A stretch of 64,000 nt of DNA from the NCBI GenBank assembly GCA_963674905.2, contig CAXXXR010000002.1:2658588-2722587 (forward strand), in the 5' to 3' direction. The notes beneath the pieces are model-generated. The model made no database searches. It had not been told where the DNA came from and was given only the letters and a program-made list of their open reading frames with translations. Below, one piece after another: positions 1-64,000 of the stretch; position 1 is the first letter of the stretch; each line of letters starts with the position of its first letter. Both the position numbers and the translations under genes were made by a program. This stretch comes from an uncultured Desulfobacula sp. Lineage in GTDB: Bacteria > Desulfobacterota > Desulfobacteria > Desulfobacterales > Desulfobacteraceae.

Positions 1-1
1 G

Positions 2-1066
2 GGAATCTGCAATCCCCATATTGATTTCTACTGCTGTGCGGCCCATGCCTATCCCCTGCCCGGTTCCACGGCCCTTGTCTCCCAGTCCGGAAACATGGGG
101 ACCCAGTTGCTGGCCTTTGCCGAGCAGCAGGATATCGGTATCCGGGCATTTTCAGGGTCGGGAAATGAAGCCATGGTCACCATTGAAGATTATATGGAGG
201 TGTTTGAGATTGATGACCTGACAAAGACCGTGGTCCTGTACATTGAGAGCGTCAAACACGGGAAGCGGTTTTTCAAGAGTGCGGTGCGGGTGTCTCGGCA
301 AAAGCCGGTGGTGGTGCTCAAGGGGGGACGGACGGAAAACGGCCGAAAGGCAGCGGCAAGCCATACCGGAGCCATGGCTTCGAATACCCGGGTGTTTGAT
401 GCGGCCTGCCGCCAGGCCGGGATCATCCAGGTGGATCAGCCCATGGAACTTCTGGACCTGTCTGCGGTATTTTCATCCCTGCCCCTGCCCCGGGGAAACC
501 GGGTGGCCATCATGACCCTTGGGGGCGGATGGGGGGTGATCACCACGGACCTGTGTACGGAACGCGGGCTGGTGGTCCCGGAGTTGCCCCGGGATATTAT
601 TGAACGGCTTAACCGAATCCTGCCGCCGTTCTGGAGCCATGCAAACCCGGTGGATATCGTGGGGGAGGGTGATCCCAATATTCCCAAAACCTGTCTGGAG
701 GAACTGCTCAAATGGGATGGATGCGATGCGGTCATTCATCTCGGGATTCACGGCAAAAGGGTGCTGGTCAACAATATGATTGACTCGGTACTCCGGACAG
801 ACCCTGATATTGATCCGGCCCAGGCCGCTTTTTTTAAGGAGTCCATCCTTCAGTTTGAAGAGGAGTATACACAGTATGTGGTCAAAATGACCCAGAAGTA
901 TGAAAAACCGGTTCTCGGGGTGAGTCTTTTGACCGATGCGATCAGCAGGACCCTTTACCGGGTTGACGGGTATGAATACAAGAGTGTATTCTTTCCCTCT
1001 CCTGAGCGGGCCGTCAAGGCGCTCTGGGGAATGTGCCGGTATCAGGACTGGAAAAAATCCCGGTAA
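2..1066 (+). CDS. Acetate/acyl-CoA ligase (ADP-forming) alpha-subunit-like CoA-binding protein, 5' partial
   Basis: Frame is open from base 2 (GICNPH...ALVSQSGNMG). It has SQSG, SGSGNEA, LKGGRT..G..AA.SHTGAMA, TLGGGWGV and NPVDI motifs of the succinyl-CoA-ligase-like AcdA family. Confidence 0.85.
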   Translation, partial: GICNPHIDFYCCAAHAYPLPGSTALVSQSGNMGTQLLAFAEQQDIGIRAFSGSGNEAMVTIEDYMEVFEIDDLTKTVVLYIESVKHGKRFFKSAVRVSRQKPVVVLKGGRTENGRKAAASHTGAMASNTRVFDAACRQAGIIQVDQPMELLDLSAVFSSLPLPRGNRVAIMTLGGGWGVITTDLCTERGLVVPELPRDIIERLNRILPPFWSHANPVDIVGEGDPNIPKTCLEELLKWDGCDAVIHLGIHGKRVLVNNMIDSVLRTDPDIDPAQAAFFKESILQFEEEYTQYVVKMTQKYEKPVLGVSLLTDAISRTLYRVDGYEYKSVFFPSPERAVKALWGMCRYQDWKKSR

Positions 1067-1154
1067 AGTGTTCACCGAACGGATTTGAGAACAAAACGCC
1101 GGCCATGGGCTTAAGCAAAGGAATCGTCACTATAAATCTGAGGAGGCAAAGAAA

Positions 1155-1946
1155 ATGAAATCCAGGATCACCACATCAACATTGATTAAAATGAAGCAGG
1201 AACAACAGAAAATTACCGCCCTCACCGCCTATGATTATCCGTTTGCTGCCATGCTGGATGAGGCGGGAATTGAGATCGTTCTGGTGGGAGACTCCCTGGG
1301 CATGGTGGTCCAGGGAAAGGAAAACACCCTCCCGGTGACCATGGATGAAGCCATCTATCACACCTCTATGGTGTCAAGGGCCTGCAAAGTTGCCATGGTG
1401 GTGGGAGACATGCCCTTCATGTCCTACCAGGGTTCCCTGGACCGGGCCGTTGAAAATGGGGGACGATTCCTCAAGGAAGCCGGGGCCTCCGCAGTAAAAC
1501 TTGAAGGCGGGGCTGATGTCTGCCCGGTGATCACTGCCCTTGCACGGGCGGGTATCCCGGTTCAGGGACATATCGGCCTGACTCCCCAGTCGGTGCATCA
1601 AATGGGGGGGTTCAAGGTCCAGCGGGATGAGGAGCGGCTGTTAAAGGATGCGGCAGATGTCCAGGCAGCCGGCGCTTTTTCCGTGGTGCTGGAAGGGATT
1701 CCATCGCCAATTTCCGCACGGATCACCCAGGCCCTTGACATTCCCACCATTGGTATCGGTGCCGGTGCTGAATGTGACGGCCAGATCCTGGTGCTGCACG
1801 ACATGCTGGGGATCAATGGCCGATTTTTGCCCAAGTTTGTGAAAAAATACGCCGATCTTGCCGGAGAGGCAAGAAAAGGTCTTGACCAGTATATCAAAGA
1901 GGTAAAAGGCGGGGAGTTTCCCTCAAAAGACTATGAATACAAGTAA
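1155..1946 (+). CDS. panB: 3-methyl-2-oxobutanoate hydroxymethyltransferase
   Basis: [29 protein letters not shown] and GIGAG..CDGQILV motifs; AGGAGG RBS upstream. Confidence 0.97.
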
Positions 1947-2847
1947 AAAATACCGGGAATTCTGTATCATCGGGTGCGGCCGTCTGGGGATCAATCTTGC
2001 CGTTTTTCTTGCCGGAAAGGGATTTGTTCCCATGGCCTTTTCAAGCAAAAGTCTTAAATCCGCAGACCAGGCTGTTGAATATGCGGGCCGGGGCAGGAGT
2101 TATGAAGACCCTGTGGAGGCCGTAAAAACCTGCAATCTTGTTTTTATCACCACCCCGGACACCCGTATTGAGCCGGTGTGCGAAAGGATTGCCAAAGAAA
2201 ACGGGTTTGGCCCTGAATCCGTGGTCTTTCACCTGTCCGGGGCCCTGTCTTCATGCATCCTGGCCCCGGCAAAAAACAGGGGTGCGGGTACGGGTTCCAT
2301 TCATCCCCTGCAGGCCTTTGCACCCTATGAAAGGGGACAGAAGTCTCCATTCAAGGGGATTAACATGTCCATTGAGGGGGATGACCGAGCCGTTGCACTG
2401 GGCAAGGAAATCGTTAATGCCCTAAAGGCCAACTTCTTTACCATTCCCACCCGGGCCAAAACCCTCTACCATGCCTCGGCCGTGGTGGCATCCAACTATC
2501 TGGTGACCCTGGAGCATTTTGCCCTGGAACTGCTCAAACAGGCAGACCTGACCGAAGAAAATGCCTATGAGATTCTGGAACCGCTGATCATGGGGACGTT
2601 GAACAATATCAAGGCCCGGGGCAGTATCAACGCCCTCACCGGTCCCGTGGCCCGGGGGGATGACGAGATCGTGTCCCGGCACCTGACCGATATTGATGGA
2701 CGACTCCCGCAATTTTCCCGTCTCTACCGGGTTCTGGGCAGACATACCCTGGATATTGCCCTTGCCGGAGCGGCCCGGGACCCAAGCAGTAATCGGATCA
2801 GTGACCAGGCCCGGCAAAGGCTGGGGGAGCTCTTTACCGATGGATAA
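1933..2847 (+). CDS. Rossmann-like + DUF2520 oxidoreductase, candidate PanG-type ketopantoate reductase
   Basis: GCGRLG dinucleotide-binding motif, [21 protein letters not shown] and LTGPVARGD; overlaps the panB stop. Confidence 0.85.
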
Positions 2848-2848
2848 C

Positions 2849-2880
2849 GCCGTCAAATCTTGAACAGATTTAACGGCTTT
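2849..2880 (+). terminator. Probable intrinsic terminator between convergent genes
   Basis: gccgtcaaatct-tgaac-agatttaacggc is a 12-bp stem with 1 mismatch followed by ttt; it overlaps the 3' end of the convergent peptidase gene. Confidence 0.55.
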
Positions 2881-5864
2881 CCCCCTGTTGCCAACTGGGC
2901 ATTGGCCTGTTCCAGGCTCTTCTGGCTTGCGATGACGGCCGTGCCCTTCTGGTTGTCATCAATGGAGAAATAGGTCTGGGCAATGGCCTGGACCCGTTTT
3001 TTGTCCAGCCCCAGCAGCACATCCTTGAACCGCCGGCGGATGGAGTCATCCAGCCGGGTGATATCCCTGTAAAAGGCTTTCATGGCTGCGGGTCCCGGGG
3101 TTTCCGGCTTGTCGATTTCGGAACAGACCTGGAGGATGGCCTCTTTGACATCGGTCTGGGTATAGTTCCCCTGGATGATAAAATCACAGGCATTCTGATA
3201 GACATCCAGGGTTCGTTTGATGTGGGGGTCCCGGTATGACCCAAAGGAAAACAATCCTTCCTCGGAGTTGTAAATGGCAAAACCGCCGTAGGCACCGCCC
3301 TTTTCCCTTATCTCCCGATGAAGGTACAGGGACCTGAGCAGTTTTGCGATCACGGCCAGTCCCGGAGAATCCTCGTGAACAATCCGGGCCGTTTTAAACG
3401 ACTGACCCACGAAGGAGACCGAGGTGTTGGTATGCCAGCCGTCATGGGGCCGGTCTGTTGCAAAGGAAATATTTGGCGTGAAAAAACAGGGTCCGGCATG
3501 GTTTGACCCGGGACCATTTGACCCAGCATCATTTAATAGGGCATCGTGAATGGATCTCACCCTTTTTTCGGCATCTAAAATGGCATCTTTTCCCCCAATG
3601 ACGGCGGGTTTGAAATTGTCTTTTTTCAGGATGGACTCACTTATGGTGAGCAGGTTTTGTGACAGGGTCTCAAGGGTCTTGTGACCATTATCTCCTGAAT
3701 CCAATTGTTCCGTGATTTTTTTGACCAGTTGGTACTGGGCCACACCGTGCCAGAGTTCGTTGATATAGGAGGCCCGGGACAGGTGCCGGGAGGCCAGGGA
3801 GATGGCATACCGATGGCCCGTGGATACAATGGAGGCTTCCATTCCGGCCTGGTATTGCAGCAAGAGATTTTTCAGCCGGTTAAAATCCTGGAAATCTGCG
3901 GACTCAATGAACTCCCTGATCAGGTCAAACATGGGCGCCACATTCCGGTCCAGGGATTTTCCCTGGATGGCCAGAAAGGAATGGGACTCGGCTTCCTGGG
4001 AAAAATAGGACCCTGAAAACGGTGATACCGATATTCCTCCGGTATACAGATCCATGAGTTTGGCGATCTTGTCGTAGGTGTTTTGCCTGGTGCCGCTGTT
4101 GGTCAAGGCCTGGCAGAAAAACGGGACCAGTCCGAACAGGTCAGCCGGGATACTGCCGGCACCCACGGGGCAGGTAAAGTAGAGTATCCCGGAAGTGGCC
4201 TTGTCATAACAGGTGGAAAGCGTGACATCCTTGATCGCATCGGGCTTTATGATTTCAATCTCCGGGGGTACGTCAACCAGTTCCAGGGTGGGCAGGATGG
4301 ACACATCTTCTTCCCGTTCCTGGAGTGCTTCAAGGGTTTTGGTGTCTCTTCGTATCTGTTCAAGATCCTGTTCGGTCATCTGCTTTAATTTGCCTGCAAG
4401 CTCCTGCCGGGTCGCTTCAATCGTTTTTGCGGCCAGGCCCGTGTCCGGCTCAAGTGTGAAAAGGACCCTGTGGGGGTTGTCAAGGAAATACTGCCGTAAT
4501 TTTGCCTCAAGAAAAGGACCTTTCGTCAGATGGGCCTTTAATGTGTCCAGGTCGTGATCAATGTTAATGCAGGACACGGGATCTCCGTCATGGATCAGGG
4601 TGCTTGCGAAGGATAGAAGCAATTTGATCCCAAAGGGGTAGGGGGTGTTGGTGATCTCTTTTCTGTGGAATTCGATTTGATGGATGGCCGAATCAATCAG
4701 GTTTTGATCGATTCCCTGGTCCGCCAGTGTTTGAAGGGTTGAAAATATGATCTCTTCCACCTGTTTGACGGAATTTTTGGTAATATCCTTTAACCCGCAG
4801 GCAAACATGGTGTCCCGGTTGTCCGGGTCAAACCCGGTGGAATCCGCCAGGGCAGACCCGAGAGACGAGTCGATGAGGGCCTTTTTTAAGGGAGACGCCG
4901 AGTTTCCCAGGAGAATCTGTTCCAGGACGGTGAGCACAAGAATTTCAAAGGAATCTTTGACATCACAGGTGAGCCAGGCCACACAGGCCTGGTATTTTTT
5001 TGACAGATCTTTTGGGTCGTCATAGGCATAGGCCTGGGTAATTTCTTTTGGTGCATCCCACCGGGGCTGGGATGGAACACTTGAATCAATGGAAATCGCA
5101 TCAAATTGGTCCAGGACCTTTTCAGCGATAAACCCCAGGGTGTTTTCCAGGGGCAGATTTCCATAGGTGTAGAAACAGGCGTTGGACGGGTGATAGTACC
5201 CGGCATGGAATTCCTTTAGACCTTCCCAGGTCAGGGCCGGGATGTCGGCGGGCTCCCCTCCGGAGTTGTTTCGATAGGTGGTGTCCGGGTAGAGTGCTGC
5301 CAGAAGAGATCTTCCCATGACCTGACCCGGAGAGGACATGGCCCCTTTCATCTCATTGTAGACCACCCCTTTGTATTCCAGTTCAATCTCTTTTCCGTCT
5401 GTCTCGACAATCTCCATGCGGTGGCCTTCCTGCTTAAAGCTCAACTCATCTATTCGCGGGAAAAAGGCGGCATCCAGGTAAACATTCATGAGGTTGTAGT
5501 AATCTTTTGTGTTCTGGGTGGCAAAGGGGTACATGGTCCAGTCCGATGCGGTAAAGGCATTCATAAAAGTGGACAGGCTCCGCTTGATCATGGAAAAGAA
5601 AGGGTCCCGGACATTGAATTTTTTAGACCCGCACAATACCGTATGCTCCAGAATATGGGCCACCCCGGAAGAATCCGTGGGCACGGTTCTGAAAAATACC
5701 CCAAAGGTGTTTTCCTTGTCCCGGCTCAGGATATGGATGTGCCGGGCCTTTGTCCGGTTGTGCACAAGCTGGATCATGGCGGAATCTATTGTTTCAAGGG
5801 GTGTGATCTTTTCCAGGGTATATCCGCAGATTTCCTGACCTGGTTTGAATGCAGTCGTGTCCAT
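2853..5864 (-). CDS. Insulinase-family (M16C) Zn metallopeptidase, presequence protease PreP-like
   Basis: Inverted zinc motif HILEH, PFFSMIKRSL.TFMNAFT, GVVYNEMKG and IREKGGAYGG; about 1000 aa. Confidence 0.92.
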   Translation of the reverse strand: MDTTAFKPGQEICGYTLEKITPLETIDSAMIQLVHNRTKARHIHILSRDKENTFGVFFRTVPTDSSGVAHILEHTVLCGSKKFNVRDPFFSMIKRSLSTFMNAFTASDWTMYPFATQNTKDYYNLMNVYLDAAFFPRIDELSFKQEGHRMEIVETDGKEIELEYKGVVYNEMKGAMSSPGQVMGRSLLAALYPDTTYRNNSGGEPADIPALTWEGLKEFHAGYYHPSNACFYTYGNLPLENTLGFIAEKVLDQFDAISIDSSVPSQPRWDAPKEITQAYAYDDPKDLSKKYQACVAWLTCDVKDSFEILVLTVLEQILLGNSASPLKKALIDSSLGSALADSTGFDPDNRDTMFACGLKDITKNSVKQVEEIIFSTLQTLADQGIDQNLIDSAIHQIEFHRKEITNTPYPFGIKLLLSFASTLIHDGDPVSCINIDHDLDTLKAHLTKGPFLEAKLRQYFLDNPHRVLFTLEPDTGLAAKTIEATRQELAGKLKQMTEQDLEQIRRDTKTLEALQEREEDVSILPTLELVDVPPEIEIIKPDAIKDVTLSTCYDKATSGILYFTCPVGAGSIPADLFGLVPFFCQALTNSGTRQNTYDKIAKLMDLYTGGISVSPFSGSYFSQEAESHSFLAIQGKSLDRNVAPMFDLIREFIESADFQDFNRLKNLLLQYQAGMEASIVSTGHRYAISLASRHLSRASYINELWHGVAQYQLVKKITEQLDSGDNGHKTLETLSQNLLTISESILKKDNFKPAVIGGKDAILDAEKRVRSIHDALLNDAGSNGPGSNHAGPCFFTPNISFATDRPHDGWHTNTSVSFVGQSFKTARIVHEDSPGLAVIAKLLRSLYLHREIREKGGAYGGFAIYNSEEGLFSFGSYRDPHIKRTLDVYQNACDFIIQGNYTQTDVKEAILQVCSEIDKPETPGPAAMKAFYRDITRLDDSIRRRFKDVLLGLDKKRVQAIAQTYFSIDDNQKGTAVIASQKSLEQANAQLATGGKPLNLFKI

Positions 5865-5876
5865 TGTTTTTCCTTT

Positions 5877-6239
5877 TTAAACTTTTTTGTAGATGCCCCG
5901 GGATACCCGTTGGATTCTTTTGATCTTGTCCAGCCTGAAGATAATATTTCTCAGCTTTTTGTCTTCAAATCCCGTGGCTGCCTTTATGGTTTTAAAATCA
6001 GTGCCGTCGGGGTGATTGGCAATCACATCCAGGACAACGGAAGACGCACTTTTCCGCCTGGCCCCGGTTCTGGCCCGATTCTTTTTTGATCTTGGCTGTC
6101 GTTGATAAATTAATTGTTCAAGCTTGTCAAGCCTGTGGTGCAGCGAAATGATATCTGGTCGTGTGGGAATATCCAGCCGGCTTAACAGCATTTTTATAAA
6201 GCTTTCCCAGTTGGTTCCCGGTTCCGGTACTTGTGTCAT
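5877..6239 (-). CDS. Small hypothetical protein: phasin-like coiled coil + basic linker + C-terminal winged HTH
   Basis: LDIPTR.DI..L..RLDKLE segment, K/R-rich linker, then ...TGFEDKKLRNIIFRL.K..RIQRVSRGIY; GGAGG RBS; 12 bp upstream of the peptidase gene. Confidence 0.7.
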   Translation of the reverse strand: MTQVPEPGTNWESFIKMLLSRLDIPTRPDIISLHHRLDKLEQLIYQRQPRSKKNRARTGARRKSASSVVLDVIANHPDGTDFKTIKAATGFEDKKLRNIIFRLDKIKRIQRVSRGIYKKV

Positions 6240-6415
6240 GATACGCCTCCCAAAGAAAAGGGTTTATTGTTGATATGTAATGGGTTATAAACGATCAACG
6301 CCAATGGGGTTGATATGAAATCCTGAAACATAAGCTCCGGCTGAGAAATGACTATAGTTTGCATGAATGAAGTATAGATATATGTACTTGCAAGGAATAA
6401 GAAAGTCAAGTAGCA

Positions 6416-6544
6416 ATCCCTGGCCGACATGCGGGGCCGTCTGCTTCGTTGCCTGCGGTCGTTCCTCTTTGCGGAGTATGGTTTATACACCTCAGTCGTC
6501 ACTCCTTGGCGCCTTGCATCCGGCACCGTATGACGGCCAGGGAT
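6416..6544. repeat. 129-bp MITE/REP-like interspersed element with 15-bp terminal inverted repeats
   Basis: atccctggccgacat (6416-6430) and atgacggccagggat (6530-6544) differ by 1 mismatch. The interior (cttcgttgcc...gcggagtat..atacacctc...cgccttgcatccgg) resembles a structured repeat I recall from Deltaproteobacteria. Confidence 0.6.
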
Positions 6545-6643
6545 AAAAATCCCAAGCCGGTGCTATTGGGAATATAAATTAGGCGGTGGATTTGGGGTTC
6601 TATACTGAGAAGGAATGAGTAAATTGGAAATAAATAAGGAAAA

Positions 6644-7483
6644 ATGACACATCCCGGGCAGATATTAAAGGCGAACAATTTGTATGCCGGCAAAGAGCTG
6701 GGCCAGAATTTTCTTTCAAATCCGGGTACGGCCGATATGATTGTCAAAAAGACCGGCATATCCCGGGATACCCGGGTCCTGGAAATCGGTTCCGGTCTGG
6801 GTGCCCTGACCATCCCCATTGCACGGGCCAGCGATCATGTGACCACGGTTGAAAAGGATTCCCGTCTCATCCCCCTTTTGCAGCAGGAACTGGAAACCCA
6901 GGGTCTGACCCATGTCAAGGTCATCAATCAGGACGTGTTAAAACTGGATCTTTGTGAAATTGCCCAAGACAAAAAGCTTGTGGTCATTGGAAATCTTCCC
7001 TATAATATTTCCTCCCAAATTTTGTTCAGGCTGGTTGAAAACAGAGCGTGTATTGATACGGCGTTTCTGATGTTTCAACGGGAACTGGCCAAACGGATTA
7101 TTGCACTGCCCGGGGGAAAAGAGTACTCAAGGCTGTCTGCCGTGGTTCAATATGCCGCTCAGATCAGCCTTACGGCAACTATCGGGCCCTCGTCTTTTTT
7201 TCCCAGGCCTGAAGTGGACTCCAGTATTTTAAGATTCAAATTTTTTGAGCCCGGGCCATTGAGTTTGGACGAAGAAAAGATGCTGTTCAATGTGATCAAG
7301 GCGGCTTTTTCAAAACGAAGAAAGTCGTTAAAAAACTCCATGGTGGGCAAGGAGTTTGACTTTGAAAAAGAATTTATTGTCCAGGCCCTGGAACAGGCTG
7401 GAATAGATCCGGCCAGACGGGCTGAAACCCTTACCGTGGAGGAGTTTATATCTCTTGCCCGGGCCGTATGGTCGACAAGCTGA
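6644..7483 (+). CDS. rsmA: 16S rRNA (A1518/A1519) dimethyltransferase
   Basis: LGQNFL, LEIGSGLG, GNLPYNISS, MFQRE, FFPRPEVDS and RRAETL motifs. Confidence 0.96.
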   Translation: MTHPGQILKANNLYAGKELGQNFLSNPGTADMIVKKTGISRDTRVLEIGSGLGALTIPIARASDHVTTVEKDSRLIPLLQQELETQGLTHVKVINQDVLKLDLCEIAQDKKLVVIGNLPYNISSQILFRLVENRACIDTAFLMFQRELAKRIIALPGGKEYSRLSAVVQYAAQISLTATIGPSSFFPRPEVDSSILRFKFFEPGPLSLDEEKMLFNVIKAAFSKRRKSLKNSMVGKEFDFEKEFIVQALEQAGIDPARRAETLTVEEFISLARAVWSTS

Positions 7484-7496
7484 AGGAAAATTTAAG

Positions 7497-8939
7497 ATGA
7501 CGATGAGAATTTCCATAGACAATCTGATTGAAATTGTGAAGGGCGGCGGAAAAGTCAAGACCGGTGTGGATGTGTATAACTCAAAGAGTATCCTCCTGCT
7601 GGACAAGGATGTTCTTGTGGAAAAGGTAAAAATTCTCGAGATTATCAAAGAAAGCGGCATCAACTCGATTCCGGTGAATGCCGCCTCAAACGGTGGTCTC
7701 TGGGACGAAAAAGGGAATATGATTCAGATGGGGGCAGACGGGATGGTTGATCTGGATGCCCAGACAAGCCCTGCTTCTGGGGATACTGAAACAGAAGAAG
7801 AGGAACCCGTCCATGCCTTTCCCGATACCGCAGCCAATGAAATCGAGATGCGGCTCCATGAAATTGAAGAGATAAAACAGGAAGCCGGTAAAAAATACAA
7901 TACCGCAAAAACAAGCATTAAAAAAGTGCTCACAGACATCAAAAGTACAGGCGGTGAATTTGACTTTGATGAAGTCCAGAACAATGTTTCAGACCTGGTT
8001 GATTTCCTGGTGGTGGCGGATAATCCCTTTGCCTATCTGACCCAGGAGCTTTTTTCCTATGATGATTATCTGTACAATCACTGCATCAATGTGTGCACCA
8101 TTGGAACGGCGGTGGTCAACCGGTTTAATACCAGTTTTTCCCACATTGTCGATGATTTGATCAACGGCCATTCCGCCGATATTTATAATCCCTTTGAAAA
8201 GTCAGGCAAGAAACAGGAAAATTCATTTACCTGCTATTATGCCGATGATCTGAGTGATATCTCCCTGGGGTTTTTTCTTCACGATATCGGGAAAATCATC
8301 GTTCCCGACGAGGTGCTGAACAAAGAGGGGCGGCTGACTCCGGCTGAATTTGAACAGGTCAAGAGACATTCCTATGAACATGGTGTGAACCTTCTGGACA
8401 AGAACAAGCTGAAGAATTCCGTAATCCGGAACATCGTTAAATACCATCATGCCCCCCTGTACGAGGGGGAAGAACGGTGCTATCCTCTGGATAAAAAGCA
8501 TACCCAGATCCCTTTGTATGCCAGAATCTGCAAGCTGGCGGATATTTACGATGCCATGACATCCAAGCGGTGCTATAAAGAGGCCATCAACCCCATTTCA
8601 GTGGTGACCCGTTTGTTCAGGTCCTATGCCAAAAAAGACAGGATGCTTCAGTATATCCTCCACGCCTTTGTCAAGAGTATCGGGATCTATCCCCCGGGCA
8701 GTATCGTGTACCTGAGAAACGGTCAGATGGCCTATGTCCTTGAAAGTGCCGGGCCCATTGTTCTGCCCTTTACCGACGGAGACGAAAAGACCCTGACCCA
8801 AAAGCCTGATCCCATCAATGTCGGTTCACCGGGCATTGACGAACTGACCATGGTGGACAACAGAAGAAGCGTGAAAACCCCCAAAGACGTATATGAAATT
8901 CTTCCCCCATATATCAAAAAAATAACCGAAAGACCCTGA
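7497..8939 (+). CDS. HD-GYP domain protein (c-di-GMP phosphodiesterase-like)
   Basis: YLYNHCINV, LHDIGK, HH...CYP (GYP variant), LADIYDAMTSKRCYKEA and GIYPPGS; ATG 7497 chosen from its RBS. Confidence 0.85.
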   Translation: MTMRISIDNLIEIVKGGGKVKTGVDVYNSKSILLLDKDVLVEKVKILEIIKESGINSIPVNAASNGGLWDEKGNMIQMGADGMVDLDAQTSPASGDTETEEEEPVHAFPDTAANEIEMRLHEIEEIKQEAGKKYNTAKTSIKKVLTDIKSTGGEFDFDEVQNNVSDLVDFLVVADNPFAYLTQELFSYDDYLYNHCINVCTIGTAVVNRFNTSFSHIVDDLINGHSADIYNPFEKSGKKQENSFTCYYADDLSDISLGFFLHDIGKIIVPDEVLNKEGRLTPAEFEQVKRHSYEHGVNLLDKNKLKNSVIRNIVKYHHAPLYEGEERCYPLDKKHTQIPLYARICKLADIYDAMTSKRCYKEAINPISVVTRLFRSYAKKDRMLQYILHAFVKSIGIYPPGSIVYLRNGQMAYVLESAGPIVLPFTDGDEKTLTQKPDPINVGSPGIDELTMVDNRRSVKTPKDVYEILPPYIKKITERP

Positions 8940-9014
8940 AGATAATGATTTTCTTATGGTTCAGGACATTTGGCCCTGCGGGCAGCGGGTCTGGATGGTG
9001 TGAAAGGACGTTTT

Positions 9015-10241
9015 ATGATCAGAGCAAATGAGCATTACAATAAGTTAAAAGCCTCCTATCTTTTTTCCGACATTGCCAAACGAGTGGCAGACTATCAAGT
9101 AAAAAACCCGGACGCCGATATTATCCGTCTGGGGATTGGTGATGTGACAAAGGCATTGGTTCCGGCCGTGGTCAAGGGCTTCCACGCCGGGGTGGAGCAA
9201 ATGGCTGCGGATGCATCGTTTAGAGGGTATGGCCCGGAACAGGGGTATGCATTTTTAAGAGAGGCCATTGCAGCCAACGATTTCCAGGCCAGGGGAGCGG
9301 ATATATCCCCGGATGAAATTTTTGTCAGTGATGGGGCCAAATGTGATACCGGCAATTTCCAGGAATTGTTTGCCGTCGACATCCGGGTGGCCATTCCTGA
9401 TCCCGTCTATCCCGCCTACCTGGACACCAATGTCATGGCCGGCCGGACCGGAGAATTTCAGAACGGCAGGTACCATGGAATTGTCTATATGGACTGTTTA
9501 AAAGAAAATAATTTTCTCCCGAAATTGCCTGAAGAGCCGGCGGACCTGATTTACCTGTGTTTTCCCAACAATCCCACAGGTGCAACAGCCACAAAGGCAC
9601 AACTGGAACAATGGGTTGAGTACGCCCGGGACAACCGGGCATTGATCCTGTTTGACGCGGCCTATGAATCCTTTGTCCGGGATGAAACCCTGCCCAGATC
9701 CATTTATGAGATCAAGGGGGCAAAAGAAGTGGCGGTTGAATTCCGAAGTTTTTCAAAGACAGCCGGATTTACCGGAACCCGGTGCGGATTCACCGTGGTG
9801 CCCAAAGACTGCATGATCTATAGTGAATCAGGAGAGCGACTATCCCTCCACGCCCTGTGGAACCGGCGGCACAGCACAAAATTTAATGGAGTCTCCTATC
9901 CGGTTCAACGGGCGGCCCAGGCCGTGTACTCACCCGAGGGAAAAGCCCAGGTGAGTGAGCAGATTGCCTATTACCTGAACAATGCCGACATCATCCGGGA
10001 AACTGTTGAAGCCCTTGGATTTGATACGATTGGTGGGAAAAATTCCCCCTATATCTGGGTGGACGGCCAGGGCAGGGATTCCTGGGATTTCTTTGATCTT
10101 CTGTTGTCCAAAGCCTCGGTGGTGTGTACGCCCGGCGGGGGGTTCGGCAGGTGCGGCAGGTCCCATATCCGGATCAGCGCCTTCAACAGCCTTGAGCGGG
10201 TGACCACAGCCATGGAAAGATGTAAAGAGGTATTAAGATGA
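9015..10241 (+). CDS. dapL: LL-diaminopimelate aminotransferase
   Basis: LGIGDVT, FRGYGPEQGY, SDGAKCD, CFPNNPTGA and RSFSKTAGFTGTRCG; ATG 9015 follows an aaagga RBS. Confidence 0.95.
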   Translation: MIRANEHYNKLKASYLFSDIAKRVADYQVKNPDADIIRLGIGDVTKALVPAVVKGFHAGVEQMAADASFRGYGPEQGYAFLREAIAANDFQARGADISPDEIFVSDGAKCDTGNFQELFAVDIRVAIPDPVYPAYLDTNVMAGRTGEFQNGRYHGIVYMDCLKENNFLPKLPEEPADLIYLCFPNNPTGATATKAQLEQWVEYARDNRALILFDAAYESFVRDETLPRSIYEIKGAKEVAVEFRSFSKTAGFTGTRCGFTVVPKDCMIYSESGERLSLHALWNRRHSTKFNGVSYPVQRAAQAVYSPEGKAQVSEQIAYYLNNADIIRETVEALGFDTIGGKNSPYIWVDGQGRDSWDFFDLLLSKASVVCTPGGGFGRCGRSHIRISAFNSLERVTTAMERCKEVLR

Positions 10242-11464
10242 ATCATTTTTTCAAGGTGAAGAGCCTTGAACAGGTACTGGAATTGACCTGTGAGTTCTCT
10301 CCAAAACCGTCTGAACAGGTACCGGTTTCAGAGGCATTTTCACGGGTTCTTGCCAGGGATATTTTCGCACCGCTTGACATGCCCGGATTCAGGCGGGCCA
10401 CCATGGACGGGTATGCGCTTGAGGCAAGGAGCAGTTTTGGTGCGTCCGAGTCCAGTCCGGCCTGGCTGGACATTGTTGGCACGGTTTTAATGGGGGATGT
10501 GCCCGGGTTCAGGATTGAACCGGGCCAGGCCGCTAAAATTTCCACCGGCGGCATGCTTCCGGAAGGGGCCGACGCTGTGGTCATGGTGGAACATACGGAA
10601 TTGGTGGACGACACATCTGTGGAGATTTACAAGAGTGTGGCCCCGCTCCAGCACGTGATTGATGCGTCTGAAGATTTTGCGGCCAAAGAAAAAGTCCTTT
10701 CACAGGGAACCTTTGTCCGTCCCCAGGAAGCCGGGCTTGCCGCAGGGCTCGGGTTTGAAACCCTGGAGGTCTATCAAACACCCCGGGTGGGAATCATTTC
10801 CACCGGGAATGAAATTATTCCCATCAATGAAGCGCCCGGACCCGGTAAAATCCGGGACATCAATTCCTATACCCTGGCCGGTTTTATCCGGGAAGCCGAT
10901 GCCGTTCCCTTGTGTTACGGCATTGTCAAAGATGACCGAAACGCCCTGGAAAAAGCAATTAAAAAAGCCCTGGAAGAAACAGACATGGTCCTGATTTCCG
11001 GGGGAAGTTCCGTGGGGACACGGGATTTTACCGTGGAGGTGCTCTCAGGCCTGCCCGACACCGAGATCCTGGTCCACGGTATGTCCGTGAGTCCGGGCAA
11101 ACCCACCATTCTTGCCCGGTCAGGGACAAAACCGGTATGGGGTCTACCCGGCCAGGTGGTTTCTGCCATGGTGGTGCTCAAGGTCGTGGTCATCCCGTTT
11201 TTAAACCGCTTAAAGGGGCTTGGACAACTGGACGGAACTGTCCGGGTACCGGCCCGCCTGACCCGGAATGTGGCCTCTGCCCAGGGCAGAAGGGAATTTA
11301 TCCGGGTCATCCTGGAAAAAAAGGAGAACCATCTGACGGCAAAACCGGTCCTGGGAAAATCCGGACTGATCAGGACCATGATCCATGCCCACGGACTGCT
11401 TGAAGTCAAGGACCATGTTGAAGGCCTGGAAAAAGACGCGCTGGTGGATGTTATCCTATTGTAA
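10238..11464 (+). CDS. moeA: Molybdopterin molybdotransferase (gephyrin-like MoeA)
   Basis: RATMDGYA, STGGMLPEGADAVVMVE, ISGGSSVG, PGKPT and GLPG motifs; ATGA overlap with dapL. Confidence 0.93.
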   Translation: MNHFFKVKSLEQVLELTCEFSPKPSEQVPVSEAFSRVLARDIFAPLDMPGFRRATMDGYALEARSSFGASESSPAWLDIVGTVLMGDVPGFRIEPGQAAKISTGGMLPEGADAVVMVEHTELVDDTSVEIYKSVAPLQHVIDASEDFAAKEKVLSQGTFVRPQEAGLAAGLGFETLEVYQTPRVGIISTGNEIIPINEAPGPGKIRDINSYTLAGFIREADAVPLCYGIVKDDRNALEKAIKKALEETDMVLISGGSSVGTRDFTVEVLSGLPDTEILVHGMSVSPGKPTILARSGTKPVWGLPGQVVSAMVVLKVVVIPFLNRLKGLGQLDGTVRVPARLTRNVASAQGRREFIRVILEKKENHLTAKPVLGKSGLIRTMIHAHGLLEVKDHVEGLEKDALVDVILL

Positions 11465-11491
11465 TCAAGTGCCTATGGATCAGACCAATTG

Positions 11492-11608
11492 ATGGAAATG
11501 ATTTCTAAAAATTTGGACAAAAACCACGCAGAAAATCAGGAAGAAAACCGGTACAAAAACCAGAACAAAAAATCGGAACCGCTATCAGGGAGACCCGTAT
11601 ATCAATGA
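11492..11608 (+). CDS. Possible 38-aa low-complexity leader ORF (MEMISKNLDKNHAENQEENRYKNQNKKSEPLSGRPVYQ)
   Basis: Open frame fills the gap between the two moeA genes; its TGA overlaps the next ATG (ATGA); built from degenerate 12-bp repeats. Confidence 0.3.
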   Translation: MEMISKNLDKNHAENQEENRYKNQNKKSEPLSGRPVYQ

Positions 11609-13539
11609 ATACCAAAAGAAACATATACCTGGATATGAAGAGTATAGAAGAGGCAAAAAAAATTCTCTTTGATCAATTTGAACACCATGCCACCCAAACA
11701 GAAACTATTGATGTGGTGTCTGCCCGGGGCCGGGTCCTTGTAAAACCGGCCGTTGCAGCCATCTCTTCGCCGAATTTTCATGCCGCTGCCATGGACGGAA
11801 TCGCCGTGGACGCCCAAGTCACCTTTGGGGCCTCTGAAGAGGCGCCCATCCGCCTGTGTCCCGGGGAAAACGCCTTCTGGGTGAATACCGGCCATGCCAT
11901 GCCCAAGGGGACCAATGCCGTCATCATGATCGAACACTTAAATACTATGGACGACAACACCGTTGAAATTGAAGCGCCGGTCTTTCCCTGGCAGCATGTC
12001 AGAAAAATGGGGGAGGATATCGTGGCCACGGAACTCCTGTTTTCAAGGGGACACAGGATTAACGCTTACTCTCTTGGGGCGCTCCTGGCCGGGGGGATAT
12101 TCACGGTGGAGGTGTATCGCCGACCCCGGGTGTTGATCATTCCCACGGGTTCAGAGCTTCGGCAATGGCATGAGATTGAACTGGACACCCTGGTACCCGG
12201 AGATGTGGTGGAATCCAATTCCGCCGTACTGGGCGGACTCTGCCGGGAGTACGGGGCCGAGTTTGAGCTTCATCCCATGCTCAGGGACAACCTTGAAAAT
12301 ATTAAACGATCGGTTCAGGCAGCAACAGAACAGGATTATGATATGATCTTCATCATTGGCGGGTCTTCGGCCGGGTCTGAAGATTTTGCAAAACCCGTGA
12401 TTTCTTCCCTGGGCAAGGTCTATGTCCACGGAGTCACCATGATGCCGGGAAAACCCGTGATGTTCGGGAGGGTGTCGGATACGCCGGTATTCGGGATACC
12501 CGGTTATCCGGTGTCGGCCATTGTTGCCTTTGAACAATTTGCAGGCCCCTTGCTCTTGAACATGCAGAATCTGCCCCCGAAAGAAGACAGGGAAGTCCTG
12601 GTGTCGCCGGCAAGAAAGATCGCATCAAAACTGGGCCAGGAAGAGTTTTTAAGGGTGAAGATCGGGTCGGTGGACGGCCGTCTCATTTCCTCCCAGTTGC
12701 CCCGGGGCGCGGGCAGTATCACCACCCTCACCGAAGCGGACGGGGTGATCAGGATTCCCCGGAATGTCGAGGGGATATCGGAAAATGAAGAAATCCGGGC
12801 CCGGTTGCTCCGGCCCCTGTCTGCCATTGAAAATACTATTGTGATTACCGGTTCCCATGACAACACCCTTGATATCCTGGCGGATGAAATTAAAGGCAGG
12901 AGCCGCGACGTGAGTATCTCCTCAAGCCACGTGGGCTCCATGGGCGGGCTCATGGCCATCAGGAGAGGGGCCTGCCATATGGCCGGTGCCCACCTCCTGG
13001 ACCCCAAGGACGGGTCCTATAATATCTCCTATATTCAAAAATATCTGCCCGAAGAAAAACTCTGGGTGGTGAATCTGGTCATGCGGGAGCAGGGACTGAT
13101 CGTGCCAAAGGGAAATCCTGAAAATATTCAATCCATTGAAGATTTAAAGGCAAAGAAGTTGACTTTTATCAACCGTCAACCTGGATCAGGCACACGGATT
13201 TTGTTTGATTACAAACTTGCCGGTCTGGGCATATCGCCTGAAGATATAAGGGGATATGGGAATGATGAGTACACCCATATGTCGGTGGCGGTCTCTGTTC
13301 TTTCCGGCCGGGCCAATGCAGGCTTGGGCATCCAGGCGGCGGCCAGGGCCCTGGACCTTGACTTTATCCCGGTGGTGACCGAAGAGTATGACCTGGTCAT
13401 TCCCGATCGGTTCTATTCCACCCCAAAAGTTCAGGTTCTGCTCGACACCATCCGGACCAGCCAGTTTCAGGACCGGGTCCTCTCTCTTGGGGGGTATGAC
13501 AACAAAAATACGGGCAAGGTGATGTACAGTTCTGTATAG
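11605..13539 (+). CDS. moeA: MoeA fused to a C-terminal PBP (LysR-type substrate-binding) domain
   Basis: HAAAMDGIA, GGSSAGSEDF and PGKP MoeA motifs, then GSHD, GSMGGL, REQGL, INRQPGSGTR and EYTHMSVA of the molybdate/tungstate PBP domain. Confidence 0.92.
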   Translation: MNTKRNIYLDMKSIEEAKKILFDQFEHHATQTETIDVVSARGRVLVKPAVAAISSPNFHAAAMDGIAVDAQVTFGASEEAPIRLCPGENAFWVNTGHAMPKGTNAVIMIEHLNTMDDNTVEIEAPVFPWQHVRKMGEDIVATELLFSRGHRINAYSLGALLAGGIFTVEVYRRPRVLIIPTGSELRQWHEIELDTLVPGDVVESNSAVLGGLCREYGAEFELHPMLRDNLENIKRSVQAATEQDYDMIFIIGGSSAGSEDFAKPVISSLGKVYVHGVTMMPGKPVMFGRVSDTPVFGIPGYPVSAIVAFEQFAGPLLLNMQNLPPKEDREVLVSPARKIASKLGQEEFLRVKIGSVDGRLISSQLPRGAGSITTLTEADGVIRIPRNVEGISENEEIRARLLRPLSAIENTIVITGSHDNTLDILADEIKGRSRDVSISSSHVGSMGGLMAIRRGACHMAGAHLLDPKDGSYNISYIQKYLPEEKLWVVNLVMREQGLIVPKGNPENIQSIEDLKAKKLTFINRQPGSGTRILFDYKLAGLGISPEDIRGYGNDEYTHMSVAVSVLSGRANAGLGIQAAARALDLDFIPVVTEEYDLVIPDRFYSTPKVQVLLDTIRTSQFQDRVLSLGGYDNKNTGKVMYSSV

Positions 13540-13567
13540 AGGCTTGCTATAGGTCTTGGCGGCAGGG

Positions 13568-13631
13568 GTTAAATATAAAACAGCCCCGGGAAAATCTTCG
13601 TTTTTCCGGGGCTGGTTGGCGCGTTCAAGTG
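13568..13631. repeat. Hairpin-containing direct repeat, copy 1 (terminator-like)
   Basis: gttaaatataaaa-cagccccgggaaaa-tcttcg-tttttccggggctg-gttggcgcgttcaagtg; near-identical to 14461-14528. Confidence 0.75.
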
Positions 13632-13641
13632 CACTGATACC

Positions 13642-13887
13642 TTATTCGGTTGGATTTAATACTTTTTCCCATTTTGCTTCAATGGTATCCGCAGATAAAT
13701 CTGCTCCACATTCCCACTCAATGAAATATTTTCCATTATTGAATCGTTTAAAGTTATCTTCATCCTTCAAGTCTTCAAATGCCTCTGACCCAAGGTAGGG
13801 GCTGACATCAAAAAAACCTTCCTGCCCGTCTTCACTAACCACATAAAGAATATATTTTTCTTTAGGAAGTATTTTGGCAATTTTCAT
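13642..13887 (-). CDS. DUF2442 domain protein (putative antitoxin-like partner)
   Basis: FDVSPYL, FEDLKD..F..F and IEWECGADLSADT; ATGA overlap with the DUF4160 gene. Confidence 0.85.
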   Translation of the reverse strand: MKIAKILPKEKYILYVVSEDGQEGFFDVSPYLGSEAFEDLKDEDNFKRFNNGKYFIEWECGADLSADTIEAKWEKVLNPTE

Positions 13888-14156
13888 TGATCAAGCCCCC
13901 TGATACGAAACGTTTTTTTTCCATTAACAGCAAGTTGCCAGTTTACCATCAAGTCTTCCTGGTGAATTTCAATCCAGGCAACAACCAATTTATGTTTTTT
14001 CATTGGTAAACTTCCTGCCAGTACATTTCCGTCTTGTATTGAATACACAGCTATTGCACCTTGATATTCAGCATGAATGTGTGGAAGATGGTGTTTTTCT
14101 GTATCATAGAAAAACATTCTGATGAGAATTCCATAAAAAATCGAAATGGTCGGCAT
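13884..14156 (-). CDS. DUF4160 domain protein
   Basis: MPTISIFYGILIRMF...H.LPHIHAEY, LV.AWIEIH.EDL..NW signature. Confidence 0.9.
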   Translation of the reverse strand: MPTISIFYGILIRMFFYDTEKHHLPHIHAEYQGAIAVYSIQDGNVLAGSLPMKKHKLVVAWIEIHQEDLMVNWQLAVNGKKTFRIRGLDQ

Positions 14157-14460
14157 CGTTCCACCTGTAAAATTTTACAATAAGGGAGATAGCAATTCCC
14201 CTACTTTTTTTGTCCGACATTTTTAAACACTAACTTTAAAAAATACGGGTGTCAACACTATTGTTTATATCCCATGATTCTGTTTCCGTTGCGACAAAGC
14301 CTAAAAGAGATTTCGGCTGATTTCCATAGCGATTATAAAAAACGGCTTTTATTCGATTTTGATTTTTGTGACAGCATCTGCAAAATCTTCCGGATAACCC
14401 AATCGGTTGAGAGGAATCGTCTCAGAGGTCTTGGCTGGCATCCGGATCTTGGTGTCAGCA

Positions 14461-14528
14461 GTTAAACATAAACCAGCCCCGCCCCGGGAAAATCCTGTTT
14501 TTTCGGGGCTGTTAAGCTCGCTCAAGTG
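14461..14528. repeat. Hairpin-containing direct repeat, copy 2
   Basis: gttaaacataaac-cagccccgccccgggaaaatcctgttttttcggggctg-ttaagctcgctcaagtg. Confidence 0.75.
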
Positions 14529-14600
14529 TTCTCTGGGGCAAAGAAACCATACAGAGGCTCGGTTTCTTTGCCCGGATGTATCGTTAGTTCAAAATGGATG

Positions 14601-15797
14601 TTAATACGGGTGAATCTCAACCCGCCGATTTAATGCCCGGCCCGTATCCGTACCGTTCAATGCTACCGGCTTGGTAAATCCAAAGCCCTGGGTTGCCATC
14701 CGGTTGCTCATGATTCCCTTGCCCGCCAAATAACTTTTAACGGCCCGGGCCCGTCTCATGGAAAGATCCATGTTATAGGCCGGCGTGCCTACATTGTCAC
14801 AGTGACCGTTCAATTCCACGCTCATGACGGGATTTTTTTCAAGGATCTCGGCAACGTTGTCCAGCAGGGGGTAAGCCATGGGTTTGATTTCATCGCGATC
14901 AAAGTCAAACAGGACATTTTCAAGGACCCAGCACCCAACCACATTCACTTTGGCGCCCAGGGGGGTTCCGGGACATTGATCATCCTCGTCATAGACCCCG
15001 TCCTTGTCACTGTCTTTTTTCATGGTCACCACCGGGGCGGCAGGTGCGGGAGCGGGAGCCGGTGCAGCAACAGCAGGGGCGGCAACGGCTTGTTTGTTCA
15101 GAAATACGGTTTCAACAAAGCCGGCCATGCCGGCACTGGTCAGGAGTTGGTCCGCAGTCGAGTAAAATCCGCATCCGCCAACGTCTGCTACCTCTTTCAG
15201 AAGTGTTTCACCCCGGGCTGACTCACCCACAAGGATGGGATAAAAACAGATGGAGTCGCCATAGAGGCTTTTTAATCTTTTTGCAGAGGCCAGAACGTCG
15301 CCGGGCAGATCAAGTCCGTCACTGATGATGATCACGGCATTCATGCCGCCAAGCCCCTTAAGGTCGGTTCCTGCATCATCAATGGCCCTGTACACGGGGC
15401 TGGTTCCACCGGGTTCGGTAATTTTTTCAAAATTATTCTCTAAATTGTGAGAAAAGTATTTTTCCATTCCATAAAACAGTTCGGTGGGATTTTTGGAAAC
15501 GTTGACAGAGTGGCCGGCAGACCTTAAGCCGGCAATCTGACCCAGTTCCGGGATGGTGTCGTTCATCCGGTGAACCAGGGCCTGGGCAATGCTGAATTTT
15601 GTATTTCCATTGAAACGTTCACCCATGGATGAGGATGCATCGAACAATATCATGAAATTATCAACCTTTGAGGCGTACATGGTTTTATCAAATTGTTTTG
15701 CCTCAAATGAGGGTAAACTGCCCATTTGTTTTGATGCGCATCCAAATAAGAACAGGAAGGCAAAAAGTGTTAACAAGCTTTTCGTTAAAAGTCTCAT
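14601..15797 (-). CDS. OmpA-family lipoprotein with N-terminal vWA domain
   Basis: Lipobox LFGC; MIDAS DASSS...T...SDG; Ala/Pro linker; DSDKDGVYDEDDQC repeat; OmpA C-terminal GHCD...NMDLS..RA and LNRRVEI; ATG 15797 follows an AGGAG RBS. Confidence 0.9.
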   Translation of the reverse strand: MRLLTKSLLTLFAFLFLFGCASKQMGSLPSFEAKQFDKTMYASKVDNFMILFDASSSMGERFNGNTKFSIAQALVHRMNDTIPELGQIAGLRSAGHSVNVSKNPTELFYGMEKYFSHNLENNFEKITEPGGTSPVYRAIDDAGTDLKGLGGMNAVIIISDGLDLPGDVLASAKRLKSLYGDSICFYPILVGESARGETLLKEVADVGGCGFYSTADQLLTSAGMAGFVETVFLNKQAVAAPAVAAPAPAPAPAAPVVTMKKDSDKDGVYDEDDQCPGTPLGAKVNVVGCWVLENVLFDFDRDEIKPMAYPLLDNVAEILEKNPVMSVELNGHCDNVGTPAYNMDLSMRRARAVKSYLAGKGIMSNRMATQGFGFTKPVALNGTDTGRALNRRVEIHPY

Positions 15798-16043
15798 GAT
15801 TTTTTCTCCTTTTGATGGTTTGATATTTTCATGATGTATTACTAAAGAAGTCACTGCCGGACACAATTACTACCTAACACAGCATCAATAGCATTTTTAC
15901 AGGAGAACAGGCATAAAATCAAGTCCTGTTTTGATCCTTCGCTTGGCTCCCGGTCTTTTTTTAAAATCTTGCAATTTATGCCCAGGAATTATATACGAAT
16001 GCTGTTTAACGGCCATAATCTAAAAAGAGAAAACATAAGATAA

Positions 16044-16910
16044 ATGGAACTTTATCAGGGAATTATCCTCGGCATTATCCAGGGACTTACGGAGTTTTTA
16101 CCGGTCAGCAGTTCCGGCCACCTGGTGCTGGGCCAGATTTTTTTTGGCATTACCCATTCCCAGTTGACCTTTGATATCAGTGTTCATGTGGGGACCCTCC
16201 TGGCAGTCCTGGTGGTGTATGCATCCGATATCCGGGCCATCCTGTTGTCCGTGGCGGGGTTCCTTGCAAAGGCTGCTCGGTTTCAACCTCTCCGGCCCCT
16301 GTTCACAAAAGATCCCCACCTGCAAACGGCAGTCTTTATTGTGACGGCATCTGTTCCCACTGCGGCCATCGGCCTTGTCCTCAAACAATTTGAGCACATT
16401 CTGTTCACCTCCCAGACCCTGGTGGGCCTGATGCTGATCCTGACAGGAACCATCCTCTGGGTTTCCAGAAATTTTTATTTCAGTGAAAACAGTGAAAATA
16501 ATTTGACTGAAAGCAATTTGATTGACAGCAAGGAAAACCAATTCACCATGAAAAAGGCAATTACCGTGGGGATTGTCCAGGGCCTGGCCGTGATTCCGGG
16601 AATTTCCCGGTCCGGCAGCACCATTGCCGCGGGCATGTTCATGCGGATTGACCGGCACCAGGCAGCCCGGTTTTCCTTTCTTCTGTCCATCCCGGCCATC
16701 CTGGGGGCGGAGATCCTGGGGTTAAAAGATGTCATGGACCAGGGTCTGGTCATTGACCCCGTGACCCTGTATGCTACAATGGCATCATTCGTCACCGGCC
16801 TGGTTGCGTTAAAAATATTGCTGCGGCTGGTTCACGCGGGAAGGTTCCATTTGTTTGCCCCCTATTGCTGGTTTGTAGGGGCAGTGGTCCTTTTATCAAA
16901 AATTTTCTAA
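16044..16910 (+). CDS. uppP: Undecaprenyl-diphosphate phosphatase
   Basis: QGLTEFLPVSSSGHL, HVGTLLA, PGISRSGSTI and ARFSFLLSIPA motifs. Confidence 0.95.
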   Translation: MELYQGIILGIIQGLTEFLPVSSSGHLVLGQIFFGITHSQLTFDISVHVGTLLAVLVVYASDIRAILLSVAGFLAKAARFQPLRPLFTKDPHLQTAVFIVTASVPTAAIGLVLKQFEHILFTSQTLVGLMLILTGTILWVSRNFYFSENSENNLTESNLIDSKENQFTMKKAITVGIVQGLAVIPGISRSGSTIAAGMFMRIDRHQAARFSFLLSIPAILGAEILGLKDVMDQGLVIDPVTLYATMASFVTGLVALKILLRLVHAGRFHLFAPYCWFVGAVVLLSKIF

Positions 16911-16920
16911 AGGAGGCATT

Positions 16921-18276
16921 ATGAATCCCGGGATTTTCAGAGAATATGATATACGGGGCGTTGCGGGCAAGGATATTCTGGACGCGGATGTGGTGAGTAT
17001 CGGCAGGGCCTTTGGCAGCATCCTGAACCGGCAGGGCAAAAAAAATGTGTCTGTGGGAAGGGACTGCCGCCTGACCTCGGAAAAATTCGCCCAACTCTTC
17101 ATCCAGGGCATCATTGCCACGGGCTGCGATGTGATTGATATCGGGGTATGCCCCACGCCGGTGCTGTATTTTTCCATTCAGCATCTGGACCTTGGGGGCG
17201 GGGCCATGGTGACGGCCAGCCACAATCCACCTGAGTACAACGGGTTCAAGCTCATGAGCGGACTTGACTCCATCCACAGCCAGGGGCTCCAGGAAGTTTG
17301 CCAGGTGATTGAGAAAAAAGACTATGTCCAGGGCCAGGGAAGTCTCACCCGGCAAGACGTGATCACCCCGTATATGGAGAATATTTTAAACACTATAGAG
17401 ATCCGGCACCCCCTTAAAATCGGGATTGATGCCGGCAATGGAACCGGCGGAATTACGGCCCTGCCGGTCCTGAAGAAGCTGGGCTGCGAAGTCCATGACA
17501 TCTATTGTGATATGGACGGTACTTTTCCCAACCACGAGGCAGACCCCACCCAGAAAAAAAATCAACTGGACCTGATCCGCCTGGTGCAGGAAAACCATCT
17601 TGATCTCGGGGTGGGGTATGACGGGGACGGGGACCGGATTGGGGTGGTGGATAAAAACGGGGAGGTGATCTACGGGGACCAGCTCATGGTGATCTATGCC
17701 CGGGAAATCCTGGGCCGGAAACCCGGGGCCACCTTTATATCGGAAGTCAAATGCTCCATGGTCATGTACGATGACATCCGGGCCCACGGCGGCAATGCCA
17801 TTATGTGGCGGACGGGCCACTCGCTGATCAAGAAAAAAATGAAAGAGGAAAATGCGGCCCTGGCCGGGGAAATGAGCGGGCATATGTTTTTCAAGGACCG
17901 GTACCTGGGATTTGATGACGCCCTCTACGCCACCTGTCGTCTGCTTGAAATTATTGCAGACACGGGTCTTGGAGTGGACGAGCTGATCCAGGACCTGCCG
18001 AAAACATTTACCACACCGGAACTCCGGGTGGAGTGTCCGGATGCGATCAAATTTGATGTGGTGGCGAAAATCGTGGCCCTGTTCAAGGCAAAACAGGAGG
18101 TCATCGACATTGACGGGTTAAGGGCTGTTTACCCGGATGGATGGGGGCTTGTCAGGGCCTCCAATACCCAGCCCGCACTGGTCCTCAGGTTTGAGGCACT
18201 GAGCGAGGCAAGGCGGGATGAGATCAGAGCCGAGATTGAGTCGACATTAAATATTATTATAGAGGAGACAAAATAA
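16921..18276 (+). CDS. Phosphomannomutase/phosphoglucomutase (AlgC-like)
   Basis: IFREYDIRG, TASHNP, DGDGDR, GEMSGH and RASNTQP motifs. Confidence 0.93.
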   Translation: MNPGIFREYDIRGVAGKDILDADVVSIGRAFGSILNRQGKKNVSVGRDCRLTSEKFAQLFIQGIIATGCDVIDIGVCPTPVLYFSIQHLDLGGGAMVTASHNPPEYNGFKLMSGLDSIHSQGLQEVCQVIEKKDYVQGQGSLTRQDVITPYMENILNTIEIRHPLKIGIDAGNGTGGITALPVLKKLGCEVHDIYCDMDGTFPNHEADPTQKKNQLDLIRLVQENHLDLGVGYDGDGDRIGVVDKNGEVIYGDQLMVIYAREILGRKPGATFISEVKCSMVMYDDIRAHGGNAIMWRTGHSLIKKKMKEENAALAGEMSGHMFFKDRYLGFDDALYATCRLLEIIADTGLGVDELIQDLPKTFTTPELRVECPDAIKFDVVAKIVALFKAKQEVIDIDGLRAVYPDGWGLVRASNTQPALVLRFEALSEARRDEIRAEIESTLNIIIEETK

Positions 18277-18312
18277 GGTTTTGATCTAATCAAATCTTAT
18301 CTTTAAATTTTT

Positions 18313-20178
18313 ATGGAGTTATCGGTACAGCAGCAGGACGCAGTAAACCATACCGGCTCCCCGGCACTTGTGGTCGCGGGAGCCGGTTCAGGTAAGACAC
18401 GGACCCTTACGGCCAAGTTTTCACACCTTGTGAACCAGGGCCATGATCCGAAAAAGATTCTGGCCATCACCTTTACCAACAAGGCGGCCGACGAGATGAA
18501 GTCCAGGCTCATCAAAATGACGGGCCTGGGATACCAGAGCTTTCAATGGGTTCGCACCTACCACTCCGCCTGTCTGATGATCTTAAAACAGCATTGCGAA
18601 CGACTGGGATATACCCCTCCCATACTGGTTTTTTCCGTGTACCAGCAGCAGAAGCTGGTCAAGGAGTTGTGCGTGAAAAACAATATTGAAAAAAAGCACG
18701 TCAATAAAATTTTATCCCGTATTTCCCGGGCCAAGAATTTCGGGAATCCAACAAAATACTTTGACCTAAAACCCTCTTTTTTCAATGTCCGGATGGAAGA
18801 CCTGTTTGACCAGTATGAAGAGCGGCTCCAGGAGATGAATAGTGTGGATTTTGATAATATCCTGTTAAAGGCAAGAGATCTTTTAAGGGATCATTCAGAG
18901 GTCCGGGAGTTTTATCAGAATTATTTTTCCTATATCCTGGTGGATGAGTACCAGGACACCAACAATCTCCAGGATGAGCTAACTACCCTGTTGCTGGGAA
19001 GCCACCGGAACCTGTTCTGCGTGGGGGATGACTGGCAGGCGGTTTACGGATTCCGGGGTTCCAACGTCAACCATTTTTTGGGGTTTGGCGAAAAATACAG
19101 GGACTCCAAAATTTTCAGGCTCGAGGAAAATTACCGGTCTGCCGATGAAATCGTCCAGGCGGCCAATGACCTCATCGACCACAATCCGGACAAGATGGAC
19201 AAGCGCTGCTTTTCCCAGAAAAAAGGCGGGGTGATTGAAATCTATGATTTTATGTCCGATGTCAGTGAAGCTGAGTGGGTGGCCCGGCGGATCAAGGGGT
19301 TGAACCGCCATGGCCAGGGCATCAGCCTGGATAAGATCGCTGTGGTGTACCGGACAAAATTCTGTTCTCTTCCCTTTGAAAAAATTTTCAGGGCCTATCG
19401 GATTCCCTATAGTCTGAAGGGGTCCCAGGGGTTTTTTGAGCGCATGGAGGTGCTGGATATCAACTCCTATCTGAGCGCCGCGTTTTTCCCCAACGACGAT
19501 GTCTCGTTTGAGCGTATCGTCAACACCCCCAAACGGGGGATCGGGCCGTCCATGATCAAGAAGATGGCCGATATCCGGGCCCCGGGAATCAGCCTCCAGG
19601 ATGCGGCAAGAATCATGGTAAAGGATCGGGTGCTGACCCCGAAAATTCATGAAAATCTCTCCCGGGTGATCGAGGTCCTAGACGAGATCGTGGAGCTTCC
19701 CCCGGCCCGGGCCATGGAAGTGGTGATGGAAAGAATCGATTATCTTGACTATCTCAAGAAAAAAACCAAAACATCGGCCGAGTTTGTGTCCAAGCAGGAA
19801 AATCTCCAGCAGTTGATTTTCACGGCCAGGTCTAAAACCGATCTTCTGGAATACCTGGAAGAGGCGGCCCTGATCCGGGAGGACAAGGAAGACGATGAGG
19901 ATGATTCAGACGGTTCCGGCGTTTCCCTGCTCACCATCCATTCGGCCAAGGGCCTGGAATATGACACTGTATTTATCGTGGGGTGTGAAGAGCGGCTGTT
20001 TCCCCACTGGCGGTCCATTGATGCCGGTGATGCGGCTGTTTTCGAGGAAAGGCGGCTCATGTACGTGGCCATGACCCGGGCGGAGCGGTTTTTATACCTC
20101 ACCCATGCCAATTACAGGAAAGGTGAATTTGCCACCCCAAGCCGGTTCATCGATCAGATCCACGAGTATTTATTATAA
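18313..20178 (+). CDS. UvrD/PcrA-family SF1 DNA helicase
   Basis: AGAGSGKT, TFTNKAA, VDEYQDTN, VGDDWQ, LEENYRS, TIHSAKGLE and EERRLMYVAMTRA. Confidence 0.93.
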   Translation: MELSVQQQDAVNHTGSPALVVAGAGSGKTRTLTAKFSHLVNQGHDPKKILAITFTNKAADEMKSRLIKMTGLGYQSFQWVRTYHSACLMILKQHCERLGYTPPILVFSVYQQQKLVKELCVKNNIEKKHVNKILSRISRAKNFGNPTKYFDLKPSFFNVRMEDLFDQYEERLQEMNSVDFDNILLKARDLLRDHSEVREFYQNYFSYILVDEYQDTNNLQDELTTLLLGSHRNLFCVGDDWQAVYGFRGSNVNHFLGFGEKYRDSKIFRLEENYRSADEIVQAANDLIDHNPDKMDKRCFSQKKGGVIEIYDFMSDVSEAEWVARRIKGLNRHGQGISLDKIAVVYRTKFCSLPFEKIFRAYRIPYSLKGSQGFFERMEVLDINSYLSAAFFPNDDVSFERIVNTPKRGIGPSMIKKMADIRAPGISLQDAARIMVKDRVLTPKIHENLSRVIEVLDEIVELPPARAMEVVMERIDYLDYLKKKTKTSAEFVSKQENLQQLIFTARSKTDLLEYLEEAALIREDKEDDEDDSDGSGVSLLTIHSAKGLEYDTVFIVGCEERLFPHWRSIDAGDAAVFEERRLMYVAMTRAERFLYLTHANYRKGEFATPSRFIDQIHEYLL

Positions 20179-20198
20179 CTATCCTGAAACAGCAGAGG

Positions 20199-21443
20199 AT
20201 GAAAATGGCTGAATTTCCTTTCCTGCCCCAACCCCTGTCCGGGATTGCCCTGAAGTTTTTCCGCAGTGGAAAGGGCCTCATTCCCACGGATCAAAAAGGG
20301 ATTTTCATCACCCTGTTTTTTGCGATTTTTTCCACCGTGACCGGGGTGGGCATCGTGGTGCCGCTGCTGCCGGTGTATGCCAATGATCTGGGAGCCACCG
20401 GCATATACGTGGGTATGATATTCGGATCATTTTCCATCTCCAGAACCCTGCTGCTGCCCTATTTCGGAAGGCTTTCCGACCAGAAGGGCAGAAAGCCCTT
20501 TATTGTGACCGGCCTGTTTGTCTATACCCTGATCTCCATTGCATTTGTATTTTCAAAAAACGTGGAAACTCTTATCGGACTCAGGTTTATCCAGGGGGCG
20601 GCCTCAGCCATGATCATGCCTGTGGTCCAGGCCTATGTGGGAGAGATCACCCCCAAAGGTTCGGAAGGGTATTCCATGGGTCTGTTCAATCTGTCCATGT
20701 TTTTGAGCCTGAGCCTGGGCCCCCTGATGGGGGGTGTCATCAAAGACATCTGGTCCCTGGATGCCGCCTTTGTCTGCATGGGTGTCCTGTCCGGTGTGGG
20801 ACTGGTCCTGTGTGCCGTTTTCCTTCCCCCCAGGTCCCGGGAACAGGTCAAGACTTCGGCAAAGGGAGTGGTTTCCTGGTTCCATATTTTAAACGACCGG
20901 GATCTTGTGGCCATCTTTTTGTTCCGTTACGCCTACACCGCCTGCATCGGCGTGATCTGGTGTTTTCTGCCCCTGTTTGCCGACCGGGAATTCGGTCTTT
21001 CCGGTTCCCTCACCGGGGTCCTGGTCATGCTCGGGGTTTTTGTGTCCGGGATTCTCCAACTGCCCATGGGAGTTGTGGCAGACCGGTCCGACAAGCGGAT
21101 GATGATCGTTGCCGGGGGAATTCTGTCCAGCATCGGCATGGTCCTGCCGTTCTGGGCCGCTTCTTTTTCTGACCTGGTGATTGCCGTTTCAATTTTTGGT
21201 GTGGGCGGGGGGATTTCCATGCCCGCCATTATGGCCTGTGCCGTGATCAAGGGAGATGAACGAGAAGCCATGGGATCGGTGATTTCGGTCATGACCGTGG
21301 CCCACAGCCTGGGCATGCTCACAGGGTCCATGGCCGCCGGGCTGGCCATGGATTTTTTGAGCCTCCGCCTGTCTTTTCCCTGCGGAATGCTCATCATGGT
21401 CGTGGGCACTCTGGTGGTCCTGCTCTGTCTGAATAAAAAATAA
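20199..21443 (+). CDS. MFS transporter (DHA1/TetA-like)
   Basis: About 12 hydrophobic segments; motif A GRLSDQKGRK and a second-half DRSDKR. Confidence 0.88.
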   Translation: MKMAEFPFLPQPLSGIALKFFRSGKGLIPTDQKGIFITLFFAIFSTVTGVGIVVPLLPVYANDLGATGIYVGMIFGSFSISRTLLLPYFGRLSDQKGRKPFIVTGLFVYTLISIAFVFSKNVETLIGLRFIQGAASAMIMPVVQAYVGEITPKGSEGYSMGLFNLSMFLSLSLGPLMGGVIKDIWSLDAAFVCMGVLSGVGLVLCAVFLPPRSREQVKTSAKGVVSWFHILNDRDLVAIFLFRYAYTACIGVIWCFLPLFADREFGLSGSLTGVLVMLGVFVSGILQLPMGVVADRSDKRMMIVAGGILSSIGMVLPFWAASFSDLVIAVSIFGVGGGISMPAIMACAVIKGDEREAMGSVISVMTVAHSLGMLTGSMAAGLAMDFLSLRLSFPCGMLIMVVGTLVVLLCLNKK

Positions 21444-21504
21444 AACTCAAAAAAAACTGCCGGAGATTTGCCGACCAACGTCTTTTTATAGTCCGGTCGG
21501 GCAT

Positions 21505-21658
21505 GGGTTGCGACTCAGATGATTGGTCATTCCTACAGGGTCTAAATTCCGTTCCGCTGACCGGGAAAATTAGTTTTATTCAAAAACAAATTCCCGGTCT
21601 TGCGCTCCACTTCATCAAAACCCTGTACGGAAGGCCAATAAATTATTCCCTGCAACTC
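21505..21658. mobile_element. 154-bp MITE with ~37-bp imperfect terminal IRs and a 3-bp target duplication (CAT)
   Basis: Left end gggttgc...attggtcattcctacagggt; right end reverse-complements to gagttgc...attggccttccgtacagggt; cat at 21502-21504 and 21659-21661. Confidence 0.7.
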
Positions 21659-22000
21659 CATGCCCCGCCCTCCTCGATAGTTTTTACGATATTCAGGATA
21701 TCAAAAATGCGCTTATATGCCCTTCCTCAACTCCAATAAAGAACATTCTGAAATATGTTTTCTGATTAAATTATATTTTCACCAAAGGTGATCTTCAATA
21801 TCTTTACAGGTTTCGGTTGTTAAGAATCGAATAGTGTAACGCCAAAGCCCCGAATCAGTGACAAAATACTGTAACGGGTATATCCCGCGACCAAACCCCG
21901 CCAATAGCAAAAAAATATACCCCGCTATCCCGTCGACTGTTCCCAAGCTGCCGGTTTGCGTATGTTTTTTGTCCAGCTTTGAACGCTGGAGAATTTATGA

Positions 22001-22303
22001 TGGCAAAAAATATGCAGTCCGGCATGTCAGAAAGAACAGCATCGAAGACAGTCTGAAAAATGGAACAGGAAGAATAAGGCGTATTTCAAAAGCAACTATT
22101 TGGCTGATAAGATTGATGCGATTGAGCAAAAGGAACAATCGAAAGATCCACCCATTATTGCACAGCAATCAGATCAGACAAAACCGATTTTACCAATGGA
22201 TGTCATCCTGGCTCAGTGGGGGAAGAGGTCTGAGGTCATCATCCGATATCTGGTCTTCCAGGTCACTCGCCATGTTCGTATCCGGTATAGAAAAAATGCC
22301 TGA
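22001..22303 (+). pseudogene. Remnant of a small Cys-rich protein (WQKICSPACQKEQHRRQSEKWNRKNKAYFKSNYL...), no intact start
   Basis: Open frame after the TGA at 21998. The CxxxCQ...W..KN..YF..NYL pattern resembles small ORFs I recall in deltaproteobacterial IS21-linked elements (unverified). Confidence 0.35.
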
Positions 22304-22586
22304 TAACATCAGGTCGTTTATCCAAAGCAAAGTCCCGACATTCGTTTTCAGATATTCAAAAACAGTGGAAAGAAAATATTTTGCAAACACCTGTCCGTAT
22401 TGCAATGTTATTTACGGCGACTTTTTTCTGCATGATGAAGCTGGGATCCCTTTTTTCCCCGCTGATGAGGACGACGCCAAGTTGCTATATATCAAAGAGA
22501 TTCCTATAAACGGACCCTTTGAAATCGAAGGTGGGGCAGGATCCGGAACGGGAGAAATGATTCTGGATCATGCAATACGAGTATGA
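22272..22586 (+). pseudogene. Probable 5'-truncated gene: C-terminal part resembling DUF5710-associated proteins
   Basis: FRYSKTV...YFANTCPYC...GDFFLHDE.G.PFFP is protein-like, whereas the upstream part of ORF 21858-22586 is not. Confidence 0.45.
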
Positions 22587-22725
22587 GTGCAACAACCATT
22601 AAAAATCTCACAATTATAATTTGTTTTGAACGATCAATTTCATAAACATTGACAAAAAAGCATGCCTTATGTAATTCATTTCAGATGAACCTTCTTTATA
22701 CGCCACAAAATGAGAAAGTATTCTA

Positions 22726-25710
22726 ATGATATCAAATAATTCTCAAATTAGTTTTAATGCGCTTCTTGAAAAATTTGAGATGATATCTGAAGGATACAAG
22801 TCTCCGAGTCTATTGTTACCCAATGACCTTCATTTGTCGGATAGTGACAAAATTATTTTAGAACAGGCGGGGAAATATAATGTTGATGCGGTATATGTAA
22901 GGCAATTCAATGATGGACGAACCTCTATCCCACAAATATACATATATGATTTTATAAAAAACCCCAGGAAAGATAATGAGATAACAGAACTGTATCGAAA
23001 AATTTGGAACTCCGGGCATGTTCCTCTTATTTTTTTATTTTTTAAAACAGAAATTCAAATATTAACCTGTTTAAAACAACCAGATTTCGATCCTAAAACC
23101 GGAAATCTTGCATATAGCCTATTTGAAAAGATTCATTTGGCGTCGAAAGCAAAAAAAGAGTTGGATAAATTTAAACGATTATCTGCTAGACGGTTTGATA
23201 ATGGCTCATTCTGGACTGACTCAAAATATAAAAGCAAATTTTCGTTAAAAGAGACTGCCTATATAAAGCTTTTAACTGAACTCAAAACAGCCAAACGAGA
23301 TATCATTAAAAAAGAGATTCTGGATGAGAATCTTACAAAAAAACTTCTTGTGATGTCGATTCTTGTCAAATACCTTGAAGAGAGAAAGGATAAAGACGGT
23401 AACAAAGTTTTTCCCAAAAGGTTTTTTATCAAATTTTCAAATGGGGAGGATAATTTTTTAGATGTCCTTCGTAAAAAAGGAGGATGCCTTCGATTATTTG
23501 ATGAACTGAGCAGCAAGAATAGTTTTAATGGAGAAATTTTTGCCTGGAACGGCAAAAAAGAAAGAGAGCAGTTAGCCGAAGCAGACTTGAACTCTTTTGC
23601 CGAATTTTTTGAAGGGCGGCTTGATAATGGTCAGTACACTTTTTGGCGGCTTTATTCATTTAATGATTTACCCATCGAGCTCATCAGTAATATCTATGAG
23701 GAATTTTTAGATAAAAAAGCCGGAGTCGTTTACACGCCGCCTTATTTGGTCAATTTGCTTATCGACGAGCTACTGCCGTTGTCTGATTTCGGAAAAAAAG
23801 AATTTAAGGTGTTGGATCCTGCGTGTGGGTCAGGTATTTTCCTGGTGGCCGCATACAAAAGGATGATTCAGTGGTGGAAAATCCGCAACAATTGGGCCAA
23901 ACCTGATTCCCAGAACTTAAATGAACTAAAAGAAATTTTAAAAAATAACATTTTTGGTGTTGATATTCACGAAGAAGCCGTACGCTTAACGTTTTTCAGC
24001 CTTAGTTTGGTGCTTTTAGATGAATTGTCACCAAAGGTTATCTGGGAAAATTTAAAATTTGATAATCTTATTGGGAACAATTTCATCAGCAATGATTTTT
24101 TTGAACTAATTGAGAACGATTTACTAAAGCCGGAATTCGATCTTATTGTGGGGAATCCTCCCTTTGAATCAAAATTGACAGATAGCGCAGCAAGGATTGA
24201 AAACAAAAGACGCCGGACGTATCCAAAATTACCGGATAATCAAATCGCACTGCTTCTTCTGGACCAGTCTATCACCCTGTGCAAAGAAAATGCATCTCTT
24301 TGTTTGATAATGCCGTCAGGCCCCTTTTTATACAATACCAATTCTGCTGATTTTCGAACTTATTTTTTTAACAAGTATCATGTTCCGCAGCTAATTGATT
24401 TTACGTTCCTCAGCCAGGTCCTTTTTGAGAGCGCAAACGTGCCGGTCACAGCGGTTTTTGCAAAGAATCAAAAGCCTGATGAAACAGACATCCTTCATGT
24501 TACGGTCCGCAGGACAAAACCAGCCAAAGAAAAGCTCTACTTTGAATTGGACCACTATGATTTTCATAAGGTGCCTTTTAAGGACGCTTTAAAAAGCAGG
24601 CTTGTCTGGAAAGCCAATTTGCTGGGAGGCGGCAGGCTAAGGCAGCTTTTGGACAGACTGGAACCCATCCGAAGTTTTGGTGCATTTCTATCTGAAAAAG
24701 AGCAGAATGACGGGTGGAAAATCGCAGAGGGATTTATCGTTGGAAATAAAGAGAAAATTGATACGCTTGTTAAATTGAAAGAAAAAGCGCCGGAATTATC
24801 TGATGAGGAAAACCTGAAGTTGAAGGAACTTGAAAAGAAGTTTCAACCAGCAGAATACCTTACCGGGAAAAATACACTGCCAACGGATGCATTCACAGAA
24901 GATGGCATCAATGACAATGAAATCTACAAACTTGAAAACAAATATTTTTATCGGAGTAGCAAAAAGAATAAAGAAATTTTTGAAGCCCCTCATCTTCTTA
25001 TAAAGGAAGGCGTATCAGAGACTTCAATTCCAGTAATATTTCGGGAAGACGACCTTTCCTTCAGGCATGAAATAATCGGTATTCATGCTCCGAATCAAGC
25101 AGAGGCTCTCAAAAAAATAGAAAACCGTTTCAGGAATAACAGAACATACCTTTTTCATGTTGCCGGATTCAGCAGCAGGTATATGATCACCAGAGCTACG
25201 GCCTTTCTAAAAAATGATATTGAATGCCTGCCTTACCCTGAGGATGAGACAGAGCTTAATCTATCGGATCTCGAACAAATTCTTATGGATGATGTGCTTG
25301 ATTATATGCTTGATTTCAGGAGAAAGGGCGAAAATGCGGACTCGGAAAAACCGGTAACACAGGGCCAGTTGAAACTATTTTCCAATGTCTATTGTAAGGT
25401 TTTGAATTCTGTTTATAAAAACATCAAACCGTATCACTCTTTTGAAACAAAATCATATATCTGCTTTCCTTTTTATTTTGATGATCCTTCATCCATTGCG
25501 CTTCAAAAAACCAAGGGGCTTGAAGACGATCTTGATGAACTGATCAAAAATAATGTGAGTTCTAATTCAAGAATCATTCGAATGCTTCGAATTTATGAAA
25601 ATAATATTATTTATCTTATTAAACCTAAGCAGACGCGCTATTGGTTACGTTCGGTTGCAATTCGGGATGCTGACGAAACCTTTTCTGATTTAGTGAACCA
25701 AGGGTTTTAA
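22726..25710 (+). CDS. Large N6-adenine DNA methyltransferase (gamma class, type IIG/HsdM-like, probable fused specificity domain)
   Basis: ISNIYE, GVVYTPPYLV, motif I VLDPACGSGIFL, FGVDI and motif IV IVGNPPF; 994 aa; AT-rich. Confidence 0.9.
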   Translation: MISNNSQISFNALLEKFEMISEGYKSPSLLLPNDLHLSDSDKIILEQAGKYNVDAVYVRQFNDGRTSIPQIYIYDFIKNPRKDNEITELYRKIWNSGHVPLIFLFFKTEIQILTCLKQPDFDPKTGNLAYSLFEKIHLASKAKKELDKFKRLSARRFDNGSFWTDSKYKSKFSLKETAYIKLLTELKTAKRDIIKKEILDENLTKKLLVMSILVKYLEERKDKDGNKVFPKRFFIKFSNGEDNFLDVLRKKGGCLRLFDELSSKNSFNGEIFAWNGKKEREQLAEADLNSFAEFFEGRLDNGQYTFWRLYSFNDLPIELISNIYEEFLDKKAGVVYTPPYLVNLLIDELLPLSDFGKKEFKVLDPACGSGIFLVAAYKRMIQWWKIRNNWAKPDSQNLNELKEILKNNIFGVDIHEEAVRLTFFSLSLVLLDELSPKVIWENLKFDNLIGNNFISNDFFELIENDLLKPEFDLIVGNPPFESKLTDSAARIENKRRRTYPKLPDNQIALLLLDQSITLCKENASLCLIMPSGPFLYNTNSADFRTYFFNKYHVPQLIDFTFLSQVLFESANVPVTAVFAKNQKPDETDILHVTVRRTKPAKEKLYFELDHYDFHKVPFKDALKSRLVWKANLLGGGRLRQLLDRLEPIRSFGAFLSEKEQNDGWKIAEGFIVGNKEKIDTLVKLKEKAPELSDEENLKLKELEKKFQPAEYLTGKNTLPTDAFTEDGINDNEIYKLENKYFYRSSKKNKEIFEAPHLLIKEGVSETSIPVIFREDDLSFRHEIIGIHAPNQAEALKKIENRFRNNRTYLFHVAGFSSRYMITRATAFLKNDIECLPYPEDETELNLSDLEQILMDDVLDYMLDFRRKGENADSEKPVTQGQLKLFSNVYCKVLNSVYKNIKPYHSFETKSYICFPFYFDDPSSIALQKTKGLEDDLDELIKNNVSSNSRIIRMLRIYENNIIYLIKPKQTRYWLRSVAIRDADETFSDLVNQGF

Positions 25711-25712
25711 TA

Positions 25713-26420
25713 ATGTTCAATGAAAAATATGAATCAGAAGTATCTGGCAGATTATCCGGACCTTACATACCTGAGTTTGACACATCGATCAAAGAGGTGA
25801 TTCTATTCATAGAAAAAAATCTCATTATTTTTTCTGAATCTATTGCGGTGTCCCAAATTCAAAATGAAAAAGGCCTCACACAAACGCTTGTCCAAATTCT
25901 CAATTTAAACGCCATGGGAGGATTTTCACCCTTTTGGTTCGAAAAAGAGTATATGGAAAATCCAGACAGGGGCGACAGCCCCTCGGTTGATATAGGTACG
26001 CTAAAAGTTGATAGTAGCGGTAATGTTATCAATTCAGTAGTTCTTGGAAATAAATCCTTTTATTCGATCGAGGCCAAAAGATTGCCCACACCAGGCAGTA
26101 ATAGAGAAAAAGAATATGTAATCGGTTCAAAAAACAATGGTGGAATTGAGCGCTTCAAAACCGGGAGACATGGATCTGAGCTAAAACACAGTGGAATGAT
26201 TGGGTTTGTTCAGAAAAATGATTTTAAATACTGGAATAAAAAAATTAACGAGTGGATTGTTGAGTTGACACAGACAAATAGCGAATCTGATATAAACTGG
26301 TATGAATCTGAGATTTTAATTCCTCAACATTTTAAAAAGACCACAGCTCAATTGATTTCGAAACACGAAAGAATGAACAAATCATACATATCTTTGTGTC
26401 ATTTATGGGTGTGCTTATGA
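25713..26420 (+). CDS. Hypothetical protein with a PD-(D/E)xK nuclease-like signature
   Basis: NEKGLT...E...SVDIG...IEAKRL, then EYV, GGIERFK.G.H and GMIGFV; starts 2 bp after the MTase stop. Confidence 0.65.
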   Translation: MFNEKYESEVSGRLSGPYIPEFDTSIKEVILFIEKNLIIFSESIAVSQIQNEKGLTQTLVQILNLNAMGGFSPFWFEKEYMENPDRGDSPSVDIGTLKVDSSGNVINSVVLGNKSFYSIEAKRLPTPGSNREKEYVIGSKNNGGIERFKTGRHGSELKHSGMIGFVQKNDFKYWNKKINEWIVELTQTNSESDINWYESEILIPQHFKKTTAQLISKHERMNKSYISLCHLWVCL

Positions 26421-26445
26421 ATGGCGGAATCAAGGACAGTAAACG

Positions 26446-27122
26446 ATGAATCAGTATCAAACAGATTATTCCAATGAAGTTCACCAACTAATTGTAACAC
26501 CATCAAAACATTTTTTCGTCACACGCAATGGCATTTTAAAATATCAAAAGAAACCCTTTGAAATAAAGCTTGAAAATTGTAACAATTTCAAAAAGACGCA
26601 TATAATTCATTATCTTATCAGAGATCATTTTAGCGGGTTGGTTTACTACGAGACATGTACATCTGATGCAGCAATCCCAATTCATGAATTTCTATTTAGA
26701 TCCTGGACTAAAAAGGAAAACAACCTTTCTATGGAATGCCTTCCTGTATGACTATCCCTAAAAATGTCCAACTATTTTTCCCTGGTTTGGTGAATTTTGT
26801 TGAAACATTGGGTATTGATTTCATAAAAGTCACAAGCGGTTTTCAAGGGGGTGTTCGCGACATAAGAACGATAGAAGATGAATTAAGATGCGCTGGATTG
26901 TTTTTGGGGAATCCTGAACAATTTCAGACTGAATTACCTTTTGAACTGATTTTAGAAAAATCATACGAAATCTGTTCCAGGCTTTCAGATAATTTTTATC
27001 GAAAACCGTCAAAAAAAGAAACTTGGTTCTCGGGCTTTGGTTCTGAACAAAAAATAAACATCCCCGAATCTTTAGAAATATTCAAAACTACATATCAAAG
27101 CATCGTGGAATCAGAATTTTGA
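26446..27122 (+). pseudogene. Frameshifted hypothetical gene (ORFs 26446-26751 + 26736-27122), integrase-core/RNase H-like
   Basis: Adding one base in the A-runs at 26710-26720 joins ...HYLIRDHFSGLVYYE...FLFRSWTKK to (E/G)KQPFYGMPSCMTIPK...; the second frame opens right after TAA at 26709. Confidence 0.6.
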
Positions 27123-27160
27123 TAGATAGAAACTTGAAAGCATACATATTCAAGAGTAAA

Positions 27161-27210
27161 TCCTAACAAAAAAATGCTGACGGGCAAGCCGCAGATTTTT
27201 GTGGTTGGGC
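27161..27210 (+). mobile_element. attC: Short attC-like integron cassette recombination site
   Basis: R'' TCCTAAC and R' GTTGGGC (exact GTTRRRY); arms aaaat[G]ctg[A]cgg / ccg-cag-atttt pair with two extrahelical bases; 39 bp downstream of a stop codon; only 50 bp long. Confidence 0.6.
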
Positions 27211-27215
27211 ATCCG

Positions 27216-27253
27216 TAATCACGCTTGACGTTAATCACGCAATGCGTTAATAT
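27216..27253 (+). promoter_or_regulatory. higBA promoter with probable operator
   Basis: TTGACG (27225-27230), 17 bp, TAATAT (27248-27253); direct repeat taatcacgc x2 (27216, 27232); palindrome acgca-a-tgcgt (27237-27247). Confidence 0.7.
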
Positions 27254-27259
27254 ATACCC

Positions 27260-27538
27260 ATGATAAAATCTTTCAAATGCAAATATACAAAAGCACTTTC
27301 GAAAGGCCAACGTGTTAAGCAGTTCGTAAATATTGAAAATGTTGCACGGCGTAAACTTAGGCAGCTTGAAATTGCTGGTCGAATTGAAGATTTGAGAGTC
27401 CCACCCGGAAATCACCTTGAAATGCTCAAAGGTTACCGTTCCGGCCAACACAGTATTCGAATAAACGATCAGTGGCGCCTTTGCTTCTGCTGGACGGATG
27501 CAGGTGCGGAAAATGTGGAGATAGTTGATTACCACTGA
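27260..27538 (+). CDS. higB: RelE/ParE-family toxin HigB
   Basis: MIKSFK, ARRKL..L, DLRVPPGNHLE.LKG.RSGQHSIRINDQWRLCF.W and VEIVDYH. Confidence 0.95.
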   Translation: MIKSFKCKYTKALSKGQRVKQFVNIENVARRKLRQLEIAGRIEDLRVPPGNHLEMLKGYRSGQHSIRINDQWRLCFCWTDAGAENVEIVDYH

Positions 27539-27550
27539 GGAGGATGTATT

Positions 27551-27862
27551 ATGAATAAGCTTAAACCGATTACACCGGGCGAGATTCTTTTGGAAGAATT
27601 TCTCAAGCCTATGGGTATCAGTCAATATCGTTTAGCCAAGGAAATAGACGTTCCTGCTCAGCGCATCAGTGAAATTGTTGCCGGGAAGCGCTCGGTTACT
27701 GCTGATACAGATTTACGGCTATGTCGATTTTTTGGTTTATCCAATGGGTACTGGCTTCGAGCACAAGCTGCTCACGATACGGAAATAGCCGAGCGAACCC
27801 TGAATGATATCATCATAAAAATCAGACCCTGGTCTGAGCATGTTGCCCAGCCAAACGCTTGA
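27551..27862 (+). CDS. higA: HigA addiction-module antitoxin (HTH)
   Basis: PITPGEILLEEFLKPMGISQYRLAK, RISEIVAGKR.VTADT.LRL.RFFG and W...Q..HD; GAGGAGG RBS. Confidence 0.95.
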   Translation: MNKLKPITPGEILLEEFLKPMGISQYRLAKEIDVPAQRISEIVAGKRSVTADTDLRLCRFFGLSNGYWLRAQAAHDTEIAERTLNDIIIKIRPWSEHVAQPNA

Positions 27863-27973
27863 GAGGGACTGGGCTTACTGAGCGGCTTTTCGCAAATATG
27901 TGGTTTGAAAAATAAAAACTATTATCTGAGGTTCCGGGTTCAAGACGCCCGGCCCCTCAGCTCCACGTTAGCC
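27845..27973 (+). mobile_element. attC: Long (129-bp) attC-like site closing the higBA cassette
   Basis: R'' GCCCAGC (AAC>AGC variant) overlaps the higA 3' end; L arm gcttgagagggactgggc pairs with gcccggcccctcagc via bulges; ends tcagctccac-GTTAGCC. Confidence 0.72.
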
Positions 27974-28182
27974 CTTTTGTTCTATAAACACACATTAAAT
28001 TCAGACCTCCTGACATCAGGCATTTTTAAATGCAAAATATGCCGCCTGAAAAACAAGTTTGGTTCAATTTTTTAAAACCTCACCTCTCGCAGATGAAAAC
28101 ATTGACGTGTCGAGGAATAAAGATATTCCAAGGGATATGGAAAATCCAGAGATGTCACGGCGGTGCTGTAAAAAGCCTCCTT

Positions 28183-29175
28183 CTAAACGGGTGTGGCTTC
28201 AGTGCCGGTCAGGGGGAAGTGACAGGCCACAAATTCACCCGGCCCGATTTCCCGCAGCCCGGGCAATGTGGTCCGGCAGATGTCTTTGGCGTAGGCACAC
28301 CGGTTTTCAAATCCGCATCCCTTTGGGAGGTTAAAGGGGCTGGGCACTTCTCCCTGGACTTTAGGGGCCCGGATTTCTGCAAGGGGGTCTGCCGTATACA
28401 CAGAGTCCATCAGGACTTTTGTATAGGGATGCCGGGGTTTTTGGCGGGACAGATCGGCTGAAATGATTTCCACGATTCTGCCCAGGTACATAACGATGAT
28501 GCGCTGGCAGAAATAATCCACCAGGGCCAGGTCATGGGAAATAAACAGATAGGTCATGTCGAACTGATCGCCCAGTTCCTGGAGAAGCAGGATAATCTGG
28601 GCCTGAACCGAGACATCCAGGGCTGCCGTGGGCTCATCCAGAATGATGAATTCCGGGACCAGGGCCAGGGCCCGGGCAATGACGGCCCGCTGTTTCTGGC
28701 CGCCGGAGAGCTGGTGGGGATAGGCCCGGCAGTGCTCCGGTTTCAGGCCCACCATGCCCAGGAGTTCCAATATCCGTTCATTTATCTTTTCCTGGGGAAT
28801 GGGGACCTTTTGAATCTTGAACACCTCTTCCAGACTCCGGTAAATGGAATTTCTGGGGTCAAGAGATGAATGGGGGTCCTGGAACACCATCTGCATTTTC
28901 CGCCTCAACCTGCGCAGCCGGGTTTTTGAAATCTGATTGATCTTTTGTCCGTCAAAGAGAATGTCGCCGAAAGAGGGTTTGATCAGGTTTAAAATGAGTC
29001 TGGCAAGGGTGGATTTGCCGCATCCGGATTCGCCCACAACCCCCAGGGATTCTCCCTTGAAAATATCAAAAGAAACATCATTCACAGCCTTTACCTCGCC
29101 GATTTTCCGGTGCATGAGTCCGCCGGTCACCGGGAAAAATTTGGACAGGTTCCGGACTTGAACAAGGGGCTTCAT
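28183..29175 (-). CDS. Peptide/nickel ABC transporter ATP-binding subunit (DppF/OppF-like)
   Basis: [23 protein letters not shown] and HPYT...C.F..RC; ATG 29175 overlaps the upstream TGA. Confidence 0.92.
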
Positions 29176-30155
29176 TGGGCGGTCCTCCACTGGCTGGTGA
29201 ATTGATGGCATTTCACCCGGGTATTGTTCTTCAGGGTCTGGGTTTTGGGGACAATTTCTTTGCAAAGGGGCCTGGCCTCGGGACACCGGGGGTGGTACCG
29301 GCACCCTTCAGGAAAGGTTCTCACGCTGGGAACGTTTCCCGGAATCGCGGCCAGGGACCTGTCCGTCATGCCCAGTTTGGGGATGCAGCCCAGCAGGGCC
29401 CGGGTATAGGGATGGCCCGGGTCCGTAAAGATTGAGGTCACAGGACCTGTCTCCACCAGGGTTCCCGCATACATGACCACCACCCGGTCACACAGATGGG
29501 AAATGATACCCAGGTCATGGGTGATCATGATCAGTCCGATATTCCTTTCCAGGGTGGTCTGTTTGAACAACTCAATAATCTGGGCCTGGACCGTTACATC
29601 CAGGGCTGTGGTGGGTTCATCCGCAATGAGAAGCCGGGGGTCGGCACACAGGCCCATGGCAATGACGATTCGCTGTTTCAGTCCCCCGGACAATTGATGG
29701 GGATATTGGCCGAATACCTTTGCCGAGTTGGGAATGCCCAGGGATGTCATCACCTCCACGGCCCGTTTTTCCGCCGCATCCCGGGTGATATCCATGTGCA
29801 GTTTCAATCCCTCCACAATCTGATCCCCCACCCTGTAAACCGGGTCAAGGGAGGTCATGGGGTTTTGTGAAATCAAAGAGATTTGGTTTCCCCTCAACTG
29901 CTGATACATCTGTTCTGAAATGGTGAGCAAATCCTGATCCTTGAAAAAAATCCTGCCGGCAGAGACCCTGCCGTCCAGAAACGGGAGCAGTCCCATGATG
30001 GCCTGGGCCGTAACGGATTTGCCCGACCCGGTTTCACCCACGATCCCCAGGATTTCTCCGGCTTCCATGTCAAAGCTGATACCGTTCAAGGGCTCCACCG
30101 ACCCGTCCCGGGTTTTGAATTCCACCTTTAAATTTTCCACCGTTAAAAGACTCAT
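29172..30155 (-). CDS. Peptide ABC transporter ATP-binding subunit (DppD/OppD-like)
   Basis: GETGSGKS, LSGGLKQR, IADEPTTALDVT and GCRYHPRC. Confidence 0.93.
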   Translation of the reverse strand: MSLLTVENLKVEFKTRDGSVEPLNGISFDMEAGEILGIVGETGSGKSVTAQAIMGLLPFLDGRVSAGRIFFKDQDLLTISEQMYQQLRGNQISLISQNPMTSLDPVYRVGDQIVEGLKLHMDITRDAAEKRAVEVMTSLGIPNSAKVFGQYPHQLSGGLKQRIVIAMGLCADPRLLIADEPTTALDVTVQAQIIELFKQTTLERNIGLIMITHDLGIISHLCDRVVVMYAGTLVETGPVTSIFTDPGHPYTRALLGCIPKLGMTDRSLAAIPGNVPSVRTFPEGCRYHPRCPEARPLCKEIVPKTQTLKNNTRVKCHQFTSQWRTAQ

Positions 30156-31036
30156 TTAAGGGTATCCTCCCGGATATCCATGATATCCACCAGAGCATCC
30201 CCGAAGAGATTGAATCCAAAAACAGTTATCATCATGGCGATCCCCGGAAAAATAATCACCCAGGGGGAAATGAACAGATAGGCGGTTCCATTGCTCATCA
30301 TGGCTCCCCAACTGGGGGTGGGGGGCTGGGCGCCCATGCCCAGAAACCCAAGGGTGGCCTCCAGTACAATGGCCTGGCCGATGCCGATGGTGGCGGCAAC
30401 AATCACCGGTGCAATTGCATTGGGGAAAAGATGTTTGAACAGGATGGTAAAGTCCGTTGCCCCCAGGGATCGGGTGGCCTCCACATAGATTTCATTTTTC
30501 AGCATCAGGATCTGGCCCCGGATCAACCGGGCATACTGGGCCCAATAGGTCAGGGCAATGGCAATGATCACGCATTCAATGCCTGCGCCTACCACGGCCA
30601 CCAGCAAAAGGGCCACAAGGATTTCCGGCAGGGACCAGGTCAGGTCCGTGATAACGGATAAACTCTGGTCCAGCCAGCCTCCGTAATATCCGGCCAGGGC
30701 TCCCAGAATCACCCCGATGATCACCGACAGCCCCACCGACACAACCCCCACATACACTGAAATCCGTGATCCGTGGAGAATACGGGAGAACACATCCCTT
30801 CCAAACTCATCGGTTCCCATGAAATGGTCTCCGGACGGCGGGCTGTTCATGATGCTCAGGTTTTGTTCTTTGTACGAGTAGGGGGCGATCAAATCGGCGG
30901 ACAGGGCAATAAAGATAAGGCCTGCGATGATGATCACGCCCAGGAGCCCGGCCCTGTTTGATTTTATTTTTTTGACCCGTCTCAGCCATCGGTTGGCCGG
31001 CGGTCGGATACTGTCTTGATTCTGATTGTTTTCCAT
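30152..31036 (-). CDS. Peptide ABC transporter permease (DppC-like)
   Basis: HFMGTDEFGRDVFSR, EAA-like YVEATRSLGA, KHLFPN and LGFLGMGAQPP.PSWG. Confidence 0.92.
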   Translation of the reverse strand: MENNQNQDSIRPPANRWLRRVKKIKSNRAGLLGVIIIAGLIFIALSADLIAPYSYKEQNLSIMNSPPSGDHFMGTDEFGRDVFSRILHGSRISVYVGVVSVGLSVIIGVILGALAGYYGGWLDQSLSVITDLTWSLPEILVALLLVAVVGAGIECVIIAIALTYWAQYARLIRGQILMLKNEIYVEATRSLGATDFTILFKHLFPNAIAPVIVAATIGIGQAIVLEATLGFLGMGAQPPTPSWGAMMSNGTAYLFISPWVIIFPGIAMMITVFGFNLFGDALVDIMDIREDTLK

Positions 31037-31065
31037 AGGTGATCGTTAAAACCTACCCCTTTGTT

Positions 31066-31992
31066 TTAGTGGTGTTGATCCCTGACCCTGGGATCGGTGA
31101 GGGCGTAGAGGATGTCGGCCAGAAAGGTGCCCATCATGATGCCCATGGCCAGGATCAGCATGGCCCCCTGGATCACGGGGTAATCCCTTCGAAACAGACC
31201 GGTGATGAGCAATTGTCCCAGACCCGGCCGTCCAAAAACGATTTCAACGGTGACGGTTCCCCCCAGAACCCACCCGATCCGCAATCCCAGGATGGTGATC
31301 ACCGGTATCAGGGCATTCCTTAAAATATGCTTGAGCAGGATGGCTCGTTTGCCCAGGCCCTTGGCGTGGAGCATCACAATAAAATCCTTGGATGCCACCT
31401 CGAGCATGGACACCCGGGTGACCCTTGCAATGAGCCCGGCCCCCCCCAGCCCAACCGTCACCGCCGGAAGCACCAGGGACATGAGGCTGCCGGACCCGGA
31501 AATCGGGAACCAGGTCAGCCAGACAGCAAAGATCAGGATGAGGATCAGCCCCAGCCAGAAAGCCGGGATGGTCACCCCGAACAGGGCCACCAGCATGGCC
31601 AGATGATCAAAAATGGTATTTTTGGCCGCCGCAGAGATGATGCCCATGGAAACCCCCAGCACAAAGGAGAGCACAATGGCGGTGAGACCCAGGGAGAGGC
31701 TGTAGGGCAGGTGGTGGAGCAGAAGTTCCGTGACCGGCCGTTTTTCGATGATGGACCGCCCCAGATCCCCGTGGAGCATATTTTTAAACCAGAGATAGTA
31801 TTGGACGGGAATGGGTTTGTCCAGATGGTATTTTTCCACCAGTTTTTGTTCGTGGGCCTTGGTCATCCCCGGTCCCATGAGGTTGTCTATGGGGGTGCCC
31901 GGTACGATGTGAATCAAAGAAAAAATAATGATGGACACCACCACAAATATCGGGATCATCAATAAAGAACGGCGTAGGACAAACTGCCACAT
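31066..31992 (-). CDS. Peptide ABC transporter permease (DppB-like)
   Basis: HLDKPIPVQY, GDLGRS, IPAFWLG, HAKGL, KHILRNA and FGRPGLG; likely ATG 31992. Confidence 0.92.
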   Translation of the reverse strand: MWQFVLRRSLLMIPIFVVVSIIIFSLIHIVPGTPIDNLMGPGMTKAHEQKLVEKYHLDKPIPVQYYLWFKNMLHGDLGRSIIEKRPVTELLLHHLPYSLSLGLTAIVLSFVLGVSMGIISAAAKNTIFDHLAMLVALFGVTIPAFWLGLILILIFAVWLTWFPISGSGSLMSLVLPAVTVGLGGAGLIARVTRVSMLEVASKDFIVMLHAKGLGKRAILLKHILRNALIPVITILGLRIGWVLGGTVTVEIVFGRPGLGQLLITGLFRRDYPVIQGAMLILAMGIMMGTFLADILYALTDPRVRDQHH

Positions 31993-32093
31993 GCTTTTCT
32001 TCTCCAGAGGTTTTTTGTTTAATTTTCCCCGGATTTTTCCGCTGCCGCCAGGCAACTGAAAAACCCGGGGAACACTTTATGGAAAAGAAGGGA

Positions 32094-33668
32094 TTATTTT
32101 AAATCCCAGTCCAGTACGCCCATTCCCATGAAACGCCGGTCAAGGGCATTTTCAGGATAGACCAGCCGTTTGCCAACGGCAAAAATCGTATCCGGCAGAT
32201 AGAACGGTGCCCACACATACTGGTTCAGAAGGTAGGTGTGATACGCCTTGAAATTTTCCACCCGTTCTTCCTGGGTCCGGGACCGGGTCATGGCTTTGTG
32301 CATGAGATAGTCTGCCTCGTTGTCATGGTACATGGCGGCATTGGGATACCCCATGCGGGTTGAGTTTAAAAACCACTCGAGGATGTCGGCATTTTCCCAT
32401 TCATATGAACGGATGGCCAGTTGGTGTTCCCCTTTTTTGTAGTAGGCCCGGATGGAGCTTGGGTCCATGAGGGTGATTTTTGCATCCACACCGGCCTTTG
32501 CCAACTGGGCCTGGATCACCTCGGCAGACCGCCGGTAGGAGGATTCATTCTTGGCCAGGAGTTTCAGCTCAAGTTTGTTGCCGTCCTTGTCCTGGCGGAT
32601 CCCGTCCGGTCCCATTTTCCAGCCCGCCTCTTCAAAGGCGGCCTTTGACCCTTCAAGGTCAAACCGGATCTGGTCTTTGACCGCCACCTTGCTTGCCGGC
32701 AGTGAATCGATAAGATAGGTGTAGGCGGGCTTGCCCGCATTTGCAAACACACTCTTGGTGATGCTGGCCTGGTCCACTGCCAGGGCAATGCCCTTTCTGA
32801 CCAGCACATTGTCCAGGGGAGGGGACTGGGTGTTCATGACCATGTGGTACAATGAATCCCCGGGCTGCCGGATAAGCCCCAGGTTTTTATCCTGTTCAAT
32901 CTTGTCAATGAACATGGTGGGGACCGAAAAAACCACATCCAGTTTCCCGGTTTTCAGCTCTAAAAACCGGGTGGATTCTTCTTTCATATCCCGGTAGATG
33001 ACTTTGTCGATGATGGCCGGCCCTTTGTTGTTCACCAGGGCCGGTCCCCAGGTGTACTCCTCGTTTTTGGTCAATACCAGTTCATTCCCCGGCGACCAGG
33101 ATTCAAACTTATAGGGGCCTGATCCCACCACATGTTTGGTGCCGAACTCTTCGCCATACTTTTTATAGGCCACCATGCTGGGAACCGCCATAAAGGTCTG
33201 GGACATGTTAAAGAACATGTTGGGGTCGGGGTATTTATAGTGGATGATGACGGAATGGGGTCCTGTGATCTCCACATTGTCTATGGAGGCCACCATGTAT
33301 CCCGAGGGACCGGTTTCCATTTCCTTGAGGAACCATTTTACCAGTTCAGAATTAAAGGGAGACCCGTCATGAAACTTCACCCCTTTTTTTAACTTCACAT
33401 CCCAGGTCAGGCCGTCATCACTGATGGTCCAGGATTCAGCCAGGGACGGGTAAAATTTTCCATCGATTCCCCATTCAATGAGTTTGTCAAAGATCAGGGA
33501 CATGGCCTCGTGATTGAGCTCCACTTTAATGGGGTTAAATGTTGTGACCCCTAGTTCATTGGGATCACCGGCGGCATAGATGACTTTTTCCGCCTTTGCA
33601 TGCACAGGTGCCAGAATAAACAATGCCGTCAACAGCATTAAACATAAACAACCAATCCTTTTTTTCAT
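32094..33668 (-). CDS. Family-5 ABC substrate-binding protein (DppA/OppA-like)
   Basis: Signal peptide MKKRIG...PVHA, LAESW, VKFHDG and VGSGPYKF; AGGAGG RBS before ATG 33668. Confidence 0.92.
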   Translation of the reverse strand: MKKRIGCLCLMLLTALFILAPVHAKAEKVIYAAGDPNELGVTTFNPIKVELNHEAMSLIFDKLIEWGIDGKFYPSLAESWTISDDGLTWDVKLKKGVKFHDGSPFNSELVKWFLKEMETGPSGYMVASIDNVEITGPHSVIIHYKYPDPNMFFNMSQTFMAVPSMVAYKKYGEEFGTKHVVGSGPYKFESWSPGNELVLTKNEEYTWGPALVNNKGPAIIDKVIYRDMKEESTRFLELKTGKLDVVFSVPTMFIDKIEQDKNLGLIRQPGDSLYHMVMNTQSPPLDNVLVRKGIALAVDQASITKSVFANAGKPAYTYLIDSLPASKVAVKDQIRFDLEGSKAAFEEAGWKMGPDGIRQDKDGNKLELKLLAKNESSYRRSAEVIQAQLAKAGVDAKITLMDPSSIRAYYKKGEHQLAIRSYEWENADILEWFLNSTRMGYPNAAMYHDNEADYLMHKAMTRSRTQEERVENFKAYHTYLLNQYVWAPFYLPDTIFAVGKRLVYPENALDRRFMGMGVLDWDLK

Positions 33669-33803
33669 GTGTTCCTCCTTGCCGCTTCTTGTTGGGTTAA
33701 ATATTGCTGGGTTAAAAATAGTGTTCCATTTCATACCTTATCGTACCATGGCCGCCGGTCCAGGTATCCCTGTTAATTTAGGACCGTAAATTCATCCTGA
33801 GTC

Positions 33804-35489
33804 CTAATCCCTGACCAGTCGTTTTCCGGGAAGTGCTCTTGTGTGTCGTCCGTTCTCGATCACCAGCCTGCCGTTGACCATCACATGGACGATCCCCTGG
33901 GGATACTCATGGGGATGATCAAAACTTGCCTGGTCCTTGACCGTGTTTGGATCAAACAGCACCAGGTCGGCTGCCCGGCCTTTCTGGATCAGGCCCCGGT
34001 CTTTGAGACCGATCTTTTTTGCGGGAAGGCCGGTCATTTTGTGAATGGCCTGTTCCAGGGAGATGACCTGTTTCTCCCGGACATATTTTCCCAGGATCCT
34101 GGGAAAGGTTCCGTAAAACCGGGGATGAACCGGTGATTTCCCGCTGGGGCCAAGGGGGGAAACAGAGCGCCCGTCCGAACCGATCATGCCGAGCGGATCT
34201 TTTAATATGGTGATCAGGTCCTGTTCAGACATGGCAAACACGATCATGCTCAGTCCGCCCTTTTCTTGGCAGTACACCTGGAAAACAGCCTCCACGGGCT
34301 CAAGTCCCAGGACCTCGGCCAGAGCCCGGATGGTAAGACCGTTCAGTTTTTGGTTTTCCGGCAAGGTATATCCCATGATCCTGGCCTGGTCCCAGTCCAG
34401 TCCCTCCATGGGATTTTCCCATCCCGATGAGGGATTGATCATGTCCGCCCTTACCTTTTTTCGGGTTTTGGGCGAGTTGAGGATCTGCCTCATCTGTTTT
34501 GCCCCGCATTCCTTGGCCCATGGGGGAAAAATTTCGATTAAGCCGGTACCATAGGCAGTATAGGGATATTGATCAAAATGGACCTGGATTCCCTCCTGCC
34601 GGGCCTGGTGGATTTTTTCCAGGACCAGGGAGGCTTTTCCCCACATGGCCGGGGTCTCACACTTGAGGTGGGAAATTTCCAGGGATACCCCGGATTGCCT
34701 TGCCGTTGCCAGGGCCTCGTCCACGGCTTCAAATAGAAAGGTTCCCTCGCTGCGCATGTGGGTTGAGTACATGCCGTTGAAGGCGGCCACCTCTGCGGTG
34801 AGCTGGGCCAGTTCCGGGGATCGGGCAAAGGCTCCGGGATGATAGATCAGGCCGGATGACAGACCAAAGGCACCTTTTTCAAGTTCTTGCCTTAAAAGGT
34901 GTTTCATACGTTGCATCTCTGTCTGGTCCGGCACCCTGTTTGCATATCCCATGACATTGGCCCTCAGGGTGGAGTGTCCCACCAGAGGGGCCACATTCAC
35001 TGCCGTACCCTTAGTATAAAGGTGATCGTAAAAATCATCCAGGGTTTTGAATTGCCATGCCTGGTCCGGTAAATGCCGTTTATAGTGTTTGCCCAGATCG
35101 GTCATATACTCCATAAAGGCATCTTTTCCCGAGTCAAGAATCGGGGCGGGCGATCCCCCGCAATTGCCCGTGACCTCCGTTGTCACCCCCTGGCTCACCC
35201 GGCTGTCGGCCGTGGGTTCCAGGAGGAGAGAAAAATCCGAATGGGTGTGGATGTCGATGAAACCCGGGCTTACCACCAGTCCTGATCCGTCGATGATCTT
35301 TGCACTGGCCCGGTCCATTCCGGTTCCTTTAACAGACGCTGAAACAGGCTCACTCCCAGGTTCTATAACAGACTCTATAACTGGCTCTATACTGGTGATG
35401 ATTCCGTCGGCAACGGTTATATCGGCAAAAAAACCGTCTGCACCGGTGCCGTCAATCACCCGGGCATTTTGAATGATCAGGTCAGGCAT
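33804..35489 (-). CDS. N-acyl-D-amino-acid deacylase (D-aminoacylase, amidohydrolase superfamily)
   Basis: PGFIDIHTHSD, GNCG, THMR, SHLK, IGSDG, HPRFYGTFPR and ADLVLFD; 8-bp overlap with the upstream gene. Confidence 0.9.
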   Translation of the reverse strand: MPDLIIQNARVIDGTGADGFFADITVADGIITSIEPVIESVIEPGSEPVSASVKGTGMDRASAKIIDGSGLVVSPGFIDIHTHSDFSLLLEPTADSRVSQGVTTEVTGNCGGSPAPILDSGKDAFMEYMTDLGKHYKRHLPDQAWQFKTLDDFYDHLYTKGTAVNVAPLVGHSTLRANVMGYANRVPDQTEMQRMKHLLRQELEKGAFGLSSGLIYHPGAFARSPELAQLTAEVAAFNGMYSTHMRSEGTFLFEAVDEALATARQSGVSLEISHLKCETPAMWGKASLVLEKIHQARQEGIQVHFDQYPYTAYGTGLIEIFPPWAKECGAKQMRQILNSPKTRKKVRADMINPSSGWENPMEGLDWDQARIMGYTLPENQKLNGLTIRALAEVLGLEPVEAVFQVYCQEKGGLSMIVFAMSEQDLITILKDPLGMIGSDGRSVSPLGPSGKSPVHPRFYGTFPRILGKYVREKQVISLEQAIHKMTGLPAKKIGLKDRGLIQKGRAADLVLFDPNTVKDQASFDHPHEYPQGIVHVMVNGRLVIENGRHTRALPGKRLVRD

Positions 35490-36669
35490 GGCCGCCCTCC
35501 TTTTCATTATTCAGGGTTTTTTTCCTGGGGGTGGTGTCGGGCAGAGCCTCATGGGTCCTGATAAATTCCTGGATCACGGGAAGGATTTTGTCGATGGACT
35601 CTTCTAAAGGGCAGATCACGGGAATTTTGAGTCTTTTTTCAAGATGACGGCTGTATGCGGCCAGGTCTGCTTTGCCAGCGCCCGTGCCGTTGAGGGTCAC
35701 GGCAATCACCCGGGTGCCGTACATCTCAATGAGTCTGATTTCGCTGTCAATATCCGGGAGCAGGCACCCCAAATTTTCCGTTGAGTCATAGAATTCCCGG
35801 AACGGGGTGTGCTGAAGCACCACGCCTTTGATGTTTCCCGACACAATGATCTCAGATCCGCAGGGGCCCAAAGGATTCCTCATCCCGGACTGCCCCTCCA
35901 GGATTATCAGATCCGGGCAGGCCTCACGCTCGCACTGGACAATGGCGTTTTCGACCTCTCCGCTGACAAAATCATTCACCGTGGTGTCCAGAATAAATCC
36001 ATAGGGATTTCCCTGGAGCCAGCCGGTCTGGCCGGTATAGATCATCTCGGCCCATATCCCGGCGCTGGAGCAGACGTCGACCATCATCCTGGAAGTGGTG
36101 CGTTTGCCCAGGGCACAATCCGTCCCCAGAACGGCCAGGCGGGGCACCCGCATGTCAAAGATTTGGCCCGACCAGAAATGAAGCTGATCAAAGGGCTTGT
36201 GCCGCCGGATATCAATGATGGTGACATTGTTATCCCGGGCAGCCTGCCTGAAAGTCGGATGGTCACCCAGCAGCATGTGCATTCCGTTGACAATGGAGAT
36301 CCCGCAATTGATCATGTCCAGGGCCAGGGCCTGCCAGTGTTCATCCAGCCTGCCCCCGCAAAGGGCCACACCAATGATCGCAAAATCGGGTTTTTCTCTT
36401 CCGGAAGCCAGGAAGGCGTCCCTGTCTTCATAAACCGGGATGTCCCGAAAGATCCCGTCCAGGACCTCTCCGGCATCTTGACCTGCGCTGTTAGAGTCTA
36501 TGACGCCCATGATCTTAAACCGTTGGGTGCCACGGATCAGACCGTGGGCCGTCTTTGCATCGGCCTGGTCCAGGAGGCCGTTGGTCAGGATAACGGCAGT
36601 GCCCATCATCATGGCGTTTTTCTTTTCCAGATAAGCCTTTGTTTTTTCTGTTTTTGTATCAGGTTTCAT
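35482..36669 (-). CDS. DUF1611 protein, DgcN-like D-amino-acid N-acetyltransferase
   Basis: AKTAHGL, GTDCALGKRTT, TGQTG, DFVSGEVE and EGQSG; TAATG overlap with the epimerase gene. Confidence 0.85.
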   Translation of the reverse strand: MKPDTKTEKTKAYLEKKNAMMMGTAVILTNGLLDQADAKTAHGLIRGTQRFKIMGVIDSNSAGQDAGEVLDGIFRDIPVYEDRDAFLASGREKPDFAIIGVALCGGRLDEHWQALALDMINCGISIVNGMHMLLGDHPTFRQAARDNNVTIIDIRRHKPFDQLHFWSGQIFDMRVPRLAVLGTDCALGKRTTSRMMVDVCSSAGIWAEMIYTGQTGWLQGNPYGFILDTTVNDFVSGEVENAIVQCEREACPDLIILEGQSGMRNPLGPCGSEIIVSGNIKGVVLQHTPFREFYDSTENLGCLLPDIDSEIRLIEMYGTRVIAVTLNGTGAGKADLAAYSRHLEKRLKIPVICPLEESIDKILPVIQEFIRTHEALPDTTPRKKTLNNEKEGGHA

Positions 36670-37733
36670 TAGATTTTTTTGACTCCCAGCCCCGGTAGAT
36701 CTGTGGTCCGCATCCATCCGTTTTCCATTATAAAACCGTTGGTTACAATATCCCGAGCCAGATCCAGGCTCCCGTCAAGGTCCAGGTATTTGGTCGCTTT
36801 GGAGGCAAGGGCCGCATGGAGTGCCCCGGATATACCGATGATACTCTCATCCATGCACCCCCACATCAGGTCAATGCCTGCCAGGTCTGCCATGCCGGCG
36901 ATTTCCAGCCCAGGACCAATGCCCCCGCATTTCATGAGTTTGATATTAAAAATGCCAAAGGGGTGGGGGGGACAGAGTAGATCAATTGTGGTTTCAGGCC
37001 CCAGAAGGCTTTCATCGGCAGCGCAGATTTTCCGGATATCTTCGGGCATGGACTGCATGGTCCCGATATCACCCGCCTTAAGGGGCTGTTCAATGAATTC
37101 TACCATTCCCGCGGTTTTTTCAAAAAACTTTTGTAATTCTTTGCCGCCGTATCCCTGATTGGCATCCACCCGCAGGAGTATTTTTGATCCAAAGGTTTCA
37201 TTCAGTCGGAAGATGCGCACCATATCCTCTTCAAGGTTCAGCCCGGTTTTAATCTTCAGGATGGAAAATCCCCTGTCCAGGTATTCTCGGGCCTCTTCCA
37301 GGGTTTCATCCACCCCCTTGATCCCGATGGTGATAGAGGTGGGCAATGTCTCGTGGACCCGGCCCAGGATGTCCACCAGGGGAAGCCCCATGGTTTTGGC
37401 CGAAAGATCGTGAAGCGCGATATCTGCTGCGGCCAATGCCGCGGGCGTGGCGGAAAGCTCCTCTTTCAGTGTCTTGAGAAGTGTCCTGGAATATCGGAGG
37501 TCTTTTCCCATGAGAATACCTTCAAGTCGGGTGTTCAATGCGGTCTCAGACGCCTCAAGGCTCTCGCCGGTCACATCTTCGGCAGGAGACCCAACTCCCA
37601 GGCCCGTGACCCCGTCTGTGGTCTCAAGGCAGACAAACAGGTTTTCCACCGAAGAGATGGTTTCATAGGCAATGGTATAGGGCCGTGTCAGTTCCAGGTC
37701 CTCTTTCCACACACTGATCTTTTTGATTTTCAT
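36669..37733 (-). CDS. Enolase-superfamily dipeptide epimerase (L-Ala-D/L-Glu epimerase / DgcA-like)
   Basis: KIKTG, RVDANQ, IEQP, ADES, NIKLMKCGG and DLDG; likely ATG 37733. Confidence 0.9.
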   Translation of the reverse strand: MKIKKISVWKEDLELTRPYTIAYETISSVENLFVCLETTDGVTGLGVGSPAEDVTGESLEASETALNTRLEGILMGKDLRYSRTLLKTLKEELSATPAALAAADIALHDLSAKTMGLPLVDILGRVHETLPTSITIGIKGVDETLEEAREYLDRGFSILKIKTGLNLEEDMVRIFRLNETFGSKILLRVDANQGYGGKELQKFFEKTAGMVEFIEQPLKAGDIGTMQSMPEDIRKICAADESLLGPETTIDLLCPPHPFGIFNIKLMKCGGIGPGLEIAGMADLAGIDLMWGCMDESIIGISGALHAALASKATKYLDLDGSLDLARDIVTNGFIMENGWMRTTDLPGLGVKKI

Positions 37734-37750
37734 ACATTTGTCCTTGGAAG

Positions 37751-38248
37751 TTATTTTATCCAGCCGCTGATCTGGGGCGGCAGAAGGGTCCACTTGCGCC
37801 GGGTATTGGTCACCATGAATGATTCCGCATGGCTGATCCCGTCTATTTTGCTCATCTGTTCTTCGTAGAATTGAAACATCCATTCAATGCCTTCGGTCAC
37901 GATGATTTCGGCAAAGATATCGTAGCGGCCGGTTACGGCTACGGCCCAGTGAACATTTTCAAACTCCATGAGCTGATCAATCACCTGCCCCATTTTTCCG
38001 TTATCATCCACCCGGATGGCAATGATGGCCACCAGCATATCCTTCACCCGGAAGGTGTTAACCATGCCGGCCACTTTGAGGATGCCCCTTTCAATGAGGG
38101 AATGGACCCGGGATTTGATGGTGGGGGCCGAGACCTTGAGATTTTCCGCCATTTCCTTGGCCGGCATCCTGCCGTCCTGGGAGAGCAGTTTGATCACCTG
38201 CCGGTCCAATATGTCCAGTTCTTTGTCGTCCGGCATTTTGTCTGCCAA
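37751..38248 (-). CDS. Lrp/AsnC-family transcriptional regulator
   Basis: LDILDRQVIKLL.QDGR, HTH, and a C-terminal RAM domain VTGRYD. Confidence 0.92.
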   Translation of the reverse strand: MADKMPDDKELDILDRQVIKLLSQDGRMPAKEMAENLKVSAPTIKSRVHSLIERGILKVAGMVNTFRVKDMLVAIIAIRVDDNGKMGQVIDQLMEFENVHWAVAVTGRYDIFAEIIVTEGIEWMFQFYEEQMSKIDGISHAESFMVTNTRRKWTLLPPQISGWIK

Positions 38249-38400
38249 TCCTTATTTAGGGATCACCCAAAGTTGCGTTATCGGCACTTTTGTTAAAAGT
38301 TTTTATTGAGGATAAGGCCCTGTCCAAAAGTATAATAATGCAAGCACGACCCCTGTTATCCCCTGGGTGCTTTATAATATGATATTTCAATGGGAAAAAA

Positions 38401-38444
38401 TTATATTATATAAAATGTATTGTCAATAATTTTATATAATATAA
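38401..38444. promoter_or_regulatory. 44-bp near-perfect AT-rich palindrome containing TTGACA on the minus strand
   Basis: ttatattatataaaat-g-tattg-t-caata-attttatataatataa: perfect 16-bp outer arms and 5-bp inner arms; upstream of the lrp operon. Confidence 0.65.
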
Positions 38445-38452
38445 ACAAAAAA

Positions 38453-39481
38453 TCAGGACAGGTGCTTGAAATACCATGGCGCGGCCTGGTCAAGCCCCTG
38501 GAGCACGGAGAATTGTGGATGGTACCCCAGAAGGGATTTTGCCTTTGAAATGTCGGCCAGAGAATGCTTCACGTCTCCGGGCCGAAAATCGCGATAGGTA
38601 GGGCTGACTTCGGCATGGTCATCCTTGAGAGCCTTCACCCGATCCTGGATATGGGTGAAAAGCTGGGTCAGGGTGGTTCTTTCGCCAAAGGCAACGTTGT
38701 AGACCTGGTTGAAAGCCTCCGGGTTTTCGGCTGTTGCCGCCATGATATTGGCCTGGACGCAATTGTCGATATAGCAGAAATCACGGCTGGTTGTCCCGTC
38801 CCCGTTGATAAAGATTTCTTCTCCGGCCATTAAGCCTGCAAACCACTTGGGGATGACCGCGGCATAAGCCCCGTCAGGGTCCTGGCGCTGGCCGAAGATA
38901 TTGAAATACCGGAGCCCCACCGGCCTGATTTTGTAACACCGGCAGAAGACATCGGCATACAGTTCGTTCACGTACTTTGTCACGGCATAGGGGGAGAGGG
39001 GCCGCCCTATGAGGTCTTCCTGCTTGGGCAGGCCGGGGTGATCCCCATAGGTGGAGCTTGATGCGGCATAGACAAAGGTTTCAACCTTCTGATCCCGGGC
39101 CGCCACCAGCATGTTTAGAAATCCGGTAAGATTGTTGTCATGGGTGAGTACGGGGTTTTCAAGGGAGCGGGGAACCGAACCCAGGGCCGCTTCGTGCAGG
39201 ACATAGTCGACATCCTGGCAGGCCTGGTTACAGGTATCCGCATCTCGGATATCTCCCCGGGTAAAAGAAAACCTGTCCCACTGGGCCGGGGTCACAAGGG
39301 CTTTTACCTGATCCAGGTTGTGCTGCCGGCCCGTGGAAAAATTATCAAGTCCCTTTACCTGCTGGTCGCAGGCCAGCAAAGTTTCCAGAAGGTTTGACCC
39401 GATAAATCCGGCCACGCCGGTTACCAGCCATTTTTTCGGAGAGGCTGCCAGGTCTTCCTTCACTTGGGCATAGTGTCGCAT
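38453..39481 (-). CDS. UDP-GlcNAc/GalNAc(A) C4-epimerase (WbpP/TviC-like SDR)
   Basis: [41 protein letters not shown] and [10 protein letters not shown]; ATG 39481 follows a GAGGTG RBS. Confidence 0.92.
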
Positions 39482-39526
39482 ATCCACCTCATCTATGATT
39501 TCATAAAATAATGGATTACCATACAC

Positions 39527-39629
39527 GAGTTGCCTGGAAAAATAAAACTCAAAAAAGTCTGCTGGATATTTGCCGGTCCTTTTCATCAAGATCCTGTACG
39601 GAACGCCAATAAATCATTCACTGCAACTC
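39527..39629. mobile_element. Shorter relative of the 21505-21658 MITE
   Basis: Begins gagttgc and ends gcaactc; 39592-39629 matches the 21621-21658 right IR with about 4 substitutions; no target duplication seen. Confidence 0.55.
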
Positions 39630-39894
39630 TATCCCCCACCCTCTTTGGAAAAATTCGCTTCAGGTCTATCGCCAATTATAGTTTCATGGAGTATTGGTTT
39701 GTTCTGTTTTGTTTTTTTGATAAAGATTCACCATAGAAGCCGGTAAAATTAAGGATATATTTTGCTATTTCCAATTTTTTAATGTAACCTTCATTCAGAT
39801 AATTTTTGCAGTCCTCTACAATTTGCACAATTGAAAAAAATAGGGCAGCTTTCAAAGATGATGTCTCCTATCCTCTGAACGGGAAACGGTGGAT

Positions 39895-42800
39895 ATGAAA
39901 TTTTTAAATTCACTTTCAATAAACAAAAAGCTAACCTTATTGATCGTTTTTGCGGTTTTGCCCTGCCTTGCAATTCTTCTTTATTCCGGAATCGAACTGA
40001 GAAACCATCTTATAGAAGATGCCCGGTCAAATGTTGTGTTAATAAGCCATAACATGGCGTTGGCCCAGAAAGGGATGACACAATCTACACGACAAATTCT
40101 CTCTACCTTGTCTAAACTACCGTCAATTCAGTCCATGGATTCCAACGCCGGTTCCATTATTCTCAGGGCCGCGCTTGAACAGAATGACAGCTTTATCAAT
40201 ATTTCCCTGGTTGATCTCAACGGAGAGGTCCTGGCTTCGAGCCAACCGTTTACCGGCGTCAATCTTGCCGACCGTAAGCATGTGAAGGAAGCCCTGGAAA
40301 AAAATGAGTTTGCAGTTGGGGAATATATTGTTACCAGGATCGGGACAGCCATTCCGGCGTTTACTTTCGCCTTTCCGGTACGTGACAAAGAAGGCAGGCC
40401 CAAAGCTGTTTTAGCGGCTGCCGCCAAACTGGATATTTTCCACCAATTCTATGATGTTAGGACACTGCCTGGGAAATCTTTTGTAGCTGTGACCGATTAT
40501 AAGGGGTCCCGTTTATTTTACCATCCCGTTCAAAAAAATACCAATCCGGTTGGTAAGCCGATTCGAGCCGATGTCTGGGGTAAGGTCGAAAAAGGAGAAG
40601 AACATGGATTTTTCCTGGCGGCCGGTTCAGATGGCCTGCGTCGAATCGTTGCCTATGAGAAAGTTGCTCTCAACCAGGACTCCCCGCCCTATCTGTGTGT
40701 ATGGGCTGGCATTCCTGAAGCCTATATCCTCAAGGCTGCCAACGCCTCCCTGGTCCGGAATTTATTACTCATGCTCCTGGGGACGATGATATCTGTTTTC
40801 ATTGCCTGGGTGATCGGCAAAAACACATTGATCTCCCCCATACGAAGTCTTGTTTCTTTGACTCAAAAATTTGCCCAGGGGAACCTTGAGGCTCGCAGCG
40901 ACCTATCCGCCAATGCAAGTGAGATTGGAATGCTGACGTCGGCGTTTCACAATATGGCCGAATCCCTGACAAAGAGCAGGAAGACGCTTCAGGAAAAGGA
41001 GCAACGGTTCCGAAGCATTATTGAGGATGTATCAGAGATATCTATCCAGGGGTATAATGAAAACAGGGAGGTGATATTCTGGAATCATGCCAGTGAAAAA
41101 TTATATGGCTATACAAAAAAAGAAGCCATGGGAAGAAAACTTGAAGATTTGATTATCCCTCACCCAATGCGGGAAGAGATTAAAATGCTGCATCACCGGT
41201 GGATAAAATCCGGTGAAAAAATACCGGCAGGTGAAGTTGATTTAATCGATCAACATGGGGCTGTGGTGCCGGTTTATTCTTCCCATGTCCTCACCGAAAC
41301 AAACGATGGGAAAGAAATGTTTTGTATTGATCTTGACATGGGGCCGATCAAACAGGCGGAAGAGGCATTAAAAAGGAGTGAAGCCCTTTTCAAACTCATC
41401 ACCGGAAATACCAGTGCCCTTGTTTCTATCCATGATTCGGCCGGAAACTATATTTTTGCAAGCCCATCCCATGAAAGACTGGGATATAAGCCCGAGGACC
41501 TGATGGGTAAATCCGGAGGGACAATGATCCTGGAACAAGACATTGGCGCCCTATTGAAACAATTGGAAAAATTCCAGGAGCGGAAACTGTCCAGAGCTTT
41601 CCTTAATTATAGGATTCAAGATAAAAAAGGGGAAATTCATTATTATAGAGGCTCATTTGATGCTGTTTTTAAAACCGATGGTTCAATGGAAAGGATTGTT
41701 TGTGTAGGAGAAGACATTACTGAATTGCGCAAGGCCCAGTCTGAAAAAGAAAAAGCCTATTCCCTGGCAGCGGAAAGCGAAAAACTCGCCCTGGTCGGTC
41801 GGGTTGCGGGAAAAATGGCCCATGACTTTAACAATATTCTTGGGGTCATCATGGGCAATGCCGAACTGGCACTGCTTGACTGCCGGGACGATGGAACAAA
41901 AAAGACACTGGAATTGATATACAATCAAACCATTCGTGGAAAAAATCTGACGAAAAACCTGGTGGCATTTGCCAGGGATCAGGAACCCAAGCAGGAATTT
42001 TTTAAAATCGATGAGAAAATGGATCTTGTCATAACCCTTTTAAAAAAGGACATGGAAGGTATTGCCGTCACCAGAGAATACAGCCATGATGTGCCGGAGA
42101 TCCTGGCAGACCCCGGAATGATAGAGCATGCAATTGTAAATCTTGTTCAAAATTCAATTCATGCAACAAGCCTGGTTGAACAGCCCAAAATCATCATTCG
42201 GACCTTTCAACAGGATGGACGGATTTTTATTGAAATTGAAGACAACGGATGTGGTATTCCCCTGGAGTTTCTTGGGGATATTTTTGAACCCTCCTTTACA
42301 CTGAAAGGCAGTAAAGATAAGGCAGGCAGGTATAAACCAGGCATTAAGGGAACCGGGTACGGCATGGCCAATGTGAAGAAATATGTTGAACAGCACAAAG
42401 GGCTTATCTCTATTCATTCTGAACTGAACAAGGGTACAAAAGTTACCATCAGCCTGCCCGTAATAAGAAAAGAATTGTCCGTTAATGAAATCGAAGCAGT
42501 TAAACAGGAAAAAATCTGTTTTGAAAAGTATATTCTGCTTGTTGAAGACGAACAGGCCATCTCCGATGTCCAGTACAGGATACTAACCCATGAGCCCTGC
42601 AATCATAAGGTGGATATCGCCGGTAACGGACAGGTTGCCATGGATTTATTGGACAGAAATAAATATGACCTCATCAGTCTGGACTATATCCTCCCGGCAG
42701 GATTTAACGGTATGGACATATATCATCATGTCCGGGAAACGGACAAAACCATTCCAATACTTTTTATTTCCGGGAACATAGAATTTTTAGAGTCCATTAA

Positions 42801-42906
42801 AGACCTAAAACAGAAAGATCCATATATCGATCATCTGTCAAAGCCCTGCATGAATATTGACTATTTAAATAGTATCAATACATTGCTGGAAAAGTTGACA
42901 GGTTAA
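39895..42906 (+). CDS. Hybrid sensor histidine kinase (TM-dCache-TM-HAMP-PAS-PAS-HisKA-HATPase-REC)
   Basis: AHDFNN H-box, NLVQNS, DNGCGI, FEPSFT and GTGYG; C-terminal LLVEDE...LISLDY receiver domain. Confidence 0.92.
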   Translation: MKFLNSLSINKKLTLLIVFAVLPCLAILLYSGIELRNHLIEDARSNVVLISHNMALAQKGMTQSTRQILSTLSKLPSIQSMDSNAGSIILRAALEQNDSFINISLVDLNGEVLASSQPFTGVNLADRKHVKEALEKNEFAVGEYIVTRIGTAIPAFTFAFPVRDKEGRPKAVLAAAAKLDIFHQFYDVRTLPGKSFVAVTDYKGSRLFYHPVQKNTNPVGKPIRADVWGKVEKGEEHGFFLAAGSDGLRRIVAYEKVALNQDSPPYLCVWAGIPEAYILKAANASLVRNLLLMLLGTMISVFIAWVIGKNTLISPIRSLVSLTQKFAQGNLEARSDLSANASEIGMLTSAFHNMAESLTKSRKTLQEKEQRFRSIIEDVSEISIQGYNENREVIFWNHASEKLYGYTKKEAMGRKLEDLIIPHPMREEIKMLHHRWIKSGEKIPAGEVDLIDQHGAVVPVYSSHVLTETNDGKEMFCIDLDMGPIKQAEEALKRSEALFKLITGNTSALVSIHDSAGNYIFASPSHERLGYKPEDLMGKSGGTMILEQDIGALLKQLEKFQERKLSRAFLNYRIQDKKGEIHYYRGSFDAVFKTDGSMERIVCVGEDITELRKAQSEKEKAYSLAAESEKLALVGRVAGKMAHDFNNILGVIMGNAELALLDCRDDGTKKTLELIYNQTIRGKNLTKNLVAFARDQEPKQEFFKIDEKMDLVITLLKKDMEGIAVTREYSHDVPEILADPGMIEHAIVNLVQNSIHATSLVEQPKIIIRTFQQDGRIFIEIEDNGCGIPLEFLGDIFEPSFTLKGSKDKAGRYKPGIKGTGYGMANVKKYVEQHKGLISIHSELNKGTKVTISLPVIRKELSVNEIEAVKQEKICFEKYILLVEDEQAISDVQYRILTHEPCNHKVDIAGNGQVAMDLLDRNKYDLISLDYILPAGFNGMDIYHHVRETDKTIPILFISGNIEFLESIKDLKQKDPYIDHLSKPCMNIDYLNSINTLLEKLTG

Positions 42907-42971
42907 TTTTTTTCCTTTTAATTTATTCACGAAGCGTCGCTAAAAGATTGAGTCGTGAAACGGCTCATGTG

Positions 42972-44120
42972 TTATAACTCGTTAATCAACCGGCAATACA
43001 TTTGACACGCCTCTTCTATCTGCCGGACAGCGCATCGTTCATTTTTCATATGTGCCAGCTTATATTCACCCGGTCCAAATCCAATACAGGGGATGCCCAT
43101 TGAAACCGGCGTGACCGCATTTGTGCTGAAATCCCAAAAATCAAAACATTCAGGCCCATGATTATAAACCTTATGATATGCTTTTATCGCAGCCCTGGTA
43201 AGTGGATGGTCTTCATCGATTTTCCAGGGGGCATGCATGGGCTCATACACCAACTCAGTGCCGGTCCAGCTTGTCCGGTGCAGTGTGCCGACCTTCCAGG
43301 AGGCATTTTTTCCTTTTATCAGGGACATCATCTCCTCTGTTACCCCTTCCAGGGTTTCACCGAGTGCCAATCTGCGATCAAGATAAATCGTGCATTCACT
43401 CGGAACCGCATTTAATGAAACATTGGCACAGGAAATATCGGACAGGACTATGGTGCCGTGGGGTTCATCTTCCTTGTATAGTGATTTGTTTAACGCCTGG
43501 ACTCTTGAAATTATCTCTGCCATTTCATACACCGCATTCAACCCTTTCTCAGGCGCAGAACCGTGAGCAGCGACACCATGCGAAATTATACAAATTTGTG
43601 CTTTTCCTTTATGGCCAAGAGTGATGATGTTGTTGCTCGGTTCACAGATGATGCAGTAATTCGGCTTTAACGACAGTTCTTTATAAAGGTGTCTAAGGTT
43701 TTCACCGTCGCAATATTCTTCACAGACTGTTCCTGTTACATAAAGGGTTTTCCCTTCAATAAACCCATTGTCCCTTGCCAGAGCGGCACCGTAAATACTT
43801 GCACACAATGCTGATTTCATATCGACACTGCCGCGTCCCCATAGATAACCTTCCGCTATTTCTCCTGAAAAAGGAGAGAATTGCCATTCTTCAGCGTCAT
43901 GTACCTGGACCGTATCCATATGAGAGTCAAACTGGATAATCACCGGGCCGTTTCCAATTCGCCCAATTATATTGCCGGTGGAGTCTGTAAATACCTCATC
44001 ATAATTCAGCTTTTTCATCTCATTTAAAAAAATGTTTGCAACCGCCTCTTCTTCATTGGAGTAGCTTCTTGTCTGCACCGCCCTTTGGGTGAATCTGATC
44101 AGTTCCTGAATCTTAAGCAT
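42972..44120 (-). CDS. M20 metallohydrolase, YgeY-like
   Basis: DSHMDTV, WGRGSVDMK, TVCEEYCDG, GHKGK, AHGSAPE.G.NA and FSTN...GIPCIGFGPG. Confidence 0.85.
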   Translation of the reverse strand: MLKIQELIRFTQRAVQTRSYSNEEEAVANIFLNEMKKLNYDEVFTDSTGNIIGRIGNGPVIIQFDSHMDTVQVHDAEEWQFSPFSGEIAEGYLWGRGSVDMKSALCASIYGAALARDNGFIEGKTLYVTGTVCEEYCDGENLRHLYKELSLKPNYCIICEPSNNIITLGHKGKAQICIISHGVAAHGSAPEKGLNAVYEMAEIISRVQALNKSLYKEDEPHGTIVLSDISCANVSLNAVPSECTIYLDRRLALGETLEGVTEEMMSLIKGKNASWKVGTLHRTSWTGTELVYEPMHAPWKIDEDHPLTRAAIKAYHKVYNHGPECFDFWDFSTNAVTPVSMGIPCIGFGPGEYKLAHMKNERCAVRQIEEACQMYCRLINEL

Positions 44121-44184
44121 CTGAAATTTCTCCTTTTGTACTGAACAATCATTAACAGTCCCTAAAATATTTAAACCAATTGGC

Positions 44185-45876
44185 TTATTCCAAAAGCCAG
44201 GACTCGTGGTTGTAAATGCTTAAGAGAGCCGGGTGCAGCAGGGTATTGATCAAGGTGTTGTCAGTTGTCAGTTCACCTTTGCCGAAAACAAGTTCGCTTT
44301 TAAACACTTCCGGGGTGATAAACCGGGTGTCCACTTTGATTTCCATCCGGTCGATTCTGTCCATGATCTTTTCCTGTTTGGACTTTTTTTGTGTGGTCTG
44401 GGGGTGCCAGGCCAGGAACCATCCCCAGTCCCCAAAGCTGGGCACGTTTTCGTGGAAGGGAAGGATGGCGAGACCGGCGCTCTGGATGGTCCTGCCGATG
44501 CATAGAAAACTTTCCCTGGCAAGGTAGGGGGAGGTTGCCTGGACCACCATGAGTCCGTTTTGGGACAGGTGCAGCCTGACTTTTTTGTAAAACTGGGTGG
44601 CGTACAGCTTGGTCAGCTCGGGTGTGGACGGGTCGGGCATGTCGATGATGATTACATCCCAGGCCCCGGGCACCTGGCTTAAAAATTTATCTGCATCCAC
44701 ATTCATAATTTTGACGTCGGCAAGTTTTTGGGTCACAGGATGCCGGGTGTGGGGGTCTTTTCTGGGGGTGTCCATGTAGAGCTGTTTGTCGTCACCCGGG
44801 GCAACCCCCTGGCCTGTGGACACCACAACCCGGGCATCTTTGAACGCACCCTGGTTGATTCTTGCCAGAACCGGGTGGGTTCGGGCAAGGGTTGTCATTT
44901 CAGGATCAAGGTCCACCAGGAGCACCTGCTGTACCGCCTCATACTTTAAGACTTCCCTTAAGACGCAGCCGTCACCCCCGCCCAGGATGAGAACCCGTGA
45001 CTTGATTGGGGCAAGATTCATGACCGGGTGGACCATGGGTTCGTGGTAGCGCTGCTCATCCGTGCTGCAGTACTGGAGGTTCCCGTTCAAAAAGAGCCGG
45101 ACCTCGTCAAAGGGCTTGTAATGGGTGATAACGATGTGCTGGTATTGGGTGGTTTGACTTAAGATAATGGGATCATCGTAAAGAGGCTGCTCGATCTTGA
45201 TGTTCCACTCCCGGTTGTTCATAAACCCGTAGGATACGGCGCAGAAAACCGTGACCATGACAACGGGGATAAGCACCCCCTTTTGAATCAGGCCTTTATT
45301 TGAAAAATAGACAAAGGTGACAAAGGCCAGGGAAAAATTGACCCCGGCGGTGAGAAAGGCTGCCTCGGTAATAGGGAGGTATCTTAAGAGGATGAACACG
45401 TAGACCAGTGCCCCGGCCAGGCTTCCGATGTAATCGGCACTCAGGATGTTTCCCAGGTTGGTGGACAGTTCTTTGCTGAAGTCATTGTTGATCCGGATGA
45501 TCACGGGGATCTCAAGCCCAATCATGATCCCGATGAAAGAAACGAAAAAATAGAGGACCAGGCTGTAATGGGCCGTATATCCATAGGCGATATAGGTGAG
45601 GGTGGGTGAAAACCCGCCGGCCAGGGAAAGTCCGGTTTCAACCCCGATAAAGGCATAGATGAGGTGCTTTTTTTTGATCTGTGCCTGGATCAGGCTGCCG
45701 AATCCCATCCAGAACAGCATCAGCCCGATCACCATGGCCCATTGTTCAAAAGAGTTGCCCAGGATCATGGAGGCCAGGCTTGCCTGGATATATTCAAGAA
45801 TGATCCCGCAGGCCCCGCTGGCAAACATGCAGGCGCAGAGCAGGATCGAGGCAAAACTTGTTTTGGGGCGGCTCAT
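44185..45876 (-). CDS. speE: Membrane-bound polyamine aminopropyltransferase (multi-TM + spermidine-synthase domain)
   Basis: About 7 N-terminal TM helices; TQYQHIV, LFLNGNLQ..S.DE.RYHE, LGGGDG, VDLDP, DAD and IIDMPDP. Confidence 0.88.
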   Translation of the reverse strand: MSRPKTSFASILLCACMFASGACGIILEYIQASLASMILGNSFEQWAMVIGLMLFWMGFGSLIQAQIKKKHLIYAFIGVETGLSLAGGFSPTLTYIAYGYTAHYSLVLYFFVSFIGIMIGLEIPVIIRINNDFSKELSTNLGNILSADYIGSLAGALVYVFILLRYLPITEAAFLTAGVNFSLAFVTFVYFSNKGLIQKGVLIPVVMVTVFCAVSYGFMNNREWNIKIEQPLYDDPIILSQTTQYQHIVITHYKPFDEVRLFLNGNLQYCSTDEQRYHEPMVHPVMNLAPIKSRVLILGGGDGCVLREVLKYEAVQQVLLVDLDPEMTTLARTHPVLARINQGAFKDARVVVSTGQGVAPGDDKQLYMDTPRKDPHTRHPVTQKLADVKIMNVDADKFLSQVPGAWDVIIIDMPDPSTPELTKLYATQFYKKVRLHLSQNGLMVVQATSPYLARESFLCIGRTIQSAGLAILPFHENVPSFGDWGWFLAWHPQTTQKKSKQEKIMDRIDRMEIKVDTRFITPEVFKSELVFGKGELTTDNTLINTLLHPALLSIYNHESWLLE

Positions 45877-45879
45877 TTT

Positions 45880-46770
45880 TTACATGGAAAAGGCGATGAT
45901 GACGGCCACGGCATTAATGGCGCTTTCCACCAGGACCATGGCGGCAACGTTCCGGTCCTGTTCGATCTCCACGGCAATATTGGTGGTGGGTAGCAAAATC
46001 CGGTCCACCACCATCCTGAAGATCAGGAGCATGACAATGCCGTAGATCGTATACACGGCAAAACCGGCCACATCCCTGCCCCAGCCGGTAAAGGGCCCGG
46101 AAATACTGGCCATGAGAATAATTCCCAGGGCAATGAGGATCCCGCCCAGCCCGATGCCGGCGGCAAGATTGTTTTTCTTGATCTCATTTCTCACGTTAAA
46201 GGGGGTGATCAGTTCGTAGAGGAATCCAAAGACCAGAAGGGCCACCTGACCCAGAATAAAAAAGAGGCCGGCACTGAGGATGCCCTGGACAAAGGTGCCG
46301 CCGCCGCCGGATACGGCCCCGTTTAAAATAAATCCCGTGGCAATGTACATGCCCGCTTCCACCACGCCCACGGCGGTATTGCCGACCTTCCGGGTCCCGT
46401 CGGGCTGAATGAAGGTCTTGATGCATTCCTGGTCATTGTTGATATTGCCCAGCATGATATAATCGTTGATAAAGCGGGAGGAAAACATGAACCCCGTGAT
46501 AATCAGGCCGTCAATCAACAATTGGATGATGTCCAGGAAAAAGCCCCGGGAAGATCCGCCCATGGCACCGGACAATGCAATGGCGATCCCGAGATAGAGT
46601 CCGGCCCGTCTCAGTCCCACGGCAAGATTTCCATCGTCGATATGGCGATCATCATCAAAGTCTTTTGTGCGCCGGTCATCCAGGAGTTTGACCAGCCAGA
46701 TGAAGGCGATTCCCAGGACAACATAGATAAACCCCTGACCGAGACCTGCAAGTGTTATACCGATATTCAT
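45880..46770 (-). CDS. Tandem DUF350 membrane protein
   Basis: Two repeats of ...I..GN.AVG/NLAAGI... plus DRNVAA, all hydrophobic helices. Confidence 0.8.
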   Translation of the reverse strand: MNIGITLAGLGQGFIYVVLGIAFIWLVKLLDDRRTKDFDDDRHIDDGNLAVGLRRAGLYLGIAIALSGAMGGSSRGFFLDIIQLLIDGLIITGFMFSSRFINDYIMLGNINNDQECIKTFIQPDGTRKVGNTAVGVVEAGMYIATGFILNGAVSGGGGTFVQGILSAGLFFILGQVALLVFGFLYELITPFNVRNEIKKNNLAAGIGLGGILIALGIILMASISGPFTGWGRDVAGFAVYTIYGIVMLLIFRMVVDRILLPTTNIAVEIEQDRNVAAMVLVESAINAVAVIIAFSM

Positions 46771-46791
46771 TCTTTTCTCCTTAACATTTTT

Positions 46792-48417
46792 CTATTTACC
46801 TTTATTGTTCGGTCCGCCGCCCCGGAGGCCGGAAGCGGCACCCCGGACGGAAGCGGTCTGGGATCTGAACCCCCCGGTCCTTGCAAAATTCGAACTTTGA
46901 AATCCAGGGGATTGTTTGACTGCCGTGCCCGAGGTTCCATACTGCTGGAACCCGTTCTGGGTTTTACCGAAATAGGGCCGGCTGTTTCGATAGCCGCTGT
47001 TCCACCCGTTCCAGGAATTATACCCGTAATAGGAGGGCCGGGAATTGAAGAGCATTGAAAACAGGGCATATTTGCCATACCAGGACCAGAAGGAATTGCC
47101 TGAACTGTCCGTTTTCCACTCCCCGTATTTGTCGTTGCCCACATAGGCCATGCCCGGGGGAGCCGCCTGGACGTCCCGGTCTTCTTCAAACACCCCATAG
47201 GGCTTGGCCAGGATGGCCATACCGAGATATTCAAAATTGGCATCATAAACGTCCGGCTCCACCGGTTCCCAGTCCGTCTCCCGGGTCTCGCCCTCCTGTT
47301 CCAACAGATACTTATGAAAATAGGCTTCCCTTGAGTCTTCTACCCAGAACGCGGCGGCATTGTGCCCTCTTCCCGGCCAGTGTTCAGCCGGGTTTATGGC
47401 CAGCTCTTTCCACCGATCCCCGATTTTGCTTGAAAATTTTGATCCGGTAAATCCCGCGGTGATGGTGGCGATGGTGTCCAGATCCTCTGCAATCAGGGCC
47501 TCGTAAAGTTCAGGACTGACCTGGCGCTGGTAGGTGGCAAATCTGGGGTCGTAATAATCGGAGTTTTCATCCCAGGACTCTCTTTTGATGGTGACAAAAT
47601 AGTCTTCCTTCATATCCTTGAGGATCTTGGTGTAGCTGGTATAGAGCTGGGCCATTTGTTTGGAAAAGGTTTTTTCATGTTCCAGGGCCTGTTTAAGCCC
47701 TGCATCAAGGGCCTGGGTGCTGTCGGCAAATGCGGCATAGTCCGGGTCTGATCCTGACCTGTGGTTGGCGTATTGGGTTTTCACCACAGTGGAATGGTTT
47801 CGGGACTGGCTGTCAAGTTTTGACAGGGGCGCAAACCGGGCATTGATTTTGTCGCTTAACCCTGGAAAGTCTGCCAGGGCTTTTGCCATGACATTGTTTT
47901 GTATCTCCTCAGCAATTTTCCGGATCTGTCGCGCATGGGTCTCTGCCCGGGGTGCCAGGGCGTCTGCGTTCTGAATACTGTCTCTTATTAAAGTATACCG
48001 GGACATGGGTGCCCGGGCCAGGTCTTCCCCATCCTGGATCACACCTTGAATCCGGGTGATCTGCTGTTTGACCTGGGCCGCAAGTTCGGGTGTGTTCTTT
48101 TTGACCAGAGGTTTCAGGTCCTGGTCGTAGAGTGATCCTGCCCGTGAAAGCTCATCCCGGGCTTCTTGGAATTTTTGGGTCCAGTTTTCCTTCGCCGCAT
48201 AGGATTCAACCGCCTTGAATTCAGATGTTTTTGCAAGGCTCTTGTACCGGTCCTCTTGTACGTCCACCCGGGAGCCGGCCTCCTTGACAATCTGGGGAAC
48301 CGCCCTGGCTTTATCCCTGAGGTCCCCGGGAAGACCCGGGCCACATCCCGTTAAAAACAGCAGTCCTGCCACGGCCATTCCTGCCACAAGGGTCTTGACC
48401 GGATAATTTTTGATCAT
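46792..48417 (-). CDS. Hypothetical lipoprotein with helical N-half and Gly/Ser/aromatic-rich tail ending RGGGPNNKGK
   Basis: Lipobox LTGC; YVGNDKYGEW..DSSGNSFW.WYG.Y motif; low-complexity C-terminus. Confidence 0.8.
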   Translation of the reverse strand: MIKNYPVKTLVAGMAVAGLLFLTGCGPGLPGDLRDKARAVPQIVKEAGSRVDVQEDRYKSLAKTSEFKAVESYAAKENWTQKFQEARDELSRAGSLYDQDLKPLVKKNTPELAAQVKQQITRIQGVIQDGEDLARAPMSRYTLIRDSIQNADALAPRAETHARQIRKIAEEIQNNVMAKALADFPGLSDKINARFAPLSKLDSQSRNHSTVVKTQYANHRSGSDPDYAAFADSTQALDAGLKQALEHEKTFSKQMAQLYTSYTKILKDMKEDYFVTIKRESWDENSDYYDPRFATYQRQVSPELYEALIAEDLDTIATITAGFTGSKFSSKIGDRWKELAINPAEHWPGRGHNAAAFWVEDSREAYFHKYLLEQEGETRETDWEPVEPDVYDANFEYLGMAILAKPYGVFEEDRDVQAAPPGMAYVGNDKYGEWKTDSSGNSFWSWYGKYALFSMLFNSRPSYYGYNSWNGWNSGYRNSRPYFGKTQNGFQQYGTSGTAVKQSPGFQSSNFARTGGFRSQTASVRGAASGLRGGGPNNKGK

Positions 48418-48419
48418 CC

Positions 48420-49052
48420 TTATTGATCTCCTTTGCTGATAATGGTGACTGCGCCCGGTTCAACAGGAGTTGAGGTGTAGATCCGGTACTCATCCCTGCC
48501 CGATCCAGACCACTCCTCAACCGTGAGAAATTTCGTATGGCTTTCATTTTCAAATTCATACATATAGACTTTTTCTCTTCTGTCCCCCCGAAGGTATATG
48601 GCGGCCCAGTCATCCTCATACCAGAAGTTTTCCCCGGCAAGGACGATCACATCCTTGTCATCGGCAATCTGGTCAAGGTCATCTTCATCTATGGCCTGTC
48701 CCCCGTCATCTTTTAAATCCCTGAAGGAGAGACGTTCAAGGGTCATGGAGATTTCAAGTTCATCATCAAATTCCCACTCAAGGTGAACGCTTTTTCCGGT
48801 GTCCAGGCAGAGGCAGGTGAGTTCATGGATGAAATACCCCTGTCCGGTTTTAAAATCATCCGAGAACTCTTCGTATGTATTGATGTCCGTGACAACATAG
48901 GTCTGGCCGTGGCAGTCGAAAAACGATTGGACCCCGGCATCTCTGATGTCCAGTCTTGATGCCTCCTGCCCTGAAACAAGGTCTGCTTGTTTCAGGCTCC
49001 GGATGGCTGTGATTCTTGACTGAAAAGATTTTTGTGTGGCCGCGTCAAGCAT
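48420..49052 (-). CDS. DUF4178-like protein
   Basis: Beta-rich and acidic; LEWE.DDELE, YMYEF, FLTVEEW and Y.STPVEP..VTI. Confidence 0.65.
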   Translation of the reverse strand: MLDAATQKSFQSRITAIRSLKQADLVSGQEASRLDIRDAGVQSFFDCHGQTYVVTDINTYEEFSDDFKTGQGYFIHELTCLCLDTGKSVHLEWEFDDELEISMTLERLSFRDLKDDGGQAIDEDDLDQIADDKDVIVLAGENFWYEDDWAAIYLRGDRREKVYMYEFENESHTKFLTVEEWSGSGRDEYRIYTSTPVEPGAVTIISKGDQ

Positions 49053-49091
49053 GGAATGCCTCCATTGGTTTAGTGGGTTTGGCCGGCAACA

Positions 49092-50324
49092 TCAATCCTT
49101 GCGCCGTGCCGTTAATGCATCGGTCCTTGCCCGGAACCGGTCGTTCATTTTTCCCAGGGCATTGGAACTCTGGGAGGCAATATTAATGGTTTCCTGGGAA
49201 ATCAGGGCATAGGTTTCAAATGCCTGTTCATAGGTCTGACACGCCTCTTCCAGGGCCTCGATGTTCACGGTCATGCTCTGGCTCATCTGGGCACCCTTGA
49301 TGGCGGCGTTGCCGATGACCTTTGCCGTGTCCTTCATGGTTTCTGCGGCTGCCTGCTGGACCATGTCCAGGTGCTGGAGGGTTTCCATCTGCTGTTCCGC
49401 CGCCACCCGGACGGCCAGGGCATTTTTAACGGCAGTGGAAAGGATCATGTCGGTCCGCTGGACCAGGCGCCGAACCAAATGGGAGTTTCTCACCATCATC
49501 TCGCCGCCGAACCGGGTCTGGAGATTTGAATTGTCAATGGTCTGGAGGTCCACCACGGCCATGGCAAGATCCGAGGTCAGGGTGGTCAGGGCCTCTTTAT
49601 TCCTGGGGTCGTCAATGGTGGCCAGATGCTCCATGAGCTTCTGCCAGATGATCTGGCCGAGAAAGATCTGCTCCTGGAGCCGGGGCTGGATCTCCTTTAA
49701 TGCGTCACAGATGGTGGACAACTCTGCCGCATCAAAGGCCACCTGGTCGGATTCGTTTCTCAAATGGTCCCGGATGCCGTCAATGGTGGAGTTAACGGTT
49801 TCCCTGCGCTCGGCAATGATCCTCAGGATTTCATCCCCCTTGGGCAGACGGTTCACGGTCTTGGTGAACAGGCCCAGCATTTTTTTGGGAAACGGGAGTT
49901 CGGTTTTCCCCACCACGGTTGGATTAACCTTGTCCAGTTCCGTTTTAATGGCCAGAATATTTTTCCCCACAGGTGAGGATTCATCCGTAGCCACATTCCT
50001 GAGCACGTTGCCCATCTTGCGGTCATAGAGACTGACCTGGGTCTGGGTCTCCTGCATGATGTCCCGGCCCAGGCCGAAAACAAAATCGCCCAGTTGCCAG
50101 TCGGAGGGGTCCTCTTTGATTTTTTCAAGGAATTCATTTGCCCGGGCTTCAGCCGCCTGTATATCTTCCACGGTCATATGTTTGGGCTGAACCGGTTCAA
50201 GGTTGGAAGGGGTCTGGACTGGGGTCAGGGCACCCTGACCCGATACCTGGGTCACCTCGGCAAGGACGGGGGCCTTTGCCTGGTGGGCAACATTTTGAAG
50301 GTCCTGGGTCATGTCATTCATCAT
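49092..50324 (-). CDS. Toxic anion resistance protein (TelA/KlaA family)
   Basis: Long coiled-coil protein; true start MMNDMTQD at 50324 follows AAGGAGG; TelA-like N-terminal G...Q and NS.LV..VQR. Confidence 0.7.
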   Translation of the reverse strand: MMNDMTQDLQNVAHQAKAPVLAEVTQVSGQGALTPVQTPSNLEPVQPKHMTVEDIQAAEARANEFLEKIKEDPSDWQLGDFVFGLGRDIMQETQTQVSLYDRKMGNVLRNVATDESSPVGKNILAIKTELDKVNPTVVGKTELPFPKKMLGLFTKTVNRLPKGDEILRIIAERRETVNSTIDGIRDHLRNESDQVAFDAAELSTICDALKEIQPRLQEQIFLGQIIWQKLMEHLATIDDPRNKEALTTLTSDLAMAVVDLQTIDNSNLQTRFGGEMMVRNSHLVRRLVQRTDMILSTAVKNALAVRVAAEQQMETLQHLDMVQQAAAETMKDTAKVIGNAAIKGAQMSQSMTVNIEALEEACQTYEQAFETYALISQETINIASQSSNALGKMNDRFRARTDALTARRKD

Positions 50325-50364
50325 ATCCTCCTTAGGGAACTTTGTTTTGTTAATCCAGCGTTCT

Positions 50365-50943
50365 TCATGAAAATTTTCCGGCAAGGAAATTGGCCATGGT
50401 CTTGAATTCCGCAGTCTCGTTTTTTTCAACAATATCCCTGGACCGGTGGGAGACCTCGTGCAGGTTTTCAATGGTTTCCTCGAAGATGGCCGCCTGGTTT
50501 TTCCGGCTCTCCGTGGACAGGTCAAGGTATTCCTTGACTGTGTTGAAAAGATGCTTTTTACCGATCTTCTTGATCTCATAGGTCAGGGCTTCACCGGGGT
50601 ATCGTTCCATCATGGCCGGGGTGACAACACTTAAATCATCAATAATGGTCTCTATCTTCTGGGTCATGCCATCGGGAAGATCCCGGTCTTTTCTCAGGAC
50701 CATATTACATTGCAGCAGCACCTCCAGGATGGATTTAAACTCCTGGTCAGGAGATTGTCCCGGCCCGGAAGAGGAACCTTGCCCGGAGGAGGACTGGGGC
50801 CCGTGGTCAGACCCTGTTTTTTGGGGTTGAGTGTTGCCCGATTGAGCTTGCCCGGATTTATTTTTGGGGGACCTGTTTTTCATCATCAGGGCAACGCCCA
50901 CAACGGCGATGCAGAATACGGCGGCTGTAATGATCGTTGTCAT
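50365..50943 (-). CDS. Membrane-anchored hypothetical protein, XpaC-like TelA partner
   Basis: N-terminal TM, Ser/Gly/Gln linker, and helical domain with YLDLS...F...ANFLAGKF; AAGGAG RBS; directly upstream of telA. Confidence 0.6.
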   Translation of the reverse strand: MTTIITAAVFCIAVVGVALMMKNRSPKNKSGQAQSGNTQPQKTGSDHGPQSSSGQGSSSGPGQSPDQEFKSILEVLLQCNMVLRKDRDLPDGMTQKIETIIDDLSVVTPAMMERYPGEALTYEIKKIGKKHLFNTVKEYLDLSTESRKNQAAIFEETIENLHEVSHRSRDIVEKNETAEFKTMANFLAGKFS

Positions 50944-51119
50944 TGTGCGGCTCCTTGGGGGTTAACCTTTTTAATTCCATCATATTTTAGGAAACAATAA
51001 TGCAAAACTTCAATTTTACAAGGCCGGGAAAATTGCTAAATATGACCCCACTCTATATGGGGTATGCCCAAAAATCAAGCCGGACCCGGGAGATTTGTCG
51101 TCCCGGAAAAAATGGATAC

Positions 51120-51148
51120 TTGTACCCGGAACAAAGGTGATGTAAAAT
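51120..51148 (+). promoter_or_regulatory. Sigma70-type promoter for the slyB-like gene
   Basis: TTGTAC, 17 bp, TAAAAT. Confidence 0.5.
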
Positions 51149-51252
51149 AGGAGGAATCCGGCCCACAAAAAAAATGCCTGGGTGCAGCCCTTCAAACGTA
51201 AGGTGTGGCATACCGGCCCGGGTCTGATTATACTTTTAAAAAGGATGGAGCA

Positions 51253-51723
51253 ATGAAGATATTTAGATCAGCAGTTGTGGGTTTGGTTTTTACGGCAATG
51301 GTGGCCATGGTTGGTGCAGGGTGTGCCTCCAGCCGGTCCGGCCAGGTGTATTCCCGGGACGAGGCCAGACAGGTCCAGACCGTTGAAAACGGGACGGTGG
51401 AGTCGGTGAAGCAGGTGATCATTGAAGGCACCAAAACCCCCATCGGCACGGCGGCCGGAGGGGTTGCCGGCGGTGTGCTCGGCAGCACCGTGGGAGGAGG
51501 ATCCGGTAAAACAGTGGCCGTGGTGATCGGGGCCCTTGCCGGTGCCGCCGCAGGCACCATGGCCGAAGAGGGCATCACCCGGAAACCCGGACTTGAAATC
51601 ATTGTGAAAATAGACGGCGGCCGGACCATTGTGGTGGTCCAGGAGGATGACATGGCTGTTGCGGCCGGGGACAGGGTCAGGATTATCACGGCACCGGACG
51701 GCACCACCCGGGTGTCGAAGTAG
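51253..51723 (+). CDS. Glycine-zipper 2TM outer-membrane lipoprotein (SlyB/Pcp)
   Basis: Lipobox GAGC; VYSRDEARQVQTV; G..AGG..G..VGGG.G zipper; VVQE...GDRV. Confidence 0.88.
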   Translation: MKIFRSAVVGLVFTAMVAMVGAGCASSRSGQVYSRDEARQVQTVENGTVESVKQVIIEGTKTPIGTAAGGVAGGVLGSTVGGGSGKTVAVVIGALAGAAAGTMAEEGITRKPGLEIIVKIDGGRTIVVVQEDDMAVAAGDRVRIITAPDGTTRVSK

Positions 51724-51851
51724 GGCACCCATCGGCAGGTCATAGCGGTTTTTTTCTTCTGCTGTTAAAGAGTTGACCTTTAAATTTTCATGGTTACCTT
51801 TGCAGCCTGCGAACAATCCGCGAATAATCACGGGATATTAACAGGAGAATC

Positions 51852-53699
51852 ATGAAAAAGAACACCCAGACCAATGATAAATTACGGAATATTGCCATCA
51901 TCGCCCATGTTGATCACGGCAAGACCACCCTTGTTGACGCCATGTTCAAGCAGAGCGGGCTTTTCAGGGAAGGCCAGGAGACGGACGACCGCCTCATGGA
52001 CAGCATGGATCTTGAAAGAGAGCGGGGAATCACCATTGCGGCCAAAAACTGTTCCGTGAAATGGAAAGACGTTAAAATTAATATTATTGATACCCCGGGC
52101 CATGCGGATTTCGGCGGTGAGGTGGAACGGGCCCTGTCCATGGCAGACAGCGCCATCCTTCTGGTGGATGCGTCCGAAGGCCCTCTGCCCCAGACCCGGT
52201 TTGTCCTTAAAAAAACCTTTGAGGCCAATCTTCCGGTCATGGTCATCATCAATAAGATTGACCGTAAGGATGCCCGGCCCGACGAAGTCCTGGACATGGT
52301 GTATGACCTGTTCATCGACCTTGAAGCCACGGAAGAGCAGCTTGATTTTACCTATCTGTACGCCATCGGCCGTGACGGGATCGTTAAACGGGAACTGGAA
52401 GAAGATGTTGACAATCTGACGGTCCTGTTTGACCTCATTGTGGAAGAGATGCCGGCCCCGTCCTATGATCCCTCCGCTCCCTTTCAGATGCTGGTCTCGG
52501 ATCTGGGATATTCCGACTACCTCGGCCGTCTGGCCATCGGCAAGATTTTTAACGGCAGTGCCACGTCCAATGAAAGCCTTGTGTGCATCAATGAAGACAA
52601 TAAACAGAAATTATTAAAGGTGTCCAAGCTCCAGACCTATGACGGGATGACCCTTTATCCCGTGGAACAGGCCCAGGTGGGAGATATTATCGTATTGTCC
52701 GGTATCGAGGAGGTCAAGATCGGGGACACCATCTGTACCCGCCAGGACCCCGTACCCCTGAAACGGATCACCGTGGATGAACCCACCGTGTCCATGCGGT
52801 TTTCCATTTCCACCTCTCCCTTTGCCGGCCGGGAGGGCAAATATGTCCAGTCCAGAAAAATCCGGGAGCGGTTGCTCAAGGAGACCCTGATGAACGTGGC
52901 CATAGAGGTGGAGGAGAGCACCACGGACGAAAGCTTTACGGTCAAGGGAAGGGGAGAGCTCCAACTGGCCATCCTCATCGAAACCATGAGAAGAGAGGGG
53001 TTTGAACTCTGTGTGGGACGGCCAAAGGTTATCTACAAGTACAGGGATGGAAAAACCCTGGAACCCATTGAACATCTGTTTGTGGATTGCGGTGAAGATT
53101 TTCTCGGGGTTGTAACGGAAAAACTCTCCATCCGGAAGGGCAAGATGCTCAACCTGGTGAACAACGGCAAGGGCCGGGTGAGAATTGAATTTTCAATCCC
53201 CTCAAGGTCTTTGATCGGATATCGGGATGAGTTTATGACCGATACCCGGGGAACCGGAATCATGAACTCCTACCTGTCCGGGTACGAGGAGCACCGGGGG
53301 GAATTCCCGGTGCGGTATACCGGCTCCATCGTGTCCGACCGCCAGGGGAAAGCCGTTCCCTATGCCCTGTTCAACCTTGAGCCCAGGGGGCAGTTGCTCA
53401 TCGAGCCAGGCACTCCGGTGTACGAGGGCATGATCGTGGGAGAACACAACCGGCACCAGGACATTGACGTGAATGCCTGCAAGGAGAAAAAATTGACCAA
53501 TATGCGGGCCTCGGGCAAGGACGAAAGTGTGATCTGTTCACCCATAAAGGCCATGACCCTTGAAAAGGCCCTTCATTTTATCCGGGACGATGAGATGGTG
53601 GAGGTCACCCCCCTTTCCATCCGCCTGAGAAAAACCACGTTGAACGCCTCCCAGCGCCAGGTGCTGAAGGCCAAACAAAAAAAGATGGAGCAGGAGTAA
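51852..53699 (+). CDS. typA: Translational GTPase TypA/BipA
   Basis: IAHVDHGKTT, ERERGITI, DTPGHADF, NKID, GRGELQL and EVTP..IRLRK. Confidence 0.97.
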   Translation: MKKNTQTNDKLRNIAIIAHVDHGKTTLVDAMFKQSGLFREGQETDDRLMDSMDLERERGITIAAKNCSVKWKDVKINIIDTPGHADFGGEVERALSMADSAILLVDASEGPLPQTRFVLKKTFEANLPVMVIINKIDRKDARPDEVLDMVYDLFIDLEATEEQLDFTYLYAIGRDGIVKRELEEDVDNLTVLFDLIVEEMPAPSYDPSAPFQMLVSDLGYSDYLGRLAIGKIFNGSATSNESLVCINEDNKQKLLKVSKLQTYDGMTLYPVEQAQVGDIIVLSGIEEVKIGDTICTRQDPVPLKRITVDEPTVSMRFSISTSPFAGREGKYVQSRKIRERLLKETLMNVAIEVEESTTDESFTVKGRGELQLAILIETMRREGFELCVGRPKVIYKYRDGKTLEPIEHLFVDCGEDFLGVVTEKLSIRKGKMLNLVNNGKGRVRIEFSIPSRSLIGYRDEFMTDTRGTGIMNSYLSGYEEHRGEFPVRYTGSIVSDRQGKAVPYALFNLEPRGQLLIEPGTPVYEGMIVGEHNRHQDIDVNACKEKKLTNMRASGKDESVICSPIKAMTLEKALHFIRDDEMVEVTPLSIRLRKTTLNASQRQVLKAKQKKMEQE

Positions 53700-53776
53700 G
53701 GACCGCAAGCGAAACAAGGAGTCCCATATTTGAATACCCGGCCCAGGACCAGGAGAGGACACGACAAATCCCCAAC

Positions 53777-53816
53777 CTTGATCTTTGATTTTCTTAATGG
53801 AGAGTCAAAGATCAAG
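53777..53816. terminator. Probable bidirectional terminator between convergent typA and the ligase gene
   Basis: cttgatctttga (53777-53788) and tcaaagatcaag (53805-53816) form a perfect 12-bp inverted repeat. Confidence 0.55.
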
Positions 53817-53825
53817 AATTAAAGA

Positions 53826-55487
53826 TCAGGCCCCGGTTTTTTTCATGATCTTGCGCCTTTCCCCGTCACGGACTTCCCGCCGCAGCAGCTTGCCCACCTT
53901 TGACTTGGGAAGCATGTCCCTGAATTCCACATATCCCGGGACCTTGTAGGAGGCCAGGCGTTCACTGCACCAGCGGATCAGTTCAACACCCCCCACTCCC
54001 CGGGCATCCTCCTTGAGCACCACAATGGCTTTGATGCGTTCCCCGGCCCGTTCATCGGGAATGCCGATGACACAGGCATTGATCACGGTGGGGTGATCCT
54101 GGAGAACGGCTTCAATTTCCGAGGCCGATACCCGGTATCCCTTGTGTTTGATCACGTCTGCAGACCGTTCCATGTAAACCAGTTCCCCGTCCGGTTTGCA
54201 CGAGACAAAATCTCCCATGCGGCAGTAGAGCTTGTCGTTCACCCGGATATAGGTCTTGTCAGTTTCTTCAGGTTTTTCATAGTACTCTTTTAACGAATAG
54301 GGTGAGGTGACAAAGAGTTCGCCGTTTTCGCCGTCTTCAACACATTCCAGGGTCACCGGGTCCACCACGAGACACTCCCGGCTTTCCAGGGGGTATCCAA
54401 TGGAACCCGAAGAGGGCTCGGTTCCGATCCTGCTGTAGGTGACGTGGCCGGCTTCCGTGGACCCGTAAACCTGGTAGATGGGAAGGTCATATTTTTCCCG
54501 GAACCGGTTCATGACTTTTCCGGGCAGCACATCTCCGCCGCAGAAGCAGTATTTCAGGGAGGACAGGTCATATTGATCCAGGCGGTCGTTTTCCAGGATC
54601 ATCCGGTACAGGGCCGGTACCCCGAGAAACCATCTCACCCGGTATCTCTGGACACATTCTAAAATGGCATCCACCTGGGGCTGGGGCATGAGCACCACCA
54701 TGTTGCCTTTATTTAACCCCACGGCCATGAAAAATCCCAGGGCCATGATGTGAAACAGGGGGTTCACGGCAATATAGACATCCGTTCCCTCTTTTAAGTG
54801 GCTCCCGGCCACATCATAGGTCACGTTGTTGATATAGGAGGTGGAGCCGATATGGTTGCCCGGCACCCCCTTGGGAAAACCCGTGGTCCCCCCGGTGTAG
54901 AGGATATATGACAGGTCCTTCACCGGGTCGATCTCTATGGCTTCGGTCATGGGCCCGGCCTTGAGCAGGGATAAAAATGAGAGAATCCTTTCATCATAGT
55001 CCACTCTGCCGTTGGGCACCTTGTCGAACAAAAATCCCAGGCCCCGTTTCCAGGCCGGCAAAAGGTCCACAAGGTTGGTGACAATGGCCCGCTTTAAGGG
55101 GGTGGTGCCGAAGGTTTCCTTTACATATCCGAAATTGGTGTCCATGCAGATGATGGTTTCGGCCCCGGAATTCTTGATCATATATCCGATTTCATGGGAG
55201 GTGTAGATTGGGGAAACCGGGACAAGGACGGCCCCGGCCCTCTGGATGCCGAGATAGGCAATCACCCATTGAATACAATTGGGAATATACAAGAGCACCT
55301 TGTCTCCCTTTTGTACCCCCAGGTTTCGCAATCCCCCGGCAAACCGCCGGCTCAGATCTCCCAGGCGCTGATAGGAGAATGATTCGCCCAGGTAGGACAC
55401 GGCCGTGTTTTGCGGATACATCTCAGTCATTCGATCAAATCGGGAAAAAGACAATTCCTTCTCAAGTGGTATGGCATGCTTGCCCAT
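53826..55487 (-). CDS. AMP-binding acyl-CoA ligase (long-chain/aromatic acid)
   Basis: YTGGTTGFPKG, YGSTEAG, MGD, IKHKGYRV...EIE and SKVGK. Confidence 0.9.
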   Translation of the reverse strand: MGKHAIPLEKELSFSRFDRMTEMYPQNTAVSYLGESFSYQRLGDLSRRFAGGLRNLGVQKGDKVLLYIPNCIQWVIAYLGIQRAGAVLVPVSPIYTSHEIGYMIKNSGAETIICMDTNFGYVKETFGTTPLKRAIVTNLVDLLPAWKRGLGFLFDKVPNGRVDYDERILSFLSLLKAGPMTEAIEIDPVKDLSYILYTGGTTGFPKGVPGNHIGSTSYINNVTYDVAGSHLKEGTDVYIAVNPLFHIMALGFFMAVGLNKGNMVVLMPQPQVDAILECVQRYRVRWFLGVPALYRMILENDRLDQYDLSSLKYCFCGGDVLPGKVMNRFREKYDLPIYQVYGSTEAGHVTYSRIGTEPSSGSIGYPLESRECLVVDPVTLECVEDGENGELFVTSPYSLKEYYEKPEETDKTYIRVNDKLYCRMGDFVSCKPDGELVYMERSADVIKHKGYRVSASEIEAVLQDHPTVINACVIGIPDERAGERIKAIVVLKEDARGVGGVELIRWCSERLASYKVPGYVEFRDMLPKSKVGKLLRREVRDGERRKIMKKTGA

Positions 55488-55504
55488 TTGGATTGGCTCC
55501 TTTT

Positions 55505-56254
55505 TTATGAAACACCAAAATATGCGGATTTTACATCTGGATTGCCCATGAGTTCCTCCCGGGTTCCCTCCATGACGGCGGCCCCGTTTTCAAGGATATA
55601 GGCATAATCCACAATGGGAAACACGGGCCGGGCATATTGTTCGGCCACGATGACGGCGATCCCGGTTTCCTGCTGGATCACCTTGACGGCCTTGATCAGG
55701 GTGGCCTGCATGAGCGGGCTTAATCCCAGCAAAGGCTCATCCAGGAGCAACACCTTTGGCTGGGCCATGAGGGCCCGGCCGATGGCCACCATCTGCTGCT
55801 CACCCCCGCTCAAAAAACCGCCCAGACGGTTTTTCAGTTTTTCCAGGGCAGGGAACATGTTCATCACGTAATCCAGGGTATATTTTGCCTGGGCCCTGGT
55901 GGCCAGGTATCCCCCGATACGAAGGTTCTCCAGCACGGAACTCTCCTTGAACAGGCGTCGTCTTTCAGGACAGAGGACAATCCCGGCCCTGGCCCGGAGG
56001 CTGGGTTTCAGGTTCATGATGCTTTCACCCTGGAATATCACGTCCCCGGTAAGGGTGATCCGTTCTCCCCCGGCCATGTCCTCTTTTTTCTGGATATCCA
56101 GCATGATGCCGGACAGGGCGTACATGAGGGTGGATTTGCCGGCGCTGTTGGCCCCGAATACGCCCACGATCTGATTGTCTGCGCAGGTGATGCTGATATT
56201 ATTCAGGGCCAGCATGTTTTCGTAAAATACCATCAAATCAACGGCTTCAAGCAT
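55505..56254 (-). CDS. HAAT-family ABC ATP-binding subunit (LivF-like)
   Basis: GANSAGKST, LSGGEQQM and LLDEP. Confidence 0.92.
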   Translation of the reverse strand: MLEAVDLMVFYENMLALNNISITCADNQIVGVFGANSAGKSTLMYALSGIMLDIQKKEDMAGGERITLTGDVIFQGESIMNLKPSLRARAGIVLCPERRRLFKESSVLENLRIGGYLATRAQAKYTLDYVMNMFPALEKLKNRLGGFLSGGEQQMVAIGRALMAQPKVLLLDEPLLGLSPLMQATLIKAVKVIQQETGIAVIVAEQYARPVFPIVDYAYILENGAAVMEGTREELMGNPDVKSAYFGVS

Positions 56255-57116
56255 AGGTCATGACCTCCTCAACCTCTTCAGATCCAAAATAGGCAGCCTT
56301 GACCCGTTCATCGGCCATGACCTCGGAGGGACTGCCTTCAATGAGTTTTTCGCCGAAGTTCAGGACCATGACCCTGTTGGCCACCTGGAACAGCTCCCGT
56401 AGCCTGTGCTCGATCATGACAATGGTAATGCCTTCGTCCTGGAGCCGCTCGATCAGGGGCACCATGGAGGCGATCTCACTCATGGACAACCCGGAAAACA
56501 CCTCGTCGCAGATAATGATTTCGGGTTTGAGGGCCAGGCACCTTGCCAGTTCCAGCCGCTTTAAATAGCCCGTGGGCAGGGTGGATGTTTTTTTAAACGG
56601 GATATACGAGTCCCGTTCAAACCCGATTTCTTCCAGAATATCAATGGCAATGGTCTGCCGGTTCCCGAGCCGTCCCCCGCCCCGCCAGCCTCCGGTCCGC
56701 TTGGCCCGGGGAGAGAACAAAGGGATGACAAGATTTTTGTAGGCCGGCAGGCTGTGATAGGGCCGCATGATCTGGAAGGTCCGGGTCACCCCCAGGTCGG
56801 CAATCTTGTGTGGGGGACGTCCCGTGATATTTTTACCCTTAAAATAGATCCTGCCTGAACCGGGTTTGATAAACCCGGTAATGCTGTTGACAATGGTGGT
56901 CTTGCCTGATCCGTTGGGCCCGATAATCCCAAGGACATCTCCGGGAAACACATCAAAGCTGACATCCTTGAGGGCCGTCACCCCGCCGAAAGCCTTGGAG
57001 AGCCCGTCAATCTTAAGAATCGGATCTGTTGGGGCGGGTTTGCTTTCCTGTTTGATACCTGGTTTCCTGTCTGATTTCATATCCGGTTTAGGTTCTGAAG
57101 TCATATTTGATTTCAT
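56247..57116 (-). CDS. HAAT-family ABC ATP-binding subunit (LivG-like)
   Basis: GPNGSGKTT, GVTRTFQ, ICDEV, IEH and AAYFG; ATG 57116 overlaps the upstream TGA; repetitive N-terminus. Confidence 0.9.
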   Translation of the reverse strand: MKSNMTSEPKPDMKSDRKPGIKQESKPAPTDPILKIDGLSKAFGGVTALKDVSFDVFPGDVLGIIGPNGSGKTTIVNSITGFIKPGSGRIYFKGKNITGRPPHKIADLGVTRTFQIMRPYHSLPAYKNLVIPLFSPRAKRTGGWRGGGRLGNRQTIAIDILEEIGFERDSYIPFKKTSTLPTGYLKRLELARCLALKPEIIICDEVFSGLSMSEIASMVPLIERLQDEGITIVMIEHRLRELFQVANRVMVLNFGEKLIEGSPSEVMADERVKAAYFGSEEVEEVMTYA

Positions 57117-58126
57117 ATTTGGGTCCACCGTTCAAACTGTTCATATTTGCGCTGTCCAAAGGCCATGATCCCGTCGCTGCGAAACAGGATAAATCCCACC
57201 AGGATTGAGGCGTAGAATGCAATCCTCAAGGTTCCGAAATCCCTTAACAGCTCGGACACCGGCACCAGGATCAGGCAGCCGATCAAAGGGCCCACCAGGG
57301 TGCCGGCTCCGCCGATGACTGTGGCGGCAATGGGCAGGATGGAAAAATCCAGGGCAAACTGGGAGATGCCCGACCACATGTAAATATGGGTGAGGCAGGC
57401 TCCGGCCATGCACCCCATGGCCGAGGCAATGAATACGGCCAAAGCCTTGTACCGGGTAATGCTGATGCCCGAGGCTTTCACGGCCTGGTCATTGTCCATG
57501 ATGGCGGTGAAGATCAGGCCCCGGTCCGTGGTGACAAACCGCCTGATCCCAAACAGGAAGACCAGCACCATGGCGATGACAAAGTATTGTTCTGCAAAGG
57601 AGGATGAAAAACTGTCGATTCCGGTGAGTCCGTCGGTTCCCCCGAAAATGTCAAAGGCCTCGATAATCCGGGCCATGAACAACGGATACATCAGGGTGAC
57701 AATCGCAAAGTACACCCCTTTCAACGGCAGGCAGGGAAGCAGCAGAACCGTGCAGACCACCCCGCCGATGAGGGCGGCCAGGGGCACGGTGAGAAACGGG
57801 GGAACACCGAAATAGGAGTTGAGTATGCCCGCGATATACCCCCCGGTTCCAATGAAAAAGGCCCCTCCCAGGGAAACCAGTCCAACGTAATGGGCCAGGA
57901 AATCAAAGCTCAGGGCCAGGATGGCATAGATACAGACAATGGAGATGACCCGCTGCCAGTACATGCCCGGCACCAGAAAGGGCAGGGCCAGCATCCCGGC
58001 GATCAAAATAAACCTGGGCAGGGTGAGATAGGACAATTCCCGCCAGGACATCAGGGCATAGAGTCCGTCGGTCCGGACCTTTATCCCGCGGTCGATGCGC
58101 TCTTTTCGTGATGCTTGATCCTTCAT
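57113..58126 (-). CDS. HAAT-family ABC permease (LivM-like)
   Basis: GLVSLG..FFI.TGGY, YFAIVTL, GGTDGL, AVKASGI and IGGAGT. Confidence 0.9.
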   Translation of the reverse strand: MKDQASRKERIDRGIKVRTDGLYALMSWRELSYLTLPRFILIAGMLALPFLVPGMYWQRVISIVCIYAILALSFDFLAHYVGLVSLGGAFFIGTGGYIAGILNSYFGVPPFLTVPLAALIGGVVCTVLLLPCLPLKGVYFAIVTLMYPLFMARIIEAFDIFGGTDGLTGIDSFSSSFAEQYFVIAMVLVFLFGIRRFVTTDRGLIFTAIMDNDQAVKASGISITRYKALAVFIASAMGCMAGACLTHIYMWSGISQFALDFSILPIAATVIGGAGTLVGPLIGCLILVPVSELLRDFGTLRIAFYASILVGFILFRSDGIMAFGQRKYEQFERWTQI

Positions 58127-58129
58127 CTC

Positions 58130-58996
58130 TTATACCCTCTCTTCTAGTTCTTTTTGCCGGCCGAACAGGCCGGATGGTTTCAGGATCAGGGTGAGGATGA
58201 TGGCCAGGAGGGCCACCACCATCTGGAAATGAGATCCGATAAAGACCACCGTGAGGATCTGGGCGAACCCGATGATAAAGGCGGCGAAAAACGCCCCCAT
58301 CCATGACCCTAAGCCCCCCACAATGCACACGGCAATGGACATGATGAGCACATTGTACCCGGATTCCACCACGATATTGCCCAGGGGCAGAATCAGGGTG
58401 GCGGCCACTCCGGCCAGGACCGCCCCGAATCCCATGGCCAGCATGGCCATGAGATCTGAGTCAATGCCCAGCATGAGGGCGGCCCGTTCATCCTGGGCCA
58501 TGCCCTGGAGGGCCAGCCCGATCCGGGTATAGTGGGTAAACACCCAGAGTCCGGCCACCAGAAGAATGCCGATCATCATCATCACCAGCCGGTGGAAATC
58601 CACGGGCACCCCGCCGATCATGAAACTGCCCTCCACGAAAACGGGAAGGGTATAGGTCATGCCCCTGAAGCCCCCGAATCTCAGGCCTTCAAGAATGGCA
58701 AGGCCGATGGCATAGGAAGAGATGATTTCGGAAATGTTCATCCCCCTTACCCGGATCAGGACAAACCGATACATGATCATTCCCAGGGCCGCGTTGCAGC
58801 AGAGGGAAAGCAAAATTGCCAGGGCATAGGGCAGCCCCAGCCGGTGAAACAGGGTCCAGGTTACAAACCCGCAGATGATATACAATGCCCCGTGGGCGAA
58901 ATTGGGCACCCGGCTGATGCCGTATACCATGGCAAAGCCGAGGCCCATTAAGGCAAGGGACACGGAGTTGATGGTCCCGTACACTAGAATCTCCAT
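58130..58996 (-). CDS. HAAT-family ABC permease (LivH-like)
   Basis: GFAMVYG, NFAHG, AALMLGID, IVGGLGS and KPSGLFG. Confidence 0.92.
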   Translation of the reverse strand: MEILVYGTINSVSLALMGLGFAMVYGISRVPNFAHGALYIICGFVTWTLFHRLGLPYALAILLSLCCNAALGMIMYRFVLIRVRGMNISEIISSYAIGLAILEGLRFGGFRGMTYTLPVFVEGSFMIGGVPVDFHRLVMMMIGILLVAGLWVFTHYTRIGLALQGMAQDERAALMLGIDSDLMAMLAMGFGAVLAGVAATLILPLGNIVVESGYNVLIMSIAVCIVGGLGSWMGAFFAAFIIGFAQILTVVFIGSHFQMVVALLAIILTLILKPSGLFGRQKELEERV

Positions 58997-59012
58997 AAGG
59001 TTCTGCTCCGTC

Positions 59013-59087
59013 CGGTTTGAGTTGATTCGCTTTAAGTTCGTCTGATCCTAATTTGTCCGATCTTAGTTCATCCGATTTTAGTTCATC
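59013..59087 (-). repeat. Five degenerate 15-bp tandem units spanning the SBP stop codon
   Basis: gatgaactaaaatcg / gatgaactaagatcg / gacaaattaggatca / gacgaacttaaagcg / aatcaactcaaaccg. Confidence 0.75.
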
Positions 59088-60346
59088 CAGGGCGGCAGTA
59101 GAATGCTGCCTTTGGCAATGCTTTTGGGGTATACGACGATCCGCTTGCCGTTCTGCCACTGGAGAATGGACCCCACGGCCCCCTCTTTGGGGTCCAGGGC
59201 CGTGATGACCTGGTGGGTTTTGGGATCAAACCTCAGCCTGCCGTAAACTCCCATGATATCGATTTGCTCAAGGGCCGTCACCACCTTGTCCGACTTGAGT
59301 GTTCCCGCTCTTTCAATGGCGTCCTTTAAGGCATAGACCGCCATGTAGGAACTGGATGATCCCAGGCCTTCAGGTTCAACTCCCCATTTTTGGGTATAGG
59401 CATCATAAAATTTCATGGTCCATTCCGTGGCATCGGAAGGGGCGTTCCCGGCATTGACCACGTTGCACAGGGTATACTCTCCCTTGCCCTCGGTGGCGTC
59501 CCAGAAACCCGGTTGTTCCGCTGCCGCCAGAGTGGAACCAAAGGGCAGGGCCGGGATTTTCAGATCATACCACTGCTTGAGCAGGATGGCGCTTTCCGGC
59601 ATGTCCATCCAGATATTGATGATCTGGGAACCCGTGGATTTAACCTTTAACAGGGCCATGGAATAGTCGGTGGTGCCGGTGGGGAAGATTTCAGTACCCG
59701 TGACCTCAAATCCCTTGGATCCGGCCACCTTCCCCATGACTTCGGCCGCTCCCCTGGCATGGGATACATCCTGGGCCATGATAAATACCTTGGTCAGCCC
59801 GTATTCTTCCTTGAGGTCTTTAAAGTTGGCGATCATTTCACCGATCAGGTTGACCGCTTCCCCGTGAATCCTAAAACAATATTTAAATTTGTCGTATTTT
59901 TCCGCCACCATTTTATGATATTTCGGGGTCAGGACCCCGGAGGTGACAATGGAGACCCGTTTGTATTTGGCCAGCAGAGACATGGCGGCCAGGGCCGCTT
60001 CCGACCGGTTGGGTCCGCCCAGGATAAAATCGGCTTTTTTGTTTAAGATCAGTCGTTCAAGGGCCATCAGGGCTTCACTCACCGGGACTCCGGGCTCAAG
60101 ATCCCGGGTGTCGATGACTTCCACGGCAAAGGGTCTTTTCTTGCCCTTTACATCCACCCCGCCGGCGGCGTTGATTTCATCCACGGCAAGTTTGATGCCC
60201 CTTTCCGCGTCCCATCCATAAACATAGGCTGTTGACAGAGGTGCCCCTAAAATAATGGGTTTTTCCGCAAAGGCCAGGGTTCCCCACACCAGTAAAAACA
60301 TGGATACAAAAAGGGCGAGATAACTTTTAAATCTGCTACGCTTCAT
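59078..60346 (-). CDS. HAAT-family (type I PBP) ABC substrate-binding protein
   Basis: Signal peptide; ERGIKLAVDEINAAGGV, TTDYS and GVYGRLRFD. Confidence 0.9.
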   Translation of the reverse strand: MKRSRFKSYLALFVSMFLLVWGTLAFAEKPIILGAPLSTAYVYGWDAERGIKLAVDEINAAGGVDVKGKKRPFAVEVIDTRDLEPGVPVSEALMALERLILNKKADFILGGPNRSEAALAAMSLLAKYKRVSIVTSGVLTPKYHKMVAEKYDKFKYCFRIHGEAVNLIGEMIANFKDLKEEYGLTKVFIMAQDVSHARGAAEVMGKVAGSKGFEVTGTEIFPTGTTDYSMALLKVKSTGSQIINIWMDMPESAILLKQWYDLKIPALPFGSTLAAAEQPGFWDATEGKGEYTLCNVVNAGNAPSDATEWTMKFYDAYTQKWGVEPEGLGSSSSYMAVYALKDAIERAGTLKSDKVVTALEQIDIMGVYGRLRFDPKTHQVITALDPKEGAVGSILQWQNGKRIVVYPKSIAKGSILLPPWMN

Positions 60347-60388
60347 ACGAATTCTCCTTTTGTTGACACGTTGTTGTTATGGGCCTTA

Positions 60389-61462
60389 CTATTGTTGGCT
60401 GTCGCGTTCACTGAGGGTGAAAGTGGAAAACAAATCTTCGTCAACACTATCGACCCGGTTCCTGATCGTCATGAAATCATCAAAATGATGGATAAAAATA
60501 TCAAGGAGTTCCGGGTCAAAGTGTTCGCCCCTTTCTTTTTTCATGATATCAAAGGTGACCTGGGGAGGATAGGGATCTTTATAGGGCCGTTTGGAGGTGA
60601 TGGCATCAAAGGTGTCGGCAATGGCGACAATCCGGCCGGAGATGGGGATGTCGGTTCCCTTCAGCCCGTTGGGATATCCCTTTCCATTGAATTTTTCATG
60701 GTGGGTCAGGGCGATTTCCTGGGCCATCTGGAGAATTTTTGATTTGGACCGGGACAAGAGCCTGGCCCCGATCTGGGCATGGGTTTTAATGGTTTCAAAC
60801 TCGATATGGTTGAGTTTTCCCGGCTTTAACAGAATCTTGTCCGGGATGCCTATTTTTCCGATATCGTGCATGGGCGCGGCATAGTAAATGGTTTCGATAA
60901 AATCGTCGGAAAGGTTTAACTTTTCCGCCATGAACGAACAATACTGCCCGATTCTCACGATGTGATCCCCGGTGTCTTCATCTTTGTACTCCGCCGCCAT
61001 GACCAGGCGGTGGATGGAGTCGATATAGGAGATCTTAAGTTCTTCGTGGGCTTTTTTTGCAATCTGCTTCAGGCTTCTTTCCCTCAGCACACGGTCGATT
61101 CTGAGAATGATTTCCCGGGGTGAAAAGGGTTTTTGCACAAAATCACTGGCACCGATGGTGATGATTTCATCATACTGGTAGTCCCGGATCTGTCCGGTCA
61201 TGACAATGACATCTGCTGTATAATCGGATTTGATGATTTTGGCCAGCTCAATCCCGTTGAGAATGGGCATGTCAATGTCGGTGACCACCACATCAAAGGG
61301 ATGTTGTGCCATCATTTCCAGGGCCTTTTCCCCATTTTCCGCAAATCGGCAGGGATATTGGGTCCTCTCTAATGTGTTTTCAAGCAGATCCCGTATCATG
61401 GGCTCATCGTCAACAATCAGAATACTGGCATTCGGGGAATCCGGAACAACAAAATCTTCCAT
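60389..61462 (-). CDS. Response regulator with HD-GYP output domain (RpfG-like)
   Basis: ILIVDDE...VVTDIDMP receiver domain; MHDIGK, HHEKFNGKGYP and ADTFDAITSKRPYK. Confidence 0.93.
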   Translation of the reverse strand: MEDFVVPDSPNASILIVDDEPMIRDLLENTLERTQYPCRFAENGEKALEMMAQHPFDVVVTDIDMPILNGIELAKIIKSDYTADVIVMTGQIRDYQYDEIITIGASDFVQKPFSPREIILRIDRVLRERSLKQIAKKAHEELKISYIDSIHRLVMAAEYKDEDTGDHIVRIGQYCSFMAEKLNLSDDFIETIYYAAPMHDIGKIGIPDKILLKPGKLNHIEFETIKTHAQIGARLLSRSKSKILQMAQEIALTHHEKFNGKGYPNGLKGTDIPISGRIVAIADTFDAITSKRPYKDPYPPQVTFDIMKKERGEHFDPELLDIFIHHFDDFMTIRNRVDSVDEDLFSTFTLSERDSQQ

Positions 61463-61731
61463 TATTTTTGCCTTGGTTAGGTTTTTTGTGGGTTATATTA
61501 CAAGATTATATCAAAAATGAAAACAGCAAATCCGGAAAACTCCGGGTGAATCTAAAAAAACATAGTGCCGCCGGGACAGAATCGTGTTGACGGCTTTGAT
61601 TATGGACTATTGCCGGATAAAATGATAAATAGAACAAAATTAACAAAGACAGGGCTCCGGAACGAGGCGCCCATGGAAAATTGATGAATCAATTCAGACG
61701 ATAATTTTATTAGATAACTTGAGACGATAAA

Positions 61732-63012
61732 ATGGAAAGATTTTTTGTGATTCTTGTTTCCGCTGCCGTTGGAACGGCCTTTTACCTGTGGTTTTCCCGG
61801 GCCGTTAAAACACAAACCATGCAGGCATTCATCCGTTCGCACCTGTGGTTGTTGCACCCCAACTCAATCTGCTATTGGCGGACCGCCATGGCCTTCCTGG
61901 GATTCTGCCTCTACTTTTCCAGCACCTATCAGGCCGCTGCCATCTTTATCTTTACCTTTGCGGCCATCCTTGACGGAGCCGACGGTGTGGTGGCCAGACA
62001 ATGTGATCTTGGGACCCTGTGGGGAGAGACCCTGGATCCCCTGTGCGACAAGCTCACCTACCTTCCCCCTTTGATCGGATTTGCCTATGCCGGGATCATC
62101 CGTCCGGACCTGGTGTGGATCCTTGTGATCATTGAATTTTCAGGCCAGTTTCTTGCCCGGCGGATACTGACCTGGATCAAGTTTTCCGGGGCAGCCAATA
62201 ATTTTGGAAAGATCAAGGCCATCATCTGTTTCGGTCTGGTGATCCTGTGCGCATTGATGGATAAAAATCCGGGACTGGTCAACATTGCCGACAGTATCCT
62301 TATGGCCTGTATTGTTCTTTCCTCGGCATCCGTGGTTTTTAAATTTATTCCCAACCGGCTCTATGCAGATATCCTTTCCATACTCAATTTTATCTGCGGC
62401 GTGACCAGTCTGGTTCTCACCCACCACCACTATTTTGCCTGGGCCATCTGCATTATCATCATCGGGCAGTTGTTTGACCTGTTTGACGGCCGCATGGCCT
62501 TAAAGCACGGGGGAACCAAGTATGGTCCATACCTGGATGATATTGCCGATTTTGTCAGCTTTGGACTGGCCCCGGCCTATGTGGTGGTGGAAAAAGGCGG
62601 ATCACTGGCCTGGCTTGTGGGAGCCCTCTTTATTTTCGGGGTGGGATACCGTCTGGTCCGGTTTGTGGCAAAGGATAAACGCAGGACCGACCTGCCCGAG
62701 GGGATCTTCAACGGACTTCCCAGTCCTGCCGGGGCCCTGATCGTTCTGGGGGCCTCCCTTGTTTCAGCCCCGGTGGTATTGTGGGGATTCACCCTTGCCT
62801 CAACCGGCCTGATGATCAGTCATATCCGTTTCGCTCATTTTGGACGCCTGATCCTCAAGCAGATTCCCAAGCCCGTGTTCTTCGTGATCAGTGCCGCCAT
62901 CATCATGACCCTGTCCTTTATTTTTAAAACACGGAATATCCAGATGTTTGGATTTCTCATCCTGGGGTCTGTCATGGTCTACATGGTTGTGGGTAGGAAG
63001 TGGGTCCACTGA
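61732..63012 (+). CDS. Protein with two tandem CDP-alcohol phosphatidyltransferase domains
   Basis: Motif 1 DGADGVVAR...G...DPLCD; motif 2 DLFDGRMA...G...DDIAD plus a PssA-like FNGLPSPAG. Confidence 0.85.
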   Translation: MERFFVILVSAAVGTAFYLWFSRAVKTQTMQAFIRSHLWLLHPNSICYWRTAMAFLGFCLYFSSTYQAAAIFIFTFAAILDGADGVVARQCDLGTLWGETLDPLCDKLTYLPPLIGFAYAGIIRPDLVWILVIIEFSGQFLARRILTWIKFSGAANNFGKIKAIICFGLVILCALMDKNPGLVNIADSILMACIVLSSASVVFKFIPNRLYADILSILNFICGVTSLVLTHHHYFAWAICIIIIGQLFDLFDGRMALKHGGTKYGPYLDDIADFVSFGLAPAYVVVEKGGSLAWLVGALFIFGVGYRLVRFVAKDKRRTDLPEGIFNGLPSPAGALIVLGASLVSAPVVLWGFTLASTGLMISHIRFAHFGRLILKQIPKPVFFVISAAIIMTLSFIFKTRNIQMFGFLILGSVMVYMVVGRKWVH

Positions 63013-63065
63013 TCGGGTTAAAAAATTTCAATCGCTTTGCTTCCATCAATTGGTTCGCAAGGCTG

Positions 63066-63998
63066 TTAAGGTTCAATGATTTTAAAGGACCCCCCTTCTG
63101 GGTGATCATTCTTAAATGCCTTTAACCGGGTGTCAAGATCATTGAACCTATCCCTGCCGGTGAGGGACACGCAGGCCCTTAGTCCCTCGTGGCGGTCACT
63201 GCCCGTGGTGGTCAGGGAGATGGCGCTGATACCGTAGTACAAGAGTTCTTCCACCAGCTCTACTCCGGAGAATCCCGGATATGAGAGGGTGAAGTAAAAC
63301 CCGTCGGCAATGGGTTCGCCCTCATCCATGTCATAGACAATGTTAAATCCGTTGTCCGTGAACAGTTTTTTCATGACCTTGGCCCGGTCCCCGTATTCTT
63401 TGACGGAATCCACAAAATTGTATTCGCCGCTGTTGACGGCCTTTAAGAGGCCGGCAAGTCCCCATTGATTGGAATGGGAAACCCCGGAGCTCAAGGCATA
63501 CATGGCCCCGAAGATATAGGCATACCCGAAGTTGTCAGACCCGAAAAAGGGTTCAAGGTTGTTGCCCCGGGAGTTGAAGAGCTTGTCCGGGATGGCGGTC
63601 ATGCCGATTCTCTGGCCGGCCAGGGAAAAGGACTTGGAGCTGGAGATCAGAAGGATATAATTGTCCGTATATTTGGCAACAGAGGGGATATACGGTGCCC
63701 GGCCCGGAACGGAATAGTCTTTCCGAAAATCCATGCCGAAATAGGCCAGATCTTCCATAACAATGCAGTCGTATCGGGTGGCCAGTTCTCCGATGATACT
63801 CAGTTCCTGCTCGGTGAAGCAGATCCAGGAGGGGTTGTTGGGGTTGGAGTACATGAGCGAGGCAATATCCCCTTTTTCAAGGAAAGATTCAAGCTTTGCC
63901 GCCAGTTTGTCCCCCCGGAATTCATACACGTCAAAGCTCTCATAGGGGGCCCCCAGTACGCCGGCCTGGCGCTTGTTGACCGGAAAACCCGGGTCCAG
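63066..63998 (-). CDS. PLP-dependent aminotransferase class I/II, 5' partial
   Basis: Frame is open to the window edge (LDPGFPV...); YSNPNNP, MEDLAY and SSSKSFSLAGQRIG. Confidence 0.9.
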   Translation of the reverse strand: MDPGFPVNKRQAGVLGAPYESFDVYEFRGDKLAAKLESFLEKGDIASLMYSNPNNPSWICFTEQELSIIGELATRYDCIVMEDLAYFGMDFRKDYSVPGRAPYIPSVAKYTDNYILLISSSKSFSLAGQRIGMTAIPDKLFNSRGNNLEPFFGSDNFGYAYIFGAMYALSSGVSHSNQWGLAGLLKAVNSGEYNFVDSVKEYGDRAKVMKKLFTDNGFNIVYDMDEGEPIADGFYFTLSYPGFSGVELVEELLYYGISAISLTTTGSDRHEGLRACVSLTGRDRFNDLDTRLKAFKNDHPEGGSFKIIEP

Positions 63999-64000
63999 GA

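Follow-up and report, generated by a model that had tools for sequence, protein, structure and literature searches.

The locus described here is a six-gene operon on the minus strand (50943-44185) of the window, by which we mean the whole 64-kb stretch of DNA that was analysed. Its genes are all co-oriented and follow one another in the order g1 (a small membrane protein), TelA, DUF4178, lipoprotein, tandem DUF350 and aminopropyltransferase (SpeE), separated by gaps of 40, 39, 2, 21 and 3 bp; the reading frames fall where a first-pass annotation of this DNA had placed them, and its description of six co-oriented genes with gaps of 2-40 bp is borne out. The identical six genes recur in identical order on 20 or more independent contigs whose flanks are unrelated, and the arrangement is therefore more than chance: the six genes form one conserved unit. 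Co-transcription is suggested by the gaps, by stop/start codon overlaps of -1 to -8 nt within related gammaproteobacterial operons that are also headed by TelA (hereafter TelA-type), and by a single metatranscriptome contig of a relative. HMMs built from the operons of relatives, together with a motif scan, find no AdoMet decarboxylase, PspA, CesT or K+ channel in the 64-kb window, where PspA and CesT_Tir_1 give zero matches at E<=1; the earlier statements that the window holds neither a SAM decarboxylase gene nor a PspA are thus confirmed.

The first gene, g1 (50365..50943, minus strand), is an ORF of 192 aa with the ribosome-binding site (RBS) AAGGAG. Its product has at its N-terminus a transmembrane (TM) helix (residues ~3-22), then a low-complexity linker of Ser, Gly and Gln and, finally, a helical domain of ~125 aa in the cytoplasm with the terminus ...NETAEFKTMANFLAGKFS. 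Residues N80, R84, E98, D102, L104, P109, L120, E179 and F186 are invariant in the g1 alignment, and gammaproteobacterial and Deferribacteres members have versions with two TM helices. The protein had been called XpaC-like, and what it shares with XpaC is a length of ~190 aa, one or two N-terminal TM helices, a cytoplasmic helical domain of ~130 aa and a telA gene directly downstream. Family membership does not follow: the window's g1 has no match to Pfam PF10112 (XpaC, Halogen_Hydrol) even at E<=10, and none of the 114 members of the g1 family found by profile search is annotated as XpaC. Against a PF10112 gathering score of 29.8 bits, one of the 17 aligned g1 homologues (L020) reaches 16.9 bits and a further member from the profile search (P0366) 15.0 bits, both below threshold; in these two gammaproteobacterial proteins the profile covers the N-terminal TM hairpin only (positions 1-65 of 191). 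Thus g1 resembles XpaC in architecture and position only, a likeness that does not demonstrate homology.

The TelA-family protein (49092..50324, minus strand; 410 aa) is all-helical, without signal peptide or TM segment. Its true start is the ATG at 50324 behind AAGGAGG, the mechanical ORF starting at 50579. Pfam PF05816 (toxic anion resistance protein) matches it at E 6e-23 and 81.9 bits (cut-off 30) over profile positions 32-328 of 332, and is present in all 120 TelA relatives listed. A kinship with PspA or ESCRT-III, which the first-pass annotation had proposed to look for, did not emerge: hhalign of the TelA profile against a profile of 13 operon-encoded PspAs returns a probability of 0.6%. 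The hallmark of the ESCRT-III fold is a long alpha1-alpha2/3 hairpin together with packing of alpha4 and alpha5. The AlphaFold2 model of TelA is of low confidence (pLDDT 60.9), its two longest helices being consecutive (162-234 and 240-309, then 314-349 and 355-409); a Foldseek search of the PDB with this low-confidence model reaches E 0.035 at best, with TM <= 0.29, and its weak matches are to generic coiled coils and ClyA-type toxins, with no PspA, Vipp1 or ESCRT-III/CHMP chain in the top 50. This TelA is too divergent for tblastn to reach plasmid TelA genes. At the level of profile and model comparison, TelA is without detectable similarity to PspA, and an exchange of one for the other at the head of an operon would be non-homologous.

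The DUF4178 protein (48420..49052, minus strand; 210 aa; Pfam PF13785, 5.6e-12) is cytoplasmic and beta-rich, and DUF4178 is present in 52 of 84 loci. It is followed by a lipoprotein (46792..48417, minus strand; 541 aa) with a signal peptide, the lipobox LTG-C25 (LTGC) and no match to a Pfam family, in which a helical N-terminal extension (about residues 26-360) precedes a conserved Ctha_1186-type domain (362-513); this stretch, residues 362-513, is matched with an E of 2.3e-40 by an HMM from 24 short forms whose sources are PspA-type loci and others. The lipoprotein tail (46795..46878, minus strand) is basic, rich in Gly, Ser and Arg, and ends in an invariant Gly-Lys-COOH (...SVRGAASGLRGGGPNNKGK), the C-terminus in the window being ...RGGGPNNKGK. 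Indeed, nearly every such operon encodes an exported protein with a basic tail ending in Gly-Lys (GK). This terminus is found in 49/49 lipoproteins of the Ctha_1186-type family, in 8/8 of a second family (c16), in 2/2 DUF4247 lipoproteins (from the PspA-type Bacillus-group loci L068 and L070) and on nine non-lipoprotein carriers, against a background of 6 among 1179 other ORFs. Four unrelated scaffolds beside the membrane aminopropyltransferase all end in Gly-Lys; lipoproteins beside E. coli-type ATP-grasp peptide-spermidine ligases end in Gly-Gly. Non-lipoprotein TM fusions of Clostridia and Bacilli carry GK tails as well; in Clostridia one TM helix joins DUF4178 to the extracytoplasmic domain that bears the tail. 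The GK tail follows enzyme type (SpeE or ATP-grasp), not cell-wall type. Braun's lipoprotein Lpp is linked to meso-DAP via the epsilon-amine of its C-terminal Lys, and a lipoprotein with a terminal Lys, such as the one encoded here, could likewise serve covalent peptidoglycan attachment unrelated to the aminopropyltransferase. We consider this very improbable: tails on TM fusions in Clostridia and Bacilli, and a terminus that tracks the enzyme rather than the cell wall, argue against it, as does the restriction of Lpp-type linkage, as far as we know, to some Gammaproteobacteria.

The last two genes encode integral membrane proteins. The tandem DUF350 (YjfL-family) inner-membrane protein (45880..46770, minus strand; 296 aa) has 8 TM segments, seen as two PF03994 stretches (3.6e-51) and eight hydrophobic peaks, and in 71 of 83 counted loci its gene adjoins SpeE. 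The membrane aminopropyltransferase (whole gene 45876-44185; 563 aa) combines a 7-TM N-terminal domain (45181..45876, minus strand; residues 1-232) with a SpeE catalytic domain (44185..45180, minus strand; residues 233-563), and matches NCBIfam NF002956 (PRK03612) over residues 6-558 at 1.3e-171 and 571.6 bits (cut-off 472). AlphaFold2 models the TM domain as seven helices of 22-32 residues each (pLDDT mostly 70-90), within which acidic or polar residues are conserved inside the membrane among 45 diverse homologues (E28, E80, E122, D148, N180). Across 80 homologues, K+R counts are 6.96 on the side of the N-terminus, L2, L4 and L6 versus 0.36 on that of L1, L3 and L5, and prediction puts the catalytic domain at the outer face of the cytoplasmic membrane. 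This domain carries the motifs GGGDG (299-303) and D412-x-P-D415-P (IDMPDP), with a disordered insertion at residues ~350-391; Q246, D273, Y277, H278, G299-G303, D324, D394, D412 and D415 are invariant in the 45 homologues (33-46% identity), so the motifs are as intact as had been stated. With GGGDG plus a SAM-excluding acidic residue, DE..YHE and D..D(P) all present, the enzyme by its residues keeps a full dcSAM and amine catalytic site. Aminopropyl transfer, as first proposed, is credible because all catalytic motifs are kept and the operons of relatives hold an AdoMet decarboxylase.

Linkage across genomes was surveyed in 80 species-level loci, fetched with the enzyme and annotated by HMMs confirmed with Pfam, the scope for mutual exclusivity being +/-10 kb around the locus. 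In 15 of the 80, from several lineages, g1 and TelA occur, always together; PspA occurs in 22, and no locus has both heads. No pspA lies within +/-10 kb of TelA-type loci (0/17), and none of the 22 PspA-type loci has TelA. Accordingly, g1 + TelA and PspA are mutually exclusive in this sample, and two of the outcomes that were to count against the first-pass proposal were not found: the TelA linkage is not unique to this genome, occurring in those 15 loci and in TelA-type operons on six more, unrelated contigs (L001, L084-L086, L170, L171), and pspA does not always accompany the module elsewhere. Hosts of the linkage are Desulfobacteraceae, Desulfococcaceae, Gammaproteobacteria including Woeseiaceae, and one Deferribacteres MAG. 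Gene order in TelA-type loci is constant (g1>TelA>DUF4178>...>lipoprotein>DUF350>SpeE), g1 is directly upstream of TelA in 18 of 18 TelA-bearing loci, and the SpeEs of TelA-type loci fall within one clade of the SpeE tree. The two head genes are obligate partners, both of one another and of this clade of enzymes. Many surveyed loci carry no TelA or PspA within 10 kb; a head pair is thus not obligatory for the module. Fuller TelA-type operons also contain genes for an AdoMet decarboxylase and an RCK-gated K+ channel. Of 84 loci, 24 have AdoMet_dc within or next to the operon, among them the TelA-type L026, L053, L084, L170 and L171; it directly follows SpeE in the Woeseiaceae locus L084, follows the K+ channel in L170 and, in Desulfobacula L171, sits upstream in the same orientation. 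DUF2617 is found within the TelA-type operons L028, L053 and L085. An amine oxidase adjoins the enzyme in some relatives (L021, L024, L019).

These surveys bear on whether g1-TelA might be an independent pair, conferring resistance to toxic anions or cationic peptides, that merely lies upstream of an unrelated polyamine operon. Stand-alone two-gene xpaC-telA units do exist in Firmicutes, and the gaps between g1 and TelA and between TelA and DUF4178 (40 and 39 bp) are the largest of the cluster. No TelA-type locus nonetheless breaks the linkage or the order, and these loci span several lineages and have unrelated flanks; in gammaproteobacterial operons the TelA and DUF4178 genes share 4-8 nt; TelA-type loci are without PspA; and the g1 family, at 114 members found, is met in SpeE/DUF350 operon context only, three look-ups anchored on g1 homologues leading to the same type of operon in 3/3 cases. 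An independent resistance unit is largely refuted by the locus survey, and we hold it to be exceedingly improbable.

The core of the module and its link to PspA have already been published (Ravi et al., 2024, mSystems, PMC11237479), as the earlier remark that DUF350, DUF4178 and membrane spermidine synthase genes recur beside PspA implied. The published operon, CesT/Tir-PspA-DUF4178-Ctha_1186 lipoprotein-YjfL(DUF350, 8TM)-7TM spermine/spermidine synthase, exemplified by Shewanella oneidensis SO_3765/SO_3766 (PMC11237479), has in common with the present locus DUF4178, a Ctha_1186 lipoprotein with a low-complexity tail, an 8-TM DUF350 and a 7-TM SpeE, in six to seven genes predicted to act at the envelope. 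It differs in its head, CesT/Tir+PspA in place of g1+TelA, in having a CesT-fold chaperone where g1 is a TM protein, and in the short form of its lipoprotein, which here has an additional helical N-terminal region of ~335 residues. That paper and its accessible supplement make no mention of TelA or XpaC. By sequence comparison, the last four genes are the published PspA-linked core, and the difference lies in the g1+TelA head. A precedent for a replaced CesT/PspA head is provided by PspA-free polyamine operons with DUF4247 + DUF2617, e.g., M. tuberculosis CCP45395.1/CCP45394.1 (PMC11237479), with which some TelA-type operons share DUF2617; there the replacement is a secreted/lipoprotein component plus a predicted enzyme, here a cytoplasmic coiled-coil plus a membrane anchor.

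Two further systems are comparable. The parallel first drawn with E. coli yjfIJKLMC is real: the yjfIJKLMC/ygiBC operons, comprising CesT-like YjfI, PspA-family YjfJ, DUF2491, DUF350 YjfL, the DUF1190 lipoproteins YjfM/YgiB and the ATP-grasp peptide-spermidine ligases YjfC/YgiC, share a DUF350 membrane protein, an exported Ser/Arg/Gly-tailed lipoprotein and a polyamine enzyme as last gene. Their enzyme, however, is no membrane aminopropyltransferase but a soluble ligase of the ATP-grasp type, their lipoprotein tail ends in Gly-Gly rather than Gly-Lys, and the yjf head is PspA-family rather than TelA. The XpaC-TelA (YaaN) pairs of Firmicutes (B. subtilis xpaC-yaaN, L. monocytogenes lmo1966-lmo1967, E. 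faecium xpaC-telA) likewise have, immediately before a TelA-family gene, one for a ~190-aa protein that combines N-terminal TM helices with a helical domain in the cytoplasm, but g1 falls below the XpaC family threshold and g1-TelA forms part of an aminopropyltransferase operon of six to eight genes. These pairs have been linked to stress by membrane-active cationic compounds: in E. faecium xpaC/telA affects daptomycin binding and phospholipid domains (PMC6811118), and Listeria telA affects nisin tolerance, as cited in PMC12791056.

We therefore favour, at a probability of roughly 70%, the reading that a conserved envelope module is present here in a variant headed by TelA, its head in numerous other bacteria being a CesT/Tir chaperone and PspA. 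The first-pass proposal that TelA/XpaC replaces PspA as a membrane-remodelling scaffold stands as to place, the g1/TelA pair sitting in the CesT/Tir-PspA position of otherwise homologous operons; the scaffold role itself is argued from position, by analogy only. In this variant g1 would be an inner-membrane anchor with its helical domain in the cytoplasm, docking or regulating the soluble coiled-coil TelA at the inner face, a relation that may be likened to that of XpaC to TelA in the genetics of Firmicutes and to PspA's membrane partners. DUF4178 would be the cytoplasmic adaptor of the transmembrane part. [quoted passage not shown]

Which amine is modified is a separate matter. Given a GK tail on an exported protein and a catalytic domain predicted to face outward, the tail lysine may be the aminopropyl acceptor. 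The fuller, joint reading, in which the GK tail is the physiological acceptor, the catalytic domain is outside and the 7-TM domain passes dcSAM outward, we regard as rather unlikely; we know of no precedent for dcSAM crossing a membrane, as an outward-facing domain would need. A quite possible alternative is an ordinary membrane-tethered polyamine synthase, which would turn free di- or triamines into spermidine, thermospermine or a longer polyamine in free form, with the 7-TM domain or DUF350 exporting or positioning the product, the tail acting as a polycation-like binder of membrane or periplasm and not as substrate, and TelA/g1 still serving as stress scaffold. Among solved structures, thermospermine synthase (6bq2) and Thermus SpeE, a triamine/agmatine aminopropyltransferase (3anx/1uir), come closest to the catalytic domain; NCBIfam names NF002956 polyamine aminopropyltransferase; the amine oxidase beside the enzyme in relatives fits free polyamine turnover; and D415 is invariant, the equivalent residue in soluble spermidine synthases binding the distal ammonium of the diamine acceptor. 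Free polyamine synthesis leaves unexplained, however, why four unrelated scaffolds beside SpeE all end in Gly-Lys, whereas those beside ATP-grasp enzymes end in Gly-Gly, and aminopropylation of non-polyamine substrates has been raised by Li et al. (2019) on AdoMetDC linkages, according to Ravi et al. (PMC11237479). Were the tail lysine the acceptor, E. coli-type ATP-grasp operons would reach an equivalent end-product, a Gly-Gly-COOH tail amidated with spermidine; two unrelated enzymes would "polyaminate" the C-terminus of a tailed envelope protein while TelA or PspA guards the cytoplasmic face, and the substrates of YgiC and YjfC, whose physiological substrate was still called unknown in 2025 (PMC11762307), would be YgiB and YjfM.

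TelA has been without a mechanism since it was first tied to tellurite resistance, and the locus offers a concrete hypothesis: with an obligate membrane partner it occupies PspA's slot in a widespread envelope module, and so may act as PspA's functional counterpart on the membrane's inner face, with partners defined by the locus (g1, DUF4178, DUF350 and SpeE). The module so conceived takes in the M. tuberculosis example of Ravi et al. as well as the E. coli yjf/ygi operons. The tail rule, Gly-Lys with the aminopropyltransferase and Gly-Gly with the peptide-spermidine ligase, makes the substrates of these enzymes testable by mass spectrometry; if confirmed, tail modification would add to the bacterial envelope a protein modification of a new kind, with a bearing on tolerance of cationic peptides and membrane stress.

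Upstream of the operon, promoter and terminator scans of the locus are not above chance. A promoter-like block, CCTTGTAAAATTGAAGTTTTGCATTATTG (50990..51025, minus strand), lies 55-85 nt upstream of the g1 start codon, overlaps two sigma-70-like hits of a scan that as a whole is not above chance, and is, together with the RBS, the only strongly conserved stretch in nine aligned Desulfobacteraceae upstream regions. A second block, CTTGATTTTT followed by a short inverted repeat (51046..51080, minus strand; upstream alignment columns 224-265), could be an operator: the arms of the repeat, ACCCCA-TATAGAG-TGGGGT, vary among relatives yet still pair.

The operon consists of six minus-strand genes in tandem, from 50943 to 44185, and among named proteins the closest to those of this Desulfobacula-like member of the Desulfobacteraceae are from Desulfobacula. 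The first gene, g1, encodes a 192-aa protein behind an AAGGAG ribosome-binding site, and the second encodes a 410-aa TelA protein. Mechanical ORF calling opens the TelA frame at 50579, within g1; placing the start instead at the minus-strand ATG at 50324, which has AAGGAGG ahead of it, leaves a 40-bp gap, and the intergenic distances then read 40, 39, 2, 21 and 3 bp, in agreement with the first-pass annotation. Pfam recognizes TelA (6e-23), DUF4178 (5.6e-12), two DUF350 units (3.6e-51) and a Spermine_synth domain, and the last protein belongs to the membrane aminopropyltransferase family NF002956 (NCBIfam, 1.3e-171, above cut-off). The fourth protein matched no Pfam family; it carries the lipobox LTGC and ends in ...RGGGPNNKGK. 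Motif scanning and HMM searching found no gene for AdoMet decarboxylase, PspA, CesT or a K+ channel within the 64-kb window, and with both methods negative an AdoMet decarboxylase inside the window is ruled out, as the initial reading had stated. A YgeY-family M20 hydrolase linked to selenium metabolism (NF009555, 1.7e-113; 42972-44120, minus strand) is encoded 64 bp 3' of speE in the same orientation and was considered as a seventh operon gene; its place beside the operon is not kept in relatives, and it is therefore probably not part of it.

The core of this arrangement is already known. Ravi et al. (2024; PMC11237479) described a module comprising a CesT/Tir-PspA pair, DUF4178, a "Ctha_1186" lipoprotein with a low-complexity tail, an 8-TM YjfL/DUF350 protein and a 7-TM spermine/spermidine-synthase protein, together with a sister group centred on an ATP-grasp ligase, namely the E. 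coli yjf operon, and variants that have something else in place of the CesT/PspA pair. Genes three to six of our operon match these families and thus constitute the published module. However, where the published operon is headed by CesT/Tir-PspA, ours is headed by g1 and TelA. Neither TelA nor XpaC is mentioned in that paper or its supplement, and a full-text literature search returned no further paper on the domain combination. The finding is real and recurrent, and the head formed by TelA and g1 is a new variant for which we found no earlier description.

Recurrence was assessed by scanning one genome per species with an alignment of the enzyme built from diverse representatives; a first diverse alignment (A1) proved too divergent for the locus scan, and a second (A2) was used instead. 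The scan yielded 80 loci from many phyla, which were annotated by calling ORFs and iterating HMMs built on each of the six operon proteins and on recurrent neighbours, with neighbour families checked against Pfam (PspA_IM30, CesT_Tir_1, AdoMet_dc, an Ion_trans_2+TrkA_N channel, DUF2617, DUF4247 and amine oxidase). An apparent 958-aa SpeE "fusion" in one locus (L039) was an ORF-extension artefact of high-GC DNA. Fifteen of the 80 loci carry g1 and TelA as a pair, in the constant order g1, TelA, DUF4178, (DUF2617), lipoprotein, DUF350, SpeE. Their carriers are Desulfobacteraceae (among them the isolate Desulfobacter latus), a Desulfococcaceae MAG, Gammaproteobacteria MAGs, one unclassified proteobacterium and one Deferribacteres MAG; the same operon was reached from other anchors on six more contigs with unrelated flanks. 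The TelA linkage is not confined to this genome. PspA is encoded in 22 of the 80 loci, with CesT alongside in 13 of these, and in none of the 80 do TelA and PspA share a locus; within 10 kb of the TelA-type module, pspA is absent. In a neighbour-joining tree the TelA-type enzymes form one clade, which also includes a few TelA-less loci. Two Desulfobacteraceae MAG loci (L014, 3-783; L015, 3-1501) encode an enzyme 51-53% identical to that of the window and a long-form GK-tailed lipoprotein, with neither TelA/g1 nor DUF4178 upstream; the unrelated ORFs found there (120+130 aa or 116+401 aa) may represent a third kind of head, although these contigs are short.

Mutual exclusivity and conserved position together support the earlier proposal that TelA and g1 stand in for PspA. 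The accompanying idea that TelA has a PspA-like fold fared less well. The protein falls in its Pfam family, yet is very divergent: tblastn against plasmids matched no plasmid TelA gene, and a PDB sequence search matched no solved structure. Profile-profile comparison with operon-encoded PspA gave a probability of 0.6% (hhalign). The AlphaFold2 model (41 sequences) is all-helical and of low confidence (pLDDT 60.9), and in it the two longest helices (162-234 and 240-309) are consecutive; a Foldseek search with this model gave no significant match, and its top 50 contained no PspA, Vipp1 or ESCRT-III chain. Kinship of TelA with PspA/ESCRT-III thus gained no support from any of these approaches, and TelA is best regarded as filling the PspA slot without being homologous to PspA; any PspA-like activity is inferred from its position. 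Among the non-significant fold matches, the ClyA-family alpha-pore-forming toxin components ClyA, PaxB, XaxA, YaxA and SmhA recur (ranks 9, 15, 22, 25, 30, 31 and 41), which may merely reflect long helical bundles in the low-confidence model.

In Desulfobacteraceae the g1 protein begins with a single TM helix, and in the other lineages with two. A conserved helical domain of about 125 residues comes next, and the basic residues that follow the membrane span assign it to the cytoplasm. The protein had been called XpaC-like, a label that is not supported as a statement of homology. The window protein has no Pfam family and no match to XpaC (PF10112) even at E<=10; when the profile was also scanned over 17 homologues and then 10 divergent members, it matched the TM hairpin alone in two of them, its score there being half the threshold. 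Searching 5.8 billion proteins with a g1 profile recovered 114 family members, none annotated as XpaC. As such, "XpaC-like" describes architecture and position rather than demonstrated homology. Homology of g1 to CesT was likewise rejected (hhalign probability 1.1%). The comparison of XpaC-TelA with g1-TelA is still useful by analogy: in E. faecium, xpaC deletion alters daptomycin binding and phospholipid domains only with telA intact (PMC6811118), and a Listeria telA mutant is cited in PMC12791056 as more sensitive to nisin.

Across 45 homologues (33-46% identity) the dcSAM-binding and catalytic residues of the enzyme are invariant (Q246, D273, Y277, H278, GGGDG 299-303, D394, D412 and D415), and the nearest solved structures are thermospermine synthase and a Thermus aminopropyltransferase. 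AdoMet decarboxylase genes also lie in or beside the operon in relatives: AdoMet_dc overlaps the end of speE in a Woeseiaceae genome, it closes an eight-gene form of the operon together with a K+ channel in a 4.8-Mb gammaproteobacterial genome, and in a Desulfobacula species whose TelA is 89% identical, a cluster that includes it immediately precedes the operon, on the same strand. Taken together, these observations make genuine aminopropyl transfer likely. In Desulfobacula sp. GCA_900105645.1 (L171, 2108-8067), about 8 kb separate a glycine-zipper lipoprotein gene from g1, which in the window follows that gene directly. This stretch encodes a divergent sigma-54 activator and, on the operon's strand, two small ORFs (52 and 57 aa), AdoMet_dc, an Acetyltransf_6 (FemAB-like) protein, an ATP-grasp_3/4 ligase, an Orn/DAP/Arg decarboxylase and a radical SAM enzyme, and may form a pathway for polyamine conjugates or peptide modification that supplies the module.

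The N-terminal domain of the enzyme is modelled as seven long helices with conserved intramembrane residues E28, E80, E122, D148 and N180. Mean Lys+Arg content over 80 homologues is 6.96 on the N-terminus and even loops vs 0.36 on odd loops, which by the positive-inside rule places the N-terminus in the cytoplasm; with seven helices, the catalytic domain is therefore predicted to lie outside the cytoplasmic membrane. Such an orientation requires dcSAM to reach the outer face, for which we know of no precedent.

The lipoproteins encoded beside the enzyme all carry a basic Ser/Arg/Gly-rich tail with a terminal Gly-Lys (GK): 49/49 in the Ctha_1186 family, 8/8 in a second family and 2/2 DUF4247 proteins, as well as 5/5 extra TelA-type loci, as against 6/1179 among other ORFs. 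In Clostridia, where these lipoproteins are absent, the GK tail sits either on a small TM protein or on a fusion of DUF4178, a TM segment and an extracellular domain (n=9), and the tail side is always extracytoplasmic. Altogether, 66 of the 71 loci with DUF350 beside SpeE encode a GK-tailed protein; three of the other five are cut by contig ends, and two have an acidic tail. The latter (L067, 654-1898; L075, 8228-9583) are exceptions to the tail rule, variant operons of two Zn-ribbon DUF4178 proteins, a single DUF350 and SpeE without a GK tail, in which the second DUF4178 protein ends ...EEDDD or ...SSSEDDS.

E. coli YjfM and YgiB have similar tails but end in Gly-Gly, and they adjoin the ATP-grasp peptide-spermidine ligases YjfC and YgiC rather than an aminopropyltransferase. 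In 80 metagenomic loci fetched with YjfC/YgiC-type ligases, the GG end is present in 73 of 78 DUF1190 ORFs adjoining the ligase (39 of 44 distinct tails), and four of the exceptions are broken ORFs. The last residue thus co-varies with enzyme chemistry: a ligase needing a carboxylate pairs with a free glycine carboxylate, and an aminopropyltransferase with the lysine side chain, a four-carbon primary amine like putrescine. On this basis we propose that the tail terminus is the acceptor of the enzyme beside it. A 2025 review (PMC11762307) still described YgiC as having no known physiological substrate. Two points weigh against the proposal: the ATP-grasp enzymes are cytoplasmic whereas their proposed tails are exported, and the invariant D415 is the residue expected for a diamine acceptor.

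The most likely role of the operon is in envelope stress or cation homeostasis: aminopropyl groups would be transferred at the membrane surface and TelA, docked by g1, would act at the cytoplasmic face. The acceptor would be a free polyamine or else the Gly-Lys tail, the more interesting of the two options.

Two blocks upstream of g1 are conserved in Desulfobacteraceae relatives, both read on the minus strand: a promoter-like TTGTAA-N16-TATTGT (50990-51025) and CTTGATTTTT followed by a short inverted repeat (51046-51080). The arms of the repeat vary in sequence by species with pairing retained, and this block could be an operator. Sigma-54 dependence is frequent among PspA operons, and a sigma-54 activator adjoins the enlarged cluster of L171; a sigma-54 promoter was rejected for this operon, as the conserved upstream block has no GG at the distance from its TTGCA that such a promoter calls for. 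Within gammaproteobacterial operons, stop/start overlaps of 1-8 nt point to translational coupling. Metatranscriptome contigs reveal transcription of TelA relatives in marine sediments, and one contig spans the TelA-DUF4178 junction in a relative; this evidence is weak. Contigs 80-95% alike from three sediment runs (X9, X10, X11) stack over TelA at 49100-50100 (word depth up to 62) and barely cover the other five genes, which reflects either far higher TelA transcription or merely the highest nucleotide conservation there; such coverage shows relatives' TelA transcripts and cannot establish operon structure in this organism.

Elsewhere in the window, a low-GC stretch at 22000-28000 (GC 0.37-0.385 vs ~0.50-0.55 elsewhere) has plus-strand ORFs at 22726-25710 and 25713-26420 and encodes a 994-aa fused restriction-modification enzyme of Eco57I/MmeI type (PF07669, PF02384, PF20473), whose flanking ORFs belong to no family; the stretch is probably a defence island acquired by horizontal transfer.
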